From an uncultured Alphaproteobacteria bacterium (GTDB lineage: Bacteria > Pseudomonadota > Alphaproteobacteria > JAAXGF01): 64,000 nt of DNA. The DNA lies in NCBI GenBank assembly GCA_964645285.1, contig CAZYDR010000001.1, positions 4,182 through 68,181 on the forward strand. Direction: 5' to 3'. Numbering within the stretch: position 1 is the first letter of the stretch; every line of letters starts with the position of its first letter. Under the pieces are notes generated by a model, which worked only from the letters and a program-made list of their open reading frames with translations, was not told the DNA's origin and ran no database searches. The position numbers and the translations under genes were made by a program. This document shows, piece after piece, positions 1 to 64,000 of the stretch.

Positions 1-387
1 GAAGCTTTCGACAGCCGCTGGGAGAAGATGCTGGCCGGGCCCATCCATGGCACCGTCGATCTCCTCGACAGCCTGCGTCAGCGCGCCGTGCCGCTCTACG
101 CCCTGACCAACTGGTCCCGAGACAAGTTCCCCGTGGCCCGGGCGCGCTTTGACTTCCTTGCCTGGTTCGACGGTATCGTGGTGTCCGGCGAAGAGGGCCT
201 GGTCAAGCCCGACCCGGCGATCTTCCACCGCCTGACCGCGCGCCACGGCCTCAAGCCCTCGACCACCCTATTCATCGACGACTCCGAGAAGAACGTGGTG
301 GCGGCCCGCGACCTGGGATTCCAGACCCACCACTTCCGCTCACCCGAATCCCTGGGTGCGGCGCTTGCCGGGTATGGCCTGCTGTAG
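1..387 (+). CDS. HAD-superfamily hydrolase (haloacid dehalogenase-like), 5' end truncated by window edge
   Basis: The frame is open from nt 1. The C-terminal motif LFIDDSEKNVVAARDLGF is typical of the HAD motif III/IV region. The ORF track gives 28..387 as the M-started part. Confidence 0.6.
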   Translation, partial: EAFDSRWEKMLAGPIHGTVDLLDSLRQRAVPLYALTNWSRDKFPVARARFDFLAWFDGIVVSGEEGLVKPDPAIFHRLTARHGLKPSTTLFIDDSEKNVVAARDLGFQTHHFRSPESLGAALAGYGLL

Positions 388-433
388 CGCTGACGCGTTG
401 ACGGGCGTGGGGCGCTGTCCCACAATAGCGCTC

Positions 434-1921
434 ATGAAAATGCCCGAACCGGATCGCGACGCCCTGGCCCAGCGTGAGGCGTTGATTGGAACGTTCAGCG
501 CCATGCTGCTCGACGGCTCTGTGATCGCCGCCGACGACGAGCTGCGAGTCTACGAGAGCGACGGCCTCACCGCCTATGGCCAGCGGCCCATGCTGGTGGT
601 CCTGCCTGAGACCGTCGATCAGGTCTCGCGCATCCTGGCACACTGTCACGAGCGCGGCGTCAAGGTGGTGCCCCGGGGCGCCGGTACCGGGCTATCGGGC
701 GGCGCCCTGCCGCTCGCTGACGGCGTCACTCTAGGTCTATCGAAGTTCAACCGCATCCTCGACGTCGATCTCGGCAACCGCTGCGTGGTTACCCAAACCG
801 GCGTCACCAATCTCGCCATTACCCAGGCGGTGACGGCGGACGGCTTCTACTACGCCCCCGATCCGTCAAGCCAGATTGCCTGCTCGATCGGCGGCAACGT
901 GGCCGAGAACTCGGGCGGCGTTCATTGCCTGAAATACGGCGTCACCACCAACAACCTGCTCGGCCTCGAAATGGTGCTGATGGACGGCGAAGTGCTGCGC
1001 CTCGGCGGCAAGCACATGGATGCGGGCGGCTATGACCTGCTCGGCGTGCTGACCGGTTCCGAGGGCCTGCTCGGGGTCATCACCGAGGTCACCGTACGCA
1101 TTCTGCACGACCCGGCCTCGGCGCGGGCGCTGCTCATCGGCTTCCCGACCATCGAAGCGGCCGGCGACTGCGTCGGCCGGGTGATCGCCGCCGGCATCAT
1201 TCCCGGCGGCATGGAAATCATGGACCGCGCCGCGGTCGAGGCGGCCGAGGCATTCTGCCACGCCGGCTACCCGCTCGACGCCGGCGCCCTGCTCATCGTC
1301 GAGCTCGACGGCCCCGAAGTCGAGGTCGACTACCTGATCGACCGGGTGCGTGGCATCGCCGAGCTGTGCGGCGCCACCACGCTGCGCGCCAGCACCAGCG
1401 AGGCCGAGCGCGAGCGCTTCTGGGTCGGACGCAAGGCGGCGTTCCCGGCGGTCGGCCGCATCTCACCCGATTACTACTGCATGGACGGCACCATCCCGCG
1501 CCACCGCCTGCCCGAGGTGCTGGCGCGCATCGCCGAGCTGTCGGACAAATACGGACTGCGGGTGGCCAACGTGTTTCATGCCGGCGACGGCAACCTCCAC
1601 CCGCTGATCCTCTACGACACCAACATCCCCGGCGAGTTGGAGAAGACCGAGGAATTCGGCACCGAGATCCTCAAGCTCTGCGTCGCGGTCGGCGGCGTGC
1701 TGACCGGCGAACACGGGGTCGGCATTGAGAAGCGCGACCTCATGGGCATTATGTTCAGTGAGATCGACCTGGAACAGCAGCAGCGCCTCAAATGCGCCTT
1801 CGACCCGGACGGCCTGCTCAATCCCGGTAAAGTATTTCCGGAACTTCATCGCTGCGCCGAGCTCGGCCGCATGCATGTTCATCATGGCCAGACCGCATTC
1901 CCTGATATCCCGCGGTTCTGA
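434..1921 (+). CDS. glcD: glycolate oxidase FAD-linked subunit GlcD
   Basis: FAD-binding PCMH-type oxidase signatures (GAGTGLSGGA, VVTQTGVTN) and about 500 aa matching GlcD. The start is moved to the MKMPEP Met because the 356 start overlaps the upstream gene. Confidence 0.85.
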   Translation: MKMPEPDRDALAQREALIGTFSAMLLDGSVIAADDELRVYESDGLTAYGQRPMLVVLPETVDQVSRILAHCHERGVKVVPRGAGTGLSGGALPLADGVTLGLSKFNRILDVDLGNRCVVTQTGVTNLAITQAVTADGFYYAPDPSSQIACSIGGNVAENSGGVHCLKYGVTTNNLLGLEMVLMDGEVLRLGGKHMDAGGYDLLGVLTGSEGLLGVITEVTVRILHDPASARALLIGFPTIEAAGDCVGRVIAAGIIPGGMEIMDRAAVEAAEAFCHAGYPLDAGALLIVELDGPEVEVDYLIDRVRGIAELCGATTLRASTSEAERERFWVGRKAAFPAVGRISPDYYCMDGTIPRHRLPEVLARIAELSDKYGLRVANVFHAGDGNLHPLILYDTNIPGELEKTEEFGTEILKLCVAVGGVLTGEHGVGIEKRDLMGIMFSEIDLEQQQRLKCAFDPDGLLNPGKVFPELHRCAELGRMHVHHGQTAFPDIPRF

Positions 1922-3135
1922 TGACGGAGCGGTTTGCACCCACGGATGCGGCCCAGGTCCTCGATGTGGTGACCTGGGCGGCGGCCGAGGAGACGGCGGT
2001 CGAGGTCATCGGCGCCGGCACCAAGCGCACCCTGGGCCGACCGGTGCAGGCGGACCACCAGCTAAATATGTCGGGGCTCAGCGGAATTGAACTCTACGAA
2101 CCGAACGAACTGGTCATGACAGTCCGCCCGGGCACCCTCCTGACGGCCATCGAGGCCGAGATGGAAAGCCACGGTCAGCAACTGGCGTTCGAGCCGCCCG
2201 ACCTCGGCCCGCTGCTCGGAAGCGATGCGGCCGGCGGCACTATCGGCGGCGTCATCGCCTGTAATTTGGCCGGGCCCCGCAGGCCCAAGGCGGGCGCGGC
2301 GCGGGATCACTTTCTCGGGGTCGAGGCGGTGACCGGGCGTGGCGAGGCCATGAAGGCCGGCGGCCGGGTGGTCAAGAACGTCACCGGCTATGATCTGTGC
2401 AAGCTGTTCGCCGGCTCCTACGGCACCCTGGCGGCCATGACCAGCATGACCGTCAAGGTCATGCCGGCGGCGGAGAAGACCCGCACGGTACTGGTCGCCG
2501 ACCTCGACGACGCCGGCGCGGACCAGGCCATGACCGCCGCTCTGACCAGCCACCACGAAGTTTCGGCGGCGGCCCACCTGCCGGCGGCGGTGGCGGCGCG
2601 CTCGGACGTGTCCTATGTGGCTGGCGCCGGCAGCGCGGTCACCGCGCTCCGCGTCGAAGGCCCGGCGCCCTCCGCTGAATACCGCTGCCAAGCGCTCCGC
2701 GATTTGCTCGGCGGCTACGGCGAAATCGAGGAGTTGCACGGCCACAACTCAGGCGCCCTGTGGCGCGAGGTCGGTGATGCGGCGCCCTTCGTCGGCCAGC
2801 CCGGCCGCGTGGTGTGGCGCGTCTCGGTGCCGCCGACCGCCGGCGCGGCGGTGGCCGCAAGCATTCTTGCCGACACCGACGGCGAGGCGTTCTACGACTG
2901 GGGCGGCGGTCTGGTCTGGCTCAGTCTGGCTGACCATAACGTCTCGACGGTGCGAGCCGCCGTGGCCGATGCCGGCGGCCACGCCACTCTAATGGTCGCC
3001 GATGCCGCCCAACGCGAGGCCATCGCCGTGTTTGAGCCCCAGGAGCCGGGCCTTGCCGCCCTCACCGCCCGAGTCAAAGACGGCTTCGATCCGCGCCGCA
3101 TCCTCAACCCCGGCCGCATGTACGAAGGCGTGTGA
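1921..3135 (+). CDS. glcE: glycolate oxidase FAD-binding subunit GlcE
   Basis: MTERFAPTD...VIGAGTKRTLGRP, an FAD-binding domain lacking the catalytic C-terminal part, immediately after glcD with an ATGA overlap. Confidence 0.85.
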   Translation: MTERFAPTDAAQVLDVVTWAAAEETAVEVIGAGTKRTLGRPVQADHQLNMSGLSGIELYEPNELVMTVRPGTLLTAIEAEMESHGQQLAFEPPDLGPLLGSDAAGGTIGGVIACNLAGPRRPKAGAARDHFLGVEAVTGRGEAMKAGGRVVKNVTGYDLCKLFAGSYGTLAAMTSMTVKVMPAAEKTRTVLVADLDDAGADQAMTAALTSHHEVSAAAHLPAAVAARSDVSYVAGAGSAVTALRVEGPAPSAEYRCQALRDLLGGYGEIEELHGHNSGALWREVGDAAPFVGQPGRVVWRVSVPPTAGAAVAASILADTDGEAFYDWGGGLVWLSLADHNVSTVRAAVADAGGHATLMVADAAQREAIAVFEPQEPGLAALTARVKDGFDPRRILNPGRMYEGV

Positions 3136-3141
3136 TCGGCC

Positions 3142-4431
3142 ATGCAAACCAGCTTCACCCTGGCCCAACTGGCCGAGCCGCAGATAGCCGAAGCCGAGCG
3201 CATCCTGCGCAAGTGCGTTCACTGCGGCTTCTGCACGGCGACCTGTCCGACCTATGTGCTGCTCGGCGATGAACTCGACAGCCCGCGCGGGCGGATCATG
3301 CTGATCAAGGCCATGCTCGAGACAAGCCGGGGGCCGACCGCCAAGGTGGTGCGCCACATAGACCGTTGCCTGAGTTGTCTGTCGTGCATGACCACCTGCC
3401 CGTCGGGGGTCGATTACATGCGTCTGGTCGACCGCGCTCGGGCCCATATCGACGATACCTTCCAGCGGCCTTGGGCAGAGACCATGCTGCGCGGCCTGCT
3501 GGCTATCGTGCTGCTGCGCCCGGCCCTGTTCCGTCTCGCTCTGCTGGCGAGCAAGGCACTGCCGCATTTTCTGTCGCGGCTGTTGCCGGGCCGCCTTGCC
3601 GGGCTGGCCGCCACGGCGCCGGCGATGGTTCCCAACCCCTCCGCCGTTGGCCCGCCCCAGACCCACAACGCCCGGGAGCCCCGCCGCCTGCGTGTCGCTC
3701 TGATGCCGGGTTGCGCCCAGCAGGTGCTGGCCCCATCGATCAATGAAGCCACGGTTCGGGTACTGACCCGCCACGGCTGCGAGGTGGTTGTGGCCAAGGG
3801 CGGTGGCTGTTGCGGCGCCCTGGTCCACCACATGGGCCATGAGGACGCCGCCCGCGACGCGGCGCGGCGCAACGTCACCGCCTGGAGCGCCGAAATCGCC
3901 AACGGCGGCCTCGACGCCATAGTCATCAACGCCTCGGGCTGCGGCACCACGGTCAAAGACTACGGCCACCTGCTCAAGGACGACCCAAAGTGGAGCGCGG
4001 TCGCGGCGCAGATCGCCGGTTTGACCAAGGACGTGAGCGAGGTGCTGGCTGATCTCGGAATCGAGCTCGACGGCGGCGCCGAGCCCCTCGCCGTGGCCTA
4101 CCACTCGGCCTGCTCCATGCAGCATGGCCAGAATATCCACCTTGAGCCCCGCCAACTGCTCAACGCGGCCGGCTTCATGGTCCGCGAGATTGCCGAGGGT
4201 CATCTCTGCTGCGGTTCCGCCGGCACCTACAATCTGCTGCAGCCGGAGCTCAGCGAACGCCTGCTGCAACGCAAGATCGCCAATGTGGAGCGCTGCGCCG
4301 CTGACGTCATCGCCACCGGCAATATCGGCTGCATGATGCAACTGGCCCGCGCCACCGAGACCCCGGTGGTCCACACGGTCGAACTGATCGACTGGGCCAC
4401 CGGCGGACCCCGCCCCGTGGCGCTCGAATAA
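3142..4431 (+). CDS. glcF: glycolate oxidase iron-sulfur subunit GlcF
   Basis: Two 4Fe-4S ferredoxin motifs (CVHCGFCTATCP, CLSCLSCMTTCP) plus CCG cysteine-rich domains; third gene of the glcDEF run. Confidence 0.85.
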   Translation: MQTSFTLAQLAEPQIAEAERILRKCVHCGFCTATCPTYVLLGDELDSPRGRIMLIKAMLETSRGPTAKVVRHIDRCLSCLSCMTTCPSGVDYMRLVDRARAHIDDTFQRPWAETMLRGLLAIVLLRPALFRLALLASKALPHFLSRLLPGRLAGLAATAPAMVPNPSAVGPPQTHNAREPRRLRVALMPGCAQQVLAPSINEATVRVLTRHGCEVVVAKGGGCCGALVHHMGHEDAARDAARRNVTAWSAEIANGGLDAIVINASGCGTTVKDYGHLLKDDPKWSAVAAQIAGLTKDVSEVLADLGIELDGGAEPLAVAYHSACSMQHGQNIHLEPRQLLNAAGFMVREIAEGHLCCGSAGTYNLLQPELSERLLQRKIANVERCAADVIATGNIGCMMQLARATETPVVHTVELIDWATGGPRPVALE

Positions 4432-4495
4432 TTATGGGGACGATTGAACGCGCTTTCCAAAAAGTTCACCTCACGGCATCGTGTAGGGCGGGTGC

Positions 4496-4957
4496 TTGGA
4501 AGGCGGGTGGCCTCGCCCTATGATGGATCGCATGAGGATTATCGTCGCCATGGTCGCCATTCTGGTGATAGCAAACTCCCCGGCCGCCGCGCGTCAGGAC
4601 GACCCGCGCCTCGACGGCCTGTTTACCGAGCTCCTGACGGCGACCGACACAGACTCGGCCCATGAGCTGGAAATGTCCATCTGGCGCATCTGGACCGAGG
4701 CCGGCGATGAAGATCTCGACCAGCTCATGAACTTCGGCATCGGCGCCATGCGGGCCGGTCAATTCGGCCCGGTACTCAACAGCTTCAATGCCATCATCGA
4801 CGCCGACCCGGCCTTCGCCGAAGGCTGGAACAAGCGCGCCACCCTGTACTTTTATCTGGGCCGCTACAATGACTCGATCAGTGACGTGGAACGAACCCTG
4901 GCACTCGAGCCCCGCCACTTCGGCGCCCTCTCCGGCATGGGCCTGATCCACACCTAA
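4496..4957 (+). CDS. tetratricopeptide (TPR) repeat protein with N-terminal signal peptide; reading frame continues in-frame past a TAA to 5080
   Basis: Hydrophobic leader MRIIVAMVAILVIANSPAAA followed by TPR-like helices (ATLYFYLGRYNDSISDVERTLALEP). The stop is at 4955-4957, but the next 41 codons in the same frame (LDDEAMVLQWFEHALEVNPHMPF...) continue the TPR pattern. Confidence 0.55.
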   Translation: MEGGWPRPMMDRMRIIVAMVAILVIANSPAAARQDDPRLDGLFTELLTATDTDSAHELEMSIWRIWTEAGDEDLDQLMNFGIGAMRAGQFGPVLNSFNAIIDADPAFAEGWNKRATLYFYLGRYNDSISDVERTLALEPRHFGALSGMGLIHT

Positions 4958-5281
4958 CTGGACGACGAAGCGATGGTCCTCCAGTGGTTCGAACACGCCC
5001 TCGAGGTCAATCCCCACATGCCCTTCATCCTGCAGCGCGTAGACTATTTGCGAGACAAGCTCCAGGGCGAACCGATCTGAGTGCACGCGGCGTAGAGAAC
5101 GCTGGGAAGGCGGGATTTTAGCCTCGTGAAGCGCAACAGAAGTGCCGCGAAGGCGGGCCTGGCTGGACACCTCATTGGCAGCATTGATTGTCTTCTAGAT
5201 CCCTATCGCAAAAAAAATCGCGCTTCTAGGTAGACTCGCGGATATCCGCGAAAATTAGTCCGACGGGGCAAGGACGGGGCA

Positions 5282-5656
5282 ATGAGTTCAAAACGATTAT
5301 TGGTGGTCGATGACGAGCCGGACTTCCGCGAGTTCGTGGTAGAGGTCGCCGAAGGACTGGGTTACCACGTGGAAAGCGCCGCCAACGGCGCCGAGTTCAA
5401 AGTGCTGTTCGACGCCTGCCAGCCCGATGTCGCCGTTGTCGATGTGGTAATGCCGGGCATTGACGGTATCGAACTTGTCAGTTGGTTGGCCGACCAGGCA
5501 ACGAACCTGCGTCTCATAATGGTCACCGGGTTCACACTCCACTATACGGAACTGGCCAAGAAACTGGGTGAGGCCAGGGGCCTGCACTCAGTCACCACGT
5601 TGCACAAACCCGTGCGCCTCGCGGCCCTCCGCGAGGCGATCACCGCGGACGACTGA
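5282..5656 (+). CDS. single-domain response regulator (CheY-like receiver)
   Basis: LLVVDDEPDF acidic pocket, phospho-acceptor Asp in VAVVDVVMPGIDG, conserved Thr/Lys (MVTGF...LHKP). 124 aa with no output domain. Confidence 0.8.
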   Translation: MSSKRLLVVDDEPDFREFVVEVAEGLGYHVESAANGAEFKVLFDACQPDVAVVDVVMPGIDGIELVSWLADQATNLRLIMVTGFTLHYTELAKKLGEARGLHSVTTLHKPVRLAALREAITADD

Positions 5657-5944
5657 TTAATAACAAGGAACAATAATAGAGACTCATAGAGACGGCTTCC
5701 CGTGGTTTTCGGCCAGGCGCGTTTGTCGCCACGATGCGGGGTATCGCAAGACGAGCGCAACGATGTCCGCCAGGGGGATTATTGGCGAAAGCCACGGGAA
5801 GCCGCCGTCCTGGTCGCGTCCGCTTATCGCCGGAGGGCGTCAGGACTCCTTGACGACGCGCCGCATCGCCTGTGCGCTCTCCCTACCCGGCGAAAAGCGA
5901 AAACGATCTCTATGGGCCTCTACTATCGCTCCTTGGTATAAACC

Positions 5945-7504
5945 TTAAGCTGCCACGACTTTCGGCCATGGTGTGGCGATATGGGCTATGGCGCTATTGT
6001 CACCTGACTTGTCCCGCATAACCGCATTGGGTGTGGCGAACGAAGTTGGCCGCACACCGCTCTGCTCGACGATTATGGGACGCTTGGCCGCAATGGCATC
6101 GACAATCCCGTCGCCCAGGCGGGGATCCACGGTCACCCCCGGCCCACCGCTTACATCGATGCGCGGCTGCTGAAATGCGTTATTCAAGTTCATGTCGAAG
6201 TCGTGGATGAACAAGATCAGCTGGAATAGCGCCGGGAAGATGCGTCGCCCCCCCGAGGCGCCGAGGGCGAAGTCCGGCTTATCATCCCGGACAACCACCG
6301 TTGGCGCCATGTTCGACAGCGGCCGCTTACCCGGCGCGATGGAGTTGATACGCCCCGGCACCGGATCGAACCACAGCATGCCGTTATTGAGAATGACGCC
6401 GGTTTCGGGCAGGCGCACCATGCTGCCGAAGGTCGACATCAGGGTCTGGGTCACCACCACCATATTACCGTCGCCGTCGATCACCGAGAAGTTGGTGGTC
6501 GACGATTGCGCCTGGGAAACCTCACCCATGGTCGCCAGGCGGGTCTCGTAAGCCTGGAACAGGGAGTCCGCTACGGCCAGGTAAGTGGCGGCGTCGGGTG
6601 TTGAACCCAGATCATGGGCTTCGAGCAGCCGCAAGGCGTCAAGCAAGGTCGGGCCGGCGGACAGGCCGGGCGCCGAATGGATTGTCGCGCCGCGATACTG
6701 GCCGGTGCTGGGGGCGCAAACGGTGGTGCGGAAGTCCGCCAGATCCTCCTGCCGGAGCGGACAGCCGGCGCGGCGTGCGTCACCATCGATCTTTGCCGCG
6801 ATCTCGCCGGAATAGAAATCCTCGGGCCCGGCCACGGAGAGGCGCTTGAGGGTCGCGGCCAGGGCGTCGAGGTTGAGCCGCGGCATGCCGCCGTCCCAGG
6901 GCGCCGCCGGCGGGTAGCCACCCGGCAGATAGACCTCGGCGAGACTGGGATAGCGGGCAATGGTCGCCGCTTCGTAGGCGATGATCAGGGTGGCGTACCA
7001 GTCGATCCACATGCCCCGTTCAGCGAGCAATACGGCAGGCTCAAGGGATTCGCGCCAGCTCCGCGTGCCGAAATCCTTGAGCAGGGTGGCCATGCCCGAC
7101 ACAACGGTTGGTACCCCTACGGAATAAGGGCCGATGAAATTGCGGTCGTCGATGACCGCCGGCCAGCCAAAGCCACCGTCGCTGGTGCCGCCGGTCAGGG
7201 GATAGTCATCGGGGTTGACACCGCGCGGCGCCACGGTGCCGAAATCAAGCGACGTGACCTTCTTGCTCGAAGCGTCGAACACCTGAACAAAGCCACAGCC
7301 GCCGAGGCCGCTATTCCATGGCTCGACGATGCCAATGGCGAAACTAACGGCGACGGCGGCATCGACCGCGTTGCCGCCGGCGCGCAGCACCTCGGCGCCA
7401 ATTTCCGAGGCATCGGCGTGGTTGGTGGCGACCAACCCGCCGCGGCTGTACACCGCCGCCTTGGTTACTGCCCATTGCTCCGTGATATTTTCCGATGTGA
7501 CCAT
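5945..7504 (-). CDS. ggt: gamma-glutamyltransferase
   Basis: GGT family: the nucleophile Thr lies in SSTTNFSVIDGDGNMVVVTQTL and the GASGGRRIFPA motif is present. 519 aa. Confidence 0.85.
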   Translation of the reverse strand: MVTSENITEQWAVTKAAVYSRGGLVATNHADASEIGAEVLRAGGNAVDAAVAVSFAIGIVEPWNSGLGGCGFVQVFDASSKKVTSLDFGTVAPRGVNPDDYPLTGGTSDGGFGWPAVIDDRNFIGPYSVGVPTVVSGMATLLKDFGTRSWRESLEPAVLLAERGMWIDWYATLIIAYEAATIARYPSLAEVYLPGGYPPAAPWDGGMPRLNLDALAATLKRLSVAGPEDFYSGEIAAKIDGDARRAGCPLRQEDLADFRTTVCAPSTGQYRGATIHSAPGLSAGPTLLDALRLLEAHDLGSTPDAATYLAVADSLFQAYETRLATMGEVSQAQSSTTNFSVIDGDGNMVVVTQTLMSTFGSMVRLPETGVILNNGMLWFDPVPGRINSIAPGKRPLSNMAPTVVVRDDKPDFALGASGGRRIFPALFQLILFIHDFDMNLNNAFQQPRIDVSGGPGVTVDPRLGDGIVDAIAAKRPIIVEQSGVRPTSFATPNAVMRDKSGDNSAIAHIATPWPKVVAA

Positions 7505-7514
7505 GACGCTGCCC

Positions 7515-8399
7515 CTATTCGACGCCGGCGATGAACTCGCGCATCAACCCCATGTACTCGGCGCGCTTCTCGGCGAAGGCCATATGGGACGCGTCCTCGA
7601 TCTCCGTCACCTTGGCGCCGGGCACCAGGGCGGCGTACTCGCGGCAGGAGTGGGGAGTGGCCTCGTCGAACTCGCCGCAGGTGAACAGGGTCGGCGCCGA
7701 GATTTGGTGCAGCCGTTCGCTACAATCGTAGTCGGCGAGAGTGCCGTTGGCGGTGAATTCGCTGGGACCCCACATGGTGCTGTAGCACTCAAGATTGAGG
7801 GCGTCGAAGGCGCGCAGCACATAGTCGGGCAACGGGTCCATGCGGCAACCGTGAAGGCCGCTGAACACATCGACAGCTTCCTGGTAGGCCGGGTCGTCGG
7901 TGGTGTCCGCCGCTTCGTGGTGGTCGAGGGCGGCTCGGACCTCGGCGGGAAGCTGATTGCGATAGGCGGTGTTGTCAGCGATCCAGCGATGGGTATTGAT
8001 CAATGGGCTCGACAGCACCAAACCCGCCAAGTCCGCCGGGCGGCCAATGGCGTATTCGGCGGCAATGGTTCCGCCCCAGGAATTGCCAATGATAACAACC
8101 CGCTCAAGGCCCAGGGTACGGCGCACCGCATCGACTTCGGCAACGAAGCGCTCGACCCGCCAGTTGACCGGATCGCCGGGCCGGTCGGCCTTGCCGGCGT
8201 CGAGCTGGTCGTAAAAAACCACCCGCCGCTCATCGGCCAGATCGACCAGCGGCAACATGTACTCGTGGCTCATGCCCGGCCCGCCGTGAATGCACAGCAC
8301 CGGCACCGCACCGTCGTGGCGCCCGCCGTTGTCGCGATACCACACCCTGCCGCCTTCGACATCGATGGTGCCGGTCTGCTCCGCCTGGGGTTCTGTCAT
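7515..8399 (-). CDS. proline iminopeptidase-family alpha/beta hydrolase
   Basis: VLCIHGGPG... and nucleophile elbow GNSWGG are typical of the prolyl aminopeptidase / S33 family. Confidence 0.75.
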   Translation of the reverse strand: MTEPQAEQTGTIDVEGGRVWYRDNGGRHDGAVPVLCIHGGPGMSHEYMLPLVDLADERRVVFYDQLDAGKADRPGDPVNWRVERFVAEVDAVRRTLGLERVVIIGNSWGGTIAAEYAIGRPADLAGLVLSSPLINTHRWIADNTAYRNQLPAEVRAALDHHEAADTTDDPAYQEAVDVFSGLHGCRMDPLPDYVLRAFDALNLECYSTMWGPSEFTANGTLADYDCSERLHQISAPTLFTCGEFDEATPHSCREYAALVPGAKVTEIEDASHMAFAEKRAEYMGLMREFIAGVE

Positions 8400-8403
8400 T
8401 GTT

Positions 8404-9555
8404 TCACGCTGCCTCTCCGTTTAGCATTTTGCGGGCGATCCACTGGTACCAGCGCAGGATGGGTTCCTCCATCCAGCTCATGTAGCCCGGCGCCGCCTTG
8501 GCCGAGCGAACGCCCATGGCAATATATGGCATGCTCTCGCCGTCTTCGTCGAGGGCGCGGCTTGAATCATAGGCTTCACCGTCCGGTGCATAGCGGCGCA
8601 GTTCGCCTTCCGGCCGTACCGACCCGGCCCGGTAGCGCACCTGATCGACCCCAACCGGCCACAGGGCATAGAAACCGGCGCCGCCGGGATAGATCACAAA
8701 GGCATTGGCCGGATGGATCATGACGATGTCGAGGCTGGACACATCCTGTCCGATATCGCCGGGCTTCCAATTGACCTCTTCGATGAGATCGCGGCTGACC
8801 TGACGGTCCATGTAATAGGGCACCTGATAGCGCGTCCAGCCGTCACTATAGGTAATGTTGGTGGTGTTATGGGTCGGCGAATATGTCTCCAACGTATTCT
8901 CGTGGAGGCCCATGTGGTGATAGCCCTCCATGTTGTTCTCGTTGAAGTTCTTCCAGTTGCCCGGCCATACTTTGTCGTAGTGGTTGGTCATGGTCCAGTC
9001 GTCGGCGCATTTGTAGGGCGCGAACGCCTGATCCAGAGCTTCCACCGTCGGCGCCAACGGCGCGGCATGGTCGTCCAGGTTGACCCAGATGAGATCGTTC
9101 CAGATTTCGAGGCGAAACTTGGGCAGGCAAATCTTGTTCTTGTCGAACTCCTGGTGCCGCTCCATGTGAAGCGGCTGCACGAGCTTGCCGTCCAACTCGT
9201 AGGTCCAGTGGTGATAAGGGCAGCGGAAGCGGTTGGCATTGCCGCTCTCGCCAGGCTTGACCACCAGCATGTAGCGGTAGCGGCATACGGTGGAGAGCGC
9301 CCGGATTGCCATGTCCGGGCCGCGCACGATGACCAGGGGCTCGCCGACCAGTTCCACCGTAAAGAAATCACCGGGACTACGGATTTCGGATACGTGGCCG
9401 ACGTCGATCCATTGCTTTTTCCAGATGGTCTCGACCTCGAGATCGAAAAACGCCTGGGAGGTGTAATGGGCAGGCTCCATGGTACGCATGCGATCGACCG
9501 GCAGGTCGAGATAGGACTTAAGCGACCCCAGAAGGGTCGTGAGGCCGGGTTCCAT
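8404..9555 (-). CDS. Rieske (2Fe-2S) ring-hydroxylating oxygenase alpha subunit, atypical first cluster motif
   Basis: Rieske motif 2 is CPYHHWTY. The mononuclear Fe motif ENNMEGYHHMGLH is present. Motif 1 reads CRYRYM instead of the canonical CxHRGM. Confidence 0.8.
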   Translation of the reverse strand: MEPGLTTLLGSLKSYLDLPVDRMRTMEPAHYTSQAFFDLEVETIWKKQWIDVGHVSEIRSPGDFFTVELVGEPLVIVRGPDMAIRALSTVCRYRYMLVVKPGESGNANRFRCPYHHWTYELDGKLVQPLHMERHQEFDKNKICLPKFRLEIWNDLIWVNLDDHAAPLAPTVEALDQAFAPYKCADDWTMTNHYDKVWPGNWKNFNENNMEGYHHMGLHENTLETYSPTHNTTNITYSDGWTRYQVPYYMDRQVSRDLIEEVNWKPGDIGQDVSSLDIVMIHPANAFVIYPGGAGFYALWPVGVDQVRYRAGSVRPEGELRRYAPDGEAYDSSRALDEDGESMPYIAMGVRSAKAAPGYMSWMEEPILRWYQWIARKMLNGEAA

Positions 9556-9599
9556 AATATCCTCCGGATGGCATCGGTATATGTCAGAACTATAAGCCG

Positions 9600-9624
9600 A
9601 GACCGCATCGTCGAACCAGCTTTC
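9600..9624. repeat. 25-nt direct repeat copy A (24/25 identical to 14077..14101), a duplicated 3' end of the DUF1244 gene
   Basis: AGACCGC[A]TCGTCGAACCAGCTTTC. On the minus strand this encodes ESWFDDAV, in frame with and just upstream of the Rieske gene ATG. Confidence 0.7.
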
Positions 9625-9732
9625 ACGACGGCGGCAATGGTTGACCTTTCAATCGCCGCCGATGTTGCCGTACCATGAGGCGCGGTCGTCGTCTTCGCGC
9701 CGCATAATCCTGATGCAACGGTAGGAACCACT

Positions 9733-10656
9733 ATGAAACTGGGAATCAGTCTGCCCGGAACCGACCTTGGCCCCGACCCTTTGGCGCTGCGGGACTTCAC
9801 CCAGCTCTCCGAGGAACTCGGTTACGACCATTTGGCGGTCTACGAGAACACCCTGAACATCAACCCGGTGAGCCTGCCCGACTGGGACGGCGTCGAGGAG
9901 CCCGGCAGTTCCTACCACGACCCCTTTGTCCTGCTCGGTTATCTAGCGGGGCAGACCACATACATCGAGCTCTCGGTGCAGGTGCTCGTGCTGGCCCAGC
10001 GTCAGACTGCCCTGGTCGCCAAACAGGCGGCCTCGCTGGATTTTCTGAGCGGCGGGCGGCTTCGCCTTGGCGTCGGGATTGGATGGGACGAGAAACAATT
10101 TATCGCCCTTGATGCGGATTTCTCCAGCCGGGGCGCGCGCTCGGCGGAACAGATCGATGTCATGAAGGCGTTGTGGCGCGACCAGTACGTGGATTTCGAC
10201 GGCAAATGGCACCGCATTCCCGATGCCGGGATCAACCCTCGGCCGACCGGCAATTCCCTGGAGGTCTGGTTCGGCGGCAAGCACGACAACGTGCTGCAAC
10301 GCATTGCCCGGATCGGTGACGGCTGGATGCCGCTGCACCTTGCCGCCGCCGATGACGCCCCGCGTGAGATCGCCCGGCGCGAGATCGAGACCCTGATGGG
10401 CTACGCCGAGACCAACGGGCGCGGCCGTGACGAGATCGGTATCGACGGCTGGGTTTCCATGGGCGCCGGGACCGCCGACGACTGGCGCCGGGAAATCCTC
10501 GGCTGGCGCGAGCTGGGCGCCAGCCATATCACCCTCAACACCGCTTTCGATGTGGGTCACCACAGCCGTATTGCGGGGCGGAACTTCGACGATCACGCCG
10601 CCGCCATACGGGAATACATGGCCGTGGTGAAGGATCTGTTCGAAACCTCCAACTGA
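9733..10656 (+). CDS. LLM-class (luciferase-like) F420/flavin-dependent oxidoreductase
   Basis: MKLGISLPG...LRLGVGIGWDEKQF...WFGG is the characteristic TIM-barrel LLM family. Confidence 0.75.
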   Translation: MKLGISLPGTDLGPDPLALRDFTQLSEELGYDHLAVYENTLNINPVSLPDWDGVEEPGSSYHDPFVLLGYLAGQTTYIELSVQVLVLAQRQTALVAKQAASLDFLSGGRLRLGVGIGWDEKQFIALDADFSSRGARSAEQIDVMKALWRDQYVDFDGKWHRIPDAGINPRPTGNSLEVWFGGKHDNVLQRIARIGDGWMPLHLAAADDAPREIARREIETLMGYAETNGRGRDEIGIDGWVSMGAGTADDWRREILGWRELGASHITLNTAFDVGHHSRIAGRNFDDHAAAIREYMAVVKDLFETSN

Positions 10657-10675
10657 GCGATAGAAGGTAGAAAAG

Positions 10676-12676
10676 ATGTCCGTAACCCACTTGGAAATCC
10701 TCGACCGTCAGCCGTATGAGAACGGGCGATCCTTCGGCGAGGTCGGGCCCTTTGAGCGTATCGACGCCATCGCCCATTATGCGGTCGATCCGGGACATGC
10801 GGCGAACCAGGGCATCGTCGATCTCGCCCTGGCGGAACGGAACGACGAGGGCCGAGTCCGGTTCAGCGGTGATATGACCTTGCTGATGCCGCGGCAAGCT
10901 GATCGGGGCAACCGGGCGCTGATCATGCATGTGCCCAACCGCGGTGGGCGGCAGCTGTCGCGGTTGAATCTCTACCCGCGGGAAAGCCCGGTTTCCGCGG
11001 CCGTGGAGCCGGGCGACGGCTTCCTCTTTGAGCACGGCTGGACTGTCGGCTGGGCGGCATGGCAGTGGGACGTTCCACGATCCCCCGAACGGGTGCGGAT
11101 CGGCCTGGCGGCCCCCGAAGTACCCCTGGCGGCGCGTCAACCGGACGGCCGTATGCAGCTCAGACTGCAGATCTTCCGCTCGAGTTCCAGTCTGCCCCTG
11201 ACCGATCAGCACGTCGGCCCCCACGGCGATCACCGCCTGATCCGAAGCGCCGATGTGAACGACGCCGAGGCCACGCTTTTGGTGCGCCGTGGACCCTATG
11301 GCGAAGCGCGCACCATTGCGCGCGACCGCTGGCGCTTCGCCCGGGCGGTTGACGGCCAGGCGGTCGAGGACGACGGGCACATCTGGCTGGACGGCGGGTT
11401 TGAAGCCGGCCTGACCTACGATGTGTTGTACACGCCGCTGAACTGCCCCGTGGTCGGCGCCGGACTGCTGGCGACCCGAGACCTAGCGTCGTATCTGCGC
11501 TACGATGAGGGCGCGCCCACGGCCGGCGCGATCAACCATGCCATCGCCGAGGGCCAGTCCCAGTGCGGCCGCTTCCTGCGGACATTTCTCCATCTCGGCC
11601 TCAACAACGACGAAGCGGATCGGCCCGTATTCGACGGCGTGCTCGCCCATATCGCCGGCGGCCGGCGCGGCGAGTTCAACAACCGCCATGGTCAACCCTC
11701 GGTACAGCCGACACCGCTATTTGGCCATCTGTTCCCCTTCGCCGACGATCCGCAAACCGACCCCTTGACCGGCCAGACCGGTGGTCTGCTGGACCGCCTG
11801 CGGCAAAACGGCGGGGTGCCCAAGATTTTCTACACCGACACGTCGTCGGAATACTGGCGGGGCGATGCCTCGCTCAGCCACACCGATCTTGCGTCGGGCG
11901 GTGACTGTGCGTTGCCCGGCGAGGTCCGGCGTTACCTGTTCTCCTCGACCCAGCATAGCGCCGGCGAGGTGCCGCTAACCAATCAGACGGTATTCGGCGG
12001 CATTGGGACGGTCCCGGTGAACATTGTCGATTACCGCCCGCTCTATCGCGCCGCCCTGGCCAATCTGCTCGCCTGGATCGCCGATGGCTATGAGCCGCCG
12101 GCGAGCGCTTACCCCCAGGCATCGACGGGCACTCGCGGAACCCGGCGTGACGTCATGGCAACCCTGTCCGCCATTCCCGGTCTCGCCCTGCCCGACGCCG
12201 ACGTGCTGACAACCATGTATCCCCTCGACCTTGGGGCGTTTGCCGACAGCGGCATCGCCACACCGCCGGCGAAGGTCGGTCCAACGGCCTATCCGGACTG
12301 GGTCTCGTCGGTCGATGCAAATGGCAACGAAGCAGCCGGCATTGCCATGCCCGACATCACCGTGCCGGTGGCCACCCACACCGGCTTCAACCCGCGCCAT
12401 CCGGACATCGGCGGGCCCGGCGAGATGCTCGAATACATCGGCTCGACAGTGCCCTTCGCGCTGACCGAGGAGGCCCGCGCCGCGGCCAACGACCCGCGAC
12501 CCTCCCTGGCCGAACGTTACGCCGGCCGCGACGACTATCTCGCCCAGGTCCGACAGGCGGCACAGGCCCTGGTCGGCCAGCGCTACCTGCTGGCCCAGGA
12601 CATCGATGTCTGCCTTGAAATTGCCGCCGAGCGTTATGACGCCTGCCTGGCCGAGCCGTCAGCGGATCGGGCATAA
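10676..12676 (+). CDS. conserved hypothetical protein, putative alpha/beta-hydrolase-domain protein of unknown function
   Basis: The blocks HYAVDPGHAANQGIVDL, LIMHVPNRGG and DGFLFEHGWTVGWAAWQWDV recall the family annotated as 'alpha/beta hydrolase domain-containing protein'. No catalytic assignment is possible from sequence alone. Confidence 0.5.
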   Translation: MSVTHLEILDRQPYENGRSFGEVGPFERIDAIAHYAVDPGHAANQGIVDLALAERNDEGRVRFSGDMTLLMPRQADRGNRALIMHVPNRGGRQLSRLNLYPRESPVSAAVEPGDGFLFEHGWTVGWAAWQWDVPRSPERVRIGLAAPEVPLAARQPDGRMQLRLQIFRSSSSLPLTDQHVGPHGDHRLIRSADVNDAEATLLVRRGPYGEARTIARDRWRFARAVDGQAVEDDGHIWLDGGFEAGLTYDVLYTPLNCPVVGAGLLATRDLASYLRYDEGAPTAGAINHAIAEGQSQCGRFLRTFLHLGLNNDEADRPVFDGVLAHIAGGRRGEFNNRHGQPSVQPTPLFGHLFPFADDPQTDPLTGQTGGLLDRLRQNGGVPKIFYTDTSSEYWRGDASLSHTDLASGGDCALPGEVRRYLFSSTQHSAGEVPLTNQTVFGGIGTVPVNIVDYRPLYRAALANLLAWIADGYEPPASAYPQASTGTRGTRRDVMATLSAIPGLALPDADVLTTMYPLDLGAFADSGIATPPAKVGPTAYPDWVSSVDANGNEAAGIAMPDITVPVATHTGFNPRHPDIGGPGEMLEYIGSTVPFALTEEARAAANDPRPSLAERYAGRDDYLAQVRQAAQALVGQRYLLAQDIDVCLEIAAERYDACLAEPSADRA

Positions 12677-12744
12677 GTCATACCGTAGATCAGCGTGCCG
12701 GCATCGACTTACTCACCGGGCAATCCGCTGTCCAACCACGCCGA

Positions 12745-14058
12745 TTAGCCCGTACCGGGCTTCTCCAGCCGCGCCATCACCTGCTTCGCACTTGCTATGA
12801 GGGGCGCGAACCAGGAGCGGCCGCTATAGAACGGCATGGTCTTGAACGGCAGTTCGTCGAACGCGGTCTCGCTGCCCGGCTCTCCCATCAGCCTGAGGGC
12901 AACCTTGTTGCCAAGATGGGTCCCGGTGGGCAGGCCGCCGCCGTTCATGCCGAGGACGTAATAGACGCCGTCGTGGCGGCCGATATGGGGCAGCGTATCG
13001 AAGGTCAGCCCCAACTGCCCGTGCCAGTAATGGCTCAAACCGACATCGGCGAGTTGCGGGTGGATCTCGCACATCTCGCCATGCAGCGCCGTGGCAATAC
13101 GGCGGTCGCGGTAGAGCGGGCGGATCGTCTGACCGAGAAACAGGATCCGCGGCTCGTCCGGGGCGATGCACCACGAATGGAAGTTGTTGCGTACATCGAG
13201 GTTGACGCGGCCGCTCGGGAAGAGCTCCGCCAGGGTCTCTTGGGGCAGCGGCTCGGTGGCCACCATATGGGCGTTGACCGGGATGATGCGGCGCCTGAGG
13301 AAGGGCGTTTCCTTGCCGATGTAGCCGTTGGTCGCGACCACCACGTCGCCCGCCTCGATCGTCCCCCGGCTGGTCGCCACGTCGAAGGTTTGTGCCCGTT
13401 GCTCGATACCGAGGACGCGGGTATGGTCAAGGATCGTCGCGCCCGCCGCCTCGACCCGGTCGATCAGGCCATCGACCAGCAGCGCCGGATGACAGGCGCC
13501 GGTGCCGGGAAACGCGACGCCGCCATAATAGAAATCCGACCCGGTCTCGCGCCGCTTGTCCTCGGGGCCGATGACATAGCCCTCGACGCCGGCGTGCTCC
13601 CGCATGAACTCCAGATCGCGGGTCTTGTACTCAAGCTGCTCGCGGTTGTAGGCCCAATAGACCCGGCCGCACTGGCGGTACTGGCAATGGATTTGCTCGC
13701 GTTCGATCAGCTCGGTGACATATTTGAAGGCGGCGTGGGTCTCGCGATATATGCCGGCCGCCCGCTCCATGCCGTGGCGCTTGGCCAGATCGACGAACGA
13801 GGCCATGGGCGCCACACCGACATAGCCGTGGTTTCGCGAGCTGGCGCCGAAGCCGGGCGCCTCGGCGTCAAGAACAACCACCTCGCGCCCATGGCGGGCC
13901 AGGGTCAAGGCCGCCGACAGTCCGGTGAACCCGGAGCCGACCACCACCACATCGGCCTTGGCCGGCAGCATGGCGTCGGCGCTCTCGGGCCGCCGCGGCG
14001 CTGCTTCCCACCAATAGGGTTCCTCCTTGAATCCGGAGGCGAATACCGATCCGGTCAT
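12745..14058 (-). CDS. FAD-dependent oxidoreductase (DAO / glycine-D-amino-acid oxidase family)
   Basis: Rossmann dinucleotide motif DVVVVGSGFTGLSAALTLA near the N-terminus. The start is reassigned to MTGSVF, which has a GGAG RBS; the longer ORF start at 14193 is an Arg-rich overextension. Confidence 0.75.
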   Translation of the reverse strand: MTGSVFASGFKEEPYWWEAAPRRPESADAMLPAKADVVVVGSGFTGLSAALTLARHGREVVVLDAEAPGFGASSRNHGYVGVAPMASFVDLAKRHGMERAAGIYRETHAAFKYVTELIEREQIHCQYRQCGRVYWAYNREQLEYKTRDLEFMREHAGVEGYVIGPEDKRRETGSDFYYGGVAFPGTGACHPALLVDGLIDRVEAAGATILDHTRVLGIEQRAQTFDVATSRGTIEAGDVVVATNGYIGKETPFLRRRIIPVNAHMVATEPLPQETLAELFPSGRVNLDVRNNFHSWCIAPDEPRILFLGQTIRPLYRDRRIATALHGEMCEIHPQLADVGLSHYWHGQLGLTFDTLPHIGRHDGVYYVLGMNGGGLPTGTHLGNKVALRLMGEPGSETAFDELPFKTMPFYSGRSWFAPLIASAKQVMARLEKPGTG

Positions 14059-14074
14059 GGTGCTGCTCCTATCC

Positions 14075-14407
14075 CTAGACCGCGTCGTCGAACCAGCTTT
14101 CGCCGGCCTCCCCGTGTTCGGCGATGGAGTCTTTGTAGCGTTGCTGAGTTTCCGGCGCCGCATCGGTCTGGTGGTTGGCCTTCCACTCGGCATAGGTCAT
14201 GCCGTAGATCAGCGTGCGGGCATCGTCGTAGCTGATCTCGTCGCCATGCTCGGCGGCCGCCGCGCGATACCACTTGGACAGGCAGTTGCGGCAGAATCCG
14301 GCGTTGTTCATGACGTCGATATTCTGCACGTCGGTGCGCTGGCGGAAGTGATGGACCATGCGGCGGAACACAGCGGCCTCGACTTCAGTGCGGGTCTGAT
14401 TGTCCAT
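14075..14407 (-). CDS. DUF1244 family protein
   Basis: The blocks FRRMVHHFRQRTDVQNIDVMNNAGFCRNCLSKWY match the DUF1244 family. Its last 8 codons are duplicated at 9600..9624. Confidence 0.7.
   Translation of the reverse strand: MDNQTRTEVEAAVFRRMVHHFRQRTDVQNIDVMNNAGFCRNCLSKWYRAAAAEHGDEISYDDARTLIYGMTYAEWKANHQTDAAPETQQRYKDSIAEHGEAGESWFDDAV
14077..14101. repeat. 25-nt direct repeat copy B (inside the 3' end of the DUF1244 gene)
   Basis: AGACCGC[G]TCGTCGAACCAGCTTTC; partner of 9600..9624. Confidence 0.7.
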
Positions 14408-14471
14408 TTATTATCTCCCTCTGGATTGGTTCACTCGACACGGCGCATGTATCGATCCCGGTTTATTGTTA

Positions 14472-14515
14472 GCGCCGACAATTCATGGAATCGATTTCGT
14501 GGTCAAGGTCGAACC
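14472..14515. repeat. solo copy of a ~44-bp IS30-like element terminus
   Basis: GCGCCGACAATTCATGGAATCGATTTCGTGGTCAAGGTCGAACC matches 20526..20569 at 41/44 in the same orientation. The partner copy abuts an IS30 transposase remnant. Confidence 0.6.
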
Positions 14516-14531
14516 CGGAACCCAAGGGGTA

Positions 14532-14864
14532 TCACGCCGATGGCACCAACAGATAAGGCGCGGCCCCGTCGCACTGTGACACGGAAACCCTGCTATTGAT
14601 CTCAAGCGGAGCCCGGGACGCGCCCATAAGCTGGACCTCGGCGGCGCCATGGAGTTGGACCATGGCGATATAGAACGGAACCTCGCCCGTCGGGCTATAG
14701 ACCGGGGATCGGTCCACGCGGGTGACAGCCGTCACGGAACCGCTCGCAGGGAGTGAAACGGGTTCGCATTGTTCGGCGCCACAGCCCGCGCAGGCATAAC
14801 GGCCGCGCAGCCGGTGGGTGCCGCAACTCTGGCAGCGATCGACAAGAAGGCTGTGGTCCGACAT
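14532..14864 (-). CDS. DUF35 Zn-ribbon/OB-fold protein (thiolase-like aldolase partner)
   Basis: A CxxC...CxxC zinc ribbon (CQSCGTHRL...CAGCGAEQCE) followed by an OB-fold tail. It sits immediately downstream of an SCP2-thiolase-like gene, as is usual for DUF35. Confidence 0.75.
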   Translation of the reverse strand: MSDHSLLVDRCQSCGTHRLRGRYACAGCGAEQCEPVSLPASGSVTAVTRVDRSPVYSPTGEVPFYIAMVQLHGAAEVQLMGASRAPLEINSRVSVSQCDGAAPYLLVPSA

Positions 14865-14867
14865 TGG

Positions 14868-16004
14868 CTAGGCCTCCAGAACAATCGAGACATGGGACGA
14901 AAACACGCCGCCATCGGCGTGGAGGAACGCGGCAGGCCGGCGGGCGGCCCCAGTCGCATCGTCCTCACGAGCCGCCCGGACGATCTCGACCAGATGGGCC
15001 AGACCGCCGGCGACGCCGCTATGGCCGTAGGACAACAGGCCGCCATGGGTGTTCAGCGGCAGGTCGCCGTCGCCATCAAAGCGGCCCTCTTTGGCGTCGC
15101 TCGTCGCCTGCCCGGCGGCGCTGACGCCGCACGCCTCAAGCAGTATGGCCAGGGTCACCGTGAAGCTGTCGTAAATCGCGACGCGGCCCATATCCGCCAT
15201 ACGCCGGCCGGCGGTGTCCAGGGCGGTGCGTGAGGCCCGCACAGCACCCTCGGCAATATCCGCCGGGGCGGCGCTCATGTGCTGGTGGGTGTGTGACTGA
15301 CCGGTTCCGGTGACCCGCAGCGCCGGGCCACGGGCGGGAGGCGTGGCGGAGACCACAACCGCCGCGCCGCCATCAGAGACCGGACAGCAGTCGAGCAGTT
15401 TCAGGGGCGTGGCAATGGGCTTGCTCGCCATGACCTCGGCGACCGTGATCGGCTTCGAGAAATGGGCGCCGGGCGTCGCTGCCGCATGGCGGCGCATGAG
15501 CACCGCGAACTCGGCCAGATCGACCTCGGACAAGCCCGTCCGGTGAAGGTAGGCCGAGGCGACGAGGCCGTAATAAGCCGGAACGGAAGCACCGTTCGGC
15601 GCCTCGTGCAGGGGGTCACCGACCTCGGACAGGACCCGCGTGGTCGCCGCGCCGGTTTGCCCGCTGAGGCGATTCTCGCCGGCGACTACGAGGATGGTCT
15701 CCGCGGCGCCGGACGCAATCAGATGGCGGGCTAGGGCGACCATGGCCAGCCCCGAGGCGCCGCCAACCGAAATGCCGTAGGCGCAGCTGGGCTGCAACGC
15801 GAAGGCCTCGGCGAAGCGCGTGGCGGGCATGAGGTGCGGCGCCGTAGTCGCGTAGCCGACAAGCAGGCCGTCGATCTGCCGGCGCTGCAAACCGCTGTCG
15901 GCCAAAGCCGCGCTGGCGGCCCGGGCCTGAAGATCGAGGGCGGAGGCCGGGCCAAGCTTGCCGAATTCGGTCAGCCCGACGCCGCAAATATAGGCGTCCC
16001 TCAT
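14868..16004 (-). CDS. thiolase-like lipid-transfer protein (SCP-x/Ltp-type aldolase-thiolase)
   Basis: MRDAYICGVGLTEFGK... is a thiolase fold lacking the canonical biosynthetic thiolase motifs, like Ltp2-type proteins. Confidence 0.8.
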   Translation of the reverse strand: MRDAYICGVGLTEFGKLGPASALDLQARAASAALADSGLQRRQIDGLLVGYATTAPHLMPATRFAEAFALQPSCAYGISVGGASGLAMVALARHLIASGAAETILVVAGENRLSGQTGAATTRVLSEVGDPLHEAPNGASVPAYYGLVASAYLHRTGLSEVDLAEFAVLMRRHAAATPGAHFSKPITVAEVMASKPIATPLKLLDCCPVSDGGAAVVVSATPPARGPALRVTGTGQSHTHQHMSAAPADIAEGAVRASRTALDTAGRRMADMGRVAIYDSFTVTLAILLEACGVSAAGQATSDAKEGRFDGDGDLPLNTHGGLLSYGHSGVAGGLAHLVEIVRAAREDDATGAARRPAAFLHADGGVFSSHVSIVLEA

Positions 16005-16393
16005 GGCTGCGCCTTGTCACTGTCGGGCGTGAAGCTGCCGGCGATGGCCGCTTCGCCGTCCTCCCGTTCGACGGTCAAGCGCAGGGCGCCGGCGGCGTCA
16101 GGCTCGAGAACAACCCGAACCGCATCGCCCACGAAAATCGGCTTGAGAAACCGGACCTCGGCGCGGCCCGCGAGGAAGGCGGTCTCGCCGACAAAGCGGC
16201 GCAGCTCGGAAAGCGCCCGCGCCAGAGAGAGCGTTCCGTGGGCGATAGGCCGGCCCATGGCCGTGGTGGCGGCGAAGTCCGGGTCGAGATGGATCGGGTT
16301 CATGTCGCCGGTCAGGGCCGCGTAGGCCTCGGTGCGCGAGCGGTCAACTCGGACCCAGTCGGTGACATGGCGCGGCGCCATTATTTCGCCCAT
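16001..16393 (-). CDS. MaoC-family (R)-hydratase hotdog protein
   Basis: The MaoC dehydratase signature LTGDMNPIHLDPDFAATTAMGRPIAHG is present. Confidence 0.75.
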   Translation of the reverse strand: MGEIMAPRHVTDWVRVDRSRTEAYAALTGDMNPIHLDPDFAATTAMGRPIAHGTLSLARALSELRRFVGETAFLAGRAEVRFLKPIFVGDAVRVVLEPDAAGALRLTVEREDGEAAIAGSFTPDSDKAQP

Positions 16394-16767
16394 AGGAAAC
16401 TCATTTCGCCCTCGACAACCATCTCGCTATCCGATGTCAGGGTCAGGCCGAAGGTGACCCAGGGCCGGCCTTTCTTACGCTCCTTTGCGATGCACCGGGC
16501 ACGGGCCATGAAGCGGTCCCCCGGCGCCAGAAGCCGCCCCACGGTCAGGCTCTGGCCGGCATGGATATTCCCCGGCGGGCGCGGCGAAATGATGGAAATA
16601 TAGGCGCGCATCATCATGCCGATAGTCATTTCGACACGGCCATCAAAGTCGCCCATGTCCGGAAAGGCTTTACCTAGGTGATCGCGCGCGTCGTCGGTCA
16701 CGACCATCTCGCGTGTACCGATCTCGTGGCCGACCTGGAAATCGTCGAAAGTGAGAACTTTGCTCAT
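16381..16767 (-). CDS. hotdog-fold protein (MaoC N-terminal-like hydratase partner subunit)
   Basis: 128-aa hotdog-fold protein overlapping the MaoC gene start; this pairing is typical of heteromeric ChsH1/ChsH2-like enoyl-CoA hydratases. Confidence 0.65.
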   Translation of the reverse strand: MSKVLTFDDFQVGHEIGTREMVVTDDARDHLGKAFPDMGDFDGRVEMTIGMMMRAYISIISPRPPGNIHAGQSLTVGRLLAPGDRFMARARCIAKERKKGRPWVTFGLTLTSDSEMVVEGEMSFLWAK

Positions 16768-16834
16768 GGTACCGCCTGCCGCTCAACATCGGTGTCGAGC
16801 GCTAGAGTGTATCCCGATAATGTAGGAAAATGCT

Positions 16835-18478
16835 CTAGGCGTTGCCCTCGCCGTGAACCACCCTGCCGCCGACAATGGTGGTGTCCACCTGAACCTCCTT
16901 AAGAGCATCGATCGGAATCTCGAATGGGTTTCGGTCGAGTACGATGACGTCGGCCAGCTTGCCGGTCTCGATCGAGCCCTTGCTGTCTTCCTCGAACCCG
17001 GCGCGGGCCGAGAAGGTCGTATAGAGCCGGATGCCGTCCATCACGGTGAGCGCTTCCTCGGGGCAGATTAGGCGGCCGCTCCGGGTCTCGCGGGCGACAG
17101 TGCACCAGATGCTCCACCACGGGTTCAACGCCTCGGGCTCGGTGCCCATGGAATCCGAATTGCCCGGCGGCATGAAGCCTTCGTCCAGCAGAGTGCGATA
17201 GGGCGCCGCCTTGTCGCCCTGGTTGGCGGTCTCGAGCCAGCCGTCGCCATACCAGCCTAGCGAACTGTAGGGCGTCGGCACCGGGATGATTCCCAACTCC
17301 TTGAGTCGGGCCAGCCCTTCGGGCCAATAGTCGCCGGCGAAATGTTCGATGCGGTGGCGATGATCGGCGCGCGGCGCCGCGTCCAGGGTGGTGCTGACCG
17401 CCTCGATGGCCATGGCCTGAGCGTCACGGGAGATGGCGTGCATCATCATGCGGATGCCGGATTTGTGAGCGCCGGCAACCAGATCGTTCAACTCGTCCTG
17501 GCTGAGGCGCATCCATTCCTGGTGAACGCCGTCGGCATCGCGCCCGGCGCCGTCGATGAACATCTTGGCGCTGCCGAATTTGAGCCAGTCGTTGCCGAAG
17601 CCAGTCTGCATTCCGAGGTTGATCAAGCCTTCGAGATCAACCGTGCGATACATTCCCCAGACGCAGGGGCAAAGCTGCACCCGGAGCGGCAGTTCGCCGT
17701 CGCGGTAGAGGTCCTGATAAATTCGCGTGCTCTCGGGCCAGCTCAGGAACTCGTGGATGCCGGTGATGCCGAACGCGGAGGCCTCGCCTAGGGTCTCGCG
17801 AATGGCGCCCTTGAGGGTGTAGTAGGGCCACGGGTTATGTTTGCGAAAAATCCAGTCGATGGCCTCGTGAATGATGCCCGTGGGCTCGCCGCTCGCCGTA
17901 TCGCGAACGATGCGACCGCCGTTGGCGACCGCGTGGAGTTCGGCGTCGGTCGGCGAATCCCTGGTTATGCCGGCCATGGCGAGGGCCTTGCCGTTCAACA
18001 TCTGACAGTGGGCGCTGTAGCGAACCATAAGCGGATGATCCGGCGCCGCCGCGTCGAAATCCGCCCGGCTCGGCGAGTTGCCGTCGGCCTCCAGAGGGAA
18101 ACGGCCCTGGCCGATGATCCACCGACCTTTGGGCGTGCGCGCAGCCTCGTCCCTGACCCAGGCGAGAATGGCCTCGCGGGTGTCGCCACCGCCCGAGACG
18201 CCGACATATTCGACCGGCGGGATATGGCAGCTCCCGGCCAGCTTGGTGTGGGTCGCCGTGCAATCGAGATGGATGTGGGTATCGATGAACCCCGGCAACG
18301 CGACGCGGCCCTTGAGGTCGATCACCCGCGTCTGGTCACCGATCAAGGCGTCCATGTCGGACCCGGCGCCCAGCGCAACGATGCGCTCGCCGTTAAAGGC
18401 GGCCGCTTCGACAGTCGTGCCGGCGGCATCCATGGTGACAATTTGGCCGTTCGTCAGAACCATATCCGCAGTCATCAT
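16835..18478 (-). CDS. amidohydrolase-family metal-dependent hydrolase
   Basis: The N-terminal metal-binding HxH lies in LPGFIDTHIHLD; 547 aa, amidohydrolase_3-like architecture. Confidence 0.8.
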   Translation of the reverse strand: MMTADMVLTNGQIVTMDAAGTTVEAAAFNGERIVALGAGSDMDALIGDQTRVIDLKGRVALPGFIDTHIHLDCTATHTKLAGSCHIPPVEYVGVSGGGDTREAILAWVRDEAARTPKGRWIIGQGRFPLEADGNSPSRADFDAAAPDHPLMVRYSAHCQMLNGKALAMAGITRDSPTDAELHAVANGGRIVRDTASGEPTGIIHEAIDWIFRKHNPWPYYTLKGAIRETLGEASAFGITGIHEFLSWPESTRIYQDLYRDGELPLRVQLCPCVWGMYRTVDLEGLINLGMQTGFGNDWLKFGSAKMFIDGAGRDADGVHQEWMRLSQDELNDLVAGAHKSGIRMMMHAISRDAQAMAIEAVSTTLDAAPRADHRHRIEHFAGDYWPEGLARLKELGIIPVPTPYSSLGWYGDGWLETANQGDKAAPYRTLLDEGFMPPGNSDSMGTEPEALNPWWSIWCTVARETRSGRLICPEEALTVMDGIRLYTTFSARAGFEEDSKGSIETGKLADVIVLDRNPFEIPIDALKEVQVDTTIVGGRVVHGEGNA

Positions 18479-18981
18479 TCCCAGTCCTTTCTTGCCTTTG
18501 AACAGAGCAATGTCTTGGCGTCATAGGGCCGCCGATAACCTGGACAGCGCCCACGACCTTCCGCTCCGCGGCATAATCGGTGACAGCCATCAGATACGAC
18601 CGCTACCCAGGGTGTCGTTGACCTAAATTAAGTTCGAGGGTGGTGATGCGGCCTGATGGATGGCCCGCGCTCTAGTCGAGACCCAATACGGTCTCTTCAA
18701 TGAGAAAATCGACCACCGCCTCAAGCGCCTCGTGGCCGTCGGCGCCGCCGGTCTTGGCGGTTTAGTTCCTTGACCCCGAACCGACTTTGTCACAACGACC
18801 ACTCTGCGCTACCATACTCGACTTCGCCCGCATACCAGCCCGACAGTTGGCACGGCGGGGAGGCAAACCGTTATTTCACGTTCGAGCACGACGGCGAAAA
18901 GCGACCCAGTACTGGCTTTATTTTGCAAGCCCCTTCAGCAACAAGCGGCCTTGCCCGCGGAAACCGTGATGGAGTTGAATC

Positions 18982-20460
18982 GTGACGGCAAAGAAACCGA
19001 ACGTCATCCTGATATTCGTCGATAATCATCCCGCGAATATGCTGGGATGCGCCGGCAACGACGAGGTTCACACGCCACATCTCGACAGCCTTGCGGCGCA
19101 AGGCACCCGGTTCAGCGACGCCTATTGTCCGAACGCCATGTGTTCGCCGTGCCGGGCATCGGTTCTGACAGGACTGATGCCTTCGCAACACGGCATTCAC
19201 ACCTGGCTGGATGACGCCGTCATCGACACCTGGCCGGAGAAATGGAATGCCATCGCGGAATTCTATACCCTGCCTGAACGCCTCGTTGAGGAGGGATACG
19301 ACACCGCGCTTATCGGAAAGTATCACCTTGGCATTGCCGACGAACCGCAGAATGGATTCAGGGAGTGGGTGACCTTACAGATCGGTCATGTATTGTCATT
19401 CTACGACAACGCGATGATCGACAACGGCAAGCGGGTTACCCATCCGGGGCATTCGGTCGATTATTTTACACAGCGCGCCGTTGACTATATCGGGGATCGC
19501 GGCAACGCTCCGGACCAGCCCTTCTTCATGTTTCTGACGTATCCGGCGCCTTACGGGCACTGGCCTTCCATCCAGGGCGAGCCGAACAATCGCTTCGCCG
19601 AGCGCTATCGCAATACCCCGTTCAATTCCGTGCCGCGAGAGGGGGTCAGCGGGAGTCTGGTTAACTGGTTGCTGGTCAGGCACGACAAAGTGCCTGGAGA
19701 AAAAGACCATGGTTATGTCGAGGATATGATTCAGATTCCCAACGACATGCCAACATTGCGAAACTACTACTCGCAGATGAGCATGGTCGACGAAGGCGTT
19801 GGAAATGTCCTGGCCGCGCTCGACAACAGCGGCCTGAGCGAGGATACGCTGGTCATCTATACGTCCGATCATGGCATGTCGCTGGGCGAGCATGGGTTCT
19901 GGGGGCATGGCGAGGATACCTGGCCGTCCAACACGTTTCGTGAAGCCAACCATATTCCGCTGATCGTAAGACCGCCCGGTGGCCCGGGCGGCGACCGCGT
20001 GGAACAACGCTTGGTCGGCACCACGGACATATTCGCCACCATTCTGGATTATTCGGGCGCCGCCTCGCCCGGCAAGGATGAAACAGCGTCGAGAAGCCTT
20101 CGCCGATTGATCGAAGGGTCCGAGTCTGATTGGAACGACGCCGTGTTCATGGAACAGGAGGAAACCCGGTCCATTCGGACTCCCGAATGGCTGTTCATGC
20201 GACGGTTCGAGCCGACCTCGTACAATTTCGATCACGAGCTGTTCGATTTGACGCAGGACCCCGACGAACGAAACAATGTCGCCAATGACCCTTCATACCG
20301 GTCGGTCGTCGACGAGTTGTCAGCCCGAATAGAGGCTTACTTTGAAAAATATTCCGACCCCAAATGGAACTTGTGGAAGGGCGGTACCTTGAAGTCAAAC
20401 TCGGGCAGACCATTTCTCTGGAAAGAAGCGTGGGGAGAGAATTGGGAACCAGGATTCTAA
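18982..20460 (+). CDS. sulfatase-family protein (formylglycine-dependent)
   Basis: The CxPxR formylglycine motif CSPCRAS is followed by GLMPSQHG, and the N-terminus PNVILIFVDN is typical of the alkaline-phosphatase-like sulfatase fold. Confidence 0.85.
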   Translation: MTAKKPNVILIFVDNHPANMLGCAGNDEVHTPHLDSLAAQGTRFSDAYCPNAMCSPCRASVLTGLMPSQHGIHTWLDDAVIDTWPEKWNAIAEFYTLPERLVEEGYDTALIGKYHLGIADEPQNGFREWVTLQIGHVLSFYDNAMIDNGKRVTHPGHSVDYFTQRAVDYIGDRGNAPDQPFFMFLTYPAPYGHWPSIQGEPNNRFAERYRNTPFNSVPREGVSGSLVNWLLVRHDKVPGEKDHGYVEDMIQIPNDMPTLRNYYSQMSMVDEGVGNVLAALDNSGLSEDTLVIYTSDHGMSLGEHGFWGHGEDTWPSNTFREANHIPLIVRPPGGPGGDRVEQRLVGTTDIFATILDYSGAASPGKDETASRSLRRLIEGSESDWNDAVFMEQEETRSIRTPEWLFMRRFEPTSYNFDHELFDLTQDPDERNNVANDPSYRSVVDELSARIEAYFEKYSDPKWNLWKGGTLKSNSGRPFLWKEAWGENWEPGF

Positions 20461-20525
20461 ACGGAAACCGACGCGGATTAGGCTAGTCGTGGTTTCCAGT
20501 GAGCGTTGGAAAAGAATTTCAGGGG

Positions 20526-20569
20526 CGCCGACAATTCATGGAATTGATTCCGTGGTCAAGGTCGAATCT
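20526..20569. repeat. ~44-bp IS30-like terminus adjacent to the transposase remnant
   Basis: GCGCCGACAATTCATGGAATTGATTCCGTGGTCAAGGTCGAATC; partner of 14472..14515. Confidence 0.6.
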
Positions 20570-20604
20570 TGACATCGGAGCATGTCCGCTGTTGGGATGC
20601 CGCC

Positions 20605-20746
20605 TCAGGGTCGCAATGTAGCTGTTCTGCGGTCCCGACAACAAATCGCCTTCCCAGTGACCCGGCACCGCCCGATCCTCGACCGAAGCCGGGCGCTCGC
20701 TGATCGACACCATGTCCCTGATCTGACCACGGTCAATGCCTTTCCG
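20605..20746 (-). mobile_element. IS30-family transposase remnant (internal ~47 codons only)
   Basis: RRKGIDRGQIRDMVSISERPASVEDRAVPGHWEGDLLSGPQNSYIATL matches the conserved IS30 core up to the HWEGDL motif. Flanking sequence in the same frame loses similarity, so the gene is internally deleted and inactive. Confidence 0.6.
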
Positions 20747-20799
20747 CCGCGCCAGTTTGGAGCGACGGATCGTGCGCCTGGCGTCTGGCGACCCTTCGG

Positions 20800-21074
20800 A
20801 CGCCCCGCTGATCGACTTCAATTATCTTGACGCGCCAGAAGACTTGGATGACTTGCGCGCCTGTGTTCACCAAGCGCGCGATGTGGTGGCGCAGGAGGCC
20901 TTCGATCCCTATCGTAGGCCGGCCGAAGAGCCCTGGGCTTCCGCCCGCGCGGACGACGGAATTGACCAGCTCATCCGCAAAACCGCGGAGAGCGCCTATC
21001 ATCCCTGTGGGACCTGTAAGATGGGCCACGACCTGCGCATCCACGTGCCGCTGGTGATCGGCGCCGATCTCTGA
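20800..21074 (+). pseudogene. C-terminal fragment of a GMC-family oxidoreductase (choline-dehydrogenase-like), 5' part missing
   Basis: NYLDAPEDLDDLRACVHQARDVVAQEAFDPYRR...AESAYHPCGTCKMG matches the GMC oxidoreductase C-terminal substrate-binding domain, including the catalytic His region. Only about 90 codons remain, downstream of the IS30 remnant. Confidence 0.65.
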
Positions 21075-21108
21075 GACCATACCCGGCCAAACCTTGAGGA
21101 GCGGAACC

Positions 21109-21291
21109 ATGGCGCTGGAAATGCGCGAGCAATGCGAGAAGTGTGAGCGGGCTTTGGGCAACGGCGACGAGGCTCATATCTGCAGCTATGAATGCACCTT
21201 TTGCGGCGACTGCACGGGCGCCATGAACGCCGTCTGCCCCAACTGCGGCGGCGAGCTGTTGCGCCGGCCGCGCCGCGCAGCATCCGACTAG
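21109..21291 (+). CDS. DUF1272 family small Cys-rich protein
   Basis: CEKCERAL...ICSYECTFCGDCTGAMNAVCPNCGGELLRRP fits the DUF1272 zinc-ribbon-like pattern. There is a GAGGAG RBS 8 nt upstream of the ATG. Confidence 0.6.
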   Translation: MALEMREQCEKCERALGNGDEAHICSYECTFCGDCTGAMNAVCPNCGGELLRRPRRAASD

Positions 21292-21300
21292 GCACCGTCC

Positions 21301-21636
21301 GTGGAACCCCGGCTCGGCGCCCAGCTATGGGTCGAGGCTCATATCTGGCGCTGCTGGACCAACGACGTGCCGGCCATGCTGGTGCGCCGCGGCCACGACA
21401 TGGCGGGGATCGTACTGCTCAAGATCAATCGTATCGAGGACGGCTGTACGGTGCTGGCGCCGGCCACGGATCTCGACGGCAATCGAACCTGGTTTCATGC
21501 CAGCGGCGAGCCGTGGGTATCGGAGGCCGACGCGGATGGGTATATCGCCCGTCGCTTGGAGAGCGATCCGGACCTCTGGGTGGTCGAGATCGAGGATCGC
21601 GAAGGCCGACACTTCCTCGACGACCCGGTGGAATAG
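21301..21636 (+). CDS. DUF1491 family protein
   Basis: LWVEAHIWRCWTNDVPAMLVRRGHDMAGIVLLKINR resembles DUF1491; GTG start. Confidence 0.55.
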   Translation: MEPRLGAQLWVEAHIWRCWTNDVPAMLVRRGHDMAGIVLLKINRIEDGCTVLAPATDLDGNRTWFHASGEPWVSEADADGYIARRLESDPDLWVVEIEDREGRHFLDDPVE

Positions 21637-21656
21637 GCGCGCCTATTCCACGCGCG
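21631..21656. repeat. 26-nt perfect palindrome overlapping the DUF1491 stop codon
   Basis: GTGGAATAGGCGC|GCGCCTATTCCAC is fully self-complementary. No U-tract follows it. Confidence 0.6.
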
Positions 21657-22027
21657 CGCGGCGCCCCGGGTTACAGGACGACAGATACGGCGATCGAAAG
21701 AGCGATGATGGCGAAGGCGGTCAGGCTGCTGACCAGAAGGCCGTCGTAGAGTCGCAAAATTCGGTCGATAAGGCGGTGGTTCGTCGTCAACGTGGTCTTC
21801 TGCCCGGCCGATGCCGGGCCTGCATAGTCGGTCGCTTGGATGCCAGCGGGCCGAGGTTCGAAACCACCGCTTCAATCTACGCCCGCGGTATTAACAATTC
21901 CTGACGACGGGCGAAAAAAATGTGCCCTACAGGAAAATAATTTCGCGCCAAGAGGATTGGACCCGTGGCAACGCTTGGCCTAGCATGGCCGCCCGATTAT
22001 CACCGTCGTCGCGCGCAAGGAATCACC

Positions 22028-22807
22028 ATGCCTAAACTCGCCGCCAATCTCAGTATGATGTTCAACGAGGTCGACTTCCTCGACCGTTTTGCCGCCGTCG
22101 CCAAGGCCGGCTTCAAGGGCGTCGAATATCTCTTCCCCTACGAACACGACAAGGATCAGCTCGCCGAGCTGCTCGGCAAGCACGGCCTGACCCAGGCGCT
22201 GCATAATATGCCGGCGGGCGGTTGGGGCACCGGTGAGCGCGGCCTTGGCTGCCTCCCTGACCGGGTTACCGAGTTTCAGGACGGCGTCGGCCTAGCCATC
22301 GATTACGCCACCACATTGGGCTGCAAGCGGCTCAACTGCCTGGCCGGCGTGGCGCCGGACGGAGTTGATGACGACGCCCTGCGCGATACCTTCGTGCACA
22401 ACCTGCGCTTCGCCGCCGGCGAATGCGCCAAGGCCGGCATCACCGTGATGAGCGAGCCCATCAACACCCGAGATATTCCCGGCTTCTACCTGAACCGCAC
22501 GAACCAGGCGTTAGCTATCTTCGACGAGGTCGACGCGCCAAACCTCATGCTGCAATACGACATCTATCACATGCAGATCATGGAGGGCGATCTCGCCCCC
22601 ACCATCGAGGCCAATCTCGGCCGCATCGCCCACATGCAGCTCGCCGACACCCCAGGCCGCCACGAGCCGGGCAGCGGCGAAATCAACTTCGACTTCCTGC
22701 TCGGCCACATCGACACCATCGGCTACGACGGCTGGATCGGCTGCGAATACAAACCCGCCGGCAACACTGTCGAAGGCCTCGGCTGGACCACACCCTATCT
22801 CGCGTAG
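22028..22807 (+). CDS. hyi: hydroxypyruvate isomerase / xylose-isomerase-like TIM-barrel protein
   Basis: MPKLAANLSMMFNEVDFLDRF...GFKGVEY is near-canonical for Hyi. The start is trimmed to that Met. Confidence 0.8.
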   Translation: MPKLAANLSMMFNEVDFLDRFAAVAKAGFKGVEYLFPYEHDKDQLAELLGKHGLTQALHNMPAGGWGTGERGLGCLPDRVTEFQDGVGLAIDYATTLGCKRLNCLAGVAPDGVDDDALRDTFVHNLRFAAGECAKAGITVMSEPINTRDIPGFYLNRTNQALAIFDEVDAPNLMLQYDIYHMQIMEGDLAPTIEANLGRIAHMQLADTPGRHEPGSGEINFDFLLGHIDTIGYDGWIGCEYKPAGNTVEGLGWTTPYLA

Positions 22808-22844
22808 TACCGCGACACATGCAATCACGAAAGGAAACAGACAA

Positions 22845-23732
22845 ATGACAAACATCGGATTTATCGGCCTTGGCATCATGGGACGCCCGATGGCAGGCCA
22901 TCTGCTGACGGCCGGCCACGAGTTGGCGCTGTACGACAAGTACATCTCGCCGTTGCCCCGGGAGTTGACGGACGGCGAAGGCATCGAATGCGCTTCGGGC
23001 AAGGAGGTGACCGAACGCTCCGACGTCATCATCGTCATGGTGCCCGACACCCCCGATGTCGAGGCGGTGCTGTTTGGCGCCGGCGGCGTTGCCGAGGGCT
23101 TGTCCAAGGGCAAGACCGTGATCGACATGAGCTCGATCTCGCCGATCGAGACCAAGGACTTCGCCAAGCGCGTCAACGATCTCGGCTGCGACTACCTCGA
23201 TGCGCCGGTGTCCGGCGGCGAGGTCGGCGCCAAGGCCGGCGCCCTGACCATCATGGTCGGCGCCGAGCAGGCGGCCTTCGACGCCATGACGCCGCTGTTC
23301 GAAATCATGGGCCAGAACATCACCCTGGTCGGCGGCAACGGCGACGGCCAAACCTGCAAGGTTGCCAACCAGATCATCGTCGCGCTCAACATCGAGGCCG
23401 TCGCCGAAGCCCTGCTGTTCGCCGCCAAGGCGGGCGCCGACCCGGCCAAGGTGCGCGAGGCGCTGATGGGCGGATTCGCCTCGTCAAAGATCCTTGAGGT
23501 CCATGGCGAGCGCATGATCAAGCGCACCTTCGATCCCGGCTTCCGTATCCGCCTGCATCAGAAAGACCTCAGCCTCGCCCTTTCCGGCGCCCGCGCCCTG
23601 GGCCTCAGCCTACCCAACACGGCGACGGCTCAGGAACTGTTCAACGCCTGCAGCGCCAACGGCGGCGCCGACTGGGACCACTCGGCCATGGTCAAGGCCC
23701 TCGAGCTCATGGGCGGCCACGAGGTCGGGTGA
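22845..23732 (+). CDS. 2-hydroxy-3-oxopropionate (tartronate semialdehyde) reductase / beta-hydroxyacid dehydrogenase family
   Basis: The N-terminal GFIGLGIMGRPMAGHL NAD(P)-binding motif is present; the 3-hydroxyisobutyrate dehydrogenase family includes GlxR/GarR. Confidence 0.8.
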   Translation: MTNIGFIGLGIMGRPMAGHLLTAGHELALYDKYISPLPRELTDGEGIECASGKEVTERSDVIIVMVPDTPDVEAVLFGAGGVAEGLSKGKTVIDMSSISPIETKDFAKRVNDLGCDYLDAPVSGGEVGAKAGALTIMVGAEQAAFDAMTPLFEIMGQNITLVGGNGDGQTCKVANQIIVALNIEAVAEALLFAAKAGADPAKVREALMGGFASSKILEVHGERMIKRTFDPGFRIRLHQKDLSLALSGARALGLSLPNTATAQELFNACSANGGADWDHSAMVKALELMGGHEVG

Positions 23733-23736
23733 GGCC

Positions 23737-24489
23737 ATGACATTGCAAGTCGCCGACCACTGGTTCGAACACCGGGCTATCGATGATGACCTGACCCTGA
23801 TATGGGAGCCCCATGTAACGTCGTTCGGGCGCTGTAATATCTGGCATGTGCGGGGCCGTGACCGGGACATGCTGATCGACACCGGCATGGGTATGGCGTC
23901 GTTGAAAGACGCCATAGGCCATATGCTGGACAAGCCGGTGCTGGCGGTGGCCAGCCATACCCACTTCGATCATGTGGGCTCGCACCACGAGTTCGACGAG
24001 CGCGTGGTCCATGCCGGCGAGGCCGATACCCTGGCCCACCCGACTGGCGAAAACACGGTGGCCGCCGGCTACGTTGATGAGACCATGATCACCGCCCTAC
24101 CCCACGCCGGCTACGACGTCGCCACCTACGAAATCAAGGCGGCGCCGGCGACCCGGGTGGTCGAGAACGGCGACGTTATTGATCTCGGTGACCGGATCTT
24201 CGAGGTCATCCACATGCCCGGCCACTCGCCCGGCAGCATGGGCCTGTGGGAGGAGGCGAGCGGTCTGTTGTTCTCGGGCGACGCCATCTACGACGGCCAA
24301 TTGCTCGACTCGCTCTACCACTCCGACGTTCCCGACTACCTCACCACCCTCGAGCGCCTGCGCGCCCTCCCCGCCAATGTGGTCCACGGCGGCCACAAGT
24401 CGAGCTTCGGCCACGAGCGCATGATCGAGATCGTCGACGACTACATGGCCGGCAAACGCGCGCCGGAATGCCCGGGGAAGACGACGTAG
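23737..24489 (+). CDS. MBL-fold metallo-hydrolase
   Basis: HxHxDH motif in ASHTHFDHVGSHHEF, and the downstream His in HMPGHSPGS. Confidence 0.75.
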   Translation: MTLQVADHWFEHRAIDDDLTLIWEPHVTSFGRCNIWHVRGRDRDMLIDTGMGMASLKDAIGHMLDKPVLAVASHTHFDHVGSHHEFDERVVHAGEADTLAHPTGENTVAAGYVDETMITALPHAGYDVATYEIKAAPATRVVENGDVIDLGDRIFEVIHMPGHSPGSMGLWEEASGLLFSGDAIYDGQLLDSLYHSDVPDYLTTLERLRALPANVVHGGHKSSFGHERMIEIVDDYMAGKRAPECPGKTT

Positions 24490-24589
24490 GATATCTGTCC
24501 ACACAGGGCGTCACACCTCTTCCAAACCGAGGCCGATCGGCTAGACTGCCGCCAGCAACAGCTTGGACATTAACCGGAGGACAGAGACC

Positions 24590-25483
24590 ATGAGTGAAAT
24601 GAATATGGGCGTCGTGCTCACCTGTGCGGTGACCGGTGCCAGCGATACGGCGGACAAGCATCCCGGCCTTCCGATCACGCCCGAGCAGATCGCGGCCGCG
24701 GCTATCGAAGCCGCCAAGGCCGGTGCCTCAGTGGCCCATTGCCACGTGCGCGACCCGAAAACCGGCAAAAATGCCTTCCGCACGGACCTGTTTCGTGAAG
24801 TGACCGAGCGCATCCGCGAGAGCGAGACCGACATCGTCATCAACCTGACCGGCGGCAACGGCGGTGCCATGATCATCGACGATTCCAACCCGACGGTCAT
24901 GATGGACGGCAGCGACATCACCACCCCAGAGGGCCGGGTCGCTCACGCGGTCGAACTGCAGCCGGAAATCTGCAGCCTCGACATGGGCAACATCACCTTC
25001 GGCGACAACGTCATCTATGCCGGCCACCCCACCGCTATGCGCGACATGGCCAAGCGTATGCAGGCCGCCGGGGTCAAGCCGGAGATCGAAGTCTTCGACG
25101 TGGGCCCCATCATCCTCGCGGGCCAGATGGTTGACGAGGGTCTGCTCGACGCCCCGCCGCTGTTCCAGCTGTGTCTCGGCATCGGCGTCAACGCGCCCAT
25201 GGACACCAAGGTCATGATCGCCATGCGAGACGTTTTGCCCGCCGGTGCCGCGTGGTCGTCCTTCGGCATTTCGCGCCACCAGATGGGTATGGTCGCCAAG
25301 TCCGTGGCCCTGGGCGGCAACGCTCGGGTCGGCCTCGAGGACAACCTATACCTGTCACGCGGCGTCCTGGCCTCCAACGGCCAGCTCGTCGAGAAGGCCC
25401 GCGGCATCATCGAAGCCATGGGTTCCCGCGTGCTGACGCCCCAGGAGACCCGCGAGAAGCTCAACCTGAACAAGGTCAGGTAA
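24590..25483 (+). CDS. BKACE-family beta-keto acid cleavage enzyme (3-keto-5-aminohexanoate cleavage enzyme-like, DUF849)
   Basis: MNMGVVLTCAVTGA...PITPEQIAAAAIEAAKAGASVAHCHVRDPKTG is a TIM-barrel Zn enzyme signature of Kce/BKACE. RBS GGAGGA. Confidence 0.8.
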   Translation: MSEMNMGVVLTCAVTGASDTADKHPGLPITPEQIAAAAIEAAKAGASVAHCHVRDPKTGKNAFRTDLFREVTERIRESETDIVINLTGGNGGAMIIDDSNPTVMMDGSDITTPEGRVAHAVELQPEICSLDMGNITFGDNVIYAGHPTAMRDMAKRMQAAGVKPEIEVFDVGPIILAGQMVDEGLLDAPPLFQLCLGIGVNAPMDTKVMIAMRDVLPAGAAWSSFGISRHQMGMVAKSVALGGNARVGLEDNLYLSRGVLASNGQLVEKARGIIEAMGSRVLTPQETREKLNLNKVR

Positions 25484-25590
25484 GCCCTCCCGCCTGCCGT
25501 CCCCCGGGGCCGCGCCCATGAAGGCGTCGTGGCGCGGCCCCGGTTGTTGCCCTCTATCCGCCGCTCCGGCGGCTCGGAAAAACCATCGCC

Positions 25591-27654
25591 ATGAATCCTG
25601 ATTCGCCTTACGCCGTCCTCTTCGACGAGGTCAAAATCGGCCCTGTCACCGCCAAGAACCGGTTCTACCAGGTACCCCACTGTAACGGCATGGGCCGCCG
25701 CTATCCCACCGAGATGGCGGTCATGCGCGGGGTCAAGGCGGAAGGCGGCTGGGCGGTGGTGGCTACCGAGCAATGCGACATCCATCCCACCACCGAGGTC
25801 GGCACCCAGATCCGCCTGTGGGACGATCAGGACATTCCGTACCTGGCGCGCATGACCGAGCAGGTCCACAAGCACAACAGCCTTGCGGCCATCGAGTTCG
25901 TCCACATGGGCTATTACGGCGCTAACCTGGAAAGCCGCGAGGCCCTCATGGCGCCGTCCGGGCGGCCGGCTTACATGGCCATACCGGCCTATGCCCGGAC
26001 CATGGACAAGCAGGATATTCGCGACGTCCGGCGCTGGCACCGGGCGGCGACGGTGCGCGCCAAGCAGGCCGGCTTCGACATCGTCATCGTCTACGCCGGC
26101 CACAATCTGTCCATGGCCATGCATTTCATGTCGCCGCGGCTCAACCAGCGCACCGACGAGTACGGCGGCTCCATGGAGAACCGGGCGCGGCTGTTCCGCG
26201 AGCTTATCGAGGAGACCAAGGACGCGGTCGGCGACACCTGCGGTGTTGCGGTTCGCATGGCGGTCGACGAACTCATGGGCGAGCGCGGCATCATGGGCGC
26301 GCGCGAAGGCCGCGAGGTGGTCGAGACGCTCGCCGAACTGCCCGATCTGTGGGACGTCAACTGCAGCGACTGGGCGAACGATTCCATCACCTCGCGCTTC
26401 GCCGAGGAAGGCTTCCAGGAGCCCTATATCGATTTCGTCAAAGGCCTGACCAGCAAGCCGGTGGCCGGGGTCGGTCGCTATACCAGCCCGGACCGCATGG
26501 TCTCCCTGGTCAACAAGGGCGTGCTCGACATGATCGGCGCAGCGCGGCCCGCCATCGCCGATTCGTTCCTGCCCAAGAAGATCGAGGAAGGCCGCATCGA
26601 GGACATTCGCGAGTGCATCGGCTGCAACAACTGCGTCGCCTCGAACATCCAGAAGGTGCCCATCCTGTGCACCCAGAACCCGACCCAAGGCGAAGAGTGG
26701 CGTCGCGGCTGGCACCCGGAGCGCATCGGGCCTAAGGATACGGATGACAGTGTGCTGGTGGTCGGCGCCGGCGCCGCCGGCCTGGAAGCCACGCGGGCCC
26801 TGGGCCAGCGCGGCTACAATGCGACCCTGGCCGAGGCCGGTACCGAACTCGGCGGCCGAGTCGGCCGGGAATCAACCCTGCCGGGCCTCTCCGCCTGGGG
26901 CCGGGTGCGTGACTACCGGGCCTATCAGATCAGCCAGATGGCCACGGTGGAGACCTACTTCGACAGCCGCATGGACGTCGATGGTGTGCTCGAGGCGGGC
27001 TACTCCCTGGTCGCCCTGGCCACCGGCGCGCGCTGGCGCCGGGACGGCACCGGCCGCTCAATCGACAACCCGGTTGCCGGCCTCGATAGACTGGCGGTCT
27101 ATTCACCGGACGACATCATGGCCGGCGCGGCGGTCGAAGGCCCGGTGGTGATCTACGACGACGATCAGTTCTACATGGGCGGCGTCATCGCCGAGGCATT
27201 GCGCGCCCGGGACCTCGACGTCGCCATCGTCACGCCAGGTGCCCTGGTCTCGTCCCACACGGTCTTCACCCTGGAACAGGACCGCATTCAGACCCAGTTG
27301 CTCAACGCCGGGGTCGAGATCGTCGCCCTCCACAACCTGGCGGCGCTCGACAGCGACGGCGCCACGGTAGCCTGCAACTTCACCGGCAAAACCCGCAAGC
27401 TGGCCGCCGCCTCGGTGGTCATGGTGACGACCATGGAACCGGTCGATGATCTCTACCAGGCCCTGGCCGCGCGCCACGATGAATGGGCCGATCACGGCAT
27501 CCGCCGCATCATTCGCATCGGCGACTGCCTGGCGCCAGGCACCATCGCCCAGGCCGTCTGGAGCGGCCACCGATTCGCCCGCGAACTCGGCGAAACCGAT
27601 GGCGACGAAGTGCCCTACCGTCGCGAGAACGTGGAATTATCGGCCGATTATTGA
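25591..27654 (+). CDS. trimethylamine/dimethylamine/histamine dehydrogenase-family flavoprotein (FMN + 4Fe-4S + ADP-binding domain)
   Basis: YQVPHC (the Cys that forms 6-S-cysteinyl-FMN in trimethylamine dehydrogenase), the 4Fe-4S motif CIGCNNCVASN...ILCTQNPTQGEEWRRGWHPE, and a C-terminal Rossmann VLVVGAGAAGLE. 687 aa. Confidence 0.8.
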   Translation: MNPDSPYAVLFDEVKIGPVTAKNRFYQVPHCNGMGRRYPTEMAVMRGVKAEGGWAVVATEQCDIHPTTEVGTQIRLWDDQDIPYLARMTEQVHKHNSLAAIEFVHMGYYGANLESREALMAPSGRPAYMAIPAYARTMDKQDIRDVRRWHRAATVRAKQAGFDIVIVYAGHNLSMAMHFMSPRLNQRTDEYGGSMENRARLFRELIEETKDAVGDTCGVAVRMAVDELMGERGIMGAREGREVVETLAELPDLWDVNCSDWANDSITSRFAEEGFQEPYIDFVKGLTSKPVAGVGRYTSPDRMVSLVNKGVLDMIGAARPAIADSFLPKKIEEGRIEDIRECIGCNNCVASNIQKVPILCTQNPTQGEEWRRGWHPERIGPKDTDDSVLVVGAGAAGLEATRALGQRGYNATLAEAGTELGGRVGRESTLPGLSAWGRVRDYRAYQISQMATVETYFDSRMDVDGVLEAGYSLVALATGARWRRDGTGRSIDNPVAGLDRLAVYSPDDIMAGAAVEGPVVIYDDDQFYMGGVIAEALRARDLDVAIVTPGALVSSHTVFTLEQDRIQTQLLNAGVEIVALHNLAALDSDGATVACNFTGKTRKLAAASVVMVTTMEPVDDLYQALAARHDEWADHGIRRIIRIGDCLAPGTIAQAVWSGHRFARELGETDGDEVPYRRENVELSADY

Positions 27655-27908
27655 GAGAACTTGTCGCGGGCAGCCTCGGACGTGGTTACCGGGATGAACT
27701 CTAAGTCGACCAGGTCGCGCCAGTTGTCGGCCCAGGTCTCCAGCAGGGCCGGGTCGTCGCAGCTCATGGTCTGGTAGCAGCCACTCATGTCCGCCGTGAC
27801 CCAACTTTCGTGAAAGGTCAGACCGTCCGGCAACATGCGGCCGCGTTCTTCGACCCGGCGATAGACCGCCCCTGCGTCCTTGAAGCGCTCGATTACCATA
27901 TAGAGCAT
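27648..27908 (-). CDS. DUF3303-like small protein
   Basis: MLYMVIERFKD N-terminus is typical of DUF3303. The start is chosen at that Met to avoid overlapping the upstream gene. Confidence 0.5.
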   Translation of the reverse strand: MLYMVIERFKDAGAVYRRVEERGRMLPDGLTFHESWVTADMSGCYQTMSCDDPALLETWADNWRDLVDLEFIPVTTSEAARDKFSQ

Positions 27909-30007
27909 CAACGACCCTCGCCGCGCCATGCCAGCATCAGCCCGCTAAGAGCCATCATCAGCACCAGCCACGGCGCCATGAGCGGCGCCTGACGAATGCC
28001 CGTGACCCGGAAGTCCTGGTTGGCGCGGAGGCCGATCCAGCCGCGCCCGGCGCTATCGCGGCCCGGCGCGACCATTCGCAAATCGGGCACGCCGTCGGCG
28101 GCGAACCAGGCGAAGGCGCCGCCGCTGGCCCGCACCAAGGGCGCCAGGGGCACGGTGGAGGCGCGCAGGTCGGCGAACTCCAGCGGGTTCACGTCGCCGA
28201 CCAGGGCGATGGTCGAATGGACCCCGTCGCTGAGCCGGTAGAGCCCGGGATCGACCACGGTAATCGACGTGCCGGTGCGGCCATCGCCGAGATTCTCAAG
28301 GATGATCTCGCGCGGCTCTCCGGTTGGCGTGGTGACGACAACCGGAGAGCCGGTCTCGTCGAGACTGCGCCGGGTGATGTCGATGCGGTTGCCGTCGGTG
28401 ACGGCGCGCAGGTCCTCTTCCTCCAGGTCCGGCTCCTTCATGAGCCAATGAGCGACCCGGCGCAGCAGCTCGGCCTGGGGACCACCGCCCTCAAACCCCC
28501 GCGCCCACAGCCACATGTGGTCGCTGAGAAGCTGGGCCACCCGGCCCTCCTTGACCCGGTCGAGCACCAGGATCGGGCTTTCCTCGACCCCCGCCATGAG
28601 CACCGCCGCGCTGCCAGCCGTCAGGTCCACATCGACCTGGCGGAACCAGCGGCCCCAGTCGGCGACCTCGCCGGGGGGCCCGGCGCCGGGCAGGGCCGCG
28701 GTCACCGGATGGCGCCGACCGACATCGGTCAAGGCCGGGCGGAAGCCGCCTTCGAAGACCTCGCCGGTCGGTCCCGCCGGCAATATATAGGCCAATCCGG
28801 TCCGGGCCAGACTGGCCTCGCCCGCGTAGGCCGGGCCGGCGGCGGACAACAAGGCGCCGCCGTTCTCCACGTAGGCCGCGATGTTCTTAAGATAAGTCTC
28901 CGGTATGACGCCACGGCGGCGGTAGCGATCGAAGATGATCAAGTCGAACTCGTTGAGCTTCTCCTCGAACAACGCCTTGATGGGAAATGAAATCAGCGCC
29001 AGCTCGCGGATCGGCGTGGCGTCCTGTTTTTCCGGCGGCCGCAGAATAGTGAAGTGGATAAGATCGACCGACGGGTCGGACTTGAGCAGATTGCGCCAGA
29101 CCCGCTCGCCGGTATGGGCCTCGCCGGAAATCAACAGCACCCGCAAGCGGTCGCGGACGCCGTTGATGGCCACCACGGCGCGGTTGTTGAGCAGACTGAG
29201 CTCACTGGGCCCGTCTTCGACCTCGAGCTCGATTAGGGTCGTGCCGGGGCGGTCGAGGACGAATTCAATCTCGTGGGTTCCGCCAATGGGCACGAAACTC
29301 GATTCAGCCGGCCTGTCGTTGATCCGCGTGGTCAGCTTGACCAGGTCGCCCCGTTTGCTCGCATCCGATGAATCCTCGACCTTGATGATGACCGACAGGG
29401 TATTGCCGACAACGCCGTAGCGCGGCGCCTGCTCGATCACCAGACGGCGGTCGGTCTCGCCCGGGCCACCGGTGATCAGGGCATGGACCGGCGCCTCAAA
29501 ACCGAGTTCCGCCAGGGTCTCGGGCACGTCATGAACCTGACCGTCGGTGACCAGCACGGCCCCGGCGATGCGCCGCCGGAGGACATCGGACAACGTCTGG
29601 CGCAGGGTGTCGAACAGGGCGGTGCCGGATACCGCCGCGCCGGCCTCGCGGACCTCGCCGCCGACATGGACCACACGGGTCTCGACCCCCTCGAAGGTCT
29701 CCAGGCCGGCGATCACCGCATCGGCCGCCGCCTTGGCCTGATCGGCCCGCTCGCCGATGCGCTGGCTCAACGACTCATCGACCACCACCACCGCCACATC
29801 GGCAAGGCGCTCGCGGCTTTCCTCGACCAGTATCGGGTTGAGCAATGCAAGCACGGCCGCGCCCATGCCCAGGGCGCGCCACCAGATACCACGGGCCCGG
29901 CGCCACAGGCCGAAGCCGACTCCGGCCACCGCCAAGGCGGTCAGCACCAGGGTAATCGGCCAGGGAACCAATGGCGCGAAGGCGATGGTGGTGAGCTGCT
30001 CGGTCAT
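27908..30007 (-). CDS. large membrane protein of the MoxR/DUF58 (Bat-like) cluster, unknown function
   Basis: N-terminal TM helices (PLVPWPITLVLTALAVAGVGFGLW) and a C-terminal TM (MAPWLVLMMALSGLMLAW). Conserved position downstream of the DUF4159 protein. Confidence 0.6.
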   Translation of the reverse strand: MTEQLTTIAFAPLVPWPITLVLTALAVAGVGFGLWRRARGIWWRALGMGAAVLALLNPILVEESRERLADVAVVVVDESLSQRIGERADQAKAAADAVIAGLETFEGVETRVVHVGGEVREAGAAVSGTALFDTLRQTLSDVLRRRIAGAVLVTDGQVHDVPETLAELGFEAPVHALITGGPGETDRRLVIEQAPRYGVVGNTLSVIIKVEDSSDASKRGDLVKLTTRINDRPAESSFVPIGGTHEIEFVLDRPGTTLIELEVEDGPSELSLLNNRAVVAINGVRDRLRVLLISGEAHTGERVWRNLLKSDPSVDLIHFTILRPPEKQDATPIRELALISFPIKALFEEKLNEFDLIIFDRYRRRGVIPETYLKNIAAYVENGGALLSAAGPAYAGEASLARTGLAYILPAGPTGEVFEGGFRPALTDVGRRHPVTAALPGAGPPGEVADWGRWFRQVDVDLTAGSAAVLMAGVEESPILVLDRVKEGRVAQLLSDHMWLWARGFEGGGPQAELLRRVAHWLMKEPDLEEEDLRAVTDGNRIDITRRSLDETGSPVVVTTPTGEPREIILENLGDGRTGTSITVVDPGLYRLSDGVHSTIALVGDVNPLEFADLRASTVPLAPLVRASGGAFAWFAADGVPDLRMVAPGRDSAGRGWIGLRANQDFRVTGIRQAPLMAPWLVLMMALSGLMLAWRGEGR

Positions 30008-30012
30008 GGCCC

Positions 30013-32736
30013 TTACTGACTCAACCGGTCGAGGATCGCCGGCATGTGGACCTGATCGGCCTTGTAGTTGCCGGTCATGGCGTACATGGCAAGATTGATG
30101 CCGAAGCGGAACGCCCCTTCGCGCTGGCGCTCACCGCCCGGCACTACGGCGAACATGGGCCGCCGGCCTTCGTCCAACGCCCAGGCCGCGACCCAATCGT
30201 GGCTACCGATAATCAGCGACGAGACGCCGTCATTGACACCGCCCTCATGACGTTCGACCCAGACCTGACCGCCGATCCAGCGGCCGGGAAAATCGCGCAG
30301 GAGATAGAACGCCTTGGTCAGGACGTGATCCTCGGGCACCTGAATCAACGGCGGGATATCGAGCCCCCGCAGCAGCGTCCGCAGGCGCCGGGCTGCCGGG
30401 CTGAGGCCGCCCGACAGGCTGGTCGCGCCGATGTTGCAGTCGCGGGTGTCGAACAGGATGATGCCGCCGGTCTTGAGGTAGTGATTGACCTTGACCGCCG
30501 CCGCCGGCGACAGCGCTGCCTGGGACGCAGCGATCGGCCAATAAATCAGAGGAAAGAAAATCAGCTCGTCGTGCTCCACATCGATGGCCATGGGCTCGGC
30601 CGGCTCGATGGAGGTCCGCGCCGCAAGCACGATGCCAAGGCCGAACAGGCCATCGCGGCTATTGCCATCAATCTCGCTGTCGCCAGTCATGATAAACCCG
30701 AACCGCGACTCCAAGGTCGCTGCCAGGGCGAAGCCGTCGTCGCTCGTTGTCGTCTCCTGGGCCAGAGCCGGCGTCGCCACCATGGCCATCAACGCAACCC
30801 CGGCGGCAGTGCGTATGGCGCGACTGGGTACCAGGCCGCGCAAGATCATCCCGGCAATCAGGTCGCCGAACGCCAGCATCAGGGCGGCGATCAGGAACCA
30901 GGGTTTGAGATCCGCCTCGCCGGCCTCGCCGAAGATCCGGTGGGTGGCTGTCGCCGGCAGTTTGTCGATGGCCTCGATGGCAGTAAACCCGGCAGTCAGA
31001 TTAAGCACCTGGCGGGCGCCCTGAGCGCCGTAGTAGCCCGGCGGATGACGCGGTCCGGGGGAGACATCGCCGAACTCCCTGGCCGCCACCGGCCGGCTGT
31101 CTTCCGTCGGCGCGCCGAGGCGGCCGAACCCGTCAAGGGTTTGCAGCGGCGCCAGCGCACCGTCTTCCAGGTCGCCGGTTACACCCTGGCTCAACTGCAC
31201 CAGACGATAGAGCATCTCCACGAACAAGCCCGATATGGCGAGATCCGACCACGCCGTACTGGCGGTGGTGTGAACCAGTACCAGCCACCCATCACCCCGG
31301 CGCTCCGCCGTTACCAGGGGCGTACCGTCAACCAGCCGAACCCAGGTCTTGGCCGCCAGGTCGAGGGACGGTTCGGCCAGCATCTGGCGGCGAATGTGGA
31401 CATCGTCGGGAATGGTGAGCCCGGCAAAGGGCGTATGATCGGCGAACGGCGCGAGGCGGGCCGGTTCCTCCCACGACAGGGCGCCGCCAAAAGAGCGGCC
31501 GCCAAAGCGCAGGCGCACCGGCACCAGATCATCGGCGCCCTCGGCGATCCGCGGTCCGGCGAAGCGCAGCAGGACGCCACCACCGCTGATCCAGTTCTCG
31601 ACCAGTACCCGATCAGCGCCGACGACGGTCTTCACGTCGGCCAGCACCAACACCGCCAGGGGCCGCGCCAACAAGTCCCCGACCTCGCCGGTGCGAACTT
31701 CGCTGATCCGCTCGAGGGCACGCTCGAGATAGAAAATTTCCGAGAGCAGCGGCTGGTCGGCGTCGATCCCGGCGACCGACACCAGGCCGACCGGGCGGCG
31801 GCGCCAGCGTTCATCGAACAGCACCACCGCGTTGGCCCCGCGCTCACCCTCGATGTTCATGCGCGCCATGCGATTGCGCAGCTCGGCGGGGACGTCGAGT
31901 TCGACAACAGTGGTCTGCTCGCCATCACTGAAAGTCGCAGCCATGCGGGCGAGAACAGCGCCATCCTCGTCGCTGACCCGCAGCCACACGGTTTCTTCGG
32001 CCCGCGCCGCCGGGCGCAGCACCTTGATGTTCAGCGCCCCCGGCCCAGGCTCCGGCGGCAACAGGACATGAGCGCGGTCGAGGGGATCATCAAGCATGAC
32101 CTGAAAATTCCCCAGCGCCGCCAGGCGTTCGGCGAAGGCCGTGACGGAGGGGCTATGGATGCCGTCGCTGAGCCAGACCACATCAACATCGCCCTCGACC
32201 CGCAGGCCATCAAGGGCCGTCGCGGCGGCGGCGCGATCGACAGCCCAGGGCTTGGGCTCGAGAGCCTGGGTCAGGGTCAGAACTTCGTCGGCACGCATCA
32301 GGCGGCCGGCGTCTATCGCCACGTCCGCGGCGGTCGGCGCCGTGGTCAGCAGTACTACGGGCCGATCCTCGCGGGCGGCGCGTTCAAGGATATTGGTCAC
32401 GGCGGTCTGGCGCCGCTCCCAGCGCCGGGCGGCAGCCCAGCCGTCATCGACCACCAGGATCAACGGCCCGTCGCCATCGAGGCCGGTCTCCGGGTTGAGC
32501 AGCGGCTCAGCCAAACCGACGATCAACAGCGCTGCCAGAGCAAGACGAAGCGCAATCAGCCAGGGCGGCGTCTTGGCCGGCGTCTCCTCCTTGCCCGACA
32601 GGCCAAACAACAGGCGCACCGGTGGAAAGCGGACCAGCTTGGGCGCCGGCGGAAGCACCCGCAACAGCCACCAGATCACCGGCAACAACACCAGCGCCGC
32701 CAGCCCCCAAGGCGCGCCGAAAGTCAGGCCGCTCAT
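30013..32736 (-). CDS. N-terminal double-transmembrane domain / DUF4159-type protein of the MoxR-DUF58 cluster
   Basis: MSGLTFGAPWGLAALVLLPVIWWLLRVLPPAPKLVRFPPVRLL... is the hallmark N-terminus of the TIGR02226-type family; 907 aa. Confidence 0.65.
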   Translation of the reverse strand: MSGLTFGAPWGLAALVLLPVIWWLLRVLPPAPKLVRFPPVRLLFGLSGKEETPAKTPPWLIALRLALAALLIVGLAEPLLNPETGLDGDGPLILVVDDGWAAARRWERRQTAVTNILERAAREDRPVVLLTTAPTAADVAIDAGRLMRADEVLTLTQALEPKPWAVDRAAAATALDGLRVEGDVDVVWLSDGIHSPSVTAFAERLAALGNFQVMLDDPLDRAHVLLPPEPGPGALNIKVLRPAARAEETVWLRVSDEDGAVLARMAATFSDGEQTTVVELDVPAELRNRMARMNIEGERGANAVVLFDERWRRRPVGLVSVAGIDADQPLLSEIFYLERALERISEVRTGEVGDLLARPLAVLVLADVKTVVGADRVLVENWISGGGVLLRFAGPRIAEGADDLVPVRLRFGGRSFGGALSWEEPARLAPFADHTPFAGLTIPDDVHIRRQMLAEPSLDLAAKTWVRLVDGTPLVTAERRGDGWLVLVHTTASTAWSDLAISGLFVEMLYRLVQLSQGVTGDLEDGALAPLQTLDGFGRLGAPTEDSRPVAAREFGDVSPGPRHPPGYYGAQGARQVLNLTAGFTAIEAIDKLPATATHRIFGEAGEADLKPWFLIAALMLAFGDLIAGMILRGLVPSRAIRTAAGVALMAMVATPALAQETTTSDDGFALAATLESRFGFIMTGDSEIDGNSRDGLFGLGIVLAARTSIEPAEPMAIDVEHDELIFFPLIYWPIAASQAALSPAAAVKVNHYLKTGGIILFDTRDCNIGATSLSGGLSPAARRLRTLLRGLDIPPLIQVPEDHVLTKAFYLLRDFPGRWIGGQVWVERHEGGVNDGVSSLIIGSHDWVAAWALDEGRRPMFAVVPGGERQREGAFRFGINLAMYAMTGNYKADQVHMPAILDRLSQ

Positions 32737-33614
32737 CGTCGCAACTGTGCCGACATGGCGGTATAAAGCGCCAGCAGCGCCGCCTGGGCCGGCTTATCCG
32801 TGTGATGGACCGAAAAGCTCCAGCCGGCGGTGAGAACCATTTGCGAAAGTTCGGCCCGGTGGGCTTTGAAACGGGCGGCGTAGTCATGGCGAAGCGATTC
32901 AGGGCGACCGATCAGGGTCTCGCCCTCACCCTCCATGCCCTCGAACTGGGTGCGGCCGGAAAACGGCAAGGTCTCCTCGGCGGGATCATTGACCTGCAAC
33001 ACATGGCCCTTAACGCCACTGCCCACGTAGTGCTTGATCAGTCCCTCGATGTGGTCGAGCGGCGACAGGAAATCGCTGATCAGAACCACCTGGGCATGGC
33101 GCGGCAAGGCTTCGGCGGGGGGCAGGCTTTGGCCCGTGTCGCCGAGGCGGTCGAGGCGCGCCACCATCTGGCCCAGGGCGGCGGCGCCACTGGCCGGCCG
33201 GCCGTCCTCGCCAAGCAGCCCGATGTGCTCGCCGCCACGAATCAGCAGCACCGCCAGGGCCAGGGTCAGTAGCGACGCGCGCCCGGCTTTGTCCGTGGCC
33301 GCCATGTCCGAACCATAGGCCATGGACGGCGAGCTATCACACCACAGCCAGACGCTCTCGGCGGCTTCCCACTCATTTTCACGAACGAAAACGTGGGCAC
33401 TGCGCGCCGACTGGCGCCAATCGACCCGGGTTGTCTCGTCACCAGGCTGATAGCGACGGTATTGCCAAAAGGTCTCGCCGATGCCGACCCGGCGGCGGCC
33501 GTGAACACCCTGGGCAACAATCGAGGCGACCCGCTCGGCGGCCACCAGCAGCGGTGGCAGGGTCGCGGCGAGCAGCTCGGCCTGCTGGCGACTCACGACC
33601 GAAGGACTAGGCAC
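32733..33614 (-). CDS. DUF58 domain protein (vWA-like, MoxR partner)
   Basis: The DUF58 signature FRGLRPYQPGD is seen here as FWQYRRYQPGDETTRVDWRQSAR. Confidence 0.75.
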   Translation of the reverse strand: MPSPSVVSRQQAELLAATLPPLLVAAERVASIVAQGVHGRRRVGIGETFWQYRRYQPGDETTRVDWRQSARSAHVFVRENEWEAAESVWLWCDSSPSMAYGSDMAATDKAGRASLLTLALAVLLIRGGEHIGLLGEDGRPASGAAALGQMVARLDRLGDTGQSLPPAEALPRHAQVVLISDFLSPLDHIEGLIKHYVGSGVKGHVLQVNDPAEETLPFSGRTQFEGMEGEGETLIGRPESLRHDYAARFKAHRAELSQMVLTAGWSFSVHHTDKPAQAALLALYTAMSAQLRR

Positions 33615-33623
33615 GATGGGCGA

Positions 33624-34634
33624 TCAGGCGAACGGCGCACACAGCCGCTCGATCACCTGATCGATAACCACGCCATCGGCGCGGGCGGCGAAATTGAGCG
33701 CCATGCGGTGACGTAAAATCGGTCCGGCAAGATGAACCACGTCGTCGAGCGACGGCGCCAGGCGGCCGTCGAGAATAGCCCGCCCCCGCACCGCCATCAT
33801 GAAAGCCTGGCTGGCCCGGGGTCCGGGGCCCCAGGCGACATGTTTACGGACGTCGTCGAATTCGGAAGTTTCGGGCCGGCCCGAGCGAACCAGGGTCAGG
33901 ATAGCCTCGACCACGCTCTCGCCGACAGGCATGCGGCGCAGCAGGTGCTGGGCTGCCAGCATCTCGTCGGCGGTCATCATTTCGGCCGGCTGTTCTTCAT
34001 TGATACCGGTGGTGGCGATCAACATGCCGCGCTCCGACGCCAGATCGGGATAGCTGATGTCGATTTGCATAAGGAACCGGTCGAGCTGGGCCTCGGGCAA
34101 TGGATAGGTACCCTCCTGCTCCAGCGGGTTCTGGGTCGCCAGCACATGGAACGGTGTCGGCAGCGGGTGGCGCTGGCCGGCGATGGAGACTTCGTGCTCC
34201 TGCATGGCCTGGAGCAGCGCCGACTGGGTGCGCGGGCTGGCTCGGTTGATCTCGTCGGCCATGAGCAGCTGGCAGAACACCGGCCCCTTGATGAAGCGGA
34301 ACGAGCGCCGCCCGCTATCGCTCTCCTCGAGCACCTCGGAGCCCAGGATATCGGCGGGCATCAGATCGGGGGTGAACTGGACGCGTTTCTCGCTGAGACC
34401 AAGAACCACGCCAAGGGTTTCCACCAGACGGGTCTTGGCCAGACCCGGCACACCAATGACCAGGGCGTGACCGCCGGCCAGCAGCGTGATAATAGTTTGA
34501 TCAATGACTTGGCTCTGGCCGAAAATAATGCGCCCCATGCGCTCGCGCACCGTAGCCATCTTTTCGCCCAGAAGGTCGATCTTCGACGCCAGATTCTGGC
34601 TCGACTCAACCGCAGTGGGCACTGCTTCCGACAT
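33624..34634 (-). CDS. MoxR-family AAA+ ATPase
   Basis: Walker A GHALVIGVPGLAKTRLVETL; Walker B/sensor LLMADEINRASPRTQSALLQAMQE. Confidence 0.85.
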   Translation of the reverse strand: MSEAVPTAVESSQNLASKIDLLGEKMATVRERMGRIIFGQSQVIDQTIITLLAGGHALVIGVPGLAKTRLVETLGVVLGLSEKRVQFTPDLMPADILGSEVLEESDSGRRSFRFIKGPVFCQLLMADEINRASPRTQSALLQAMQEHEVSIAGQRHPLPTPFHVLATQNPLEQEGTYPLPEAQLDRFLMQIDISYPDLASERGMLIATTGINEEQPAEMMTADEMLAAQHLLRRMPVGESVVEAILTLVRSGRPETSEFDDVRKHVAWGPGPRASQAFMMAVRGRAILDGRLAPSLDDVVHLAGPILRHRMALNFAARADGVVIDQVIERLCAPFA

Positions 34635-34685
34635 CGACTATGCTCCGTTTACCTCGAACCGTGGTACGCCGCGAAAGACAGCTGA

Positions 34686-35282
34686 ATGACGAAGTCATCG
34701 TTTGACCCCACCACCTTGGCCGCGTCCCTGGACGACGATAACATCGTTGCATCGGGGCGCACCACGGGCACCTGCCCCGACCCCGTCATCCGCGATGATC
34801 TCAATATGCGCATCGCCCGTGACGGAACGTGGTTCTACCATGGCTCGCCCATCAGCCGCAAACCACTGGTTCGGCTTTTTGCATCGGTGCTCGGTCGCGA
34901 CGACGACGGCATCTACTGGCTGACCACGCCGGTGGAAAAGGGCCGGGTCGAGGTCGACGATGCGCCGTTCCTGGCGGTCGCGGTCGAGGTCACCGGCACA
35001 GGCAAGGATCAATTGCTCCGCTTCCGCACCAGTCTTGACCAAGAGATCGCCGCCGGACCCGATAATCCGCTACGGGTCGAGCTGGACCCGGCAAGCCAGG
35101 AGCCGGCGCCCTATGTGCTGGTGCAGGGCCGCCTTGAAGCGTTGATTGCCCGTAGCGTGTTCTATGAACTGGTGGAACTCGGTCACGAAGAATTGATCGA
35201 CGGCAAGGCTCGGTTCGGCGTCTGGAGCGGCGGTTGCTTCTTCCCTATCGGCGACATGGACGCCATGGACGTGGCGTCATGA
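34686..35282 (+). CDS. DUF1285 family protein
   Basis: MRIARDGTWFYHGSPISRKPLVRLFASVL matches the DUF1285 core; there is conserved synteny with the CoA pyrophosphatase. Confidence 0.65.
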   Translation: MTKSSFDPTTLAASLDDDNIVASGRTTGTCPDPVIRDDLNMRIARDGTWFYHGSPISRKPLVRLFASVLGRDDDGIYWLTTPVEKGRVEVDDAPFLAVAVEVTGTGKDQLLRFRTSLDQEIAAGPDNPLRVELDPASQEPAPYVLVQGRLEALIARSVFYELVELGHEELIDGKARFGVWSGGCFFPIGDMDAMDVAS

Positions 35283-35866
35283 AACCGGACGCCATACGCC
35301 AGCGTCTCGCCACCCTCGATCCCCGCGGCTGGGAGGCGGTGCCCGAACCGGTGGATGCGGAGCGCCCCCTGACGCCGGCAGCGGTGCTGATTCCCCTGGT
35401 CACTCATGCGGAAGGGCTGTCGGCCATTTTCACCGAGCGCACCGCCCATCTTCATGACCACGCCGGACAGGTGAGTTTCCCCGGCGGCCGTTATGAAGAC
35501 TCCGACAACAACGCCATGGCCACCGCGTTGCGCGAGGCAGACGAGGAAATCGGCCTGCGTCCCGAGGCGGTTGAGATCATCGGGTGCCTCGACGCCCACG
35601 ATACCTCCAGCGGCTTTTCCGTGGTGCCGGTGGTCGGTTTGGTGACGCCGCCCTATTCTCTGACCCTTGATGAGTTCGAAGTCGCCGAAGCGTTCGAAGT
35701 GCCGCTCAGCTTTCTCTTCGATCCGGCCAACAAGCGCCGCGAAGAGGCGTTCTGGCGTGGCGAGATGCGCCGCTACGATATCTATGACGATTACGACGGC
35801 CATATGGTTTGGGGGGTCACCGCACGTATCGTCGGGCGCCTCCAGGAAGTATTGTTACGACCATGA
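35279..35866 (+). CDS. CoA pyrophosphatase (Nudix hydrolase NudL-like)
   Basis: The Nudix box is GQVSFPGGRYEDSDNNAMATALREADEEIGL. ATGA overlap with the upstream gene. Confidence 0.75.
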   Translation: MKPDAIRQRLATLDPRGWEAVPEPVDAERPLTPAAVLIPLVTHAEGLSAIFTERTAHLHDHAGQVSFPGGRYEDSDNNAMATALREADEEIGLRPEAVEIIGCLDAHDTSSGFSVVPVVGLVTPPYSLTLDEFEVAEAFEVPLSFLFDPANKRREEAFWRGEMRRYDIYDDYDGHMVWGVTARIVGRLQEVLLRP

Positions 35867-36141
35867 GACGAATTCTTCTGAATTACCTGCTGCCCATCAT
35901 CCTGCCGTTCGTTATCTACGGCCTGTGGCTGGCCTTCGCCCGCTATAAGGCGCGCAAGGCCGGCGAAGAAGGCGGTCCCGAATGGCGCGACGCACCGTGG
36001 ACCTGGCTGATGATCGCCAGCGCCGGACTGGTCGCCGCCGGCTTCGTGGTACTGGCGCTTCAGGGCGGTACATCGCCGGATACCACCTACTATCCGCCGC
36101 AATATATCGACGGCGAGATCGTGCAGAGCCACGCAGAGTAG
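35863..36141 (+). CDS. small membrane protein, hypothetical
   Basis: Two predicted TM helices (LLNYLLPIILPFVIYGLWLAF, WTWLMIASAGLVAAGFVVLAL). ATGA overlap with the Nudix gene. Confidence 0.4.
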   Translation: MRRILLNYLLPIILPFVIYGLWLAFARYKARKAGEEGGPEWRDAPWTWLMIASAGLVAAGFVVLALQGGTSPDTTYYPPQYIDGEIVQSHAE

Positions 36142-36153
36142 CCGGGTTAAACC

Positions 36154-37413
36154 ATGGAACCGGCCGGCCATATCGATACTCAGCCATGGATGACGGCGCC
36201 CGGAACCCGGGCGGTGCTCGACGCGCTTGGCGCCGAGAACGCAGTGGTGCGCATTGTCGGCGGCGCCGTGCGCGATGCGGTGATCGGCCGCGCCGACAGC
36301 AACACGGAAATCGACATCGCCACGCCCGACGGGCCCGAGACCGTCACCCGACTGCTTGAGGCGGCAGGCCTGCGCGCGGTCCCCACGGGCATCATACACG
36401 GCACGGTGACGGCGGTTGCCGCCCACCGGCCCTTCGAGATCACCACCCTGCGCCACGACGTGGAGACCGATGGCCGTCACGCTTTGGTCGCCTTCATCGA
36501 TGACTGGGCGGCCGACGCGGCGCGCCGCGACTTCACCATGAATGCGCTTTACTGCGATCCCGACGGCACCCTCTACGACCCGGAAGGTGGCCTTGCCGAC
36601 CTCAAGGCCGGGCGGGTGCGCTTCATTGGTCATGGCCCGACGCGCATTGACGAGGACGCCCTCCGGGTACTGCGCTTTTTCCGTTTTCACGCCCGCTACG
36701 GCGGCGGTGTCCCGGACAGTGACGCCGTCGCCGCCTGCCGCGCCAAGGCAGCCGCGGTGGCGACGTTGTCCGGCGAGCGTGTCGGCGGCGAGATGCTCAA
36801 GCTGCTGGCGGCGCCCACGCCCTGCGAGGCACTGGACCTGATGATTGAGGCCGGGGTGATGGCCCACGTGTTACCTGGTGTCAGCCGGATCGATGGGCTC
36901 GCCGCCCTATGCCGGGCCGAAGCCGGAACGCCCGACGGCCTGCGCCGCCTGGCCATGCTGTTGCGTACAGGCGGCGCCGCCATGGCGGCGCCGCAACGAT
37001 TGCGCCTGTCCAACGACCAACGAGACCGGCTCAGGACCATGGTCGAGCCTGGCGCCGATGTGGTTGCCGGCCTCGATCCCCTGGCCCAGCGTCGTAATCT
37101 CTACCGTCTCGGCGCGGCAACGTTCATCGATTTGGTTTATCTGGCCTGGGCCGAGGCGGCGTTTCACGAGCAACGGGACGCCGAAGCCATGGCCGCGCCC
37201 TATGACGCCATGATCGCGACGGCTCGGAACTGGCCCGCGCCCACCCTGCCGGTCGAGGGCGCCGACGTGACGGCTCTGAGTGTCGCCCCCGGACCCATGG
37301 TCGGGCGGCTGCTCACGGCTATCGAGGACTGGTGGATCGCCGGCGACTTTCAGGCCGACCGTGACGAGACGCTGGCCAGACTGAAAGAACTGGCCGCCGC
37401 GAAAAGCGCCTAA
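36154..37413 (+). CDS. cca: CCA tRNA nucleotidyltransferase (poly(A) polymerase-family class II)
   Basis: RIVGGAVRDAVIG...DIDIAT and RRDFTMNALY are nucleotidyltransferase head motifs. Confidence 0.8.
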   Translation: MEPAGHIDTQPWMTAPGTRAVLDALGAENAVVRIVGGAVRDAVIGRADSNTEIDIATPDGPETVTRLLEAAGLRAVPTGIIHGTVTAVAAHRPFEITTLRHDVETDGRHALVAFIDDWAADAARRDFTMNALYCDPDGTLYDPEGGLADLKAGRVRFIGHGPTRIDEDALRVLRFFRFHARYGGGVPDSDAVAACRAKAAAVATLSGERVGGEMLKLLAAPTPCEALDLMIEAGVMAHVLPGVSRIDGLAALCRAEAGTPDGLRRLAMLLRTGGAAMAAPQRLRLSNDQRDRLRTMVEPGADVVAGLDPLAQRRNLYRLGAATFIDLVYLAWAEAAFHEQRDAEAMAAPYDAMIATARNWPAPTLPVEGADVTALSVAPGPMVGRLLTAIEDWWIAGDFQADRDETLARLKELAAAKSA

Positions 37414-37955
37414 TCCGCGACCCTGGTCAGGGTTCCACTAACACTACGCACCAGGCGGCCGTCACGGAACCGGGTGAAATAGAGTTCCATGCCGGCGTCA
37501 GTCAGAGTGCGGTCATAGGTCTGCATCTCGTAGGACCCGTCTTCGTGAACCAGCAGGGAATGAATGGTCAGGGTGCGGTCCTCGATGCGTGCCCAGACAA
37601 ACGGCCAGCCGGCCAGCGGATCAATCTCGATACCACTCTGAAACACACTGGCGTGCTCGGTGGCCTCGAAAAACAGGGCATGGTAGTTTTGTTTGATAGC
37701 GGATTCGCCGTCGTCACCGTCTTTACGCAAAACAGTCGCCCAGCTGAGGGCGGAGCCATCGCCATCCGGGGTGATGATGACATCGATATTGCGCAGGGTC
37801 TCGTCGAACGTCTCGCTAATTTCGTCCTTGGCGACACCGGTGCCGGCGAAATGACCGGCGAAAGCAGCAATCGGCAGATCATCGGCCACAGCCGCCGGCA
37901 CCCCGCCAAACACGACCGCAACCATCAAGATAGCGCCGGAAATACACGCCAGCAT
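37410..37955 (-). CDS. secreted hypothetical protein
   Basis: Signal peptide MLACISGAILMVAVVFGGVPAAVA; no recognisable domain. The start is trimmed to the signal-peptide Met. Confidence 0.4.
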   Translation of the reverse strand: MLACISGAILMVAVVFGGVPAAVADDLPIAAFAGHFAGTGVAKDEISETFDETLRNIDVIITPDGDGSALSWATVLRKDGDDGESAIKQNYHALFFEATEHASVFQSGIEIDPLAGWPFVWARIEDRTLTIHSLLVHEDGSYEMQTYDRTLTDAGMELYFTRFRDGRLVRSVSGTLTRVAD

Positions 37956-38036
37956 ATTCACACCCCCCCCCTGGAGGACAAAATTTCCCACCGCTTTAGT
38001 CCATGGCGCCGGTTGGGCCAAGCGCGAGGCTGGATC

Positions 38037-38879
38037 CTACGGCCAGGTGACCTCGGGGGGCAGGGACATGAGGATGGCTTCGGTGTTGCCGCCGGTCTTG
38101 AGGCCGAATTGGGTGCCTCGGTCGTGGAGCAGATTGAACTCCACATAGCGGCCCCGGCGAACCAGTTGATGGGCCCGCTGCTCGGGCGTCCAGGGGCGGT
38201 TCATGTGACGCCGCACGATGGTGGGATAGACATCGAGAAAGGCGAGGCCGACATCGCGGGTGAAAGCGAAATCCGCATCCCAGTCGCCGGTATCGAGGGA
38301 ATCGTAGAAAATTCCGCCAACACCACGAGGCTCGTCGCGGTGGGGCAGGAAAAAGTAATCGTCGGCCCATTTTTTGAATTTCGGGTAGTAGGCCGGATCG
38401 TGAACGTCGCAGGCGGCCTGCATGGCGCCGTGAAACTCGGCCGTGTCGTCGTCGTCAGCCACCATGGGGGTAAGGTCGGCGCCGCCGCCAAACCAGTGCT
38501 TCCCGGTGACGATGTGGCGGGTGTTCATATGCACCGCCGGGACCAGGGGCGAGCGCATGTGAGCGACGAGCGATATGCCCGAGGCCCAGAACGACGGGTC
38601 GTCCTCGGTGCCTTTGATCTGGCCGCGAAATTCATCGCCGAAGGCACCGGAGACCGTGGAGACGTTGACCCCGACCTTCTCGAACACCCGGCCACGCATG
38701 ATCGACATGACGCCACCACCACCACCCGGGCGGTCCCAGGCCTTGCGCTCGAAACGCCCCGGCGGCAGGTCCGAACCATCACCCGCGAGATCATCCTCGA
38801 CCGCCTCGAAGGCGGCGCAGATGCGGTCGCGGAGATCCCGGAACCAGGCCTCGGCGGTGGATTGGTGTTGTTCGGTCAT
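38037..38879 (-). CDS. hemF: oxygen-dependent coproporphyrinogen III oxidase
   Basis: Conserved HemF blocks [45 protein letters not shown] and [19 protein letters not shown]. Confidence 0.85.
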
Positions 38880-39373
38880 GACGACATCTCCGAAAAACCC
38901 TCGATCTGGCGCAATGCCTCGCCCAGGACCATGGCGCCGGCCACGGCGACATTGAGCGAACGCATGCCCGCCACCATGGGGATCACGACAGCCGCGTCGA
39001 CCACCTGATGGACCGAGCCGGGAACACCAGTACTCTCACGGCCCAGCAGCAAGGTATCGCCAGGCCGGTAAGCGAGTTGCGTATAGGCGGTCGCCGCGCC
39101 TGTCGTCAACAGCACCAGACGGCCGTCCTGGCCATGACACGCTGCCTGATAGGACGACCACGAGACATGACGGGTGAGATCGACCGTATGGAGATAGTCG
39201 AGCCCGGCGCGCCGCATGCGACTGTCGGACCACACAAAACCGCAGGGTTCGATCACATCGACGGCGACCCCAAGACAGGCCGCTAGACGAAGCAACGTGC
39301 CGGTGTTCTGCGGGATGTCCGGCTCGTAAAGCGCCAGGCGCACAAGCGAGGTCTGTTTGTCATCAAGCGCCAT
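38876..39373 (-). CDS. trmL: tRNA (cytidine/uridine-2'-O)-methyltransferase TrmL (SpoU family)
   Basis: [21 protein letters not shown] and the C-terminal [18 protein letters not shown] are SPOUT knot motifs; 165 aa. Confidence 0.8.
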
Positions 39374-39595
39374 GTTCCACCCATGTCGTCACCCGGCACG
39401 GTGTACCGTTTGCTTACAAAACGTTGGCCTCAACCTTCGAGCCCGTATTCGAGTCATTCTAAGGCGTCGGGAGGACCCTGTTAAGCGGCGCCAAATAATC
39501 TTTAAAAAGCTGTTCGCCGGAGGGCTGGACATGGCGGCGTTTTGATGACAAAACCCATCCCATCTGAAGCTCACGAATTCTGGGAGGCGATCGGT

Positions 39596-40156
39596 ATGGC
39601 TGAATCAACCTCCGCCACCGGGCAGGGCGCTGCCCACGGCGAGGATGAAACGCGGCGTGATTTCTTGTATCTCGCCACCGGCGCCATGACAGCGGTCGGC
39701 GCCGTTGCTGCCTCTTGGCCCTTGATCGATAGCTGGAATCCGTCTGCCGACGTGCTGGCGTTGTCCAGCACCGAGGTTGATATTTCGCCGATCGAGGTCG
39801 GCCAGAGCATCACCGTTGTGTGGCGCGGCAAGCCGGTGTTTATACGCCACCGCACGGATGACGAAATCGCCAGCGCGCGCGATGTCGATGTTGCATCGCT
39901 GCCCCATCCGGAAAGCGACGCCGAGCGGGCGGAAAAGCCCGAGTGGCTGGTCATGGTCGGCATCTGCACCCATCTTGGCTGTATTCCCCTGGGCCAGAAA
40001 TCCGGCGACCCCAAAGGCAAGTTCGACGGCTGGTTCTGCCCCTGTCACGGCTCGCACTACGACACCTCGGGACGTATTCGTATCGGTCCGGCGCCGCTCA
40101 ATCTTGAGGTGCCGGCCTACGACTACCTCTCCGATGATGTCATTAAGATTGGTTGA
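39596..40156 (+). CDS. petA: ubiquinol-cytochrome c reductase Rieske iron-sulfur subunit
   Basis: Rieske boxes CTHLGCIP and CPCHGSHYD; a Tat-like RRDFLY N-terminus. The start is set at MAESTS, which has a GGAGG RBS. Confidence 0.85.
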
Positions 40157-40168
40157 GGGACAATCGCC

Positions 40169-41425
40169 ATGAACTGGTTTATGCAAAATCCTGTCGTCCA
40201 GTGGGTCGAGTACCGCCTGCCGGTCTTCAGCTTCGTCAACCACCATCTGGTCGTCTATCCGGCGCCGCGCAATCTGAATTACTGGTGGAATTTTGGCTCC
40301 CTCGCCGGCATCGCCCTGGTGCTGCAAATTGTCACCGGCATCATTCTGGCCATGCACTACACGCCCCAGGCCGACCTCGCCTTCGACAGCGTCGAGCACA
40401 TCATGCGCAACGTCAATTACGGCTGGCTGCTGCGTTATGCCCACGCCAACGGCGGCTCGATGTTCTTCCTGGTGGTCTACATTCATCTGTTCCGCGGCCT
40501 CTATTACGGCTCGTACAAGGCGCCGCGCGAAATCCTCTGGTGGCTCGGCCTGGTTATCCTGCTGATGATGATGGCGACAGCCTTCATGGGCTATGTGCTG
40601 CCCTGGGGCCAGATGAGCTATTGGGGCGCCACGGTGATTACCAACCTGTTCACCGCCATTCCCTGGGTCGGCGAATCAATCACCATCTGGATGTGGGGCG
40701 GCTATGTGATCGACAACCCGACCCTCAATCGCTTCTTCAGCCTGCATTACCTGTTGCCCTTCATGCTGGTCGGCGTGGTGGTCATGCATCTGTGGGCGCT
40801 GCACGTGCACAAGTCGAGTAACCCCCTGGGCATCGACATGAAGGGGCCGCAGGATTCCCTGCCGTTCCACCCCTACTACACCATCAAGGACATGTTCGGC
40901 CTTGGTGTCTTCATGCTGCTGCTGTCGTATCTGGTGTTCTATGCCCCCAATCTGCTGGGCGAGGTCGACAACTACATTCCGGCCAATCCGCTGGTGACGC
41001 CGACCCATATCGTGCCGGAATGGTATTTCCTGCCATTCTACGCGATTCTGCGCGCCATTCCCGACAAGCTGCTCGGCGTGGTTGCCATGTTCGGCTCGAT
41101 CCTGATCTTTTTCGCGGCGCCGTGGCTCGATACCTCGAAGGTGCGCTCGGCCACCTTCCGGCCGATCTACAAGGGCCTGTTCTGGCTGTTCCTGCTCGAT
41201 TGCCTGATTCTTGGCTGGGTCGGCGCCAATCCTGCGGAGGGCAACTTCATCCTCATCGGACGTTTGGCGACGGCGTGGTATTTCGCTCACCTCGTCATCT
41301 TCATGCCGCTGGTCGGTAAGCTTGAGCGGACCCGACCGGTCCCCGAGAGCATCGCAACGCCAGTGCTCAAGGGCGGCGGCAACATGCCCGGCGGCACGAC
41401 GGCCGCAAAAATGGAGAAGTCGTGA
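40169..41425 (+). CDS. petB: cytochrome b
   Basis: [13 protein letters not shown], the haem-ligating His pairs, and [13 protein letters not shown] are the canonical cyt b motifs. Confidence 0.9.
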
Positions 41426-42189
41426 TGCGGGGTATCATTCTGACAGCAGCCGCTCTTGTCATATCTCTTGGCTTGGCGGTACCGGCCCAGGCCTCCGGCG
41501 GCGCTAAGCTGCCCGATCATGGCTGGTCCTTCGAAGGCCTCTTCGGGGAGTTCGACAAACCCGCCATCCAGCGTGGCTTCCAGGTTTACCAGGAAGTCTG
41601 CGCCGGCTGCCACGGGGTCAAGTACCTGAGCTTCCGCAATCTCGCCGAGGTCGGTTTCGACGAGGGTGCGGTCAAGGCCATCGCCGCCGAGTACGACATC
41701 GAAGACGGACCCGACGACGAGGGCGAGATGTACGACCGCCCGGGCTTGCCGTCGGACGGTATTCCCGAGCCCTTCGCCAACGACAACGCGGCCCGCGCCT
41801 CGAACAACGGCGCCCTGCCGCCGGATCTGTCGCTTATGGCCAAGGCGCGCAAGGACGGCGCCAATTATCTCTATGCCCTGATGACCGGCTATGACGACGA
41901 GCCCGACGATATGGAACTCGCCGACGGCATGTCCTACAACCACTACTTCCCGGGCAATCAGATCGCCATGCCGCCGCCGCTGTTCGAAGACGGCGTCGAA
42001 TACGCCGACGGCACCCCGGCCACCGTCGAGCAGATGGCCGAGGACGTTACCCACTTCCTGATGTGGGCGGCTGAGCCGAGCCTGGAAGTGCGCAAGCGCA
42101 TGGGCCTCAAGGTAATGCTGTTCCTGCTCGTGCTCACCGCCCTGCTCTACGCCTCCAAACGCATGGTCTGGGCCAACGTCAAGCATTAA
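41422..42189 (+). CDS. petC: cytochrome c1
   Basis: Signal peptide, haem-binding CAGCHG, and a C-terminal membrane anchor. Confidence 0.85.
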
Positions 42190-42217
42190 GCGCGGGTCAT
42201 AGGGGGATGGCAGTAAG

Positions 42218-43603
42218 GTGAACCAGACTGATCTTTGCTTCCTCTCCGCTGTCGAGCAGAAGGCCCTGCTCGACGGGGGTGAGCTGAGTGTGATTGAGCT
42301 TGTCGATGCTTGTATCGACCGAATCGAACGCTACAATCCGCTGCTCAATGCCTTCGTTACTCTGCGTCTCGACGAAGCCCGCGACGAGGCCAAGGCGGCC
42401 GACGCGGCGCGCGCCCGGGGCGATGCTATCGGCATCCTTCATGGCCTGCCCATCGGGGTGAAGGACTGCTTCCCGACCAAGGGCATCCGCACCACCTTCG
42501 CGTCGCTGGCCTTCAAGGATCATGTGCCCGACTTCGACCATCTGGTGGTCGAGCGCGAGAAGGCCGCCGGCGCGATTATCCTCGGCAAGCTCAACACGCC
42601 GGAATACACCATGGCGCTCAACACCTGTGACAACCCAGTGTTCGGCGCGACCCGCAATCCCTATGACCTGAGCCTGTGCCCCGGCGCCAGCAGTGGCGGC
42701 AGCGGCGCCGCCCTGGCCAGCGGCCTGTGCTCCCTGGCCGACGGCTCGGACATCGGCGGCTCGGTGCGCAACCCGGCGGCGTGGTGCAACATCGTCGGCC
42801 ACCGCCCAACGTCGTGGATGATCCCCGACGTACCCAACCCGGCCATGTGGCACAACATGAACACGGCCGGCTCCATGGCCCGTAACGTCGCCGACGCGGC
42901 GCTGTTTCTGTCGGCCCTGACAGGCCCCGACCCGCGCTGCCCGGTGGTGGTGGCGGCGCCGTTCCCGCCCGGCCTCCCCGAACTGGCGCGCGACATGAAA
43001 GGGCTGCGCATCGGCTGGAGCCGGGACCACGGCTGCCTCGAGATCGACCCGGACCTGGGCCGCAACTTCGATGCCCAACGAGCCGTATTCGAGGGCCTCG
43101 GTTGCGTGGTCGCCGACTGTCCGATTGACCATTCCGGCGGCCTTGGCGAAAGCTACAGCGTTCTCGCCTATCAGCGAGTCGCCGCCGAGACCGAACCAGC
43201 GGTGGGGCGTGGCCTCGATGCCCGGCTTGAGGCAAAATACCACTGGCTCCGCGGCCTGACAGGCGTCGACTTCATGGCCGCCGAGACGTACCGCCACGGG
43301 ATGTGGCAGGACGTATCACCGGCCTTCGAGGTACACGACGTGCTGATCTGGCCCAACGACCTGTCCGATCCCTTCGGCTACAACGACGAGGAAGCCGGCA
43401 ACAAGCACGACTGGTCCCTGCTCTTCGCTGCGCCGCTGCTCGGCCTGCCCGCCGTCACGGTGCCCTGCGGCCTGTCCGCCGCCGGCGTCCCGCGCGGCCT
43501 GCAAATCCTCGGCCGCCCCGGCGCCGACCTTACGGTCCTCCAAGTCGCCCACGCCTATGAACAGGCGACAGGCCACGGCAAACAGCGGCCGTCGTTGGAC
43601 TGA
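42218..43603 (+). CDS. amidase (amidase-signature family)
   Basis: The AS signature is GGSSGGSGAALASGLCSLADGSDIGGSVRNPAA; the KD...S catalytic region GVKDCFPTKG is present. Confidence 0.8.
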   Translation: MNQTDLCFLSAVEQKALLDGGELSVIELVDACIDRIERYNPLLNAFVTLRLDEARDEAKAADAARARGDAIGILHGLPIGVKDCFPTKGIRTTFASLAFKDHVPDFDHLVVEREKAAGAIILGKLNTPEYTMALNTCDNPVFGATRNPYDLSLCPGASSGGSGAALASGLCSLADGSDIGGSVRNPAAWCNIVGHRPTSWMIPDVPNPAMWHNMNTAGSMARNVADAALFLSALTGPDPRCPVVVAAPFPPGLPELARDMKGLRIGWSRDHGCLEIDPDLGRNFDAQRAVFEGLGCVVADCPIDHSGGLGESYSVLAYQRVAAETEPAVGRGLDARLEAKYHWLRGLTGVDFMAAETYRHGMWQDVSPAFEVHDVLIWPNDLSDPFGYNDEEAGNKHDWSLLFAAPLLGLPAVTVPCGLSAAGVPRGLQILGRPGADLTVLQVAHAYEQATGHGKQRPSLD

Positions 43604-43610
43604 TCGGGGG

Positions 43611-43979
43611 TTAACCGCTCGACGCGCTCTGGAACTCGGCGACCTTGGTCGGGCGGACGTTGATGGTAGCGTCGTCGTGGCCGCCGGCGTCGTAGAGCGT
43701 CATGAAAGCGCCGACTTTGTCCTCGCCCAGGTAGCGCAGGGCGACCTCGTATTCTCCGTCACGGCTCAGGCCGGGACCGATTTCGGCGTCGCCTCTGATC
43801 ATCACCGCATAATAGGGCGGCTCGCGGTCGTCGATCACCACGGTGGCCTTGCCGGTGCGCGAGACGTTCAGATACTTCTGGGAGCGACTGGACGTGGTGA
43901 AGGTGATAACCCCGTTCCGGTAGCGATACCACATGGGGATGGCGTGGGGTGTGTCGCCGGGGCCCGTGGTGGCGAGCAC
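43611..43979 (-). CDS. pyridoxamine 5'-phosphate oxidase-family (PPOX class) protein
   Basis: 122 aa with the pattern AIPMWYRYRNGVITFTTSSRSQKYLNVSRTGKATVVID, typical of the split-barrel PPOX / F420-binding family. Confidence 0.6.
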   Translation of the reverse strand: MLATTGPGDTPHAIPMWYRYRNGVITFTTSSRSQKYLNVSRTGKATVVIDDREPPYYAVMIRGDAEIGPGLSRDGEYEVALRYLGEDKVGAFMTLYDAGGHDDATINVRPTKVAEFQSASSG

Positions 43980-44141
43980 GCAGATGCGAGTCTGGGCGAG
44001 CGCCTAATAAACGTCCTTGGAAAGTTCCATTGCCGCGTTGCTCCTCTGATGTATGTTGCCGGGAAGCACTATATAGCGGTTGATCGTGCCCGGTGATGCT
44101 GAAACACTGCGTCGGAATCGAACGTCATCGCGGGGAGGCGC

Positions 44142-45029
<888 letters not shown>

Positions 45030-45042
45030 GGAGTTCTGATCA

Positions 45043-45570
45043 ATGCCGATCAAGTCCCGCATTCGCACCATCCCTCACTACCCCGTGGAAGGCGTGATGT
45101 TTCGCGACATCACCACCCTGCTCAAGGATCCCATCGGCCTGCGCCTTACGATCGAAGCATTTACCGACCGCTATGGCAGCCAGACCATCGATAAGGTCGC
45201 CGGCATCGAGGCGCGTGGTTTCATCCTTGGCGCGGTCATCGCCCATGAACTGGGCACCGGCTTCGTGCCGATCCGCAAGAAGGGCAAGCTGCCCGGCGAC
45301 GTCATCGGCGAGGACTACAAGTTAGAGTACGGCATCGACCGTATCGAGATTCATACCGACGCCATCGATCCCGGCGAGCGGGTGTTGCTGGTCGACGATC
45401 TGATCGCTACCGGCGGCACCGCCGAGGCCGCCATCAAGCTGATCGAAAAGTCGGGGGCGAACGTCGTTGAATGCGGCTTCATCATCGATCTGCCCGACAT
45501 CGGCGGCCGGGCGCGCATCGAGGCCAGGGGCCAGACGGTGTTCGCTCTGTGTGAGTTCGAGGGCGATTGA
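45043..45570 (+). CDS. apt: adenine phosphoribosyltransferase
   Basis: PRPP-binding motif [22 protein letters not shown]; 175 aa. Confidence 0.85.
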
Positions 45571-46677
45571 GTGAAGGTCGCGGGCCAGCCCTGGCGCACC
45601 ATCATGGTGGCCGACGACGGCCGCGCCGTCGATATTATCGACCAGACCCTGCTGCCCCATCGCTTTGAGACCCGCCGGCTAGAGACCCTGGAAGACGCGG
45701 CCGAGGCGATTACCGTCATGCGGGTGCGCGGGGCGCCGCTGATCGGCGCCACCGCCGCTTATGGCCTGTGCCTGGCCCTGGCTGATGACGCCTCGGACCA
45801 GCGCCTCCATGACGCTTGCACCATCCTGGCCGCGACCCGCCCGACGGCAGTCAACCTGCGCTGGGCACTCGATGATATGACGGCTCACTTGCAACCCCTC
45901 GACCCGGATCAGCGGGTTGCGGCAGCCTACCAACGGGCGGACGACATCTGCGATGAGGATGTTGCCGTCTGCCGCGCCGTCGGTGGCCACTGCGCGGGAA
46001 TGATTCGCGCGGCCTGGGAGCGCGGCGGGCGCGACGGGCCGGTCAACGTGCTGACCCATTGCAACGCCGGCTGGCTGGCGACCATCGACTGGGGCACGGC
46101 CCTGGCCGGCATCTATGTGGCCCACGACGCTGGCGTGCCGGTCCATGTCTGGGTCGACGAGACCCGCCCGCGCAACCAGGGCGCCAGCCTGACCGCCTGG
46201 GAGCTTGGCCACCACGGCGTTCCCCATACAGTGATCGCCGACAACGCCGGCGGCCATCTGATGCAGCATGGCCGGGTCGATCTCTGCATTACCGGCACCG
46301 ACCGCACCACCGCCCACGGCGACGTGTGCAACAAGATCGGCACTTATCTCAAAGCCTTGGCCGCCTTCGACAACGGCGTGCCGTTCTACGTCGCCCTGCC
46401 CCACACCACCATCGACTGGACCCTGGCTGAAGGTCTCAAAGATATCCCCATCGAGGAACGCAATCCGGCCGAGGTCACCACCATTGCCGGCCGCGCCAAT
46501 GACGGCGCGGTGGTCGAGGTCGCCATCGTGCCCGAGGGTAGCCCGGCCCTCAACCCGGCTTTCGACGTTACGCCGGCGCGGCTGGTCAGCGGCCTGATCA
46601 CCGAGCGCGGCGTCTGTGCCGCTTCGGCCGAGGGATTATTGGGGCTTTATCCCGAACGGCGGCAGGCGGCGTCATGA
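45571..46677 (+). CDS. mtnA: S-methyl-5-thioribose-1-phosphate isomerase
   Basis: eIF-2B-like family blocks VLTHCNAGWLAT, VHVWVDETRPRNQGA and VITGTDRTTAHGDVCNKIGTY. GTG start abutting the apt stop. Confidence 0.85.
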   Translation: MKVAGQPWRTIMVADDGRAVDIIDQTLLPHRFETRRLETLEDAAEAITVMRVRGAPLIGATAAYGLCLALADDASDQRLHDACTILAATRPTAVNLRWALDDMTAHLQPLDPDQRVAAAYQRADDICDEDVAVCRAVGGHCAGMIRAAWERGGRDGPVNVLTHCNAGWLATIDWGTALAGIYVAHDAGVPVHVWVDETRPRNQGASLTAWELGHHGVPHTVIADNAGGHLMQHGRVDLCITGTDRTTAHGDVCNKIGTYLKALAAFDNGVPFYVALPHTTIDWTLAEGLKDIPIEERNPAEVTTIAGRANDGAVVEVAIVPEGSPALNPAFDVTPARLVSGLITERGVCAASAEGLLGLYPERRQAAS

Positions 46678-47531
46678 GCCAGACAATAACCGGTGTCGAT
46701 CACACCCTGGTGGCGGTCCGCGACCTGAAGGCCGCCCGCGCCGTCTACGCCCGTCTCGGCTTCACGGTAACGCCCCGGGGCAGCCACACCACCTGGGATA
46801 CGGCCAACTACTGCATCATGATGGCCAGCGGCTATATCGAGCTCATCGGCCCGGCCAGTACAGGCCCGGCGGGCTATCAGCCGCTCGACGATTTCCTCGC
46901 CCGGCGTGAGGGCTTCATGGGTCTGGCTTTCGCCAGCCCCGACGCAGACGCCACATACGCCGCCCTGGCCGACGCCGGTCTCGACCCCAGCCCACCTGAA
47001 GACCTGGCCCGCAATCTGGAACTGCCCGGCGGCACGGTCGAGCCGCGCTTCAAGCTGGTGCGCCTGCCCGCCGCGACGACGCCGGCGCTGTCCGCTTTCA
47101 TCTGCCATCATCTGGATCCGGACATGGTGCGCCAGCCTCAATGGCTGGATCACGCCAACGGCGCCCGCGCCCTCACCGGCATCACCACCGTGGTCCCGGA
47201 CCCGCCGGCCCTGGCCGAGGCCTATGCCAAATTGTTGGGTGCCGGCATGGCGACCCTGACCGATGACATTCTGACCGTGCGCACGGGGTCGACCACTCTA
47301 GTCTTCGCCACCTCTGAAGACGCCGAGCGCCTCTATCCGGACCTGGAAGACGCCCTTCCCGATGATCTTCCCCTGACGGTCGCCATGACCATCGCGGTCG
47401 ATGATATCGAGCGCCTGTCCAGCGTGCTCGACGCCAACGCCGTGGCCTATAGCCGCGAAGTAAATCGCGCCATCACCATCGCCCCCGAAGACGCCTGCGG
47501 CGCGTTGCTGGAGTTCATACGCGACAAATAA
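46674..47531 (+). CDS. VOC-family (glyoxalase/bleomycin-resistance-like) two-domain protein
   Basis: GVDHTLVAVRDLKAARAVYARLGF and a second similar module; paired beta-alpha-beta-beta-beta modules are inferred. Confidence 0.6.
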   Translation: MSQTITGVDHTLVAVRDLKAARAVYARLGFTVTPRGSHTTWDTANYCIMMASGYIELIGPASTGPAGYQPLDDFLARREGFMGLAFASPDADATYAALADAGLDPSPPEDLARNLELPGGTVEPRFKLVRLPAATTPALSAFICHHLDPDMVRQPQWLDHANGARALTGITTVVPDPPALAEAYAKLLGAGMATLTDDILTVRTGSTTLVFATSEDAERLYPDLEDALPDDLPLTVAMTIAVDDIERLSSVLDANAVAYSREVNRAITIAPEDACGALLEFIRDK

Positions 47532-47540
47532 GAAGGGTCA

Positions 47541-47621
47541 CCACCAAGACACCAAGGCACAAAGGGGTTCGCGGTTGGCGTAATTACCCCGCTTCCTTGG
47601 TGTCTTCGTGCCTTGGTGGTT
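47541..47621. terminator. long imperfect inverted repeat (putative bidirectional terminator) between convergent genes
   Basis: The arms ACCACCAAGACACCAAGGCAC (47541-47561) and GTGTCTTCGTGCCTTGGTGGT (47601-47621) pair at 18/21 positions, with an inner GGGGT/ACCCC helix. T-rich stretches lie on both outer sides. Confidence 0.4.
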
Positions 47622-47637
47622 AGAAATTCTTGCTTCC

Positions 47638-48303
47638 CTAGCCGATATGTTCGGCGAACAGGGCGAGGCTGCGTTCGCGGCCCAAAGCCGAGCTTTCGGC
47701 GTGGTAGTCGGGCCGGTGGTCGCAGGTGAAACCGTGGCCGGCCGGGTAGAGGTGGATCGGCACTTGGGGCTGCCATTCGGCGATCAGGGCGCAGTTCTCA
47801 GGCGGGATGCCGGCGTCATTTTCGCCGAAGTGGAGTTCGATAGGGCATTGCGGCGCCTCGCCGCGAAACTGGCTGATCTGGCCGCCGTAGAACGCCACGG
47901 CGCAGGCCAGTTCGAGTCGCGCCGCGGCGAGCCAGACCAGGGAACCGCCCCAGCAATAGCCGATAATGCCGACCTTGCCCGCCTCGCTGACCGCCTCGAC
48001 GGCGGCGGCGATGTCGGCCACCGGACCGTCCCAACCGACGCTCATGCGCAGCGCTCGACCGGCAGCAATGCCGTCTTCGTCATAGCCCAGCTCGACGCCG
48101 CGTTCCTTGCGGTCGAACAGCGCCGGCGCGATGGTGTCAAAACCGTCGGCGGCGAAGCCGTCAACCACCTCGAGGATATGGCCGTTGACCCCGAAAATTT
48201 CCTGGATCACCACCAGCCCGCCACGTGCCCCACCCGTTGGCGTCGCCCGATAGGCGGCAAACTCGTGACCGTCGCCAGCATTCAATGAAACCGTCTCACC
48301 CAT
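47638..48303 (-). CDS. dienelactone hydrolase-family protein
   Basis: The DLH nucleophile motif is GIIGYCWGG, with the C-terminal His in LYPAGHGF. Confidence 0.75.
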   Translation of the reverse strand: MGETVSLNAGDGHEFAAYRATPTGGARGGLVVIQEIFGVNGHILEVVDGFAADGFDTIAPALFDRKERGVELGYDEDGIAAGRALRMSVGWDGPVADIAAAVEAVSEAGKVGIIGYCWGGSLVWLAAARLELACAVAFYGGQISQFRGEAPQCPIELHFGENDAGIPPENCALIAEWQPQVPIHLYPAGHGFTCDHRPDYHAESSALGRERSLALFAEHIG

Positions 48304-48546
48304 ACGCCCCTCCCTTTACGGGGCAAGACTGTAGGGCGAATCAACGCAGGCGGCAAATCGGCCAATCGTCAGTCGTTATGCCGTAATGTGCGGCCAACAG
48401 GTGCGCCCGGTTTTAAACCTGGTTCAGTAAGCCGGTCAGTTCAGGCTTCCGGGATGGTCCTGCCAGATGCTCGGCTCAAGTCGGAGATGTGTGCGCGCCG
48501 GATAGGTTTCCGACCAGTAGGCGGCGACCTGGGCGCTGGTCGGATT

Positions 48547-49425
48547 CTAGACTCCGGGATGGTTGGCAAGGCGCGCCAAGAAGTTCTCCAGTAGTTTTAG
48601 CCGGTTGCACCAGCCGATGGCATGGGCGTGCAGGGTCATGGAGAAACAGCGGCCGCGTCTGTATTGAGCGTCGAACTCGGCGATCCAGTTGGCGAACAGC
48701 GCGTCGGCATGTTCCAGACCGGAGCCCTCCCTCGGGAACAGAAGGAAGAACTGGTCGTCGAAGTGATAGTAGCAGGGCAGCGTCAACATGGCGCGGCGGG
48801 TCGCGAAATCGGTCACCCAATAGTACGGAATGTCGTTGGACAGACCATTGCCCATGTAGCGGTAGCCGGCACCGATGAGCAGATCCATTGTGTCGGAACT
48901 GATAGTACCGCCGGCGAAGGGATCGCCCTGGCGGGGCAACGAAAACCAGCCAGTGGGAGCCCTGCCAACCGCCTCGCCGAGCATCTCAGTCGTCAGGTCG
49001 AGCCGCCGCTTCTCCTCATCGCGACCAAGCTCGCTGACGTCTTCGTGCTTGAAGCCCTGGGCGGCGATCTCATGGCCCTCGTCGTGAAGCCGCCGAATGG
49101 TGTTGCCGAGGATCGCCGCCATGGCCGCCGGGACCGCGAAGGTCGCCGTGATCTCAAAGCGGCGCAACACCGCCATGAGCTGGTCAAGCCCCTCGTTGAG
49201 ACCGAACATCGCCCGTGAATTTTGCAGATCAGCGGGCTCAATTCCCTGTGGCCCGGACGTCAGGCTGAGATCGACGACCACGGCGACACAACAGCGTTTG
49301 TCCTCGGGCCAGCGAATGTCATCGTCGGCCAGGCTGACCTCGTCGGAAATGGTGTAGTCGTCCTTCCAGGGCATGGCGCCGGCGCCTAGCTGTCCCGCCC
49401 GTGTGGCGGAAAATTTTCCAGGCAA
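48547..49425 (-). CDS. polysaccharide deacetylase-family protein (NodB homology)
   Basis: GHEIAAQGFKHE (the His-His metal motif region), Asp-rich motif 1, and YRYMGNG are present. Confidence 0.7.
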   Translation of the reverse strand: MPGKFSATRAGQLGAGAMPWKDDYTISDEVSLADDDIRWPEDKRCCVAVVVDLSLTSGPQGIEPADLQNSRAMFGLNEGLDQLMAVLRRFEITATFAVPAAMAAILGNTIRRLHDEGHEIAAQGFKHEDVSELGRDEEKRRLDLTTEMLGEAVGRAPTGWFSLPRQGDPFAGGTISSDTMDLLIGAGYRYMGNGLSNDIPYYWVTDFATRRAMLTLPCYYHFDDQFFLLFPREGSGLEHADALFANWIAEFDAQYRRGRCFSMTLHAHAIGWCNRLKLLENFLARLANHPGV

Positions 49426-50274
49426 TGGCGGGCGACCGCCTCACAGGTCGGGAACCATACGCCGGGTAGCGTCTTCATGCGGGCGATCAGCCGCTCCAGC
49501 ATGGCGATGCGCAGAGCGCGCCCGGAGACAAACGGGTGCAGGCAAATGTTGAGATAGCCGCCCTGACGGTACTGCTGCTCGAACGCCGCCCACCACAGTT
49601 CCAGCACACGGTCGGGATCGGTGATGCGCTGAGACGCGTTATCGCTGCTCTGCCATGCGAAGCTGAAGAACATGGCGTCGTCGATGGCGTAGTGAAACGG
49701 CAGGTTGAGCAGCCAGTTCTCACCCCCGTCGTCGGTCATGTAATAGGGCAGATGATGGGCCGAGCCATGGGAGTTGTATATATAGCCCTGGTTCGCCAGC
49801 AGCGCCTGGCTGTATCGGCTGCGGCTGCCGAATGGCCGCCGCCCCACAGTTTTTGCAAGGGCCGCCGTCGACTTGTCCAGGTGGTCGCGCTCGAGGTCGG
49901 GTTCCTTGGGGACCCGGTGCTCCCACATATGATCGGCGATCTCGTGGCCGCTTTCAGCGGCGGCGACCAGCGCCCGGAGATAAAGCTCGCAGATGCGTTC
50001 CGACGCAAAAAATCGTCGCCTTGACGTCGTGGGAATCGAACAGTTCAATCAGGCGCCAGATACCAACTCTGCCTCCGAACTCGCCCTGGGCTCGCTGCAT
50101 GGGCGGCTCGTTCGGCACACGGCGGAACAGCATCGCGTCGAAGTCGCAAGTGAAATTTACCGCGATCTGGACACCAGTCGGCCAGGCCCAGTCAGCGATG
50201 AACCGGTGACGCCCACCATAGGCTCGCGCCACGGCTTCAAGAACCTCGACGTCGCGTGAAAGCTCGCTGGTCAC
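49386..50274 (-). pseudogene. polysaccharide deacetylase paralog interrupted by a +1 frameshift at a T6 homopolymer
   Basis: The N-terminal 106-aa ORF (49954..50274: ...DVKATIFCVGTHLRA...) and the C-terminal ORF (49386..50048: ...FFASERICELYLRALVAAAESGHEIADHMWEH...) overlap. Removing one T from TTTTTT (complement of 50005-50010) gives the continuous motif KATIFASERICELYL...GHEIADHMWEH. Confidence 0.6.
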
Positions 50275-50518
50275 GGATGTGACCCCACAACACGTCCGCT
50301 CTCCACCACGGTATTCTCCTCAATCGTCCCGTATTCCGACGCTGAGACTAGCCGATCGAGCCCCACCAGACGCAGGATTTTCTAAAACAGATCACAGGAC
50401 CGATCGACTTATGGGGTTTGAACCACCGGCCGGGAGTTACAGGTTTCTGTTGCATCGAACGGCCGAAGCGGCACCCGCGATAACGAATTTTATCGGGGGT
50501 CACGCACGGAACGTCTCG

Positions 50519-51619
50519 TCAGACGTTAAACCGGAATAGCATGATGTCGCCGTCGCAGACCTGGTAGTCGCGGCCTTCGAGGCGCATTTTGCCGGCGTCC
50601 TTGGATGCCTGCTCGCCGCCGAGTTCGATGTAGGTATGGTAGGGTATGACCTCGGCGCGGATAAAACCCTTGGCGAAATCGGTATGGATCGAGCCCGCCG
50701 CCTCCACCGCCGAGGCGCCGTCGGAGACGGTCCAGGCTCGGGTTTCCTTCTCACCGGCGGTAAGGAAGGTGATCAGGCCGAGCAGGCGGTAGCCGGCGTC
50801 GATTACCCGATTAAGGCCCGGCGCCTCGAGCCCGAGCATGTCGAGATAATCGGCCCGCGCTTCGGCGTCGTCCATGGCCGAAAGGTGGGCCTCGATCTCG
50901 GCGGCGATGACCACCGCCTCGGCGCCCTCGCCCCGGGCATGGTCGATGACCGCCCAGGCGTGGGCGTTGCCGTCGGCCGCCGACCCTTCATCGACGTTGC
51001 AGACGTACATGACCGGCTTGGCGGTGAGCAGCTGTAGCGAACGGTAAATCACCGCCTCGTCCTTGCTCGGCGTCACCTCCCGGGCCGGCTTGCCGGCCCG
51101 CAAGGCCTCGAGCACCCGCTCGACCACCGGCCATTCCTTCTTGGCCTCCGGGTTGCCGATACGGCCCTGCTTGGCTAGGTTTTCGGCCCGGCTCTCAATA
51201 CTTTCCAGGTCGGCCAGCATGAGCTCGGTATCGATGGTCTCAATATCGCGCAGGGGGTCGATAGAACCCTCCACATGGGTAACATCGCCGCTTTCGTAGC
51301 AGCGCACCACATGGACCAGGGCGTCGACTTCGCGAACGTGACCGAGAAACTTGTTGCCGAGACCCTCACCCTGACTGGCGCCGCGCACCAGACCGGCGAT
51401 ATCGACAAACTCCATCTGGGTCGCCACAACCTTTGCCGAGCGCGCCACTCGTGCGAGTTCATCGAGGCGCACGTCGGGGACCGCGACCCGCGCCACGTTG
51501 GGTTCGATGGTGCAGAATGGATAGTTCACCGCCGCCGCGTTGGCGGTCGAGGTCAGGGCATTGAACAGGGTCGACTTGCCAACATTGGGCAGGCCGACGA
51601 TACCACACTTAAACCCCAT
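50519..51619 (-). CDS. ychF: redox-regulated ribosome-binding ATPase YchF
   Basis: The Obg-family P-loop is [18 protein letters not shown], and a TGS domain lies at the C-terminus. Confidence 0.9.
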
Positions 51620-52220
51620 TGCCGCCGCCCCCTTTATCAGTCTTCGGCTCCGACGGACGCGTCAACAGGGCAACACGGGTCATGAAGCCCGAATCGTCAC
51701 CCTGGACCAGCAAAGGGAGCGCATAGGCAACCGCGTCAATCAGCGGGTCGATCCATTGGCGGTCGGCCTTGGCGAAATCGTTCAACACGTATCCAATAAC
51801 CTTGTTCTTGTCGCCCGGATGGTCGATGCCGAACCGCACCCGGCGGTAGTCCGGCCCGATGTGGGCGGTAATGCTCTTAAGGCCGTTGTGACCGGCGCTA
51901 CCGCCCCCGGTCTTGACCTTGAGCCGCCCGGACCCGAGGTCGAGTTCGTCGTGAATCACCACGATGTCCGATAGCGCCAGCTTGTAGAACCGCATGGCGG
52001 CGCCGACCGCATGGCCCGACTCGTTCATGAAGGTGGTGGGTTTGAGCACCAAGACCTTTTCGCCGTCGACCACGCCTTCGAAGGCCTCGCCCTGAAAACG
52101 CCGACGTGGCGCCGAGAAACGGTGACGGCGGACAATCTCGTCCGCCGCCATGAAGCCAATATTGTGTCGGTTGTTGGCGTAGCCCGGACCGGGATTGCCG
52201 AGGCCAACGACGAGCAGCAT
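51609..52220 (-). CDS. pth: peptidyl-tRNA hydrolase
   Basis: [23 protein letters not shown] is the canonical Pth N-terminus. Confidence 0.9.
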
Positions 52221-52243
52221 AAGAAACCGAGGTGCCGGCGGGG

Positions 52244-52945
52244 TTACTCGTTCCCGCCTTCGCTCTCGCCGCCTTCTTCGCCTTCGCCGCCTTCGCCTTC
52301 CTCGCCCTCTTCACCTTCGATGCCTTCGCCTTCCTCGCCCTCAAGGCCTTCTTCTTCCTCGGGCTCGGGCTCGACGACAATGGTCGGGGCCGCGATGGTG
52401 GCAATGGTGAAGTCACGGTCGGTGATGGTGGGTTCGCAATCCGCTGGCAGGGTAACGCTGCTAATGTGCACGCCGTCACCGATTTCCAGGCCGGTCAGAT
52501 CAATCACAATCGATTCGGGGATCGACGCCGCCGGGCAAACCAGCTCGATTTCGTAGCGTACCACGTTGAGCACGCCGCCCGACTTGAGCCCCGGGCACTC
52601 TTCCTCGTTGATGAAGTCGACACCGACGTTGACGGTAATGGTGGCGCCGGCGGCGATGCGCAGGAAATCCACATGCATGGGCACGCCGGTGACCGGGTGG
52701 CGTTGCACCTCGCGAGGCAGCACGCGCTCAGCCGAGCCGGCGACGTCGACGTCATAGAGCCTGAGATAGAAACCGCTGTCGGCCAGTTCGCGCCGCAAAT
52801 CCAGGGCATCGAGCGAAATCGCCAACGGGTCCTTCTTGTCGCCATAAATGACGGCGGGCACGCGGCCGTCCCGGCGCAACGCCCGGGCCGGACCCTTGCC
52901 GGCTTCCTCGCGCGACTGGGCTGCGAGATTTGCTACATCGGCCAT
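52244..52945 (-). CDS. rplY: 50S ribosomal protein L25 / general stress protein Ctc with acidic Gly/Glu-rich C-terminal tail
   Basis: The N-terminal domain [22 protein letters not shown]...[15 protein letters not shown] is the L25/Ctc fold. A C-terminal tail of about 40 aa reads [35 protein letters not shown]. Confidence 0.85.
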
Positions 52946-53023
52946 CGGTCTTCTCCTCTTGCTGTCGCCTTAACGACGACCACCGCCACGAAGGCGGCTC
53001 CAAATTCTGTCAATCGGCCAGGC

Positions 53024-53956
53024 CTAGTCGAACAGGCTCGAAACCGAACTCTCGTCACTGATCCGGCGCATAGCCTCGGCGATCAGCGGGGCGATGGTAA
53101 TCACCCGGATTTTCGGCGAATTAAGCACAGCCTCGGTCGGTTCGATGCTGTCCGTCACCGTCAAATATTCAAGCGCCGAGTTCTCAACCCTGTCCACCGC
53201 GCTACCCGACAGCACGCCATGGCTGATATGGGCTGACACCGAGGCCGCCCCGGCTTCTCGAAGCGCGGCGGCGGCGTTACACAACGTACCGCCGGAGTCC
53301 ACCATATCGTCAATGATGATGCAACGCCGGCCTACGACGTCGCCAATTATGTTCATCACTTCCGAAACACCCGCCCGTTCGCGCCGCTTATCGACGATAG
53401 CGAGATCGCCGTCAAGCCGTTTGGCGATGCCGCGGGTACGAATGATGCCGCCGGCGTCGGGCGATACGAAGGTCAGGTCGTCGCCGTTGAAGTTGTCCAG
53501 CAGGTCCTTCTCGAACACCGGCGAGGTAAACAGGTTGTCCACCGGGATGTCGAAGAAGCCCTGAATCTGCCCAGCATGGAGTTCCAGGGTCAGCACCCGG
53601 TCGGCCCCGGCCTCGGTAATCAGGTTGGCCACCAGCTTGGCCGAAATCGGCGTCCGGGGGCCGGCCTTGCGGTCCTGGCGGCCGTATCCGAAGTAAGGCA
53701 TGACGGCGGTAATGCGGCTGGCCGAGGCGCGGCGGATGGCGTCGATGCAGACCAGCAACTCCATCAGATTGTCATTGGCCGGAAACGCCGTTGACTGGAT
53801 CAGGAAGATATCCTCGCCGCGCATGTTCTCTTCGATCTCGACGAACACTTCCATGTCCGCGAAGCGTCGAATGCCGGCCTTGACCAGGGGCATATCGAGG
53901 GATACCGCGATGGCCTCGGCAAGCGGCCGATTGCTGTTGCCAGCCAATAGTCTCAT
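53024..53956 (-). CDS. prs: ribose-phosphate pyrophosphokinase
   Basis: [17 protein letters not shown]..., the PRPP-binding loop and the Mg site motif are present. The start is trimmed to the Met with an AAGGAAA RBS; the ORF start at 54118 is an overextension. Confidence 0.9.
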
Positions 53957-54245
53957 GGGGAATTTCCTTGGTCGCGACGCCCGTCCAAACGGCTGGAATG
54001 AGGGGTGCCAAATCACCCAGCCAACGACGCGGCGAACTGTACCAAAGGGCCTCGTGAGATTCAACGACAATGGCGACTTCTTACCATCGGTGATGAAGAA
54101 TGACCGATGGGCGTTCAATCGCCACGCAGGCGGTTCTTGTAAGCGCGTTCAAGCGCCACGCGGGCTGGCGCCAAACGGTCGGCGACGCGCGATCGCGCTT
54201 GCCGGCAGTCAAAGATGACCGCCGGAATAAGACCACCTAGTCTTG

Positions 54246-55043
54246 CTACAGGCCGCTCCGGTCGAGCAGATCGAGCACGCCGGCGGCGCCACCGTCGGCG
54301 ATGGCCGCCGCGATATTGCCCCATTCGCCATACAGGGTACCGGCGGGCAAGGTATTGGCCTGGTTGATGATGCCAAGACGTTGGCCATCGGGCTTAAGTA
54401 CTTCCCACACCACTTCGATGCGCTGAACGCCGGGCTCCGCATCGGACATGATCACGGTTCCGAGCACCAGAAGCGTGCCCTCGCCGGGCTCGGCCGCCAG
54501 CGTCGCCCCGCGCCATTCCAGGGCTCCGGCCATGGCCCGCGCCAGGGCCATGCGGCCGTTGCCCGGCGCGCCGGTGATGGGTGCGACGACTAGCGCCGGT
54601 CGCGGCGCGGCGACCACCGGCGGCGCCATGTCGCGGCCAAGCAGCGCCAGCACCCGCAGCGCCGCGTCATGCGCCAGAGAGTCAAACGCCGCGCCGGCCA
54701 CTGCCGATTGTTCGAATTCACCCAGGGTCTCGCCCTGGGCGTCGCTCAGGGTCCAAACGAAGGTCGCACCCCCGATACCGCTATCGCAATTGAGCCACAG
54801 ACTGCCCAGGTTGCCGCCGGCGGCGCTGGCCGGCACCTGGGCGTCGCCGAGCGCGTCGATGACGGCCGCGCCCAATGTCGGATCACATGGGCTGCCATCG
54901 ACCACCACGCCGGTGGCGTCGGCGGGCCGCAACGCCGTCGGTGCGGTCGCATCGCCGGCATCATGAGCGAAAGGCTGGGGCAATTGGCCGCAGGCGCCAA
55001 GCGCCAAGGTCAGGGCCAATGCAATCAGACGGCTAGAAAACAC
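54246..55043 (-). CDS. putative lipoprotein, hypothetical
   Basis: Lipobox LALGACG after a signal peptide; no recognisable domain. Confidence 0.45.
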   Translation of the reverse strand: MFSSRLIALALTLALGACGQLPQPFAHDAGDATAPTALRPADATGVVVDGSPCDPTLGAAVIDALGDAQVPASAAGGNLGSLWLNCDSGIGGATFVWTLSDAQGETLGEFEQSAVAGAAFDSLAHDAALRVLALLGRDMAPPVVAAPRPALVVAPITGAPGNGRMALARAMAGALEWRGATLAAEPGEGTLLVLGTVIMSDAEPGVQRIEVVWEVLKPDGQRLGIINQANTLPAGTLYGEWGNIAAAIADGGAAGVLDLLDRSGL

Positions 55044-55102
55044 AGCTCGCCAGCAGGCCGAGCGCCAGAACCGCCAGAAATATGAGCAGATGCGGCACGG
55101 TG

Positions 55103-56254
55103 TCAGTTGACCACGAGATCGAGGGCGGTGGACGACAGGCGTTCGCAGCCGGTCTCGGTGACCCGCACGGTTTCACCCAGGGCAATGGCCAGGCCGCGGT
55201 CGCTGTCGAGGATCATGGGGTGCATGAAGAACACCATGTTGGGCTCGGCGATGACCGGATTGTCGGCATAGAACATGGGCCAGTCCATCCAGTTGGGGGA
55301 GAATGTGGTACCCAGACTGTAGCCACAGGCGTTGAGCCGATGGGCGCCGTAGCCGGCATCGTCGAACACCCGGGCATGGGCGTCGAACACCTCGCCCACC
55401 GGGCGGCCCGGCTTGAGCGCCTCCTGACAGGCCAGCAGGGCGTCATGACAGGCCTTGTGCATGTCGCGGTGGTCCTCGCTGGCGCGTCCGGTCAGCACGG
55501 TTCGCATGAGCGCCGCATGGTAGTGGCGATAGGCGCCGGCGAATTCGATCATCAACTGGTCTTCCGGGTCGATATGGCGGCGGCCGCTGAAGTAGCGACA
55601 CAACAAGGCGCCGGCCCCGGAGCCGATGATGAACTCGTTGCCCGGATAGTCGCCGCCGCCCTTGAACACGGCGCCCTGCATGGCGGCCAGGATGTCGCCC
55701 TCGAAGGCGCCGGCCACGGTCAACCGGTTGGCTTCATCAAGGGCGGCATCGCCGAGTTCGGCGGCGCGCCGCACATAGTCCATCTCGGCCGGGCTCTTAA
55801 CGACGCGCAGACGGCTGACCAACTCCGAAGCATCATCGAGAGTGCAGAAACCATCCAGGGTCGCTTCGACCATGCGCCAGCTTCGTCCGGTCAGGCCATA
55901 AGCCTCGAACTCGATACCGAGCTTGCGACCCTTACAACCGTGCTCATCGAGGATCGCCTTGAGGTCTTCGGCCGGGGTCGCACCGTCACGATCGACCCAG
56001 ACCCGGATGTCCTCAAGGGTCGATGTATGCCGCGCCTGGCGAAGGTCGGGTGAGCGAGTCAGCAAAGTCATGGCGCCGTCGGCGCCAATATAGAGACATT
56101 GGAAAAAAACAAAGCCGAAGGTGTCGTAGCCGGTCAGGTAGAACATGCTCTCCTGGCGAAACATCAACAGCCCATCGAGGCCGGCGGCGGTCATGGCGGC
56201 GATGGTCCGCGCCTGGCGCCCGGCGTATTCCTCGCGGCTAAAATGAAGCTCCAT
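55103..56254 (-). CDS. M24-family metallopeptidase (Xaa-Pro aminopeptidase/creatinase/ectoine-hydrolase-like)
   Basis: A creatinase-type N-domain and a C-terminal pita-bread fold with metal-ligand blocks (HxxH..., EPNMVFFMHP, GETVRVTETGCERLS). Confidence 0.75.
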   Translation of the reverse strand: MELHFSREEYAGRQARTIAAMTAAGLDGLLMFRQESMFYLTGYDTFGFVFFQCLYIGADGAMTLLTRSPDLRQARHTSTLEDIRVWVDRDGATPAEDLKAILDEHGCKGRKLGIEFEAYGLTGRSWRMVEATLDGFCTLDDASELVSRLRVVKSPAEMDYVRRAAELGDAALDEANRLTVAGAFEGDILAAMQGAVFKGGGDYPGNEFIIGSGAGALLCRYFSGRRHIDPEDQLMIEFAGAYRHYHAALMRTVLTGRASEDHRDMHKACHDALLACQEALKPGRPVGEVFDAHARVFDDAGYGAHRLNACGYSLGTTFSPNWMDWPMFYADNPVIAEPNMVFFMHPMILDSDRGLAIALGETVRVTETGCERLSSTALDLVVN

Positions 56255-56257
56255 GTC

Positions 56258-57013
56258 CTAGTCCTCTCCCAGTGCCACCAAAGAAATCAAACGCCCGTAG
56301 TCGACCTCGCCCGCATGACAGGTCCGGCGATAGCTGAAAAACAGCGCCTCGTCGGCACAGGTATCGAGCGCCAGAACCTCGACCGACGCAAGCCCCAGGG
56401 CGCCAAGGCGCATGGCCACGTAACCGGGAAGGTCGAACATGTAATGGTCGTCGCGGGCCGATAGCACGAAATACCCGGCGTTGGCGCCATCCGCCGCCAC
56501 GAACCTCTGCTGGAACTCGGGCCCGACCTCGTAGGACGCCTGGGCGATACAGGGACCCACCACCGCCACGGTCTCAGCCGCCGTGGCGCCCAGGGCCGCC
56601 ATGCCCGCAAAGGCCGCGTCGGTGACCCCGTCGAGGGCGCCGCGCCAGCCGGCGTGGGCGGCGCCGATGACCCGGGCGCTACGGTCGGCGAACAGCACCG
56701 GCGCGCAGTCGGCGGTCAATACCCCAAGGGCGATGCCGAAACGGTTGCTGACCATGGCGTCGGCCTGGGGGGCATCGCCGGGCGCCCAGGGTTCGGTAAC
56801 CGTGACACAGCGCGCCGAATGGCATTGGTAGGCGGTGACCAGCGTATCCGCGCCGAGACGGGCCATGGCGCGGTTGCGATTCTCGGCCACCGACGCGGCG
56901 TCGTCGCCGGAGCCGAAGCCACAGTTGCGCGATGCGAACAGGCCCTGGCTGACGCCGCCCTTGCGGGTGAAGAAGCCGTGACGCACGCCAGCCAATGCCG
57001 CGGCCTCGATCAT
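56258..57013 (-). CDS. pgeF: PgeF/YfiH-family laccase-domain protein (peptidoglycan editing factor / purine nucleoside-processing)
   Basis: DUF152 signature TADCAPVLF...AHAGWRG. Confidence 0.75.
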   Translation of the reverse strand: MIEAAALAGVRHGFFTRKGGVSQGLFASRNCGFGSGDDAASVAENRNRAMARLGADTLVTAYQCHSARCVTVTEPWAPGDAPQADAMVSNRFGIALGVLTADCAPVLFADRSARVIGAAHAGWRGALDGVTDAAFAGMAALGATAAETVAVVGPCIAQASYEVGPEFQQRFVAADGANAGYFVLSARDDHYMFDLPGYVAMRLGALGLASVEVLALDTCADEALFFSYRRTCHAGEVDYGRLISLVALGED

Positions 57014-58101
57014 GATACCGCCTCGAACCCGGCCGGAGCCGGCGCATCCAGAGGCGCAATGGCCAGGGCCTTGAATAGGCTGCCCATCTCGCCGGCGCCA
57101 ATAAGTCGCTCCAGGGCGGTCTCGATATTCTCACGCTGAATGGCGTTGCCGCTCTTGGCGAGAGTCGCCGCCCGTGCCTCGATGCCAAGGGCCAACAGAA
57201 AATCACCCTGATTTACCGGGCCGTGGGCGGCGGCTCCGGCCTCCTCGGCAACTCTGGCGACGGTAGTAAAATCGACCTTGGCCGAAAGGTCGGCCTCGCC
57301 GGGGTCGTCGAGCACATGATGATGGCCGTGGCGGCGCACCGCCTGAAAGGTATCGCCGAGGGGACCATGGTCCGACGCGTAGTCGATAATCAACGCCAGG
57401 CCGCCCTGGGCCGCTACCCGCCGGGCGATCTCGTCGGTCAGGCTAATGGCCGCCGCTGACATCTCGGCGATACTGTTGAGCGGCGCCCCATCCACGGTGT
57501 CGGGCAGCAGGGCAAGGGCCGGCGTTGGCCGGTCGGCGAGGACGAAGCGAAACCCGTACCCCCGGCTTTCCGCGTCGACCAGCCGCTCGCGCCAGCCATG
57601 AAGGGTGCGCATGAACTGGTGGATCGGCAGCACGTCGTAGAGCTCGTTGGTGACCAGCAGCAGGGGTCCCTCGGGCACCCCGGCGAGGCTGTCGTGCCAG
57701 GTCACTGAGACCTTGGACAGGGCCTTGCGCTGCATGGCGCGGAGCGTCGGGCTGGTCTCGACCATGTGAACATCAAGCGCCGCGCGGCACGCCGGCACCG
57801 TTGCCATGGCGCGCAACGCATCGGCCATCAGGGTGCCGCGGCCGGGGCCCATCTCAACCAGACGCACGGAATCGGGACAGCCCATATGCTGCCAGCCGGC
57901 GACACACCACAGACCGATCAGCTCGCCGAACATCTGGCTGACTTCGGGCGCGGTGACGAAGTCGCCTTCCATGCCCAACGGGTCGCGGTTGATGTAGTAG
58001 CCGTGCTCGGGATGGCCCAGCACCGTGGCCATGAAAGTCGCCACGGTCATCGGCCCGTGCATGGTAATTTCGTTGTGCAAATGCCGCGCCAGGGGCGTCA
58101 T
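57010..58101 (-). CDS. MidA/NDUFAF7-family SAM-dependent methyltransferase
   Basis: MTVATFMATVLGHPEHGYYINRDPLGMEGDFVTAPEVSQMFGELIG matches the MidA family. The start is set at MTPLARHL, whose ATG overlaps the lgt stop (ATGA). The 172-aa Arg-rich N-terminal extension in the ORF track is rejected. Confidence 0.65.
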   Translation of the reverse strand: MTPLARHLHNEITMHGPMTVATFMATVLGHPEHGYYINRDPLGMEGDFVTAPEVSQMFGELIGLWCVAGWQHMGCPDSVRLVEMGPGRGTLMADALRAMATVPACRAALDVHMVETSPTLRAMQRKALSKVSVTWHDSLAGVPEGPLLLVTNELYDVLPIHQFMRTLHGWRERLVDAESRGYGFRFVLADRPTPALALLPDTVDGAPLNSIAEMSAAAISLTDEIARRVAAQGGLALIIDYASDHGPLGDTFQAVRRHGHHHVLDDPGEADLSAKVDFTTVARVAEEAGAAAHGPVNQGDFLLALGIEARAATLAKSGNAIQRENIETALERLIGAGEMGSLFKALAIAPLDAPAPAGFEAVS

Positions 58102-58901
58102 GACGACTGTGGCCGGGCGCGGCGCAGCATCAGCCACAGGCCGAAAGCGATAGCCGGCAGGGAAAGCAGCTGGCCCAGGGTGGCGCCGCCGATGAGAAAA
58201 CCCAGGTAGGCGTCGGGCTCGCGGAAGAATTCGACGAAGATGCGGGCGAGGCCGTAGCCACAGAAAAATACCCCGGCAATAAAACCGTGGCGTTGGCGCA
58301 GGCTGGTCAAACGCCACAGGGCCAACAGCACCAGGAACAACACCGCCCCTTCGAGCAGCGCCTCGTAGATCTGGCTTGGGTGACGCGGCTCGGAGCCGCC
58401 ATGGGGAAACATCACGGCCCAGGGCACGTCGCTCACCCGGCCCCATAGCTCGCCGTTGATGAAGTTGGCGATGCGCCCGAAAAACAGCCCGATGGGCGCG
58501 GCGCAGGCGATCAGGTCTGCTAGGGCGAACAGCGACAGACCGTGACGCCGGGCGAACAGTACCACCATCGCCATGACCCCCAGCAGACCGCCATGAAACG
58601 ACATGCCACCCTGCCACACGTACAGAATCTCGACCGGATCGGCCAGGTAGTAGCCGGGCTTATAGAACAAGGCATAGCCAAGCCGGCCGCCGAGGATAAT
58701 GCCCAGCACGGTCCAGGATATGAAGTCGTCGATGGCCGCTCCGTCGGGCCCACCAGGCTGCTGCGGGGCGAGCCGCAGCATGTAACGCCAGCCGAGCAGG
58801 ATGCCGGCCATGTAGGCCAGAGCGTACCAGCGGATGGCGAAGGGCCCGATCTCGACCACTACCGGATCGATCATGGGAAAGGGGATAGCCAGGGTGATCA
58901 T
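58098..58901 (-). CDS. lgt: prolipoprotein diacylglyceryl transferase
   Basis: IDPVVVEIGPFAIRWYALAYMAGILLGW and the Lgt signature region GGRLGYALFY. Confidence 0.9.
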   Translation of the reverse strand: MITLAIPFPMIDPVVVEIGPFAIRWYALAYMAGILLGWRYMLRLAPQQPGGPDGAAIDDFISWTVLGIILGGRLGYALFYKPGYYLADPVEILYVWQGGMSFHGGLLGVMAMVVLFARRHGLSLFALADLIACAAPIGLFFGRIANFINGELWGRVSDVPWAVMFPHGGSEPRHPSQIYEALLEGAVLFLVLLALWRLTSLRQRHGFIAGVFFCGYGLARIFVEFFREPDAYLGFLIGGATLGQLLSLPAIAFGLWLMLRRARPQSS

Positions 58902-59887
58902 TTGTAGGGGTCGCTGCGGCCGAGAAAGTCGCGCACATAGGCGCCGACACCGTCTTCCAGGGAGAGGAACGGCGCGCTGTAACCGGCATCCCGCAAGCGG
59001 CCCATGCGGGCTTCGGTGAAATACTGGTAGTTGGCCCGGATGTCCTTAGGCGTATCGACAAACTCGATGTTGGGCTCACGCCCGACGGCTGCGAACAAGG
59101 CGCCAATCAGGTCGGCGAAGCTACGCGCCTCACCGGTGCCGAGGTTGTAGAGGCCACTGATGCGGGGGTTGTCCAGCAGCCACAGCATGACCGCCACGCA
59201 ATCTTCCACCGAGACGAAGTCCCGGGACTGGCCACCGTCCGCATAGTCCGGGTGATGGGATTTGAACAAGGTCACCGCCTCGCCCCGCGAGGCCTTGGCG
59301 TGATTCTTGGCGACGATGCTCTGCATGGCGCCCTTGTGGTATTCGTTGGGGCCGTAGACGTTGAAGAACTTGAGCCCGGCCCATTGGGGCGGCGCCGCCC
59401 CGCCGTCGGCAACCAGACGCGCCACCCGGCGGTCGAACAGGTGTTTCGACCAGCCATAGAGATTGAGCGGCTTGAGCCAGGCCAGGGCTTCCCGGGAGCC
59501 GTCGTCGTCGAAGCCCTGGGCGCCATCGCCGTAGGTCGCTGCCGAGGAGGCATAGATCAGCCGCACTCCCTGGGCCGCGCACCAGTGCCACAGAGCCAGG
59601 CTGAACTCGTAGTTCTCGGCCATCATCTCTTCGACGTCGGTCACCGTGGTCGAGGAGATGGCGCCCATGTGGAAGATCGCCTCGACCGCGCCGGCCTCGG
59701 CGTCGAGGAACGCCAGCAAATCCTCGGGCGCGACTATGCGGGTGACTCTATGCTTGGCGATATTGGGCGCCTTGGGGTCATCATCGGCGAGACGGTCGCA
59801 GACCACCACCTCGGACGCGCCCCGCCGGGCCAGTGCCGCCACCAGATTCGAGCCTATAAATCCGGCGCCGCCGGTAACTACAATCAT
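58898..59887 (-). CDS. hldD: ADP-L-glycero-D-manno-heptose 6-epimerase
   Basis: MIVVTGGAGFIGSN, AIFHMGAISSTT, YASSAATYG, LNLYGWSKHLFD, FFNVYGP and NLGTG match HldD/RfaD block by block. Confidence 0.85.
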   Translation of the reverse strand: MIVVTGGAGFIGSNLVAALARRGASEVVVCDRLADDDPKAPNIAKHRVTRIVAPEDLLAFLDAEAGAVEAIFHMGAISSTTVTDVEEMMAENYEFSLALWHWCAAQGVRLIYASSAATYGDGAQGFDDDGSREALAWLKPLNLYGWSKHLFDRRVARLVADGGAAPPQWAGLKFFNVYGPNEYHKGAMQSIVAKNHAKASRGEAVTLFKSHHPDYADGGQSRDFVSVEDCVAVMLWLLDNPRISGLYNLGTGEARSFADLIGALFAAVGREPNIEFVDTPKDIRANYQYFTEARMGRLRDAGYSAPFLSLEDGVGAYVRDFLGRSDPYK

Positions 59888-59977
59888 GGCGCCCGTTATA
59901 GCCGCATGGGGCGGCGCTTGCGAGCATCACGCACCATGGCCATAATCGGGAAGCCGTTACATAGAAAGATAAAGCCC

Positions 59978-60250
59978 ATGCAAAGTCGCAACCGCCTGCT
60001 CGACGATCTTGCCAAAGTGGCGGGGAGCGCCGCCGGTGTCGCCGCCGGCCTCAAGGACGAGGTCGAAGGGCGACTGCGCCAGCAGTTCGAGCGGGTGCTC
60101 GACGGCCTCGACCTGGTCGACCGCGACGAGTTCGAAGTGGTCAAGGCCATGGCCGCCGAGGCCCGCGCCGAGAACGACCGCCTGGCCGCCCGAATCGCCA
60201 AGCTGGAAGCCGCAGCCAAACCCCGTAAGGCAGCGAAAAAATCCACCTGA
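59978..60250 (+). CDS. ubiK: UbiK/YqiC-family accessory factor (BMFP)
   Basis: A 90-aa coiled-coil protein, MQSRNRLLDDLAKVAGSAAGVAAGLKDEVEGRLRQQFERVL..., matching the UbiK family. Only the C-terminal part of the long ORF 59252..60250 is real; the remainder is antisense to hldD. Confidence 0.6.
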   Translation: MQSRNRLLDDLAKVAGSAAGVAAGLKDEVEGRLRQQFERVLDGLDLVDRDEFEVVKAMAAEARAENDRLAARIAKLEAAAKPRKAAKKST

Positions 60251-60442
60251 GAGTCCGCCGCCCACCAGCGCCCGAGGAATAATCCGGTTCCCGCAACGGA
60301 ACAGTTGCGCTTAGCCCCGCTCTCTGGCAACCTACTGCTTATTGCGTATGAGGGGGCGGCACGCCACAAGATATTGCAATCTAGCGTGCTAATCGATTTT
60401 CTAGAGCCGTTCTATTCAAGCGGCTTCACGGGGGACTAAAGC

Positions 60443-60946
60443 ATGGCTTACGCGACCCTCGACGACAGCGGCCTGACATTCAATCCACTTGATGCGGTCG
60501 AACAGATCGCCACGGCCAACGGCTGGGCCTGCGAACGCCAGGGTGACGACGAAATTGTCACCGAGATATCGGCGCCATCCTGCATCTACCGCATGTGGTT
60601 TGCCTGGCGCACCGATTGCGAGGCGCTTCACTTCACCTGCGCCTTCGACATGAAGGTGGCCGAGCCGCGCCGGGCTTCGATCTACCCGCTCATTGCCATG
60701 ATCAACGAGCGTTTGTGGCTGGGTCACTTCGACATGTTCTCGGACGAGGGCATGGTGGTGTTTCGTTATGCCATGCTGCTTCGTGGCGGCGGTGGGGCGA
60801 CGCCGGAGCAGATGGTCGATCTGATGCAGGCCGCCCTGGCCGAATGCGAGCGCTATTACCCGGTGTTCCAGTTCGTTCTGTGGGGCGGCAAAAGCCCGAG
60901 TGAGGCCATGGAGGCGGCGATCCTGGAAACCGCCGGCGAAGCATGA
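60443..60946 (+). CDS. YbjN-domain protein (putative sensory-transduction regulator fold)
   Basis: 167 aa with YbjN-like blocks YRMWFAWRTDCEALHFTCAF and HFDMFSDEGMVVFRYAMLL. Confidence 0.65.
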   Translation: MAYATLDDSGLTFNPLDAVEQIATANGWACERQGDDEIVTEISAPSCIYRMWFAWRTDCEALHFTCAFDMKVAEPRRASIYPLIAMINERLWLGHFDMFSDEGMVVFRYAMLLRGGGGATPEQMVDLMQAALAECERYYPVFQFVLWGGKSPSEAMEAAILETAGEA

Positions 60947-61767
60947 GGGCGATAACGGGGCCAGTCTTGCTGGTCGGCTGTGGCAAGATGGGCGGCGCCC
61001 TGCTCGGCGGCTGGATCGCCTCGGCGCTCAAACCGGCCGACGTGGTGGTGGTCGAACCAGTCGAGGCCCTGGCCCGGGCGACCCGGGACGATCACGGTGT
61101 CACGGTGGTGTCCCTTCTCGACCAGGTCGATCCGGAGTTCGCGCCACGAATCGTCGTGCTGGCTGTCAAGCCACAGGTCATGGATGACGTGGTTCCGCCC
61201 TGCGGTCGCTTTGCCGGACCGGACACCGTATTCCTGTCCATCGCCGCGGGCAAGTCCATCAGCTATCTCGAAAACTGCCTGGGAGACGGCGCGGCGATTA
61301 TCCGCTCCATGCCCAACACCCCGGCTGCTGTCGGCCGGGGCATTGCGGTGCTCTGCGCCAACCGGATCGCCGACCAGGCCCAGGCCGAATCCTGCCGCAC
61401 CCTGCTGGCCGCGGTCGGCGAGACGGTGGTAGTCGATGATGAATCCCTGCTCGACGCGGTGACTGCCGTATCGGGCAGCGGTCCGGCCTATGTTTTCCTG
61501 CTTATCGAGTGTCTGGCCGAAGGCGGTATCGAGGCCGGTCTGCCGGCCGACTTGTCGCAGCGCCTTGCCCTGGCCACGGTGGCCGGCGCCGGCGCCCTGG
61601 CCGCCCAGTCGGACGAGCCACCCGGGACGCTCCGCCAAAACGTCACCAGCCCCGGCGGCACGACCCATGCGGCGCTTGGCGTGTTGATGGCCGACGATGG
61701 CCTGCAACAGCTCATGACCCGCGCCGTGGCCGCCGCCACCCAACGGTCCCTGGATCTGGCTGACTAG
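60943..61767 (+). CDS. proC: pyrroline-5-carboxylate reductase
   Basis: The NADP Rossmann motif is LLVGCGKMGGALLGGW; the C-terminal dimerisation domain carries SPGGTTHAAL. Confidence 0.85.
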   Translation: MRAITGPVLLVGCGKMGGALLGGWIASALKPADVVVVEPVEALARATRDDHGVTVVSLLDQVDPEFAPRIVVLAVKPQVMDDVVPPCGRFAGPDTVFLSIAAGKSISYLENCLGDGAAIIRSMPNTPAAVGRGIAVLCANRIADQAQAESCRTLLAAVGETVVVDDESLLDAVTAVSGSGPAYVFLLIECLAEGGIEAGLPADLSQRLALATVAGAGALAAQSDEPPGTLRQNVTSPGGTTHAALGVLMADDGLQQLMTRAVAAATQRSLDLAD

Positions 61768-61871
61768 GCGCCCCGGTTGGCATTTACGCCCGCGAGGACT
61801 ACATTTGGGCCCGTGAGGGGCGCGACAGTCGTGCCGAATTAGCGGGACCGCCGGCCCCACAGGAGAGCGCC

Positions 61872-62510
61872 ATGGCCAAGAAAACAACCAGCCGCAAAAA
61901 AAACCAGGATCTGCCAGGACACATCATAGCCCGCGCCCTTGAATTGGCGGCCCTGCAGGGCTGGCGCCATACGACCCTTGGCGACGTCGCCGCCGCTGCC
62001 GATCTGACCTTGGGCGAGGTGTTGGCAATCTACCCGTCCAAGGCGTCGATCGTTTCCGCCTTCACCCGCGCCACCGACGCCGAGGTGCTGGCCGGCGGCG
62101 ATGGCGACCTGACCGAGCAGCCGCCGCGTGACCGCCTGTTCGACGTGATGATGCGGCGGTTTGACGCCCTCGGCCCTCACAAGGACGCCGTACGGTCCAT
62201 GGCCGGCGCATCCCTCGGCGACCCGGTGTCGGCACTGTGCGGTGCGTTCCTGTTGCGCCGCTCCATGGCCCTGATGCTCGAAGCCGCTCATATCAGTGCC
62301 TCGGGGATGGCAGGAATCGTTCGCACCAAGGGTCTGGCGGCAATCTATCTCGCGGTCATGCCGGTGTGGCTCAACGACGACAGCGAAGACATGGCGGCAA
62401 CTATGGCCACTCTCGACAAGCGCCTCGGCCAGGCCGAAAGCCTGTTGGTCCTGTGCCGCTTTCGAGGCCGGCGCAATGAGGAACCGGATAGCGAAGGCGA
62501 AGCCGCCTAA
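61872..62510 (+). CDS. COQ9-family protein (rpsU-divergently-transcribed type)
   Basis: The tail TKGLAAIYLAVMPVWLNDDSEDMAATMATLDKRL matches the COQ9 C-terminal signature (TKRATLSAVY...LFWLGDDS...TW.FLDRRI). Confidence 0.55.
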   Translation: MAKKTTSRKKNQDLPGHIIARALELAALQGWRHTTLGDVAAAADLTLGEVLAIYPSKASIVSAFTRATDAEVLAGGDGDLTEQPPRDRLFDVMMRRFDALGPHKDAVRSMAGASLGDPVSALCGAFLLRRSMALMLEAAHISASGMAGIVRTKGLAAIYLAVMPVWLNDDSEDMAATMATLDKRLGQAESLLVLCRFRGRRNEEPDSEGEAA

Positions 62511-62551
62511 ACAAGCCTCTAAAATATTTTGTTGCACTGCAGCAAAAACCT

Positions 62552-62580
62552 CTTGACAGGGCCTATGAGCGAGCATATAT
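62552..62580 (+). promoter_or_regulatory. sigma70-type promoter of the phasin gene: TTGACA-17nt-TATATA
   Basis: -35 TTGACA at 62552-62557, a 17-nt spacer, and -10 TATATA at 62575-62580, about 65 nt upstream of the phasin ATG. It is bracketed by two copies of TGCACTGCAGCA. Confidence 0.5.
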
Positions 62581-62647
62581 AGCTGCTCAAGAAGCTATGG
62601 TGCACTGCAGCATAACAGATCGTGCTACCCATTCAGGAGATACCCCG

Positions 62648-63061
62648 ATGCCCAATTCCACTGCCACCCCGAACTTCGATCCGGCCGTCGCGTTCGCCAT
62701 GCCCAAGATTGATGTCAACGCCCTCATGGCGGCCCAGCGCCGCAACGTCGAGGCCCTGACCACGGCCAACCAGATTGCCGCCGACGGCGTCAAGACGTTC
62801 GCCGCTCTGCAGTCCGACATTCTCCGTCGCACCATGGACGGCTACGCCGCTGCGGTCACCGGAATGATGGCAGTCAGCGATCCCAAGACCGGCGCTGTCA
62901 AGCAGGCGGCCTTCGCCAAAGACAGCTTTGAGAAGTCAGTTTGCGACGTCCGCGAACTCGCGGCCATCGCCACGGCCACTCAGACCGAGACCCTCGACGT
63001 CATCAACAAGCGTGTTGTCGAAGGTATTGACGAGTTCCAGGCGATCGCCACCAAAGCTTAA
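62648..63061 (+). CDS. phasin-family PHA granule-associated protein
   Basis: NALMAAQRRNVEALTTANQIAADGVKTFAALQSDILRRTMDG has typical phasin_2 helices. The start is set at MPNSTA, with an AGGAGA RBS. Confidence 0.75.
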   Translation: MPNSTATPNFDPAVAFAMPKIDVNALMAAQRRNVEALTTANQIAADGVKTFAALQSDILRRTMDGYAAAVTGMMAVSDPKTGAVKQAAFAKDSFEKSVCDVRELAAIATATQTETLDVINKRVVEGIDEFQAIATKA

Positions 63062-63089
63062 GCTTCGAAACTTTATCGTCCCGTGATTT

Positions 63090-63120
63090 GGGACCGTCCC
63101 GTTAGGGGCGGTCCCTTTTT
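63090..63120 (+). terminator. Rho-independent terminator downstream of phasin
   Basis: GGGACCGTCCCGTTAGGGGCGGTCCC forms a GC-rich hairpin, immediately followed by TTTTT. Confidence 0.65.
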
Positions 63121-63175
63121 GTTGCGCCATACCGGGTGGTATAGTCGCCAGTAAATTTAGAACTGGGTACAGCTC

Positions 63176-63535
63176 ATGTCAGATACAGCCAAGGTCGCCG
63201 AGACCATTGATTTCGAAGATTTTCTCAAAGTCGATGTTCGTGTCAGCACGGTGGTCGCCTGCGACCCATTTCCCGAGGCGCGCAAGCCGGCCTATAAGCT
63301 GGAGATCGATTTCGGCGCCACCATCGGCATCAAAAAATCATCGGTCCAGGTAACCGACCTATACCTGCCCACCGATCTGGTCGGCCGTCAGGTCGCCGTC
63401 GTGGTCAACTTTCTGCCGCGCCAGATCGGCCCTTTTATGTCCGAGGTGCTGACCCTGGATTTCGCCAACGACGATGGCGCCGTCGCCTTGGTTTCCGTAG
63501 CGCCATCGGTTACCAATGGCGAGCGCCTGTTTTGA
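63176..63535 (+). CDS. csaA: tRNA-binding (Myf/EMAP-domain) protein CsaA-like
   Basis: IDFEDFLKVDVRVSTVV...KLEIDFG...VNFLPRQIG is an OB-fold tRNA-binding domain. Confidence 0.75.
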   Translation: MSDTAKVAETIDFEDFLKVDVRVSTVVACDPFPEARKPAYKLEIDFGATIGIKKSSVQVTDLYLPTDLVGRQVAVVVNFLPRQIGPFMSEVLTLDFANDDGAVALVSVAPSVTNGERLF

Positions 63536-64000
63536 CCGAGACCCGCGTCTGCCGGGTCTGCGGCGCAGTGCAGGGTGTGCCCTTCGCTCACAAGGGCGGC
63601 TACGATTTCGCCCGCTGTACCCAGTGCGGTTTTGTCTACCTAGACCCCATGCCCACGTCCGAAGCCATGGCCGCCCTTTATGACGGCGGCACCGGTGGCG
63701 ACATTTCAGCCGACGCCTATCCCAAAGCCGACTCGCGCCTGCGCCGGGCACGCATCCGGGCGCTACGTTTCGTTCACCACTTTCGCGGCCGCGACGCCCT
63801 TGATATCGGCTGTGGCGGCGGCTTCATGACCGAGGCCATGGGCGGCTTCGGCGCCCGCGCCGTAGGCGTCGATATCGACCCCCAGGCCATCGCCTACGCC
63901 AGCCGGCGGTTTCCCCGGCGGCGTTTCTTCGGCCAAAACTTCGACGACTTCGCCGCCAACGGCCTGACCTTCGGTTTCGTCCATGCCTCCGAGGTCATGG
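63532..64000 (+). CDS. class I SAM-dependent methyltransferase with N-terminal Zn-ribbon, 3' end beyond window
   Basis: CRVCG...CTQCGFVYLDP is a zinc ribbon, followed by the SAM motif I ALDIGCGGGFMTEA. TTG start overlaps the csaA stop. Confidence 0.6.
   Translation, partial: MTETRVCRVCGAVQGVPFAHKGGYDFARCTQCGFVYLDPMPTSEAMAALYDGGTGGDISADAYPKADSRLRRARIRALRFVHHFRGRDALDIGCGGGFMTEAMGGFGARAVGVDIDPQAIAYASRRFPRRRFFGQNFDDFAANGLTFGFVHASEVM

Follow-up and report, generated by a model that had tools for sequence, protein, structure and literature searches.

A strain-specific histidine-to-tyrosine substitution at a Rieske cluster ligand in an uncharacterised alphaproteobacterial oxygenase

Introduction

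The ligands of the [2Fe-2S] cluster are conserved and family-defining in all five groups of Rieske non-haem iron oxygenases (PMC10952381). In CntA (PDB 6Y8J), a group Va enzyme and the oxygenase subunit of carnitine monooxygenase, these are Cys86, His88, Cys106 and His109 (PMC7948474), and its substrate is bound through a pi-cation contact with Tyr203 (PMC7948474, PMC10952381). The only experimental precedent that we found for changing the first histidine ligand comes from ARF, a Rieske-type ferredoxin of Sulfolobus studied as the variants H44C and H64C, of which H44C, at the first histidine, assembled no cluster (PMC2946596). ARF differs from an oxygenase alpha subunit in being a small ferredoxin, and the change made in it was to cysteine rather than tyrosine and was engineered rather than natural.

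Here we describe a gene in a 64,000-nt stretch of alphaproteobacterial DNA (the window hereafter) whose product carries tyrosine in place of the first histidine ligand. We compare it with CntA and other described oxygenases, ask how widely the tyrosine occurs, and consider what it probably means for the enzyme.

A Rieske oxygenase alpha subunit with tyrosine at the first histidine position

The gene lies on the minus strand at 8404..9555 and encodes 383 amino acids. Both Pfam domains expected of an alpha subunit were found well above their cutoffs, Rieske PF00355 at residues 48–128 (57.6 bits vs 20.3) and Ring_hydroxyl_A PF00848 at residues 192–377 (61 bits vs 24.9), bearing out its recognition as a Rieske alpha subunit in an earlier, sequence-only reading of this DNA. 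An AF2 model built on 35 family members (pLDDT 88.2, pTM 0.90), which we used for fold confirmation only, had 3n0q, Stc2 (3vca) and CntA as its best Foldseek matches (probability 1.00, TM 0.71–0.80), so that the two-domain fold of solved alpha subunits is present. Translation signals are also intact, with a GGAGG Shine-Dalgarno sequence (9561..9565, minus strand) 5 nt upstream of the ATG.

Reading the reverse complement gave codons 91–96 as TGC-CGC-TAC-CGC-TAC-ATG, with C91 (TGC) at 9285-9283, followed by R92 (CGC) and Y93 (TAC) at 9279-9277. The first Rieske box (9268..9285, minus strand) is thus C91-R-Y93-R-Y-M where the canonical form is C-x-H-R-x-x, exactly as the sequence-only reading had it, and codon 93 (9277..9279) specifies tyrosine at the position of the first histidine ligand. 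The second box, C112-P-Y-H115 (9211..9222, minus strand), is intact and continues as C112-P-Y-H115-H-W-T-Y, again as first read, so that three of the four cluster ligands (C91, C112 and H115) are kept. A displaced histidine elsewhere in box 1 was ruled out as the true ligand: apart from H115, the canonical second ligand, and its neighbour H116, residues 86–120 contain no histidine.

The catalytic iron site is likewise complete. The motif E206-N-N-M-E210-G-Y-H213-H-M-G-L-H218, also noted earlier, contains the bridging carboxylate E210 and the mononuclear-iron ligands H213 and H218 (E-G-Y-H-H-M-G-L-H; 8902..8928, minus strand), as placed by alignment to CntA, and E210, H213 and H218 are invariant in the subfamily alignment. 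The remaining, presumed carboxylate ligand of this iron is D338 (8542..8544, minus strand), which lies in an equally invariant E337-D338 column and presumably corresponds to D323 of CntA. The window protein is therefore a genuine alpha subunit of a Rieske oxygenase, with tyrosine where the first histidine ligand belongs.

CntA was the best PDB match by sequence (HMMER, E 3e-30, residues 25-224), with the same two-domain fold (Foldseek TM 0.71–0.80) at an identity of only ~22–30%. Its cluster ligands align with those of the window protein (C91 with Cys86, C112 with Cys106, H115 with His109), Y93 taking the place of His88, and at the iron site E210 corresponds to the bridging Glu205 and H213 and H218 to His208 and His213. 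For this numbering we took the 6y8j chain to be extended at its N-terminus by about 20 residues, so that native 86 and 88 are numbered 106 and 108 in the chain, since 391 residues were deposited against a native length that we take to be 371. The two proteins differ around the substrate, where Tyr203 of CntA is replaced by N208 and the Cys206/Cys209 pair (C-x-x-C, next to the iron) by G211 and H214, and no CntB-like reductase is encoded next to the window gene. Stc2, a stachydrine (proline betaine) demethylase, and the Ruegeria structural-genomics protein 3N0Q were the top structural matches (E ~1e-25, TM 0.79) at ~20% identity to the window protein, whose first histidine ligand is lost. Among NCBIfam models the best was that of the glycine betaine monooxygenase GbcA (NF058607, E 6.5e-36); because it scored 123.7 bits, far below its cutoff of 670, and covered only residues 29–238, the window protein is not a GbcA equivalog, and no GbcB gene is adjacent. 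Of the group V marks looked for, then, the equivalog score, the aromatic residue with the Cys pair and an adjacent CntB/GbcB-type reductase, none was found. We place the window protein in a subfamily of alphaproteobacterial, mostly marine enzymes that is uncharacterised and has its nearest relatives among the group V oxygenases of quaternary amines.

The TAC codon recurs in separately assembled contigs

The sequence-only reading had offered a sequencing error or an inactivating C-to-T change as one account of Y93. A true C at this site, encoding histidine, with TAC as an artefact of this contig, would call for just a single transition at one site. However, the exact 383-residue protein is recorded on 14 contigs, and all nine of those that we compared at the DNA level (ENA SAMN18055975, -78, -79 and -80; NCBI GCA_024712085, -145, -165 and -185; ENA ERZ27245254) showed no nucleotide difference from the window over the 1152 nt of the gene, TAC included. 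Their flanks, compared over stretches of up to 19.5 kb, matched the window at 99.98–100% identity. The nine represent five or more metagenome samples, each assembled separately, with marine habitat and sample independence judged from accession names only, and the alleles were compared as assembly consensus. Two efforts independent of each other produced the assemblies, one by the NCBI submitters and one as re-assemblies at ENA, and a MEGAHIT-style k141 contig comes from another ENA accession. Moreover, the Y93H 'revertant' of the exact protein is absent from a collection of 15 billion sequences, where no ancestral His allele of the strain was seen. Because nine contigs, drawn from several samples and from two sources of assemblies, reproduce TAC without a single nucleotide difference, an error is refuted for practical purposes, and we give it a negligible probability. 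The TAC allele is real, at least at the consensus level, and its carriers are one near-clonal marine alphaproteobacterial strain, repeatedly sampled and independently assembled.

Histidine is found throughout the family

Also proposed in the sequence-only reading was a genuine family with a Cys2-His1-Tyr or otherwise reorganised cluster. We surveyed for such a clade in the protein's own 90%-identity cluster, 120 word-indexed homologues, 150 HMMER representatives and 80 loci in GTDB genomes. The 90% cluster has 16 members, and the other 14 that were read (84–95% identical) all have C-R-H-R. Histidine was found in every orthologue and close homologue examined, from 94.5% identity downwards, with P0128 as the closest orthologue and L010 as the nearest one used in DNA comparison. 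At the DNA level the codon is CAC in L010/L011 (91.8% nucleotide identity), L012, L014, L016 and L018, from which TAC differs by one C-to-T transition on the coding strand. These five orthologues gave the very result that the earlier reading had named as speaking against its proposal.

The wider survey agreed. In an alignment of 84 homologues reaching down to ~25% identity, only the window protein and an unrelated singleton have a residue other than His at this position. Across 283 homologues, which include the best 150 of 12,166 HMMER hits (E <= 0.001) among 1.84 billion cluster representatives, 275 have His, five are fragments without the region, two have Leu and one, the window protein, has Tyr. 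The placement of Y93 on His88 of CntA and the presence of His in 275 of the 278 homologues that cover the column uphold the claim that tyrosine replaces the first ligand. The remaining ligand columns are just as strongly conserved among the 283 (278/278, then 280/280 for C112 and 279/280 for H115), and each of the 64 motifs recognised in the 80 loci of GTDB species-representative genomes has His. JGI metagenome contigs contained no match to a strain-specific DNA pattern allowing C or T at codon 93, nor to a relaxed-flank pattern requiring TAC. No Tyr clade or second Tyr lineage was seen among the cluster mates, homologues, GTDB loci and JGI contigs searched. On this comparison of sequences, the Tyr allele is private to one near-clonal strain and is not a family trait: the idea of a family with a reorganised cluster did not hold, and from the earlier pair of error or lesion only the strain-specific, inactivating part stands, given His in all close relatives.

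Other ligand losses were seen in the same data. P0083 and P0111, both metagenome singletons, have C-R-L-R, with Leu at the same first-ligand position, and the 99%-identical cluster mate of P0083 has His; P0231, also a singleton, has Asn at the second histidine ligand. In all, four ligand-loss singletons occur across the four Rieske ligand columns of ~280 sequences. Since P0083, P0111 and P0231 are singleton losses too, sporadic ligand-loss alleles are a background noise of ~1% in metagenome data of this kind. Metal-ligand substitutions in metagenome homologues thus call for a check against close orthologues before new cofactor chemistry is claimed.

Selection on the gene and age of the substitution

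Pairwise dN/dS between the window gene and that of L010 was 0.095, in the same range as for 14 neighbouring genes compared with L010 (0.07–0.41). When changes were polarised with three outgroups, the window branch had ~17 non-synonymous and ~30 synonymous substitutions and the sister branch ~9 and ~32, a two-fold N/S excess that is suggestive of relaxed selection on the strain branch but not significant (Fisher p = 0.17). At columns conserved in at least 90% of sequences, the window protein has two private substitutions and its six closest relatives none. These are H93Y, in a column that is 100% His, and P273S (codon 273, 8737..8739, minus strand), in one that is 97% Pro. The rest of the gene is intact, with a full-length reading frame, the GGAGG sequence and all other metal ligands. 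H93Y is probably recent, in a gene that would have been under purifying selection over most of the branch. The low dN/dS across a branch of ~4% divergence is itself uninformative on the time since the mutation, and the pattern of substitutions may fit a tolerated change as well as a fresh knockout.

Gene neighbourhood and redox partners

Five nt after the Rieske stop codon (a 4-nt intergenic gap) starts a co-oriented gene for an alpha/beta hydrolase of the proline iminopeptidase family (7515..8399, minus strand; TIGR01250, 288 bits vs a cutoff of 167.65). This adjacency is kept in L010, L012 and L016, and the two genes are probably in the same operon. The next co-oriented gene (5945..7504, minus strand) encodes a gamma-glutamyltransferase (GGT)-like protein (PF01019; TIGR00066 at 306 bits, below the 358 cutoff). 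Upstream of the Rieske gene and divergent from it are genes for an LLM-class oxidoreductase, an Abhydrolase_10 protein and a pipecolate-oxidase-like flavoprotein. Because an iminopeptidase-family hydrolase adjoins the oxygenase gene and a pipecolate-oxidase-like flavoprotein is encoded nearby, these neighbours, our sole guide here, loosely suggest a cyclic amino-acid or betaine substrate derived from proline or pipecolate. In the lineage of P0134, ~3.5 kb (L014, 11279..14612) is inserted between the Rieske and iminopeptidase-family hydrolase genes. The inserted genes are of LysR, BBE/FAD-oxidase and ornithine cyclodeaminase-like types, and the last of these is a further hint of proline/pipecolate-type metabolism around the oxygenase. 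Distant members of the subfamily have varied contexts, one of them lying among DMSP-lyase, MttB and corrinoid genes.

The earlier remark that no reductase or ferredoxin partner is near proved correct. No plant-type ferredoxin motif was found in ORFs of at least 80 aa across the 64-kb window, and no reductase family in the Pfam list for the 10 kb on either side of the Rieske gene. Reductase or ferredoxin genes were likewise not found adjoining the orthologues at 92–39% identity, and a missing partner is therefore normal for the subfamily and not a sign of decay. Nor does a gene for a beta subunit adjoin it (within 10 kb on either side of the Rieske gene), consistent with an alpha3-type enzyme.

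Probable consequence for the cluster

Normal members of the family are expected to work by taking an electron from a separately encoded reductase onto the Cys2His2 [2Fe-2S] cluster and passing it, via the bridging glutamate (E210), to the 2-His-1-carboxylate iron (H213, H218 and D338) of a neighbouring subunit, the mononuclear iron at which O2 would be activated. In Rieske centres the histidine-ligated iron is the site that is reduced. In the strain, the CAC-to-TAC transition has swapped the first histidine ligand for tyrosine, and Y93 would be expected to prevent cluster assembly, because the ligands are conserved in all groups of Rieske oxygenases and the H44C variant of ARF was clusterless. 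Y93 could block stable assembly or else drastically alter the histidine-ligated iron; without that iron, electrons would have no route to the mononuclear iron in the adjacent subunit, leaving the enzyme inactive or nearly so. By analogy, we infer that the Y93 protein has lost both cluster and activity. H93Y is thus best read as a recent loss-of-function or strongly hypomorphic allele of one strain, to which we would give a probability of roughly 80%, and which would so far have undergone no further decay. The strain's recurrence in several samples means that the allele, if costly at all, costs little in that habitat.

Two other readings have to be set against this one. The protein might retain a redox-active Cys2-His-Tyr(O) cluster, or a Cys2-His cluster completed by water or hydroxide, that sustains turnover at a perhaps shifted potential. 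The intact gene with its good Shine-Dalgarno sequence and the repeated recovery of the strain agree with this, and since there is neither stop nor frameshift and the N/S excess is not significant, continued function would be compatible with the sequence; the overall dN/dS of 0.095 points the same way, but it dates nothing about the mutation. Chemically, tyrosine would put an oxygen donor more or less where it is needed, and unusual ligand sets are known among [2Fe-2S] proteins, for example in the 3Cys-1His NEET proteins. Nevertheless, the ARF scaffold tolerated not even cysteine at the first histidine, our literature search for a tyrosine-ligated Rieske cluster turned up nothing for or against one, and conservation is lacking, with one clonal allele set against 275 relatives that have His. 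We therefore regard a working variant as unlikely.

Even less credit is due to a non-redox role, in which a clusterless Y93 subunit would be kept because it joins a paralogue in mixed trimers or because the downstream hydrolase and GGT genes need its translation in order to be expressed. Related MAGs do carry several paralogues of the subfamily (L022, L026, L035, L039 and L043 in one of them), yet there is none within the 64-kb window, where the sole other Rieske motif is of the bc1 type (PetA), and to our knowledge paralogous alpha subunits of Rieske oxygenases are not established to form heterotrimers. Translational coupling is plausible, given that the downstream gene starts only 5 nt past the stop codon, but nothing sets such a role apart from a simple recent loss-of-function allele, and we hold it to be very unlikely.

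If H93Y is a loss-of-function allele, it carries little weight for biology at large, being a private allele of one strain in a conventional though uncharacterised oxygenase, and it marks a strain in which a putative catabolic operon is probably being lost. Should Y93 bind a cluster after all, a single mutation would have produced a natural tyrosinate-ligated Rieske-type centre, which would give work on non-His ligation of such centres an inexpensive natural system to start from.

Other lesions and differences in the window

Two further lesions lie within 5 kb of the Rieske gene. A TPR-repeat gene (4520..5080, plus strand) has an in-frame stop at 4955-4957, reading GLIHT*LDDEA where L010 has Glu (GLIHTELDDEA, in a protein of 182 aa), and is called as ORFs of 145 and 35 aa, with the same split in the other samples of the strain. 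Moreover, the response regulator at 5282..5656 (plus strand) is an orphan: the 1060-aa PAS/HisKA sensor kinase found in L010 and on the P0128 contig is missing beside it, and in its place are ~200 bp (~5081..5281) in which tblastn detected no kinase remnant; the region of L010 compared here is 13654..17207. The more distant relatives L012 and L014 lack both kinase and response regulator, and so the pair is a variable insert. The premature stop and the absent kinase suggest that inactivation is the more natural reading of H93Y, without proving it.

Some minor differences were also seen. A 288-bp non-coding stretch (5657..5944) separates the response regulator from the GGT-like gene; L010, with 6 bp between these genes, has nothing equivalent. 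In the LLM-class oxidoreductase gene (9733..10656), the ERZ23491178 contig (L007, ~1337..1346) is ~42 bp shorter at the start of the gene, the equivalent of window ~9726..9777, giving a product of 291 aa rather than 307 aa; either a polymorphic indel or an artefact of assembly may explain this. Finally, the second Rieske motif of the window, CTHLGC...CPCH in a protein of ~200 aa (39506..40153, plus strand), has both histidines, matches the pattern of the cytochrome bc1 iron-sulfur subunit (PetA) and is unrelated to Y93.

Follow-up and report, generated by a model that had tools for sequence, protein, structure and literature searches.

Two 25-nt direct repeats, one of them the 3′-end of a DUF1244 gene, bound a 4.5-kb block of three genes next to a Rieske oxygenase gene in an uncultured member of the marine Alphaproteobacteria, from a clade known only from metagenomes. 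Such a layout raises the question of whether the repeats mark the ends of a mobile insertion or are the trace of some other event. The locus was analyzed within a 64,000-nt stretch of one contig, hereafter the window. In the reading that we favor, with a probability of about 0.75, the 25-mer ahead of Rieske is the least-decayed tip of a DUF1244 pseudogene fragment (psi1), which together with a second fragment (psi2) represents the neutral scars of old recombination in a hypervariable slot starting at the DUF1244 stop codon, with nothing at the locus being currently mobile.

The distal repeat extends into a decayed copy of DUF1244

Copy A (AGACCGCATCGTCGAACCAGCTTTC, 9600-9624) and copy B (AGACCGCGTCGTCGAACCAGCTTTC, 14077-14101) were identical at 24 of 25 positions in direct orientation, as the initial annotation had described, and the match could be extended to 26/28 over 9597-9624 versus 14074-14101. 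With up to three mismatches allowed, the window holds these two copies only, which rules out a widespread short repeat, and none of 100 dinucleotide shuffles yielded a match, which rules out a chance pairing of two 25-mers. Among all loci compared, the motif was confined to DUF1244 ends and the orthologous psi1 site, so that its occurrence at many unrelated loci, which the initial annotation had named as a result that would speak against its interpretation, was not observed; the exact 25-mer was not found in viral contigs. An assembly artefact was excluded as well, since the same layout with all of its pieces appeared in 17 contigs from independent assemblies and samples.

Translation confirmed that copy B comprises the last eight codons of DUF1244 (ESWFDDAV), to which the first base of the stop codon can be added, and that copy A encodes the same octapeptide followed by TCG (Ser). 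Copy A lies 45 nt ahead of the Rieske start codon (ATG at 9555) and shares its frame, with no stop between. The homology between the two copies stops right after the stop codon. The frame shared by copy A and Rieske is a coincidence, because the spacing between them differs by one base in the lineages L104, L098, and L202. Given that the copy A frame has no upstream start codon, has a stop 13 codons upstream of ESWFDDAV, and is not conserved, an N-terminal extension of, or a fusion with, the Rieske protein was ruled out. Downstream of psi1, the 41-nt stretch ahead of Rieske includes that gene's own ribosome-binding site (GGAGGA); the flank of Rieske includes GCTTATAG..., and GCTTATAGTTCTGAC... 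lies ahead of the gene. A regulatory RNA or terminator at the repeats was likewise excluded, as an Rfam search near them gave no match and searches for tRNA, tmRNA, and promoter-like or terminator-like sites found none.

Similarity to DUF1244 is not limited to copy A. The whole fragment, psi1 (9597-9698), is ~100 nt long, lacks the 5′-end, occupies most of the spacer between the LLM-class oxidoreductase and Rieske genes, and covers DUF1244 nt ~176-333 with an internal deletion; its two parts (Table 1) are colinear, on the same strand and, in this window, in frame, with ~55 nt of the gene deleted between them. The psi1 hits by nhmmer fell at DUF1244 profile positions 176-237 and 305-331, in agreement with a global alignment, and the older part reached a local alignment score of 20, compared with a mean of 10.2 (sd 1.7, maximum 17) for 3000 random window segments (empirical p < 3e-4). 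Detection by the protein profile was marginal (E ~0.1), and the DNA-level tests were decisive. The older part translates as DDDRASWYG..D*KVNH versus YDDARTLIYG..EWKANH in the gene, and the translation of psi1 (...DDDRASWYGNIGGD*KVNHCRRRESWFDDAVS) contains an internal stop and no start codon, with codons 1-58 missing and frame relations that vary among lineages. Judged from its sequence, psi1 is best described as a non-functional DUF1244 pseudogene fragment without a 5′-end. The duplication originally proposed therefore stands in part: copy A does duplicate part of the DUF1244 3′-end and marks an old recombination junction, but it is the tip of a ~100-nt pseudogene and not a 25-nt target duplication.

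Table 1. Genes and DUF1244-derived pieces at the locus (window coordinates).
Feature	Position	Strand	Annotation and remarks
Rieske oxygenase alpha subunit (GbcA-like)	8404-9555	-	PF00355 + PF00848; first gene of Rieske-Abh1-GGT
Repeat copy A, 3′ tip of psi1	9597-9624	-	DUF1244 nt 305-333 plus 1-3 nt; TCG replaces stop
Older, more decayed part of psi1	9637-9698	-	DUF1244 nt ~176-237, ~69% identical
LLM-class (F420/FMN type) oxidoreductase (LLM)	9733-10656	+	PF00296, TIGR03619; transcribed away from Rieske
Abhydrolase_10 protein (Abh10), 666 aa	10676-12676	+	PF20091; native stop 12674-12676
psi2, 42-nt DUF1244 fragment	12670-12711	-	Gene nt 178-219, codons 60-73; 37/42 to 14189-14230
DAO-family FAD oxidoreductase (FADox)	12745-14058	-	PF01266; 16 nt downstream of DUF1244
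Intact DUF1244 gene, 110 aa	14075-14407	-	PF06844 E 1e-32 + translation; last 25-28 nt (14074-14101) = copy B

A second DUF1244 fragment lies within the block

Inside the supposed insertion, between Abh10 and FADox, a second piece of DUF1244 was detected by nhmmer (E 1.8e-5, profile 178-219) and named psi2. Both scars start at DUF1244 nt ~172-178. As the 5′ limit of psi1 is fuzzy by ~8 nt and only two scars bear on the shared limit, the chance that this agreement is a coincidence is ~6%. No similarity, as a shared element end would show, was found between the sequences upstream of psi1 and upstream of psi2. The first 6-7 nt of psi2 (GGCATAA) overlap the native Abh10 stop, GGCATA(A) occurring at DUF1244 nt 213-219 as well as in the native end of Abh10 (CGGTCATAA in L198, CGGGCATAA in the window). 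The bases shared by both partners at the psi2/Abh10 joint, the one junction that could be resolved, are those expected of a microhomology junction. Separately, 42 nt of the spacer upstream of DUF1244 (14472-14513, GCGCCGACAATTCATGGAATYGATTYCGTGGTCAAGGTCGAA) recur at 20525-20566.

The enclosed genes have different histories in related lineages

Four further lineages (L202/L203, L104, L098-100, and L111/L122) carry psi1 at the corresponding site, as shown by alignment; their DNA differs by 10-17% from that of the window, and the scar is therefore old. Copy A matched the local DUF1244 end at 24/25 positions in the window, 21/25 in L202, 19/25 in L098, and 17/25 in L104, and in the other lineages it carried 3 to 5-6 differences in 25 positions; psi1 has thus drifted in the manner of neutral or surrounding non-coding DNA. 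The marks of a DUF1244 pseudogene were thus all present, namely homology beyond the 25-mer, a non-functional frame, and a shared position with non-coding-like divergence. The second fragment, psi2, is present in L202/L203 with one substitution, and absent from L198, L104, and L098. L202 is colinear with the window over 5947-18645 at 90% identity.

LLM, Abh10, and Rieske are conserved together in L104 and L202, and Abh10 adjoins DUF1244 in every close lineage. Comparison of the Abh10 C-termini showed that homology to L198 runs through Abh10 to 12676, and on the other side, homology to L104 and L198 ends at 14074 and 14073, respectively, exactly at the DUF1244 stop codon. Between these two breakpoints, at the stop codons of DUF1244 and Abh10, lies a slot whose content depends on the lineage: FADox and psi2, nothing, GMC and TauD, YDMC, or NnrU. 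The slot is empty in L198, where DUF1244 is followed by 20 nt and then the Abh10 stop, so that FADox plus psi2 (12677-14072) is an insertion relative to L198, with GGCATA shared at the junction. FADox orthologues sit elsewhere in L018 and L199, in the latter on the opposite side of Abh10, and the slot fillings of L104, L098, and L199 have left no scar. In more distant lineages, the arrangement is FGase-GCS2-DUF1244, 0 to 4 variable genes, and GapR-GMC. One distant LLM homologue (L201, 67% identity) has unrelated neighbors, with neither Abh10 nor DUF1244 among them.

These data do not agree with the initial view that the 4.5-kb segment was inserted as a unit, since Abh10 and LLM stay with Rieske, the position of FADox is variable or empty, and psi2 lies inside the block. 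The empty site is known for the inner FADox-psi2 part only (L198), not for the whole block. The arrangement that the initial annotation had suggested looking for, DUF1244 abutting Rieske in relatives without the segment, was found at 0 of 22 orthologous Rieske loci (8 from genomes and 14 from metagenomes), and in the two most closely related genomes, an Amidohydro_2 gene lies beside Rieske in place of DUF1244. Nor does copy A form the left edge of the accessory region, which in the window runs from ~5.1 kb to ~20.8 kb. The 5′ and 3′ halves of DUF1244 did not differ in divergence between lineages, which speaks against an imported 3′ half of the gene and leaves no independent trace of one.

The block lacks the signatures of a mobile element

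Pfam annotation confirmed the gene content originally listed, including the lack of an integrase. No integrase or tyrosine or serine recombinase was found among the Pfam-annotated called genes from window position 1 to 24.4 kb, and the Pfam gene tables contained no transposase within the block; the sole mobile-element trace was the remnant of an IS30 transposase (20519-20821) at a distance of 6.4 kb, which was recognized by NCBIfam while Pfam gave nothing. Inverted matching of the inner ends to each other reached a score of at most 11, versus 9.0 ± 1.6 in the null, and the repeats, at 25-28 nt or longer, exceed the 2-15 bp of transposon or IS target-site duplications, so that transposase, terminal inverted repeats, and short direct repeats are all missing. 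A GC profile was computed, and the GC3 comparison of segment and flanks suggested at the outset revealed no anomaly, with 0.79-0.84 in the three enclosed genes versus 0.78-0.85 outside. No plasmid matched 9556-12744, which argues against a plasmid-borne cassette. Of the features of an integrase-driven island, direct repeats are present at both ends, but the distal one is part of a longer decayed copy, and a recombinase gene, an empty site for the whole block, gain or loss as a unit, and a distinct composition were not found.

Origin of the scars

Most likely, old events of duplicative recombination within the DUF1244 3′ half left these scars at a hypervariable locus, a case of ordinary genome plasticity. 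Within the reading of psi1 and psi2 as old recombination scars, we put the following course of events at a little under even odds. The ancestor would have carried DUF1244, ~41 nt, and then Rieske. DNA containing a DUF1244 3′ half (from ~nt 176) together with the Abh10-LLM cargo would have recombined with the resident gene, either through single-crossover (Campbell-type) integration of a circle or through homology-anchored illegitimate recombination, which would have regenerated an intact DUF1244 and stranded the displaced 3′ half (psi1) beside Rieske. A later similar event may have put FADox directly behind DUF1244, leaving psi2, and a deletion between GGCATA microhomologies may then have trimmed psi2 against the Abh10 stop.

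In single-crossover integration and homology-facilitated illegitimate recombination, foreign DNA is anchored on one homologous segment. The observed order of intact gene, cargo, and truncated anchor duplicate is what such processes predict, as is microhomology at the non-homologous joint, and no dedicated recombinase is needed. The mechanism here is deduced from the end product alone, and the anchor would be only ~156 nt. Several observations weigh against this account, among them the equal divergence of the two DUF1244 halves, the small number of scars behind the shared 5′ limit, and the slot fillings that left no scar. The presumed ancestral state, an intact DUF1244 directly upstream of Rieske, occurs in no sampled relative, and psi1 is unevenly diverged, with the inferred ancestral tip ~88-96% identical to the gene versus ~69% for nt 176-237. 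Such unevenness is not predicted by a single displaced copy and therefore needs a gene-conversion patch, two events, or chance.

Alternatively, psi1 could be the remnant of a second complete DUF1244 gene, brought by a donor with the Rieske-Abh1-GGT block or produced by tandem duplication, whose 5′ half was lost when LLM-Abh10 was inserted or by deletion, without any relation to the entry of the cargo. Consistent with such a remnant, psi1 spans codons 59-110 or more, and the Rieske gene that follows it carries a ribosome-binding site of its own. The ~69% identity of nt 176-237 would fit a diverged foreign copy, and the region is a patchwork whose blocks occur elsewhere in different combinations. 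We nevertheless regard this origin as unlikely, given that DUF1244 lies next to a Rieske orthologue in no sampled genome, that the near-identical tip (ancestrally 22-24/25) is unlike a diverged foreign copy, and that the common start of psi2 and psi1 would be left to chance.

The shared start could instead mean that attachment or recombination recurs in the DUF1244 3′ half (from ~nt 176), where integrase-less catabolic cassettes are captured duplicatively, the gene being rebuilt and a 5′-less copy left each time. If so, the locus would be a cassette-accretion site analogous to tRNA-gene island hotspots, without a known recombinase. Genomic islands and integrative elements insert into the 3′-ends of conserved genes (tRNA, tmRNA, and sometimes protein genes), supply the gene with a new 3′-end, and leave behind direct att repeats, and several islands can accumulate in tandem at one gene 3′-end. 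The present locus resembles them in its succession of intact target gene, cargo, and direct 5′-less partial copy, in a cargo that varies between strains, and in two nested scars, psi2 nearer and psi1 further, as in tandem accretion. In contrast to such islands, no integrase or recombinase is found in or near the block, the composition gives no signature, the scars show age and decay, and other fillings of the slot lack a repeat. In the literature mentioning DUF1244, the gene is not reported as an attachment site. On balance, a dedicated site of this kind seems distinctly improbable.

Still further down stands templated filler, in which MMBIR-type template switching would have copied 28-60 nt from the nearby gene into block junctions. 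Every piece does lie exactly at a junction of blocks with different histories, psi2 and the Abh10 end have 6-7 nt of microhomology in common, and the template is 1.5-4.5 kb away; yet the pieces all run in one direction, colinear with the gene, two independent pieces share their start position in it, and the ~100 nt of psi1 with an internal deletion are more readily explained as a decayed copy than as one short fill-in, so we consider filler highly improbable. Insertion of LLM-Abh10-FADox as one 4.5-kb unit into the 3′-end of a DUF1244 that formerly abutted Rieske, site-specific or illegitimate and with duplication of a 25-nt target, has the geometry of an island in a gene 3′-end (an intact-gene end and a direct distal repeat, with homology ending right after the stop codon), but is largely refuted by the synteny data and retains a very small probability: the three genes are not inherited together, the repeat belongs to a longer decayed pseudogene, a second DUF1244 fragment lies within the block, the structure is common to lineages 10-17% apart, integrase, inverted repeats, and a GC3 shift are missing, and no relative has a whole-block empty site.

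Discussion

Comparative genomics of bacterial horizontal transfer has described chromosomal hotspots, flanked by conserved core genes, in which genes are gained and lost. The locus is similar to these in that a conserved frame, FGase-GCS2-DUF1244 ... GapR-GMC, holds from 0 to >10 variable genes by lineage, in that the breakpoints abut core gene ends, and in that mobile-element genes are mostly absent. It differs from hotspots in general in that the turnover has left recognizable partial copies of a flanking core gene.

The wider significance of these observations is small. If the shared start of the scars were a real site preference, it would, on evidence that is thin, point to recombinase-independent cassette capture. 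The locus illustrates that a gene block flanked by tidy direct repeats may owe them to an old pseudogene scar and not to a mobile element. For this uncultured marine alphaproteobacterial clade, it documents a hypervariable slot directly behind DUF1244, and the genes shuffled there are of the amine- and amino-acid-type catabolic kind (Rieske oxygenase, LLM, hydrolases, FAD oxidase, TauD, and GMC).

Results

On checking the sequence, we confirmed the pair of 25-nt repeats reported in the initial annotation, in coordinates, direct orientation and 24/25 identity, and found that the match lengthens to 26/28 (9597-9624 vs 14074-14101). These were the only two copies in the window at up to three mismatches, and none appeared in 100 dinucleotide-preserving shuffles. 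As described, copy B is the final eight codons of the DUF1244 gene, and copy A, upstream of the Rieske gene, carries codons for that octapeptide and then TCG, and shares a frame with the Rieske ATG; this frame relation is peculiar to the window, the copy A-Rieske spacing being one base longer in the relatives' loci L104, L098, and L202. The enclosed genes are the three originally listed, and the block contains neither an integrase nor a transposase.

Coordinates of features in the window
Feature	Position	Strand	Remarks
Sensor kinase gap	5079-5164		TPR gene/response regulator gap, ~86 nt
Rieske ATG	9555
psi1	9597-9698		decayed DUF1244 fragment
Copy A	9600-9624
LLM-class oxidoreductase (LLM)	9733-10656
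Abhydrolase_10 protein (Abh10)	10676-12676		666 aa
psi2	12670-12711		decayed DUF1244 fragment
DAO-family FAD oxidoreductase (FADox)	12745-14058	−	16 nt behind DUF1244
DUF1244	14075-14407	−	110 aa; PF06844, E 1e-32
Copy B	14077-14101
Five-gene block	14408-18647		OB-fold gene to Amidohydro_3 gene
42-nt repeat, first copy	14472-14513		spacer upstream of DUF1244
GCS2 3′-end remnant	18648-18854	−	glutamate-cysteine ligase family 2
Sulfatase	18982-20460	+	GC 0.565, GC3 0.69
IS30-family transposase remnant	20519-20821	−	NCBIfam NF033563, E 3e-12; profile 93-153 of 267; GHWEGDL
42-nt repeat, second copy	20525-20566		6 kb away, between sulfatase gene and IS30 remnant
GMC oxidoreductase fragment	20736-21074	+	C-terminal only (PF05199); then DUF1272, DUF1491
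Tandem array	52254-52361		9/15/18-nt units

Through comparing the DUF1244 locus with the window by repeat scan and short-word BLAST, two further pieces were found, psi2 and 20525-20566, the latter identical at 40 of 42 positions to 14472-14513. The stretch 9638-9698, beside copy A, aligns with DUF1244 nt 176-237 at ~69% identity, colinearly and on the same strand, with a local alignment score of 20 compared with a mean of 10.2 (sd 1.7, maximum 17) for 3000 random window segments. psi2 is identical at 37 of 42 positions to 14189-14230 (DUF1244 codons 60-73) and sits between the Abh10 and FADox stop codons, within the supposed inserted segment. A DNA profile built from four DUF1244 genes independently detected 9698-9637 (profile 176-237), 9626-9600 (305-331), and 12711-12670 (178-219, E 1.8e-5). 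Translated in the copy A frame, the spacer reads ...DDDRASWYGNIGGD*KVNH....ESWFDDAV, its counterpart in the DUF1244 gene being YDDARTLIYGMTYAEWKANH...ESWFDDAV. Because this adjoining spacer is itself DUF1244-like, copy A is the tip of a ~100-nt pseudogene, psi1, which lacks the 5′ end and carries a ~55-nt internal deletion; psi2 is a second DUF1244 scrap. Both begin at DUF1244 nt ~172-178, and both lie downstream of the intact gene in its orientation, with cargo genes between. Divergence along psi1 is uneven, the tip having ancestrally matched at 22-24 of 25 positions and nt 176-237 at ~69%.

An alignment of the LLM-Rieske spacer from the window, L104, and L098-100 gave 89% mean column identity, with the copy A position conserved. 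Set against the DUF1244 end in its own genome, copy A matches at 24/25 in the window (GAAAGCTGGTTCGACGATGCGGTCT), 21/25 in L202 (GAAGGCTGGTTCGACAATGCGATCT), 17/25 in L104 (GAAGGCTGGTATGGCGATGTGTTCT), and 19/25 in L098 (GAAAGCTGGTTTGACTTCGCGGTCT). Its drift resembles that of the surrounding non-coding DNA, the best-preserved copy happening to be the window's, and the psi1 scar is older than the divergence of lineages that are 10-17% apart in the DNA they share. psi2 is common to L202/L203, with one substitution, and is there 35/42 identical to their own DUF1244 gene.

The window belongs to a metagenome scaffold (FUCH22-1_SAMN18055975, scaffold_534, 64.5 kb); an assembly artefact was ruled out, since the layout and all pieces recur in 17 contigs from other assemblies and samples, namely those encoding identical Rieske or DUF1244 proteins. 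Distant clade members (DUF1244 70-76% identical) have the order FGase-GCS2-DUF1244-(0 to 4 variable genes)-GapR-GMC, and closer lineages have a bigger accessory region beginning exactly at the DUF1244 stop codon. Window positions 5947-18645 are colinear with L202 at 90% DNA identity. Reading from DUF1244, the order is FADox-psi2-Abh10(−)-LLM(−)-psi1-Rieske-Abh1-GGT in L202/L203 and the P0121 contig; GMC-TauD-Abh10(−)-LLM(−)-psi1-Rieske in L103-105 (DUF1244 95% identical); YDMC-Abh10(−)-CapK_C(−)-LLM 5′ remnant-psi1-Rieske in L098-100 (94%), of which the short contigs L111 and L122, lacking DUF1244, cover only the stretch from Abh10/LLM remnant to Rieske; and NnrU-Abh10(−) in L199/200 (85%), where FADox lies beyond Abh10. 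In L198 (94% at the protein level) the slot is empty, the Abh10 stop codon following DUF1244 after 20 nt. Homology with the window ends at 14074 and 12660 in L104 and at 14073 and 12676 in L198. Since homology breaks at those points, the variable slot is bounded by the DUF1244 and Abh10 stop codons, and FADox and psi2 (12677-14072) are inserted by comparison with L198. At the Abh10/psi2 junction, GGCATA is common to DUF1244 nt 213-219 and the native end of Abh10 (CGG-G/T-CATAA), a microhomology joint. In L103/L104 (Logan assemblies), both the Amidohydro_3 gene and the GMC gene are broken into several short ORFs (L103 3974-4759, 7572-9193), either real pseudogenes or assembly frameshift errors.

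The initial annotation had proposed a 4.5-kb three-gene insertion into the DUF1244 3′ end, to be checked by alignment and composition. DUF1244 directly abutting Rieske was found in none of the 22 orthologous loci (0/8 in one-genome-per-species contigs, 0/14 in JGI metagenomes); in the nearest two genome relatives (84-85% identity in Rieske) that place is taken by an Amidohydro_2 gene, and window homology with them breaks at the Rieske ATG. GC3 gave no signal (LLM 0.81, Abh10 0.79, FADox 0.84 vs 0.78-0.85 in neighbouring and core glycolate oxidase genes). Searches found no terminal inverted repeats inside the direct repeats, no tRNA or Rfam family, and no viral or plasmid matches. Nor do the three genes behave as a unit, as slot contents differ among relatives and FADox moves or is absent.

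Several other features were observed nearby. A 42-nt direct repeat (GCGCCGACAATTCATGGAATYGATTYCGTGGTCAAGGTCGAA, 40/42) has its DUF1244-side copy also in L103-105 and L202. The IS30 remnant is truncated on both sides, without a Pfam match; the adjoining GMC fragment is probably left over from the core GMC gene behind DUF1244-GapR in island-free relatives. The GCS2 remnant, parted from DUF1244 by the five-gene block, is 85-91% identical to relatives that have an intact GCS2 either adjoining DUF1244 or a short way upstream of it. The sulfatase gene, with GC and GC3 clearly below its surroundings (GC3 0.78-0.85), is probably the region's most recent acquisition because it is absent from this place in the sister lineage L202. 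Where L202 has a 3.2-kb PAS/HisKA sensor kinase gene, only ~86 nt remain in the window, which leaves an orphan response regulator beside GGT. The imperfect tandem array (CCTTCGCC-type units) comprises a 33-nt unit in six overlapping copies; read from the opposite strand, it probably codes for part of a protein that is acidic or of low complexity. P0034, a 158-aa DUF1244 homologue from an ENA contig, has its core tandemly duplicated internally (DVQNIDMMNLAGFCRNCLSNWFEDAA... twice).

Discussion

Two decayed, 5′-less DUF1244 copies lie in a hypervariable slot, in an old and stable arrangement. The feature is real and ordinary, and we give a probability of roughly three in four that it is an old scar left by a pseudogene at a hotspot of gene shuffling. 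The simplest mechanism giving this end product, as we infer from the end products, would be recombination of incoming DNA carrying a DUF1244 3′ segment with the resident gene, yielding an intact gene, cargo, and a 5′-less 3′ copy, possibly through a circle integrated by single crossover or homology-anchored illegitimate recombination. Abh10-LLM would have arrived first, leaving psi1 beside Rieske, and FADox later, leaving psi2, which may afterwards have been trimmed by microhomology deletion. Against this mechanism stand the uneven psi1 divergence, three other slot fillings without a scar, the postulated DUF1244-Rieske ancestor being missing from the 22 orthologous Rieske loci, and intact DUF1244 halves that show no divergence difference between lineages. 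An additional DUF1244 copy, whether paralogous or foreign, that decayed in place is an unlikely source of the fragments, and templated filler DNA at illegitimate joints a very improbable one. Insertion as a unit with a 25-nt target duplication is just as improbable, given that the repeat belongs to a ~100-nt pseudogene and psi2 lies inside the block.

Islands that insert into gene 3′ ends, with tandem accretion, leave a similar end product; we looked here for each of their hallmarks (recombinase, unit behaviour, empty site, compositional signature) and found none, and neither of the only two papers that mention DUF1244 treats it as an attachment site. That the DUF1244 3′ half might be a recurrent, recombinase-independent cassette capture site seems quite doubtful, because the idea draws on a pair of scars with starts that agree to within ~8 nt. 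More generally, the locus belongs with the chromosomal hotspots that lie between core genes and are poor in recombinases, to which it adds partial copies of the flanking gene.

Follow-up and report, generated by a model that had tools for sequence, protein, structure and literature searches.

We propose that four coupled genes at positions 14532-16767 of the window (the whole 64-kb stretch of DNA analysed here) encode one enzymatic system, which would convert a 2-enoyl-CoA into a carbonyl compound and a short acyl-CoA, acetyl-CoA or a different one, while skipping NAD-dependent oxidation. It is to this reading that we lean, if only somewhat, on the strength of sequence and gene context. The hydratase-aldolase interpretation given in the original prediction is partly supported, and its four-part logic holds: a catalytic MaoC hydratase with a non-catalytic hot-dog partner, and a thiolase-like protein with a DUF35 protein. 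Counting for the aldolase reading are the loss of the thiolase cysteines together with the presence of a Tyr, a complete hydratase-2 motif, a dyad-less hot-dog partner, the DUF35 protein, the coupling of the genes, their linkage through rearrangement and the gene fusions seen in relatives. Counting against it are the missing catalytic acids, the SDR genes at three related loci (L012, L001 and L007), the crotonase neighbours and the lack of pathway genes in the window.

All four open reading frames are present on the minus strand where they had been predicted. The hot-dog partner (16381..16767, 128 aa) has a MaoC-like fold and no Asp/His hydratase-2 motif. It is followed by the predicted catalytic subunit of a MaoC (R)-specific enoyl-CoA hydratase (16001..16393, 130 aa), by a cysteine-less SCP2-type thiolase-like protein with Thiolase_N and Thiolase_C_1 domains, a putative retro-aldol lyase (14868..16004, 378 aa), and by a stand-alone DUF35 protein with a Cys4 zinc ribbon and an OB fold (14532..14864, 110 aa). 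The overlapping or abutting frames described for them are confirmed by the junctions, which, read from the sequence, overlap or lie 3 nt apart. The stop codon of the partner overlaps the MaoC ATG at 16381 as TAATG, giving a MaoC subunit of 126 aa, or the overlap is 13 nt if the upstream ATG is used; the thiolase-like start overlaps the MaoC stop as ATGA; and the DUF35 start is found 3 nt past the thiolase-like gene, with a GGAGG 11 nt upstream of it. The four genes are translationally coupled. On the same strand, 124 nt downstream, lies a DUF1244 gene (14075..14407, minus strand; PF06844, E 1.1e-32), whose membership of the unit is doubtful: apart from the window, only a 93%-identical relative keeps it behind the module (seen in L003), and none of the 80 metagenomic loci has it. 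Scans for terminators and promoters gave background level only.

An indication of the chemistry comes from the thiolase-like protein. The catalytic cysteines had been named as a feature that would tell an aldolase from a true thiolase, and both canonical ones are gone; the xDxF motif still has the Tyr of the aldolases. Gly82 (GGASG) occupies the nucleophile site, which reads CASG in thiolases, and Tyr278-Asp-Ser280-Phe replaces His-Asp-Cys-Phe, the HDCF motif of SCP2 thiolases (PMC12329534). When aligned, this motif reads YDSF in the window protein, with YDHF as its counterpart in Ltp2, YDCY in Sal and HDAF in the two thiolases that depend on DUF35. The defining features of a true (Claisen) thiolase are hence absent, both the nucleophilic Cys of C-x-S-G and the His-Asp-(Cys/Ala)-Phe or any other acid/base Cys. 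Every relative examined (121/121) has the cysteine-less motifs, and so does every metagenomic copy that could be resolved (27/27); Y278, D279, S280, N318, H320, H328, H362 and D364 are strictly conserved over the same 121 sequences. In Ltp2 and Sal, Gly also replaces the nucleophile, and the Tyr is the experimentally proven catalytic base (PMC12329534); its position (Tyr294 in Ltp2, Tyr302 in Sal) is kept as Tyr278 in 121/121 relatives.

The protein shares with Ltp2 and Sal the fold, the Gly, the base Tyr and the adjacent DUF35 gene, but not the catalytic acid, the clade or the steroid gene context. Ltp2 and Sal have the active-site pairs Tyr/Tyr and Tyr/Cys, respectively. In the alignment, the acid Tyr344 of Ltp2 corresponds to His328 and Cys304 of Sal to Ser280, and a C304S mutant of Sal is inactive (PMC12329534). 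The label "Ltp-like" used in the original prediction is therefore apt at the superfamily level but not below it: identity is 32.5% to Ltp2 and 29.6% to Sal, both catalytic acids are missing, and in a neighbour-joining tree the protein falls in a clade of its own outside both of theirs, although the exact branching of this tree, which carries no bootstrap support, is uncertain. Solved structures rank by sequence as 4u4e, archaeal thiolase, Ltp2, Sal and BbsB. The AlphaFold2 model (pLDDT 92.6) also has 4u4e as its top Foldseek match, and aligns with 4u4e, archaeal thiolases, TbSLP, Sal and Ltp2 at TMq values of 0.83-0.91, as expected for an SCP2-type thiolase fold; the Foldseek comparison did not separate aldolases from thiolases. 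The thiolase-like family has more than 4000 matches.

The MaoC subunit carries MaoC_dehydratas (PF01575, E 1.8e-20) and the full hydratase-2 motif, YAALTGDMNPIHLDPDFA, with Asp30 and His35, both invariant in seven orthologues. Its partner gave no Pfam match, and no conserved D/H motif appears in the alignment of its family, in which a PRPPGN[IV]HA segment, C92, K95 and a C-terminal WA are invariant. Its AlphaFold2 model (pLDDT 83.5) is one hot-dog fold, with MaoC-like dehydratases, PhaJ and HadAB/HadBC dehydratase chains as best Foldseek matches (E 1e-6 to 1e-4, TMq 0.6-0.73). The kinship of the two hot-dog proteins rests on this predicted fold, since profile-profile comparison between them was not significant (probability 7.9%). 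The partner family has 416 representatives in 1.84e9 proteins by exhaustive profile search, which was required as a word-indexed search returned only nine matches; five relatives, of about 260 aa each, are fusions with an N-terminal DUF35. In every related locus where the contig shows it, the MaoC gene adjoins the partner gene, on its downstream side in nearly all. A dyad-bearing subunit and a dyad-less neighbour are the gene-level features of heteromeric MaoC hydratases of the ChsH1-ChsH2 and HadAB type, and the translational coupling suggests that the two may form a heterodimer or heterotetramer.

A grouping of the hot-dog proteins with PhaJ had been put forward as a sign against the hydratase-aldolase reading, and the solved protein nearest to the MaoC subunit is indeed PhaJ (1iq6, E 1.8e-13), with HadB also matched and ChsH1 and ChsH2 absent among its matches to solved proteins. 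This sign is weak, because the proven steroid hydratase Shy likewise groups with PaaZ/PhaJ (PMC11321319), and the gene is not a stand-alone one in a PHA context: it is always paired with a dyad-less partner in related loci, and no PHA synthase lies near the module, the sole phasin gene being 46 kb off. The kinship with PhaJ could still mean that the hot-dog pair is the only enzyme here, a PhaJ-like (R)-hydratase, and that the thiolase-like protein is no C-C lyase at all, acting as a non-catalytic scaffold or as an acyl- or malonyl-CoA decarboxylase. Indeed, its structural neighbour TbSLP has feeble malonyl-CoA decarboxylase activity only (PMC12329534), and the hot-dog pair occurs without the thiolase-like and DUF35 genes in 15/34 roomy loci. 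However, an active-site constellation strictly conserved over 121 sequences argues for catalysis, and that the genes are coupled and DUF35 and hot-dog parts can be fused speaks for proteins that work together, leaving this explanation with only a slim chance of being right.

As for the DUF35 protein, OB_ChsH2_C scores 25.1 bits on it, just below the cut-off of 27.1, and phmmer links it to ChsH2-DUF35 at 3.7e-4. A profile of 10 orthologues matches every solved DUF35 protein, with ChsH2-DUF35 best (3.9e-11), followed by archaeal DUF35 (1e-8), Shy-DUF35 (8e-8), and also PhlB and BbsA. Four cysteines are invariant (C11, C14, C25 and C28). In related loci its gene always directly follows the thiolase-like gene, and the protein is presumed to be a clamp or partner of the thiolase-like dimer.

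Distant genomes, too, contain the four genes together, and in 31/80 metagenomic loci the hot-dog pair stands beside the thiolase-like/DUF35 pair, an arrangement far beyond chance. Their order is not fixed. Among 18 roomy loci with the thiolase-like/DUF35 pair, 14 have thiolase-like, DUF35, hot-dog and MaoC genes in that order and four have the order of the window, which is also seen in L001, L003, L007, L008 and L021; in Tistlia (L011) the two gene pairs lie on opposite, convergent strands. A contig scan with patterns from the thiolase-like protein, which proved too specific, gave three loci. Elsewhere, the clusters that hold the module look catabolic, with acyl-CoA dehydrogenases, CoA ligases or transferases, IclR regulators and uptake systems, and an aldehyde dehydrogenase is found near it in L001, L007, L012 and pLA6_001. 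The neighbours also distinguish two kinds of loci: in 7/7 loci that combine the hot-dog genes with a true thiolase, an SDR or HCDH dehydrogenase is encoded no more than 7 kb away, against 2/31 loci that combine them with the cysteine-less type. Of the cysteine-less loci flanked by 5 kb or more on each side, 1/10 shows a dehydrogenase. Neighbours were typed by BLAST against a small panel of our own, which divergent dehydrogenases may escape. The comparison of loci speaks for a hydrated product that is cleaved directly.

The competing explanation at this point is a variant of beta-oxidation, in which the MaoC pair hydrates, an SDR encoded elsewhere oxidises, and the thiolase-like/DUF35 pair cleaves a 3-oxoacyl-CoA with no covalent Cys intermediate, for instance by direct attack of CoA or water, or through Cys206/Cys207. 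An SDR gene does lie between the MaoC and thiolase-like genes in L012, and SDR genes follow or flank the module in L001 and L007/pLA6_001, which fits a 3-oxoacyl substrate. Asp205-Cys206-Cys207 and His328 are invariant, and the DUF35-dependent BbsAB and archaeal enzymes are true thiolases. A separate point against our own reading is the crotonase-type hydratase gene that stands directly upstream of the thiolase-like gene in most class-A loci, which means that the lyase may not depend on the MaoC pair for its substrate. Against the variant, the nucleophilic Cys is Gly in 121/121 sequences, the His of HDCF or HDAF is Tyr, the aldolase Ltp2 has the same DCC motif (PMC12329534), and the dehydrogenases accompany true thiolases rather than the cysteine-less type. 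We find the variant rather unlikely. We know of no precedent for Cys-independent thiolysis in the thiolase fold.

The window itself tells little about the substrate, and the beta-branched or hindered acyl-CoA suggested in the original prediction is speculative. The window had been described as IS-bounded, yet no transposase or integrase domain was found among approximately 70 ORFs searched along it, and a megablast search of positions 8000-24000 against plasmids matched only hyi/glxR, with no near-identical mobile DNA. The presence of petBC, hemF, L25, pth, prs, lgt and proC marks it as ordinary chromosome. BLAST of all ORFs of the 64-kb window against the reference panel found no homologue of a CoA ligase, CoA transferase, acyl-CoA dehydrogenase, crotonase, SDR, aldehyde dehydrogenase or IclR regulator, so pathway context is missing in the window. 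Its neighbouring genes (Amidohydro_3, DUF1244, DAO oxidase, sulfatase, Rieske and LLM oxidoreductase) were considered as pointers to the substrate and set aside, since they do not accompany the module in other loci. For Roseibium and strain La 6, two routes were weighed, one of hydroxycinnamate type (FerA-like ADP-forming ligase, hydratase, aldolase and aldehyde dehydrogenase) and one of 4-hydroxy-acid or levulinate type, and support was found for neither. With no panel CoA ligase, CoA transferase or acyl-CoA dehydrogenase near the window module to supply an enoyl-CoA, and with both reactions chemically reversible, the system could conceivably run in the condensing direction, where an aldol reaction would couple an aldehyde or ketone with acetyl-CoA and the product would be dehydrated to an enoyl-CoA, for carbonyl scavenging or chain extension. 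The direction would depend on context, since in steroid systems the hydration equilibrium is unfavourable and is pulled forward by the aldolase (PMC8399759). We give this little credence, given the catabolic-looking clusters around the module in other genomes and the fact that neither a reductase nor downstream biosynthetic genes are conserved beside it.

The resemblance to steroid systems that had been predicted did not hold at the level of gene context, as steroid genes, of the KshA/KstD/Hsa type or other, are found neither in the window nor in any related locus. A close functional parallel is still ChsH1-ChsH2-Ltp2 of the actinobacterial igr-operon (Ltp2-ChsH2 DUF35, PDB 6ok1), which has the same combination of catalytic and dyad-less hot-dog hydratase subunits, Gly at the nucleophile site, Tyr in xDxF and a DUF35 partner, the ChsH2-DUF35 being the best solved match of ours. 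It differs in that the window DUF35 is a separate gene, unfused to the inert hot-dog protein (the fusions of its relatives carry DUF35 N-terminally), in that its lyase has YDHF and the acid Tyr344 in a different clade, and in that ChsH1 and ChsH2 are undetectable by sequence from the window MaoC subunit. In the proteobacterial Shy-Sal system, which acts on the bile-acid C5 side chain (PDB 9myr), the lyase shares GGAS, IYD-x-[FY]-T and NTHGG-x-LS-[YF]-G-x-SG-x-AGG with the window protein, in addition to the Gly, the Tyr base and the DUF35 partner; in contrast, the essential Cys304 of Sal is Ser280 here, and Shy, in which MaoC and DUF35 are fused, forms a homodimer and lacks an inert partner (PMC11321319). 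The DUF35-hot-dog fusions of the window relatives mirror both ChsH2 and Shy. A genuine steroid or bile-acid side-chain module, orthologous to either system, would account for the same four functional parts and for ChsH2-DUF35 topping the DUF35 profile matches, but with 30-33% identity to Ltp2 and Sal, a separate clade, no ChsH1 or ChsH2 among the MaoC matches, no steroid genes nearby, a compact thiolase-like protein and a long central helix in the partner, we regard it as highly improbable. Indeed, the length of that helix (residues 44-60 in the partner model) and the compactness of the thiolase-like protein (378 aa, where the Ltp2 chain has 403 aa and the Sal chain 428 aa) argue weakly that the acyl group may be small or medium rather than a steroid.

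Other systems share single parts of the design. The "putative thiolase" 4u4e of Sphaerobacter thermophilus, from structural genomics, is the best match in sequence (163.6 bits, 35.5% identity) and structure (E 2.8e-36) and has the Cys-less GG, IYDSFT and S-Y-x-H motifs, but in the neighbour-joining tree, which has no support values, it groups with Ltp2 and Sal and not inside the window clade. The mycobacterial FAS-II (3R)-hydroxyacyl-ACP dehydratases HadAB and HadBC are likewise small single hot-dogs, with non-catalytic HadA or HadC and catalytic HadB encoded in the order partner then catalytic gene; the window MaoC subunit matches HadB models and the partner fold matches HadAB/HadBC entries, although the Had enzymes are biosynthetic, take ACP substrates and lack thiolase-like and DUF35 neighbours. 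The DUF35-dependent true thiolases, BbsAB and the archaeal ones, also combine a stand-alone DUF35 with an adjoining SCP2-type thiolase-fold protein, and a bbs-like accessory set (family-III CoA transferase, acyl-CoA dehydrogenase and crotonase) recurs around the module in metagenomic loci, but these thiolases keep the nucleophilic Cys and HDAF and need a dehydrogenase step. The thiolase-fold aldolases known to us all come from the breakdown of steroid side chains, a field in which they draw interest as Mycobacterium tuberculosis drug targets and as biocatalysts, and a literature search for a non-steroid DUF35 aldolase returned steroid papers only. IpfDE, of the sphingomonad ibuprofen pathway, is comparable, leaving sequence aside, as a non-steroid system in which a thiolase-like protein has a small partner and a hydroxylated CoA thioester is proposed to lose propionyl-CoA (PMC9195938); it is flanked there by IS6100, and differs from our module in having no hot-dog pair.

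In the mechanism we favour, the MaoC subunit, with Asp30 and His35, would pair with the dyad-less hot-dog protein, which would supply the acyl pocket (compare HadA-HadB and ChsH2-ChsH1), and by adding water across the double bond this pair would give a (3R)-hydroxyacyl-CoA. With the zinc-ribbon/OB DUF35 protein as its clamp, the cysteine-less thiolase-like dimer would then split the C-alpha-C-beta bond by a retro-aldol reaction, in which Tyr278 of YDSF may act as the base on the beta-hydroxyl, and the retained thiolase His328, with the Asn318/His320 region, may stabilise or protonate the acyl-CoA enolate.

The practical yield of the window itself is small, the module being an orphan with no pathway context. 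As a tentative extension, which we hold possible but with less confidence than the assignment of the module, the YDSF proteins could be a third, widespread class of thiolase-fold retro-aldolases with a Tyr/His pair, working in a four-subunit machine with a stand-alone DUF35 and a HadAB-like heterodimer, and cleaving non-steroid 2-enoyl-CoAs to a carbonyl compound and acetyl-CoA. Such an oxidation-free bypass of beta-oxidation would serve for beta-carbons that cannot be oxidised, or where the aldehyde or ketone is the wanted product. With an acid/base pair unlike those of the two known enzymes, enzymologists would have a third active-site solution for comparison; the orphan structure 4u4e would gain a function, and many "acetyl-CoA acetyltransferase" annotations would be put right. 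If the clade is indeed one of aldolases, this chemistry would not be confined to steroids; marine and soil Proteobacteria would share it as a solution of general use to bacteria.

Four consecutive reading frames on the minus strand, at 14532-16767, encode proteins of 128, 130, 378 and 110 aa, bearing out the original prediction of a four-gene set with overlapping or abutting frames: a hot-dog partner (gene 1, 16381-16767), a MaoC dehydratase (gene 2, 16001-16393), an SCP2-type thiolase-fold protein (gene 3, 14868-16004) and a DUF35 protein (gene 4, 14532-14864). Read from the sequence, the stop of gene 1 overlaps an ATG of gene 2 (TAATG; with an alternative ATG further upstream the overlap would be 13 nt), genes 2 and 3 share an ATGA as stop and start, and gene 4 starts 3 nt past gene 3, with a GGAGG 11 nt upstream of its start. 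These overlaps and the 3-nt spacing point to an operon with translational coupling. Scans for consensus promoters and terminators stayed at background level. GC3 of genes 1-3 (0.74-0.82) matches that of other genes in the window, and the gene 4 frame failed our GC-composition filter (third-position GC of at least 0.72, second-position GC below 0.56). In public records the four are annotated as 'hypothetical', 'phaJ', 'thiolase' and 'Zn-ribbon protein'.

The assignment of gene 3 to the SCP2-type thiolase fold comes from Pfam and from an AF2 model (pLDDT 92.6). Aligned to solved structures, it has Gly82 at the site of the nucleophilic cysteine (GGASG versus CASG) and Tyr278-Asp-Ser280-Phe (YDSF) where BbsB and archaeal thiolases have HDAF; SCP2 thiolases have HDCF at this motif (PMC12329534). 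His328 is the histidine of the thiolase G-H-P motif, and is aligned to Tyr344 of Ltp2 and Gln352 of Sal, the characterised aldolases of steroid and bile-acid side chains. Gly82, YDSF and His328 are invariant in 121/121 sequences, as are Asp205-Cys-Cys, Asn318, His320, His362 and Asp364. Because Gly82 and YDSF invariantly replace the Cys and HDCF residues of thiolases, gene 3 is, to judge from its sequence, not a thiolase: both canonical cysteines, which the original prediction had proposed to look for, are gone throughout the set. The Asp205-Cys206-Cys207 stretch occurs in Ltp2 as well, and residue 329, after the invariant His328, is Cys in 75/121 relatives (G-H-C-G) and Ser in the subclade of the window. 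Both steroid aldolases have Gly at the nucleophile site and use the equivalent Tyr as proven catalytic base (YDHF in Ltp2, YDCY in Sal), the catalytic acid being Tyr344 in Ltp2 and Cys304 in Sal (PMC12329534). Gene 3 has the Gly and Tyr hallmarks of these aldolases but neither known acid, and its Tyr/Ser/His would be a third constellation beside those of Ltp2 and Sal.

The nearest relative of gene 3 by sequence is 4u4e, the structure of a 'putative thiolase' from Sphaerobacter thermophilus with the same motifs (163.6 bits, 35.5% identity), followed by an archaeal thiolase (140 bits), Ltp2 (136 bits, 32.5%), Sal (119 bits, 29.6%) and BbsB (103 bits). A neighbour-joining tree, drawn without support values, puts the gene 3 clade beside the cysteine-less group of Ltp2, Sal and 4u4e and apart from two true thiolases; a fold comparison of the model did not separate aldolases from thiolases. 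In function the system most resembles ChsH1-ChsH2-Ltp2 and Shy-Sal, but by membership it is neither, since clade and catalytic acid both set it apart. The Ltp-like module first proposed for this locus survives in its Gly and Tyr hallmarks and in its functional likeness, and fails on clade and catalytic acid.

Gene 2 is a MaoC dehydratase (PF01575, E 1.8e-20) with a complete hydratase-2 motif, YAALTGDMNPIHLDPDFA, whose Asp30 and His35 are unchanged across seven orthologues. In a search of solved structures its best relative was the PHA hydratase PhaJ (1iq6, E 1.8e-13); HadB was also matched, and ChsH1/ChsH2 were not among the matches. Gene 1 has no Pfam match. Its AlphaFold2 model (pLDDT 83.5) is a single hot-dog fold, best matched by MaoC-like dehydratases, PhaJ and chains of the HadAB/HadBC dehydratases, and an alignment of its relatives shows an invariant PRPPGN[IV]HA segment after the central helix and no Asp/His motif. 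With a hot-dog fold that lacks this motif, gene 1 looks like the partner subunit of a heteromeric hydratase that forms the pocket but does not catalyse. HadA and HadC are such partners of HadB, and the subunit architecture of the window hydratase is like that of HadAB. ChsH2 has this non-catalytic role beside ChsH1 (PMC11321319).

Gene 4 lies just below the Pfam threshold for OB_ChsH2_C, and a profile of ten orthologues, in which four cysteines are invariant, matches all solved DUF35 proteins (ChsH2-DUF35 3.9e-11, archaeal DUF35 1e-8, Shy-DUF35 8e-8, with PhlB and BbsA weaker). As a stand-alone protein it is like the DUF35 of BbsAB, archaeal thiolases, PhlB and IpfE. An exhaustive profile search of 1.84 billion proteins gave 416 representatives of the hot-dog partner family, and five of the best 150 (P0156, P0181, P0192, P0209, P0262) are Pfam-confirmed fusions, about 260 aa long, that join a DUF35 at the N-terminus (zf-ChsH2 and OB_ChsH2_C) to a C-terminal hot-dog partner without the dyad. 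This fusion mirrors ChsH2 and Shy, although the domain order is reversed. Since, in our reading of the solved entries, DUF35 is bound to a thiolase-fold partner in every complex (PMC12329534, PMC11321319), the fusions provide a Rosetta-stone link between hydratase and lyase. In 6ok1 and 9myr the DUF35 bridges the lyase dimer.

The gene order of the window is also found in an alphaproteobacterial MAG from the deep sea with 93% identity (L003/L004), in Roseibium aggregatum (L001), in a 6.5-Mb genome (L008), and on a contig of a marine Rhodobacteraceae and plasmid pLA6_001 of Paracoccaceae strain La 6 (L007, L093). L012 keeps this order too, except that an SDR gene separates MaoC from the thiolase-like gene; directly downstream there is another, divergent pair of thiolase-like and DUF35 genes that has an SDR of its own (both features within L012:5022-10474). 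In Tistlia (L011) the two pairs are encoded convergently, one on each strand. A metagenome scan with the hot-dog partner gave 142 relatives, from which we kept 80 loci and typed their reading frames against a panel of reference proteins. MaoC directly adjoins the partner wherever the contig extends far enough to tell, and is almost always downstream of it, and a cysteine-less thiolase-like gene with DUF35 lies within 4 kb in 31/80. Where pair-bearing loci were roomy enough, the order was thiolase-like, DUF35, hot-dog, MaoC in 14/18 and that of the window in 4/18; GG and YDSF were present in 27/27 resolvable copies. The hot-dog/MaoC pair recurs in a different conserved cluster (metagenomic loci L013-L018, L050, L055), ordered IclR, hot-dog, MaoC, acyl-CoA dehydrogenase, SDR and true thiolase; an AMP-forming ligase and a divergent family-III CoA transferase go with it. 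The heteromeric hydratase is therefore not tied to the cysteine-less lyase.

The window copy is an orphan, without pathway context, and gives no handle on the substrate. An Amidohydro_3 hydrolase (16835-18478) lies upstream; downstream are a DUF1244 gene on the same, minus strand (14075-14407) and a DAO-type flavoprotein listed at 12745-14193, which as listed overlaps DUF1244 and probably starts at an internal Met at 14058. Of all the loci, only the window and the 93% MAG have DUF1244 behind the module in the same orientation. More distant neighbours are an Abhydrolase_10 protein, an LLM-class oxidoreductase, a Rieske oxygenase, a proline-iminopeptidase-family hydrolase, GGT, a sulfatase and hyi/glxR; none of the neighbour genes is kept beside the module in the metagenomic loci. 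BLAST of the window frames against the panel, over the 64 kb, found no homologues of CoA ligase, CoA transferase, acyl-CoA dehydrogenase, crotonase, SDR, IclR or aldehyde dehydrogenase.

Nor is the module in the IS-bounded DNA that had been supposed: none of the roughly 70 window frames has a transposase or integrase domain, and megablast of 8000-24000 found no mobile-element DNA. The window is chromosomal, and carries the housekeeping genes petBC, hemF, CCA-adding enzyme, L25, pth, ychF, prs, lgt and proC. Gene content near the module does vary, the 93% MAG having FGase/GCS2 upstream, not the amidohydrolase, and no DAO gene. The segment 18500-21900 is of lower GC (about 0.60) and has no counterpart in the closest MAG; the sulfatase gene (18982-20460) fails the composition filter, and a 112-aa C-terminal GMC oxidoreductase fragment (20736-21074) looks like a gene remnant. 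At 24563-27654 a BKACE (beta-keto acid cleavage enzyme) gene adjoins a 687-aa OYE/FadH-type Fe-S flavoenzyme, and a similar OYE is found beside the module in L008 and also at one end of the MAG contig. A minus-strand operon at 27908-34634, with a MoxR AAA ATPase, DUF58, a BatA/DUF4159 protein and a 699-aa protein without Pfam match (27908-30007), appears to be a Bat-like (aerotolerance-type) cluster.

Other genomes have an ADP-forming acyl-CoA synthetase or a PaaK-like ligase directly before the module, and acyl-CoA dehydrogenases, a family-III CoA transferase, IclR regulators and TRAP/TAXI transporters around it, which indicates acyl-CoA catabolism as its setting there, with no substrate named. 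In Roseibium aggregatum, an SDR, an acyl-CoA dehydrogenase, an AMP-forming ligase and an APH-type kinase directly follow the module (L001:9505-14078), a run that we take to resemble the levulinate/4-hydroxyvalerate (lva) gene set; an upstream Fe-ADH scores 442.6 bits against the 4-hydroxybutyrate dehydrogenase model, near its cut-off of 500. Gene 3 is shorter than the Ltp2 and Sal chains (378 aa versus 403 and 428) and the central helix of the modelled hot-dog partner is long, weakly suggesting that the substrate may be smaller than steroid-sized.

We favour a hydratase/retro-aldolase model, in which the cysteine-less enzyme would take the hydrated product directly, by retro-aldol cleavage, and not via a 3-oxo intermediate. 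In seven loci, forming a second class, this hot-dog pair is accompanied by acyl-CoA dehydrogenase, SDR and true thiolase genes. An SDR or HCDH is encoded no more than 7 kb away in 7/7 of them versus 2/31 cysteine-less loci (1/10 cysteine-less loci with at least 5 kb of flank on both sides), neighbours being typed by BLAST against a small panel that divergent genes may escape. This anticorrelation is expected if the cysteine-less enzyme cleaves the hydrated product directly. An aldehyde dehydrogenase is close by in L001, L007, L012 and pLA6_001, and in 0/31 metagenomic cysteine-less loci by panel BLAST. Against the model, an SDR lies inside the L012 module and SDRs flank those of L001 and L007, as would suit a non-canonical cleavage of a 3-oxoacyl intermediate by the thiolase-like/DUF35 pair, a reading that itself has to face the scarcity of SDR/HCDH genes near the cysteine-less type. 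Also against retro-aldol cleavage, a crotonase lies directly upstream of the thiolase-like gene in most metagenomic loci, and the C304S mutant of Sal is inactive (PMC12329534). The SDR, crotonase and C304S points, and the limits of typing by a small panel, are why we put the hydratase/retro-aldolase model only a little above even; the remainder is shared by the 3-oxoacyl cleavage, by a system working in the condensing direction and by a non-lyase role of the thiolase-like protein. Our literature search found no paper on a non-steroid DUF35-dependent aldolase or on the YDSF clade, and it is plausible that this clade represents a third active-site solution in a widespread family.

Follow-up and report, generated by a model that had tools for sequence, protein, structure and literature searches.

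The cdhCAB-type route of P. aeruginosa converts carnitine to glycine betaine by means of an L-carnitine dehydrogenase, the BKACE-family cleavage enzyme CdhC and a betainyl-CoA thioesterase. After betaine the route continues with demethylation by GbcAB and DgcAB. The E. coli-type glycerate pathway is encoded by gcl-hyi-glxR. In the oxidative deoxyribonate pathway a lactonase, an SDR dehydrogenase and a BKACE lead to glyceryl-CoA (bioRxiv 10.1101/205583).

The locus compared here with these systems occupies positions 22028-27654 of a 64,000 nt stretch of DNA from an uncultured Alphaproteobacteria bacterium, referred to below as the window. ORF calls in the window confirmed the five same-strand (+) genes at the coordinates given in an earlier note, and all five of its family assignments hold by Pfam/NCBIfam profile scores and PDB matches. 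From hyi to the flavoprotein gene, the intergenic gaps are 37, 4, 100 (73 from a TTG start) and 107 bp. Against the related contigs L009 and L010, dN/dS values of 0.12-0.24 show purifying selection on every one of the five.

Within a variable region, the five genes make up two units that are only loosely connected. In the metagenome contigs L008, L009 and L010 the order is hyi-glxR-MBL-BKACE-Rieske-flavoprotein, which includes a sixth gene for a Rieske oxygenase. L001 contains MBL-BKACE-Rieske but lacks hyi, glxR and the flavoprotein gene, L011 contains hyi-glxR…MBL with the other three genes missing, and L097 contains hyi-glxR-BKACE only. Toxin-antitoxin, PD-(D/E)XK and transposase genes interrupt the set in L010, L011 and L097; in L010 a toxin-antitoxin pair parts the MBL gene from the BKACE gene. 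The five-gene module described earlier is therefore not borne out as a conserved unit, given the separate subsets and the Rieske gene in L008-L010. The separate subsets agree in part with the first outcome that the earlier note had named as speaking against it, genes falling into unrelated conserved operons in related genomes. The tight operon is found in only one narrow lineage (dS about 0.4-0.6), and thus its conservation may be explained by shared descent.

The first unit consists of hyi (22028-22807, + strand) and glxR (22845-23732, + strand). The hyi product, a TIM barrel of the hydroxypyruvate isomerase / 2-oxo-tetronate isomerase type, matches AP_endonuc_2 (PF01261) with 171 bits and passes the equivalog cut-offs of both OtnI (NF043033, 374 versus 325) and Hyi (TIGR03234, 359 versus 353), so these two functions are not separable by score. 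The glxR product, a HIBADH-family protein, clears two of three tartronate-semialdehyde (2-hydroxy-3-oxopropionate) reductase (GlxR/GarR) equivalog models (PRK15059, 462 versus 451; TIGR01505, 408 versus 341). It stays below the cut-offs for L-threonate dehydrogenase (173 versus 350) and for HIBADH itself (189 versus 292). The two genes adjoin in L008-L011 and L097, and they resemble the common hydroxypyruvate / tartronate-semialdehyde pair. The earlier note had this dehydrogenase make a beta-keto acid, for which there is no indication; by those two equivalogs the enzyme is of GlxR/GarR type, and it is encoded beside its usual partner, Hyi. Adjacent same-strand hyi and glxR genes scoring above curated cut-offs are features in common with the E. 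coli-type gcl-hyi-glxR system. However, the glyoxylate carboligase gene is missing: no gcl-sized TPP enzyme is encoded within the 64-kb window, in agreement with what had been noted, and no such gene lies beside hyi-glxR in L008-L011 or L097.

The next gene (23737-24489, + strand) encodes an MBL-fold metallo-hydrolase. The product matches Lactamase_B (PF00753) with 86 bits and its metal site, HxHxDH…H…D…H, is complete. It has no NCBIfam equivalog match, scoring 43 against a cut-off of 201 for GloB (TIGR03413), and its top PDB sequence match is the YcbL-type glyoxalase II 2xf4 (1.4e-10). A Foldseek search with the AlphaFold model (pLDDT 94.8) returned generic MBL folds only, including SPM-1, LACTB2, PqsE and YcbL. 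Scores were similar for beta-lactamases, LACTB2, PqsE and YcbL, which does not discriminate a thioesterase role. Of the thioester hydrolysis proposed earlier, the MBL fold stands; a thioesterase function is possible, its specificity not being discriminated by sequence or fold.

The BKACE gene lies in an ORF at 24563-25483 (+ strand) and likely starts at ATG 24590 (24590-25483), because its homologues are 297 aa long. The product matches PF05853 (DUF849) with 306.7 bits against a gathering cut-off of 24.8 and with all 274 profile positions covered, and falls under the cut-off of all four NCBIfam models that it matches (three equivalogs and one exception-type). Residues H50, H52, E250, T87, E165/E167, R246 and D251 align with the Zn ligands and catalytic residues H46, H48, E230, S82, E143, R226 and D231 of Kce, in the same order. 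The Kce numbering is taken to be that of the Kce structure paper, the check being limited to the 2y7d sequence. Ser/Gly stands in place of Kce Glu14, and identity as Kce, the 3-keto-5-aminohexanoate cleavage enzyme of lysine fermentation, was rejected (NF052387, 233 versus 382). In an NJ tree the window clade is the sister of the carnitine-dehydrogenase (CDH)-linked clade and not within it. A TG[GA]GDT motif is common to both clades, but at probable pocket positions the window enzyme has F63, N90 and G-V-N where the carnitine clade has R, M and P-W-G, respectively. From these sequence comparisons, the enzyme is placed in a clade that is sister to the CdhC-type cleavage enzymes of carnitine operons; profile scores, tree and loci agree that its nearest relatives are carnitine-operon BKACEs and not Kce, clustering with which would have spoken against the earlier reading. 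A CdhC-type dehydrocarnitine cleavage enzyme as such was rejected based on its position outside the CDH-neighbour clade and on the conserved differences F63/R, N90/M and GVN/PWG.

The neighborhoods of more distant BKACE genes were surveyed in 80 fetched loci, 57 of which clustered at 49-59% identity. An L-carnitine-dehydrogenase-like gene occurs in 36 of these 57, mostly directly adjoining the BKACE gene; further genes of these carnitine-type loci encode a thioesterase, a CaiD-like hydratase and a GbdR/CdhR-like regulator. No CDH gene was found in the window or related loci, and the partners of the window BKACE appear in none of the 80 more distant loci. L002 and L003, whose BKACEs belong to the same clade and have identical signature residues, show the arrangement Amidohydro_2-CobW-BKACE-LysR with no partner from the window set. 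The oxidative deoxyribonate pathway resembles the window in having a hydrolase and a dehydrogenase beside the BKACE and a link to glycerate metabolism. However, the window dehydrogenase is of HIBADH type and not an SDR, the BKACE groups with carnitine-type enzymes, and the amine-acting enzymes of the cluster have no place in that pathway.

The last gene (25591-27654, + strand) encodes a flavoprotein with Oxidored_FMN and NAD-binding domains. Its translation contains YQVPHC and CIGCNNCV…CTQNPTQGEEWRRGW, as had been noted, together with VVGAGAAGLE of the ADP-binding domain. The predicted 6-S-cysteinyl-FMN residue, C31, is invariant in 117 of 117 homologues and shares its alignment column with Cys35 in N. 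simplex histamine dehydrogenase and Cys30 in TMADH. PDB matches are 6de6 (5.7e-222), 3k30, 6l6j and 1djn, with E-values of 5e-157 for TMADH and 4.7e-34 for 2,4-dienoyl-CoA reductase; identity is about 52-54% to histamine dehydrogenases and 45% to TMADH. These E-values place the protein with TMADH / histamine dehydrogenase rather than with the enoate reductases that would have spoken against an amine role, and by sequence it is classed as an amine dehydrogenase of this type. Its three-domain architecture, covalent-FMN Cys, CX2CX2CX11-12C cluster motif and ADP-binding fold are those of histamine dehydrogenase (3K30 from N. simplex, 6DE6 from Rhizobium) and TMADH (1DJN/2TMD).

The substrate pocket is different. 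Gln65, Ile74, Phe77, Glu79, Asn115, Tyr181, Trp267 and Asp358 have been proposed to bind histamine (PMC10180351). In N. simplex numbering, the flavoprotein keeps only Q65 and W267; the other six of the eight are altered (I74V, F77 deleted, E79Q, N115Y, Y181L and D358N), and identity as histamine dehydrogenase was rejected. Trimethylamine dehydrogenase was rejected as well: at the columns of the aromatic bowl, presumably Tyr60/Trp264/Trp355, where the alignment puts Y, W and W of TMADH, the flavoprotein has Q, W and N, keeping one of three. It falls in a large uncharacterised clade (62-71% identity). Homologues about 63-70% identical adjoin genes for OpuAC binding proteins, Rieske oxygenases, MTTB and GMC proteins, and on a Leisingera plasmid the gene of one homologue overlaps a Rieske gene. 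Demethylation, the activity previously ascribed to this protein, is unproven because its nearest solved relatives are deaminating amine dehydrogenases.

In L008, L009 and L010 a CntA/GbcA-like Rieske gene lies between the BKACE gene (gaps of 2-18 bp) and the flavoprotein gene (gaps of 21-47 bp). The top solved relative of its product is the carnitine monooxygenase CntA (3.6e-30, ~32% identity), and its best NCBIfam match, to GbcA, is not passed (112 versus 670). The window retains ~50 nt of the 3' end of this gene (25495-25552, + strand), aligned with the L008, L009 and L010 genes. This remnant forms a 13-bp GC hairpin (25504-25543), and the 116-nt BKACE-flavoprotein gap, hairpin included, folds with a total free energy of -51.5 kcal/mol. 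Contigs from three samples carry the same deletion. The alignment shows that a sixth gene has been deleted from the 107-bp gap, a loss beyond the reach of the earlier reading, and the cassette in the window would therefore be truncated. L010 also has a broken Rieske gene upstream.

Upstream of the cluster lie a sulfatase gene (18982-20460, + strand) and a GMC-oxidoreductase fragment (20772-21074, + strand), which had been read as fitting the amine theme. Both are present, as context outside the module; their bearing on that theme is not supported. The sulfatase, of unassigned specificity, scores below the cut-offs of the choline-sulfatase (151 versus 433) and arylsulfatase (202 versus 481) equivalogs, and its gene is missing from L008-L010. 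The GMC fragment encodes a 100-aa product with the C-terminal domain only (GMC_oxred_C, PF05199), and the full-length GMC genes of L016 share only 45% identity with it. Glycolate oxidase genes glcDEF are located 18 kb upstream.

Set against the P. aeruginosa route, the locus is similar in its BKACE, an MBL hydrolase with the CoA product as a possible substrate and, in relatives, a GbcA/CntA-like Rieske oxygenase followed by an amine-oxidising FMN/Fe-S flavoprotein. However, the Rieske gene is deleted in the window, the cluster has no carnitine dehydrogenase of the 3HCDH type, transporter, CdhR/GbdR regulator or hot-dog thioesterase, and the BKACE pocket differs. Likewise the flavoprotein, of TMADH/HADH type with covalent FMN, has no recognisable close kinship with DgcA or StcD.

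Our tentative preference, held at somewhat under an even chance, is for a composite region in which an ordinary hyi-glxR pair stands beside the remains of an MBL / BKACE-Rieske-amine dehydrogenase cassette for amine-type catabolism. The host would be a marine alphaproteobacterium with the cluster in a variable part of its chromosome. The hyi-glxR unit, presumably inherited with the chromosomal backbone, would take hydroxypyruvate to tartronate semialdehyde and D-glycerate. The second unit would be the residue of a lineage-specific catabolic cassette, complete in sister genomes as an MBL hydrolase gene followed by the tight BKACE-Rieske oxygenase-amine dehydrogenase operon. Its step order is modelled on the established path from carnitine through glycine betaine to dimethylglycine. 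Using acetyl-CoA, a Zn-dependent BKACE would cleave a cationic (amino or N-methylammonio) beta-keto acid to acetoacetate and an aminoacyl- or betainyl-type CoA thioester, which the MBL enzyme may hydrolyse. Oxidative C-N cleavage would be carried out by the Rieske oxygenase on quaternary or tertiary N and by the covalent-FMN/4Fe-4S flavoprotein on lower amines, with electrons passing to ETF. In the window, this cassette would be truncated by Rieske loss, the remaining genes being intact and under purifying selection.

That the genes have no functional link, being unrelated single enzymes in a hypervariable region whose order is kept by close kinship, seems rather unlikely. Each subset of the genes occurs in one locus or another, insertions of toxin-antitoxin, PD-(D/E)XK and transposase genes occur in L010, L011 and L097, pseudogene fragments flank the set (the GMC fragment and the broken Rieske gene upstream in L010), and these partners are absent from all 80 of the more distant BKACE loci. 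However, in three contigs the gaps of 2-47 bp from BKACE through Rieske to flavoprotein suggest a genuine operon, the pairing of Rieske and TMADH-like genes recurs independently, and an amine/betaine theme is coherent across the enzymes. One linear five-gene pathway, along the lines of the earlier note, would have the GlxR-type dehydrogenase make a beta-keto acid from a beta-hydroxy amino or betaine acid, followed by cleavage by BKACE, CoA-thioester hydrolysis by the MBL enzyme and demethylation by the flavoprotein, with Hyi as an accessory. It leaves out the Rieske gene belonging between BKACE and flavoprotein, and known carnitine dehydrogenases are of the 3HCDH family, as in the related BKACE loci. 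The glxR gene passes two of three GlxR/GarR models and adjoins its classical partner. In addition, hyi-glxR occurs without BKACE (L011) and BKACE without hyi-glxR (L001, L002). Such a pathway is improbable despite the common strand and short gaps, the hyi-glxR-MBL-BKACE order kept in L008-L010, the position of hyi-glxR directly upstream of BKACE in L097 although the MBL gene is missing, and the kinship of the BKACE with carnitine-pathway enzymes.

An integrated pathway starting from an aldehyde would give a role to all six genes. C-N cleavage by the Rieske oxygenase (of a betaine) or the flavoprotein (of the corresponding lower amine) would release, for example, malic semialdehyde, malonate semialdehyde or another omega-oxo or 2-hydroxy-aldehyde acid; CntA, the nearest solved relative of the Rieske protein, converts carnitine to malic semialdehyde. 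A Hyi/OtnI-type isomerase, from a family whose members convert 2-oxo to 3-oxo hydroxy acids and back, could then turn the 2-hydroxy-aldehyde into a 3-oxo acid (e.g. 4-hydroxy-3-oxobutanoate). BKACE would yield acetoacetate and a short acyl-CoA (glycolyl- or formyl-CoA) for hydrolysis by the MBL enzyme, with GlxR taking the semialdehyde. More than 20 of 124 BKACEs take malonate semialdehyde to formyl-CoA (PMC11961710), and the upstream glcDEF genes would also fit. However, the route is drawn from chemical logic alone and is without precedent, hyi-glxR is separable from the other genes, and the Asp-containing motif in common with the carnitine clade suggests a cationic and not a hydroxy beta-keto acid. 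This pathway is considered improbable.

Under the composite reading, a quaternary- or N-methyl-amine theme is plausible because a CntA/GbcA-like Rieske gene occurs at the exact position in relatives and because flavoprotein homologues lie in betaine/methylamine neighborhoods. Of the quaternary-amine route suggested in the earlier note, it is this theme that remains; neither the sequence of steps nor the part assigned to the GlxR-type dehydrogenase finds support. Loss of the Rieske gene indicates either that the gene set can dispense with it or that the pathway is defunct. The cluster would thus represent an uncharacterised variant of carnitine/betaine-type catabolism, eroded in the window.

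The five plus-strand genes described in the earlier note, hyi (22028-22807), glxR (22845-23732), an MBL-fold gene (23737-24489), a BKACE gene (24590-25483) and a flavoprotein gene (25591-27654), were found where it placed them, separated by gaps of 37, 4, 100 and 107 bp. The BKACE open reading frame opens with TTG at 24563; the likely start is the ATG at 24590, because all homologues are 297 aa long. The five family assignments are upheld by Pfam and NCBIfam. The hyi product is a xylose-isomerase-like TIM barrel above the curated cut-offs for 2-oxo-tetronate isomerase (374 vs 325) and hydroxypyruvate isomerase (359 vs 353). The glxR product belongs to the HIBADH family and exceeds two tartronate-semialdehyde-reductase equivalog models (462 vs 451 and 408 vs 341). 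The MBL product is an MBL-fold hydrolase without an NCBIfam equivalog, the BKACE (307 bits) falls under the cut-off of all four NCBIfam models it matches (three equivalogs and one exception-type), and the flavoprotein combines Oxidored_FMN with an NAD-binding domain. The contig is of marine metagenome origin, with identical copies in three samples. All five genes show dN/dS values of 0.12-0.24 and are under purifying selection.

Three relatives of the locus (L008, L009 and L010, with BKACEs 92-93% identical) carry the order hyi-glxR-MBL-BKACE-Rieske-flavoprotein. Their sixth gene encodes a Rieske oxygenase of 407 aa and lies 2-18 bp past BKACE and 21-47 bp ahead of the flavoprotein gene. The nearest solved relative of its product is the carnitine monooxygenase CntA (3.6e-30), and the top NCBIfam match is the glycine-betaine monooxygenase GbcA, far under cut-off. 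The 107-bp gap between BKACE and flavoprotein gene in the window aligns with the final ~50 nt of the Rieske gene followed by the conserved flavoprotein leader, and the Rieske gene has therefore been deleted here. The deletion is seen in contigs of three samples, and the remnant (25495-25552) folds as a 13-bp GC hairpin (25504-25543). The window copy of the cluster is partly eroded. Scans of 21300-28100 gave no promoters or terminators, and scans of the window gave no Rfam families or tRNAs.

More distant loci carry smaller subsets. Where the BKACE is 79% identical, L001 has only MBL-BKACE-Rieske and L097 only hyi-glxR-BKACE; L011, which has no BKACE, carries only hyi-glxR and MBL. A 76%-identical BKACE occurs in L002 (6125-9534) and L003 within an Amidohydro_2-CobW(COG0523)-BKACE-LysR arrangement containing none of the window's partners. 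In these two loci a putative metallochaperone adjoins two metal-dependent enzymes. The compared loci have a common backbone, with DUF1272-DUF1491 upstream and DUF3303-p699-BatA-DUF58-MoxR downstream. Insertions separate cluster genes in L010 (8857-9544), L011 (7409-7991) and L097 (6797-7507 and 14328-15263), and include toxin-antitoxin pairs (RelE/HTH, HigB/HTH), a PD-(D/E)XK-like gene and an IS1595 transposase; the region is an insertion hotspot. Because relatives carry differing subsets with insertions between genes, the five genes are not the single module that had been proposed. Judged by gene order, the tight unit is BKACE-Rieske-flavoprotein, with MBL loosely attached and hyi-glxR part of the backbone.

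The surrounding genes were also considered. In the window the downstream backbone (27648-34634, minus strand) comprises DUF3303, a 699-aa protein that matches no family, BatA/DUF4159 (907 aa), DUF58 and a MoxR AAA ATPase; DUF3303 and the flavoprotein gene converge, with a 7-bp overlap at the flavoprotein stop codon. Upstream, 18000-22000 has a GC content of ~0.60, against 0.63-0.68 around it, and holds a sulfatase, a GMC-oxidoreductase C-terminal fragment (20772-21074), DUF1272 and DUF1491. The suggestion that the sulfatase and truncated GMC gene share the theme of the cluster was rejected: L008-L010 lack the sulfatase, its identity to a sulfatase near a flavoprotein homologue in another locus (L016) is no more than 26%, and of the GMC gene just a fragment is present. 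Upstream of DUF1272, L010 is unlike the window, carrying a broken Rieske gene and a methyltransferase. On the minus strand, 14532-16767 holds a thiolase-like gene, a MaoC dehydratase and two small ORFs, one of which (110 aa) contains a CxxC motif; with an adjoining 547-aa amidohydrolase (16835-18478) these give the appearance of a distinct unit of acyl-CoA type. A second catabolic group (5945-12676) contains gamma-glutamyltranspeptidase, an alpha/beta hydrolase, a luciferase-like monooxygenase, an Abhydrolase_10 protein and a further Rieske oxygenase (8404-9555, minus strand), which shares 27% identity with the deleted one. The glycolate oxidase genes glcD-glcE-glcF (356-4431; FAD-oxidase, FAD_binding_4 and CCG/4Fe-4S protein) lie 18 kb upstream of hyi-glxR and, as the earlier note had remarked, no glyoxylate carboligase gene (gcl) was found in the window. 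Most likely hyi-glxR is an ordinary pair leading from hydroxypyruvate/tartronate semialdehyde to glycerate.

The window BKACE retains all zinc ligands and catalytic residues of Kce, the lysine-fermentation BKACE. A genome-contig search with the single protein returned two close MAG loci only. A metagenome search with a BKACE alignment gave at least 80 loci; among the matches listed, BKACEs were 49-59% identical and added nothing to the window clade, and none of the 80 loci listed had MBL, Rieske, hyi, glxR or TMADH-like neighbours. Among these listed matches, a gene with L-carnitine dehydrogenase as best match was present in 36 of 57 clustered loci, mostly immediately adjacent to BKACE. The carnitine-linked loci further encode a GbdR/CdhR-like regulator, acyl-CoA dehydrogenases, a CaiD-like hydratase and a thioesterase that resembles the C-terminal domain of carnitine 3-dehydrogenase. 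Theirs is the known arrangement for converting carnitine through dehydrocarnitine to betainyl-CoA (PMC9321204, PMC12421898). Neighbour-joining places the window clade, with homologues of 60-64% identity, as sister to the carnitine-linked clade. A TG[GA]GDT motif is common to both and absent from the solved BKACEs aligned (Kce, 3c6c and 9zsc). The window and carnitine-linked clades differ consistently at F63 (vs R), N90 (vs M) and G-V-N (vs P-W-G). Most reasonably, on this sequence comparison, the substrate of the window enzyme is probably cationic and related to, but different from, that of the carnitine clade. A deoxyribonate-type pathway was set aside, since its dehydrogenase is of another family and the window BKACE falls among carnitine-type enzymes.

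The flavoprotein does not cluster with enoate reductases. In the PDB search it matches the histamine dehydrogenases 6DE6 and 3K30 best (E ~1e-220), then 6L6J and then trimethylamine dehydrogenase (TMADH; 5e-157), with 2,4-dienoyl-CoA reductase and old-yellow-enzyme reductases far behind. It shares ~52-54% identity with histamine dehydrogenase and 45% with TMADH. The cysteine that binds FMN covalently is conserved without exception in the protein and 117 homologues, and the protein has the Fe-S motif. For the N. simplex enzyme, eight histamine-binding residues have been proposed (PMC10180351); the window protein retains only Gln65 and Trp267, while the acidic Glu79 and Asp358 are replaced by Gln and Asn and Phe77 is deleted (N. 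simplex numbering). These pocket residues rule out a histamine dehydrogenase. Of the aromatic bowl of TMADH, a single residue is conserved. The protein falls within a very large uncharacterised clade (62-71% identity) whose fullest annotation is 'dimethylamine/trimethylamine dehydrogenase'. Clade members adjoin OpuAC betaine-binding proteins, a Rieske oxygenase and MR/MLE enzymes (L014), an MTTB methyltransferase and creatininase (L015), or GMC oxidoreductases, PhyH and TauD (L016). On a Leisingera thetidis plasmid (L098; NZ_CP109788.1, 2061-15188) the gene of a 57% homologue overlaps a Rieske alpha-subunit gene, and the pairing could be tested in this cultivable system. Ahead of the plasmid pair lie genes for agmatinase, a TetR regulator and an ABC transporter of the polyamine type; MR/MLE and GMC genes come after it. 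With TMADH and histamine dehydrogenases as nearest relatives and homologues in betaine and methylamine contexts, the amine theme stands. As to the more specific proposal of a demethylase, the enzyme may either demethylate or deaminate.

The binuclear metal motif of the MBL protein is complete; the protein is one of a large family without a name and gives weak sequence matches to glyoxalase-II-like proteins. In Foldseek its predicted structure (pLDDT 94.8) resembles beta-lactamases, LACTB2, PqsE and YcbL to a similar degree; these are generic MBL folds, none of them function-specific. Homologues ~58-61% identical lie in a conserved acyl-CoA dehydrogenase-MBL-polysaccharide deacetylase trio (L012 and L013, 6755-9700), a position beside an acyl-CoA dehydrogenase that would suit an acyl-CoA substrate. 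The neighbourhood of the trio also includes arginase, CN-hydrolase, M24 peptidase and DDAH-like genes.

Family memberships, catalytic and cofactor residues, operon-like packing in relatives, the window deletion and the phylogenetic positions of BKACE and flavoprotein are established here. By analogy with the route from carnitine through glycine betaine to dimethylglycine, the cassette would degrade a cationic beta-keto or beta-hydroxy N-methylated acid. The BKACE would yield acetoacetate and a CoA thioester, aminoacyl- or betainyl-CoA, which may be hydrolysed by the MBL protein, and the Rieske enzyme and flavoprotein would oxidise the N-substituents. A less likely six-gene alternative would place C-N cleavage first, giving a hydroxy-aldehyde acid that Hyi-type isomerisation would convert to a 3-oxo acid for cleavage by BKACE to a short acyl-CoA. 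This order is chemically attractive because BKACEs accept malonate semialdehyde (PMC11961710). It seems improbable that the full cassette is an undescribed route of this kind for a carnitine-like or beta-alanine-betaine-like marine osmolyte, in which oxidative C-N cleavage (Rieske enzyme for quaternary amines, covalent-FMN flavoprotein for lower amines), aldehyde-ketone isomerisation and BKACE would lead to acetoacetate and a C1/C2 acyl-CoA for an MBL-fold thioesterase, the window being a natural variant without the quaternary-amine entry step. It is also possible that the genes stand side by side purely by accident, as the informative loci are all close relatives. The functional coupling first envisaged for the five genes finds partial support.

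The nearest known system is carnitine-betaine catabolism of the cdhCAB/gbcAB/dgcAB type. Unlike that system, the window locus is without carnitine dehydrogenase, hot-dog thioesterase, regulator and transporter, and its BKACE is of another clade and its flavoprotein of the TMADH type. It is best called a lineage-restricted variant of such a pathway in a truncated state. Clusters of known-family enzymes with undefined specificity are common, and the anatomy described here will not surprise specialists; the enzymes are reasonable candidates for enzymology and good targets for specificity screening. In the ocean, N-methylated osmolytes serve as major currencies of carbon and nitrogen, and many of the enzymes consuming them have no assigned function. 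Should the BKACE-Rieske-flavoprotein operon prove to be a real pathway, three things would be gained: a new BKACE substrate class next to the carnitine clade, a function for the very large TMADH-like clade and, possibly, an MBL-fold acyl-CoA thioesterase.
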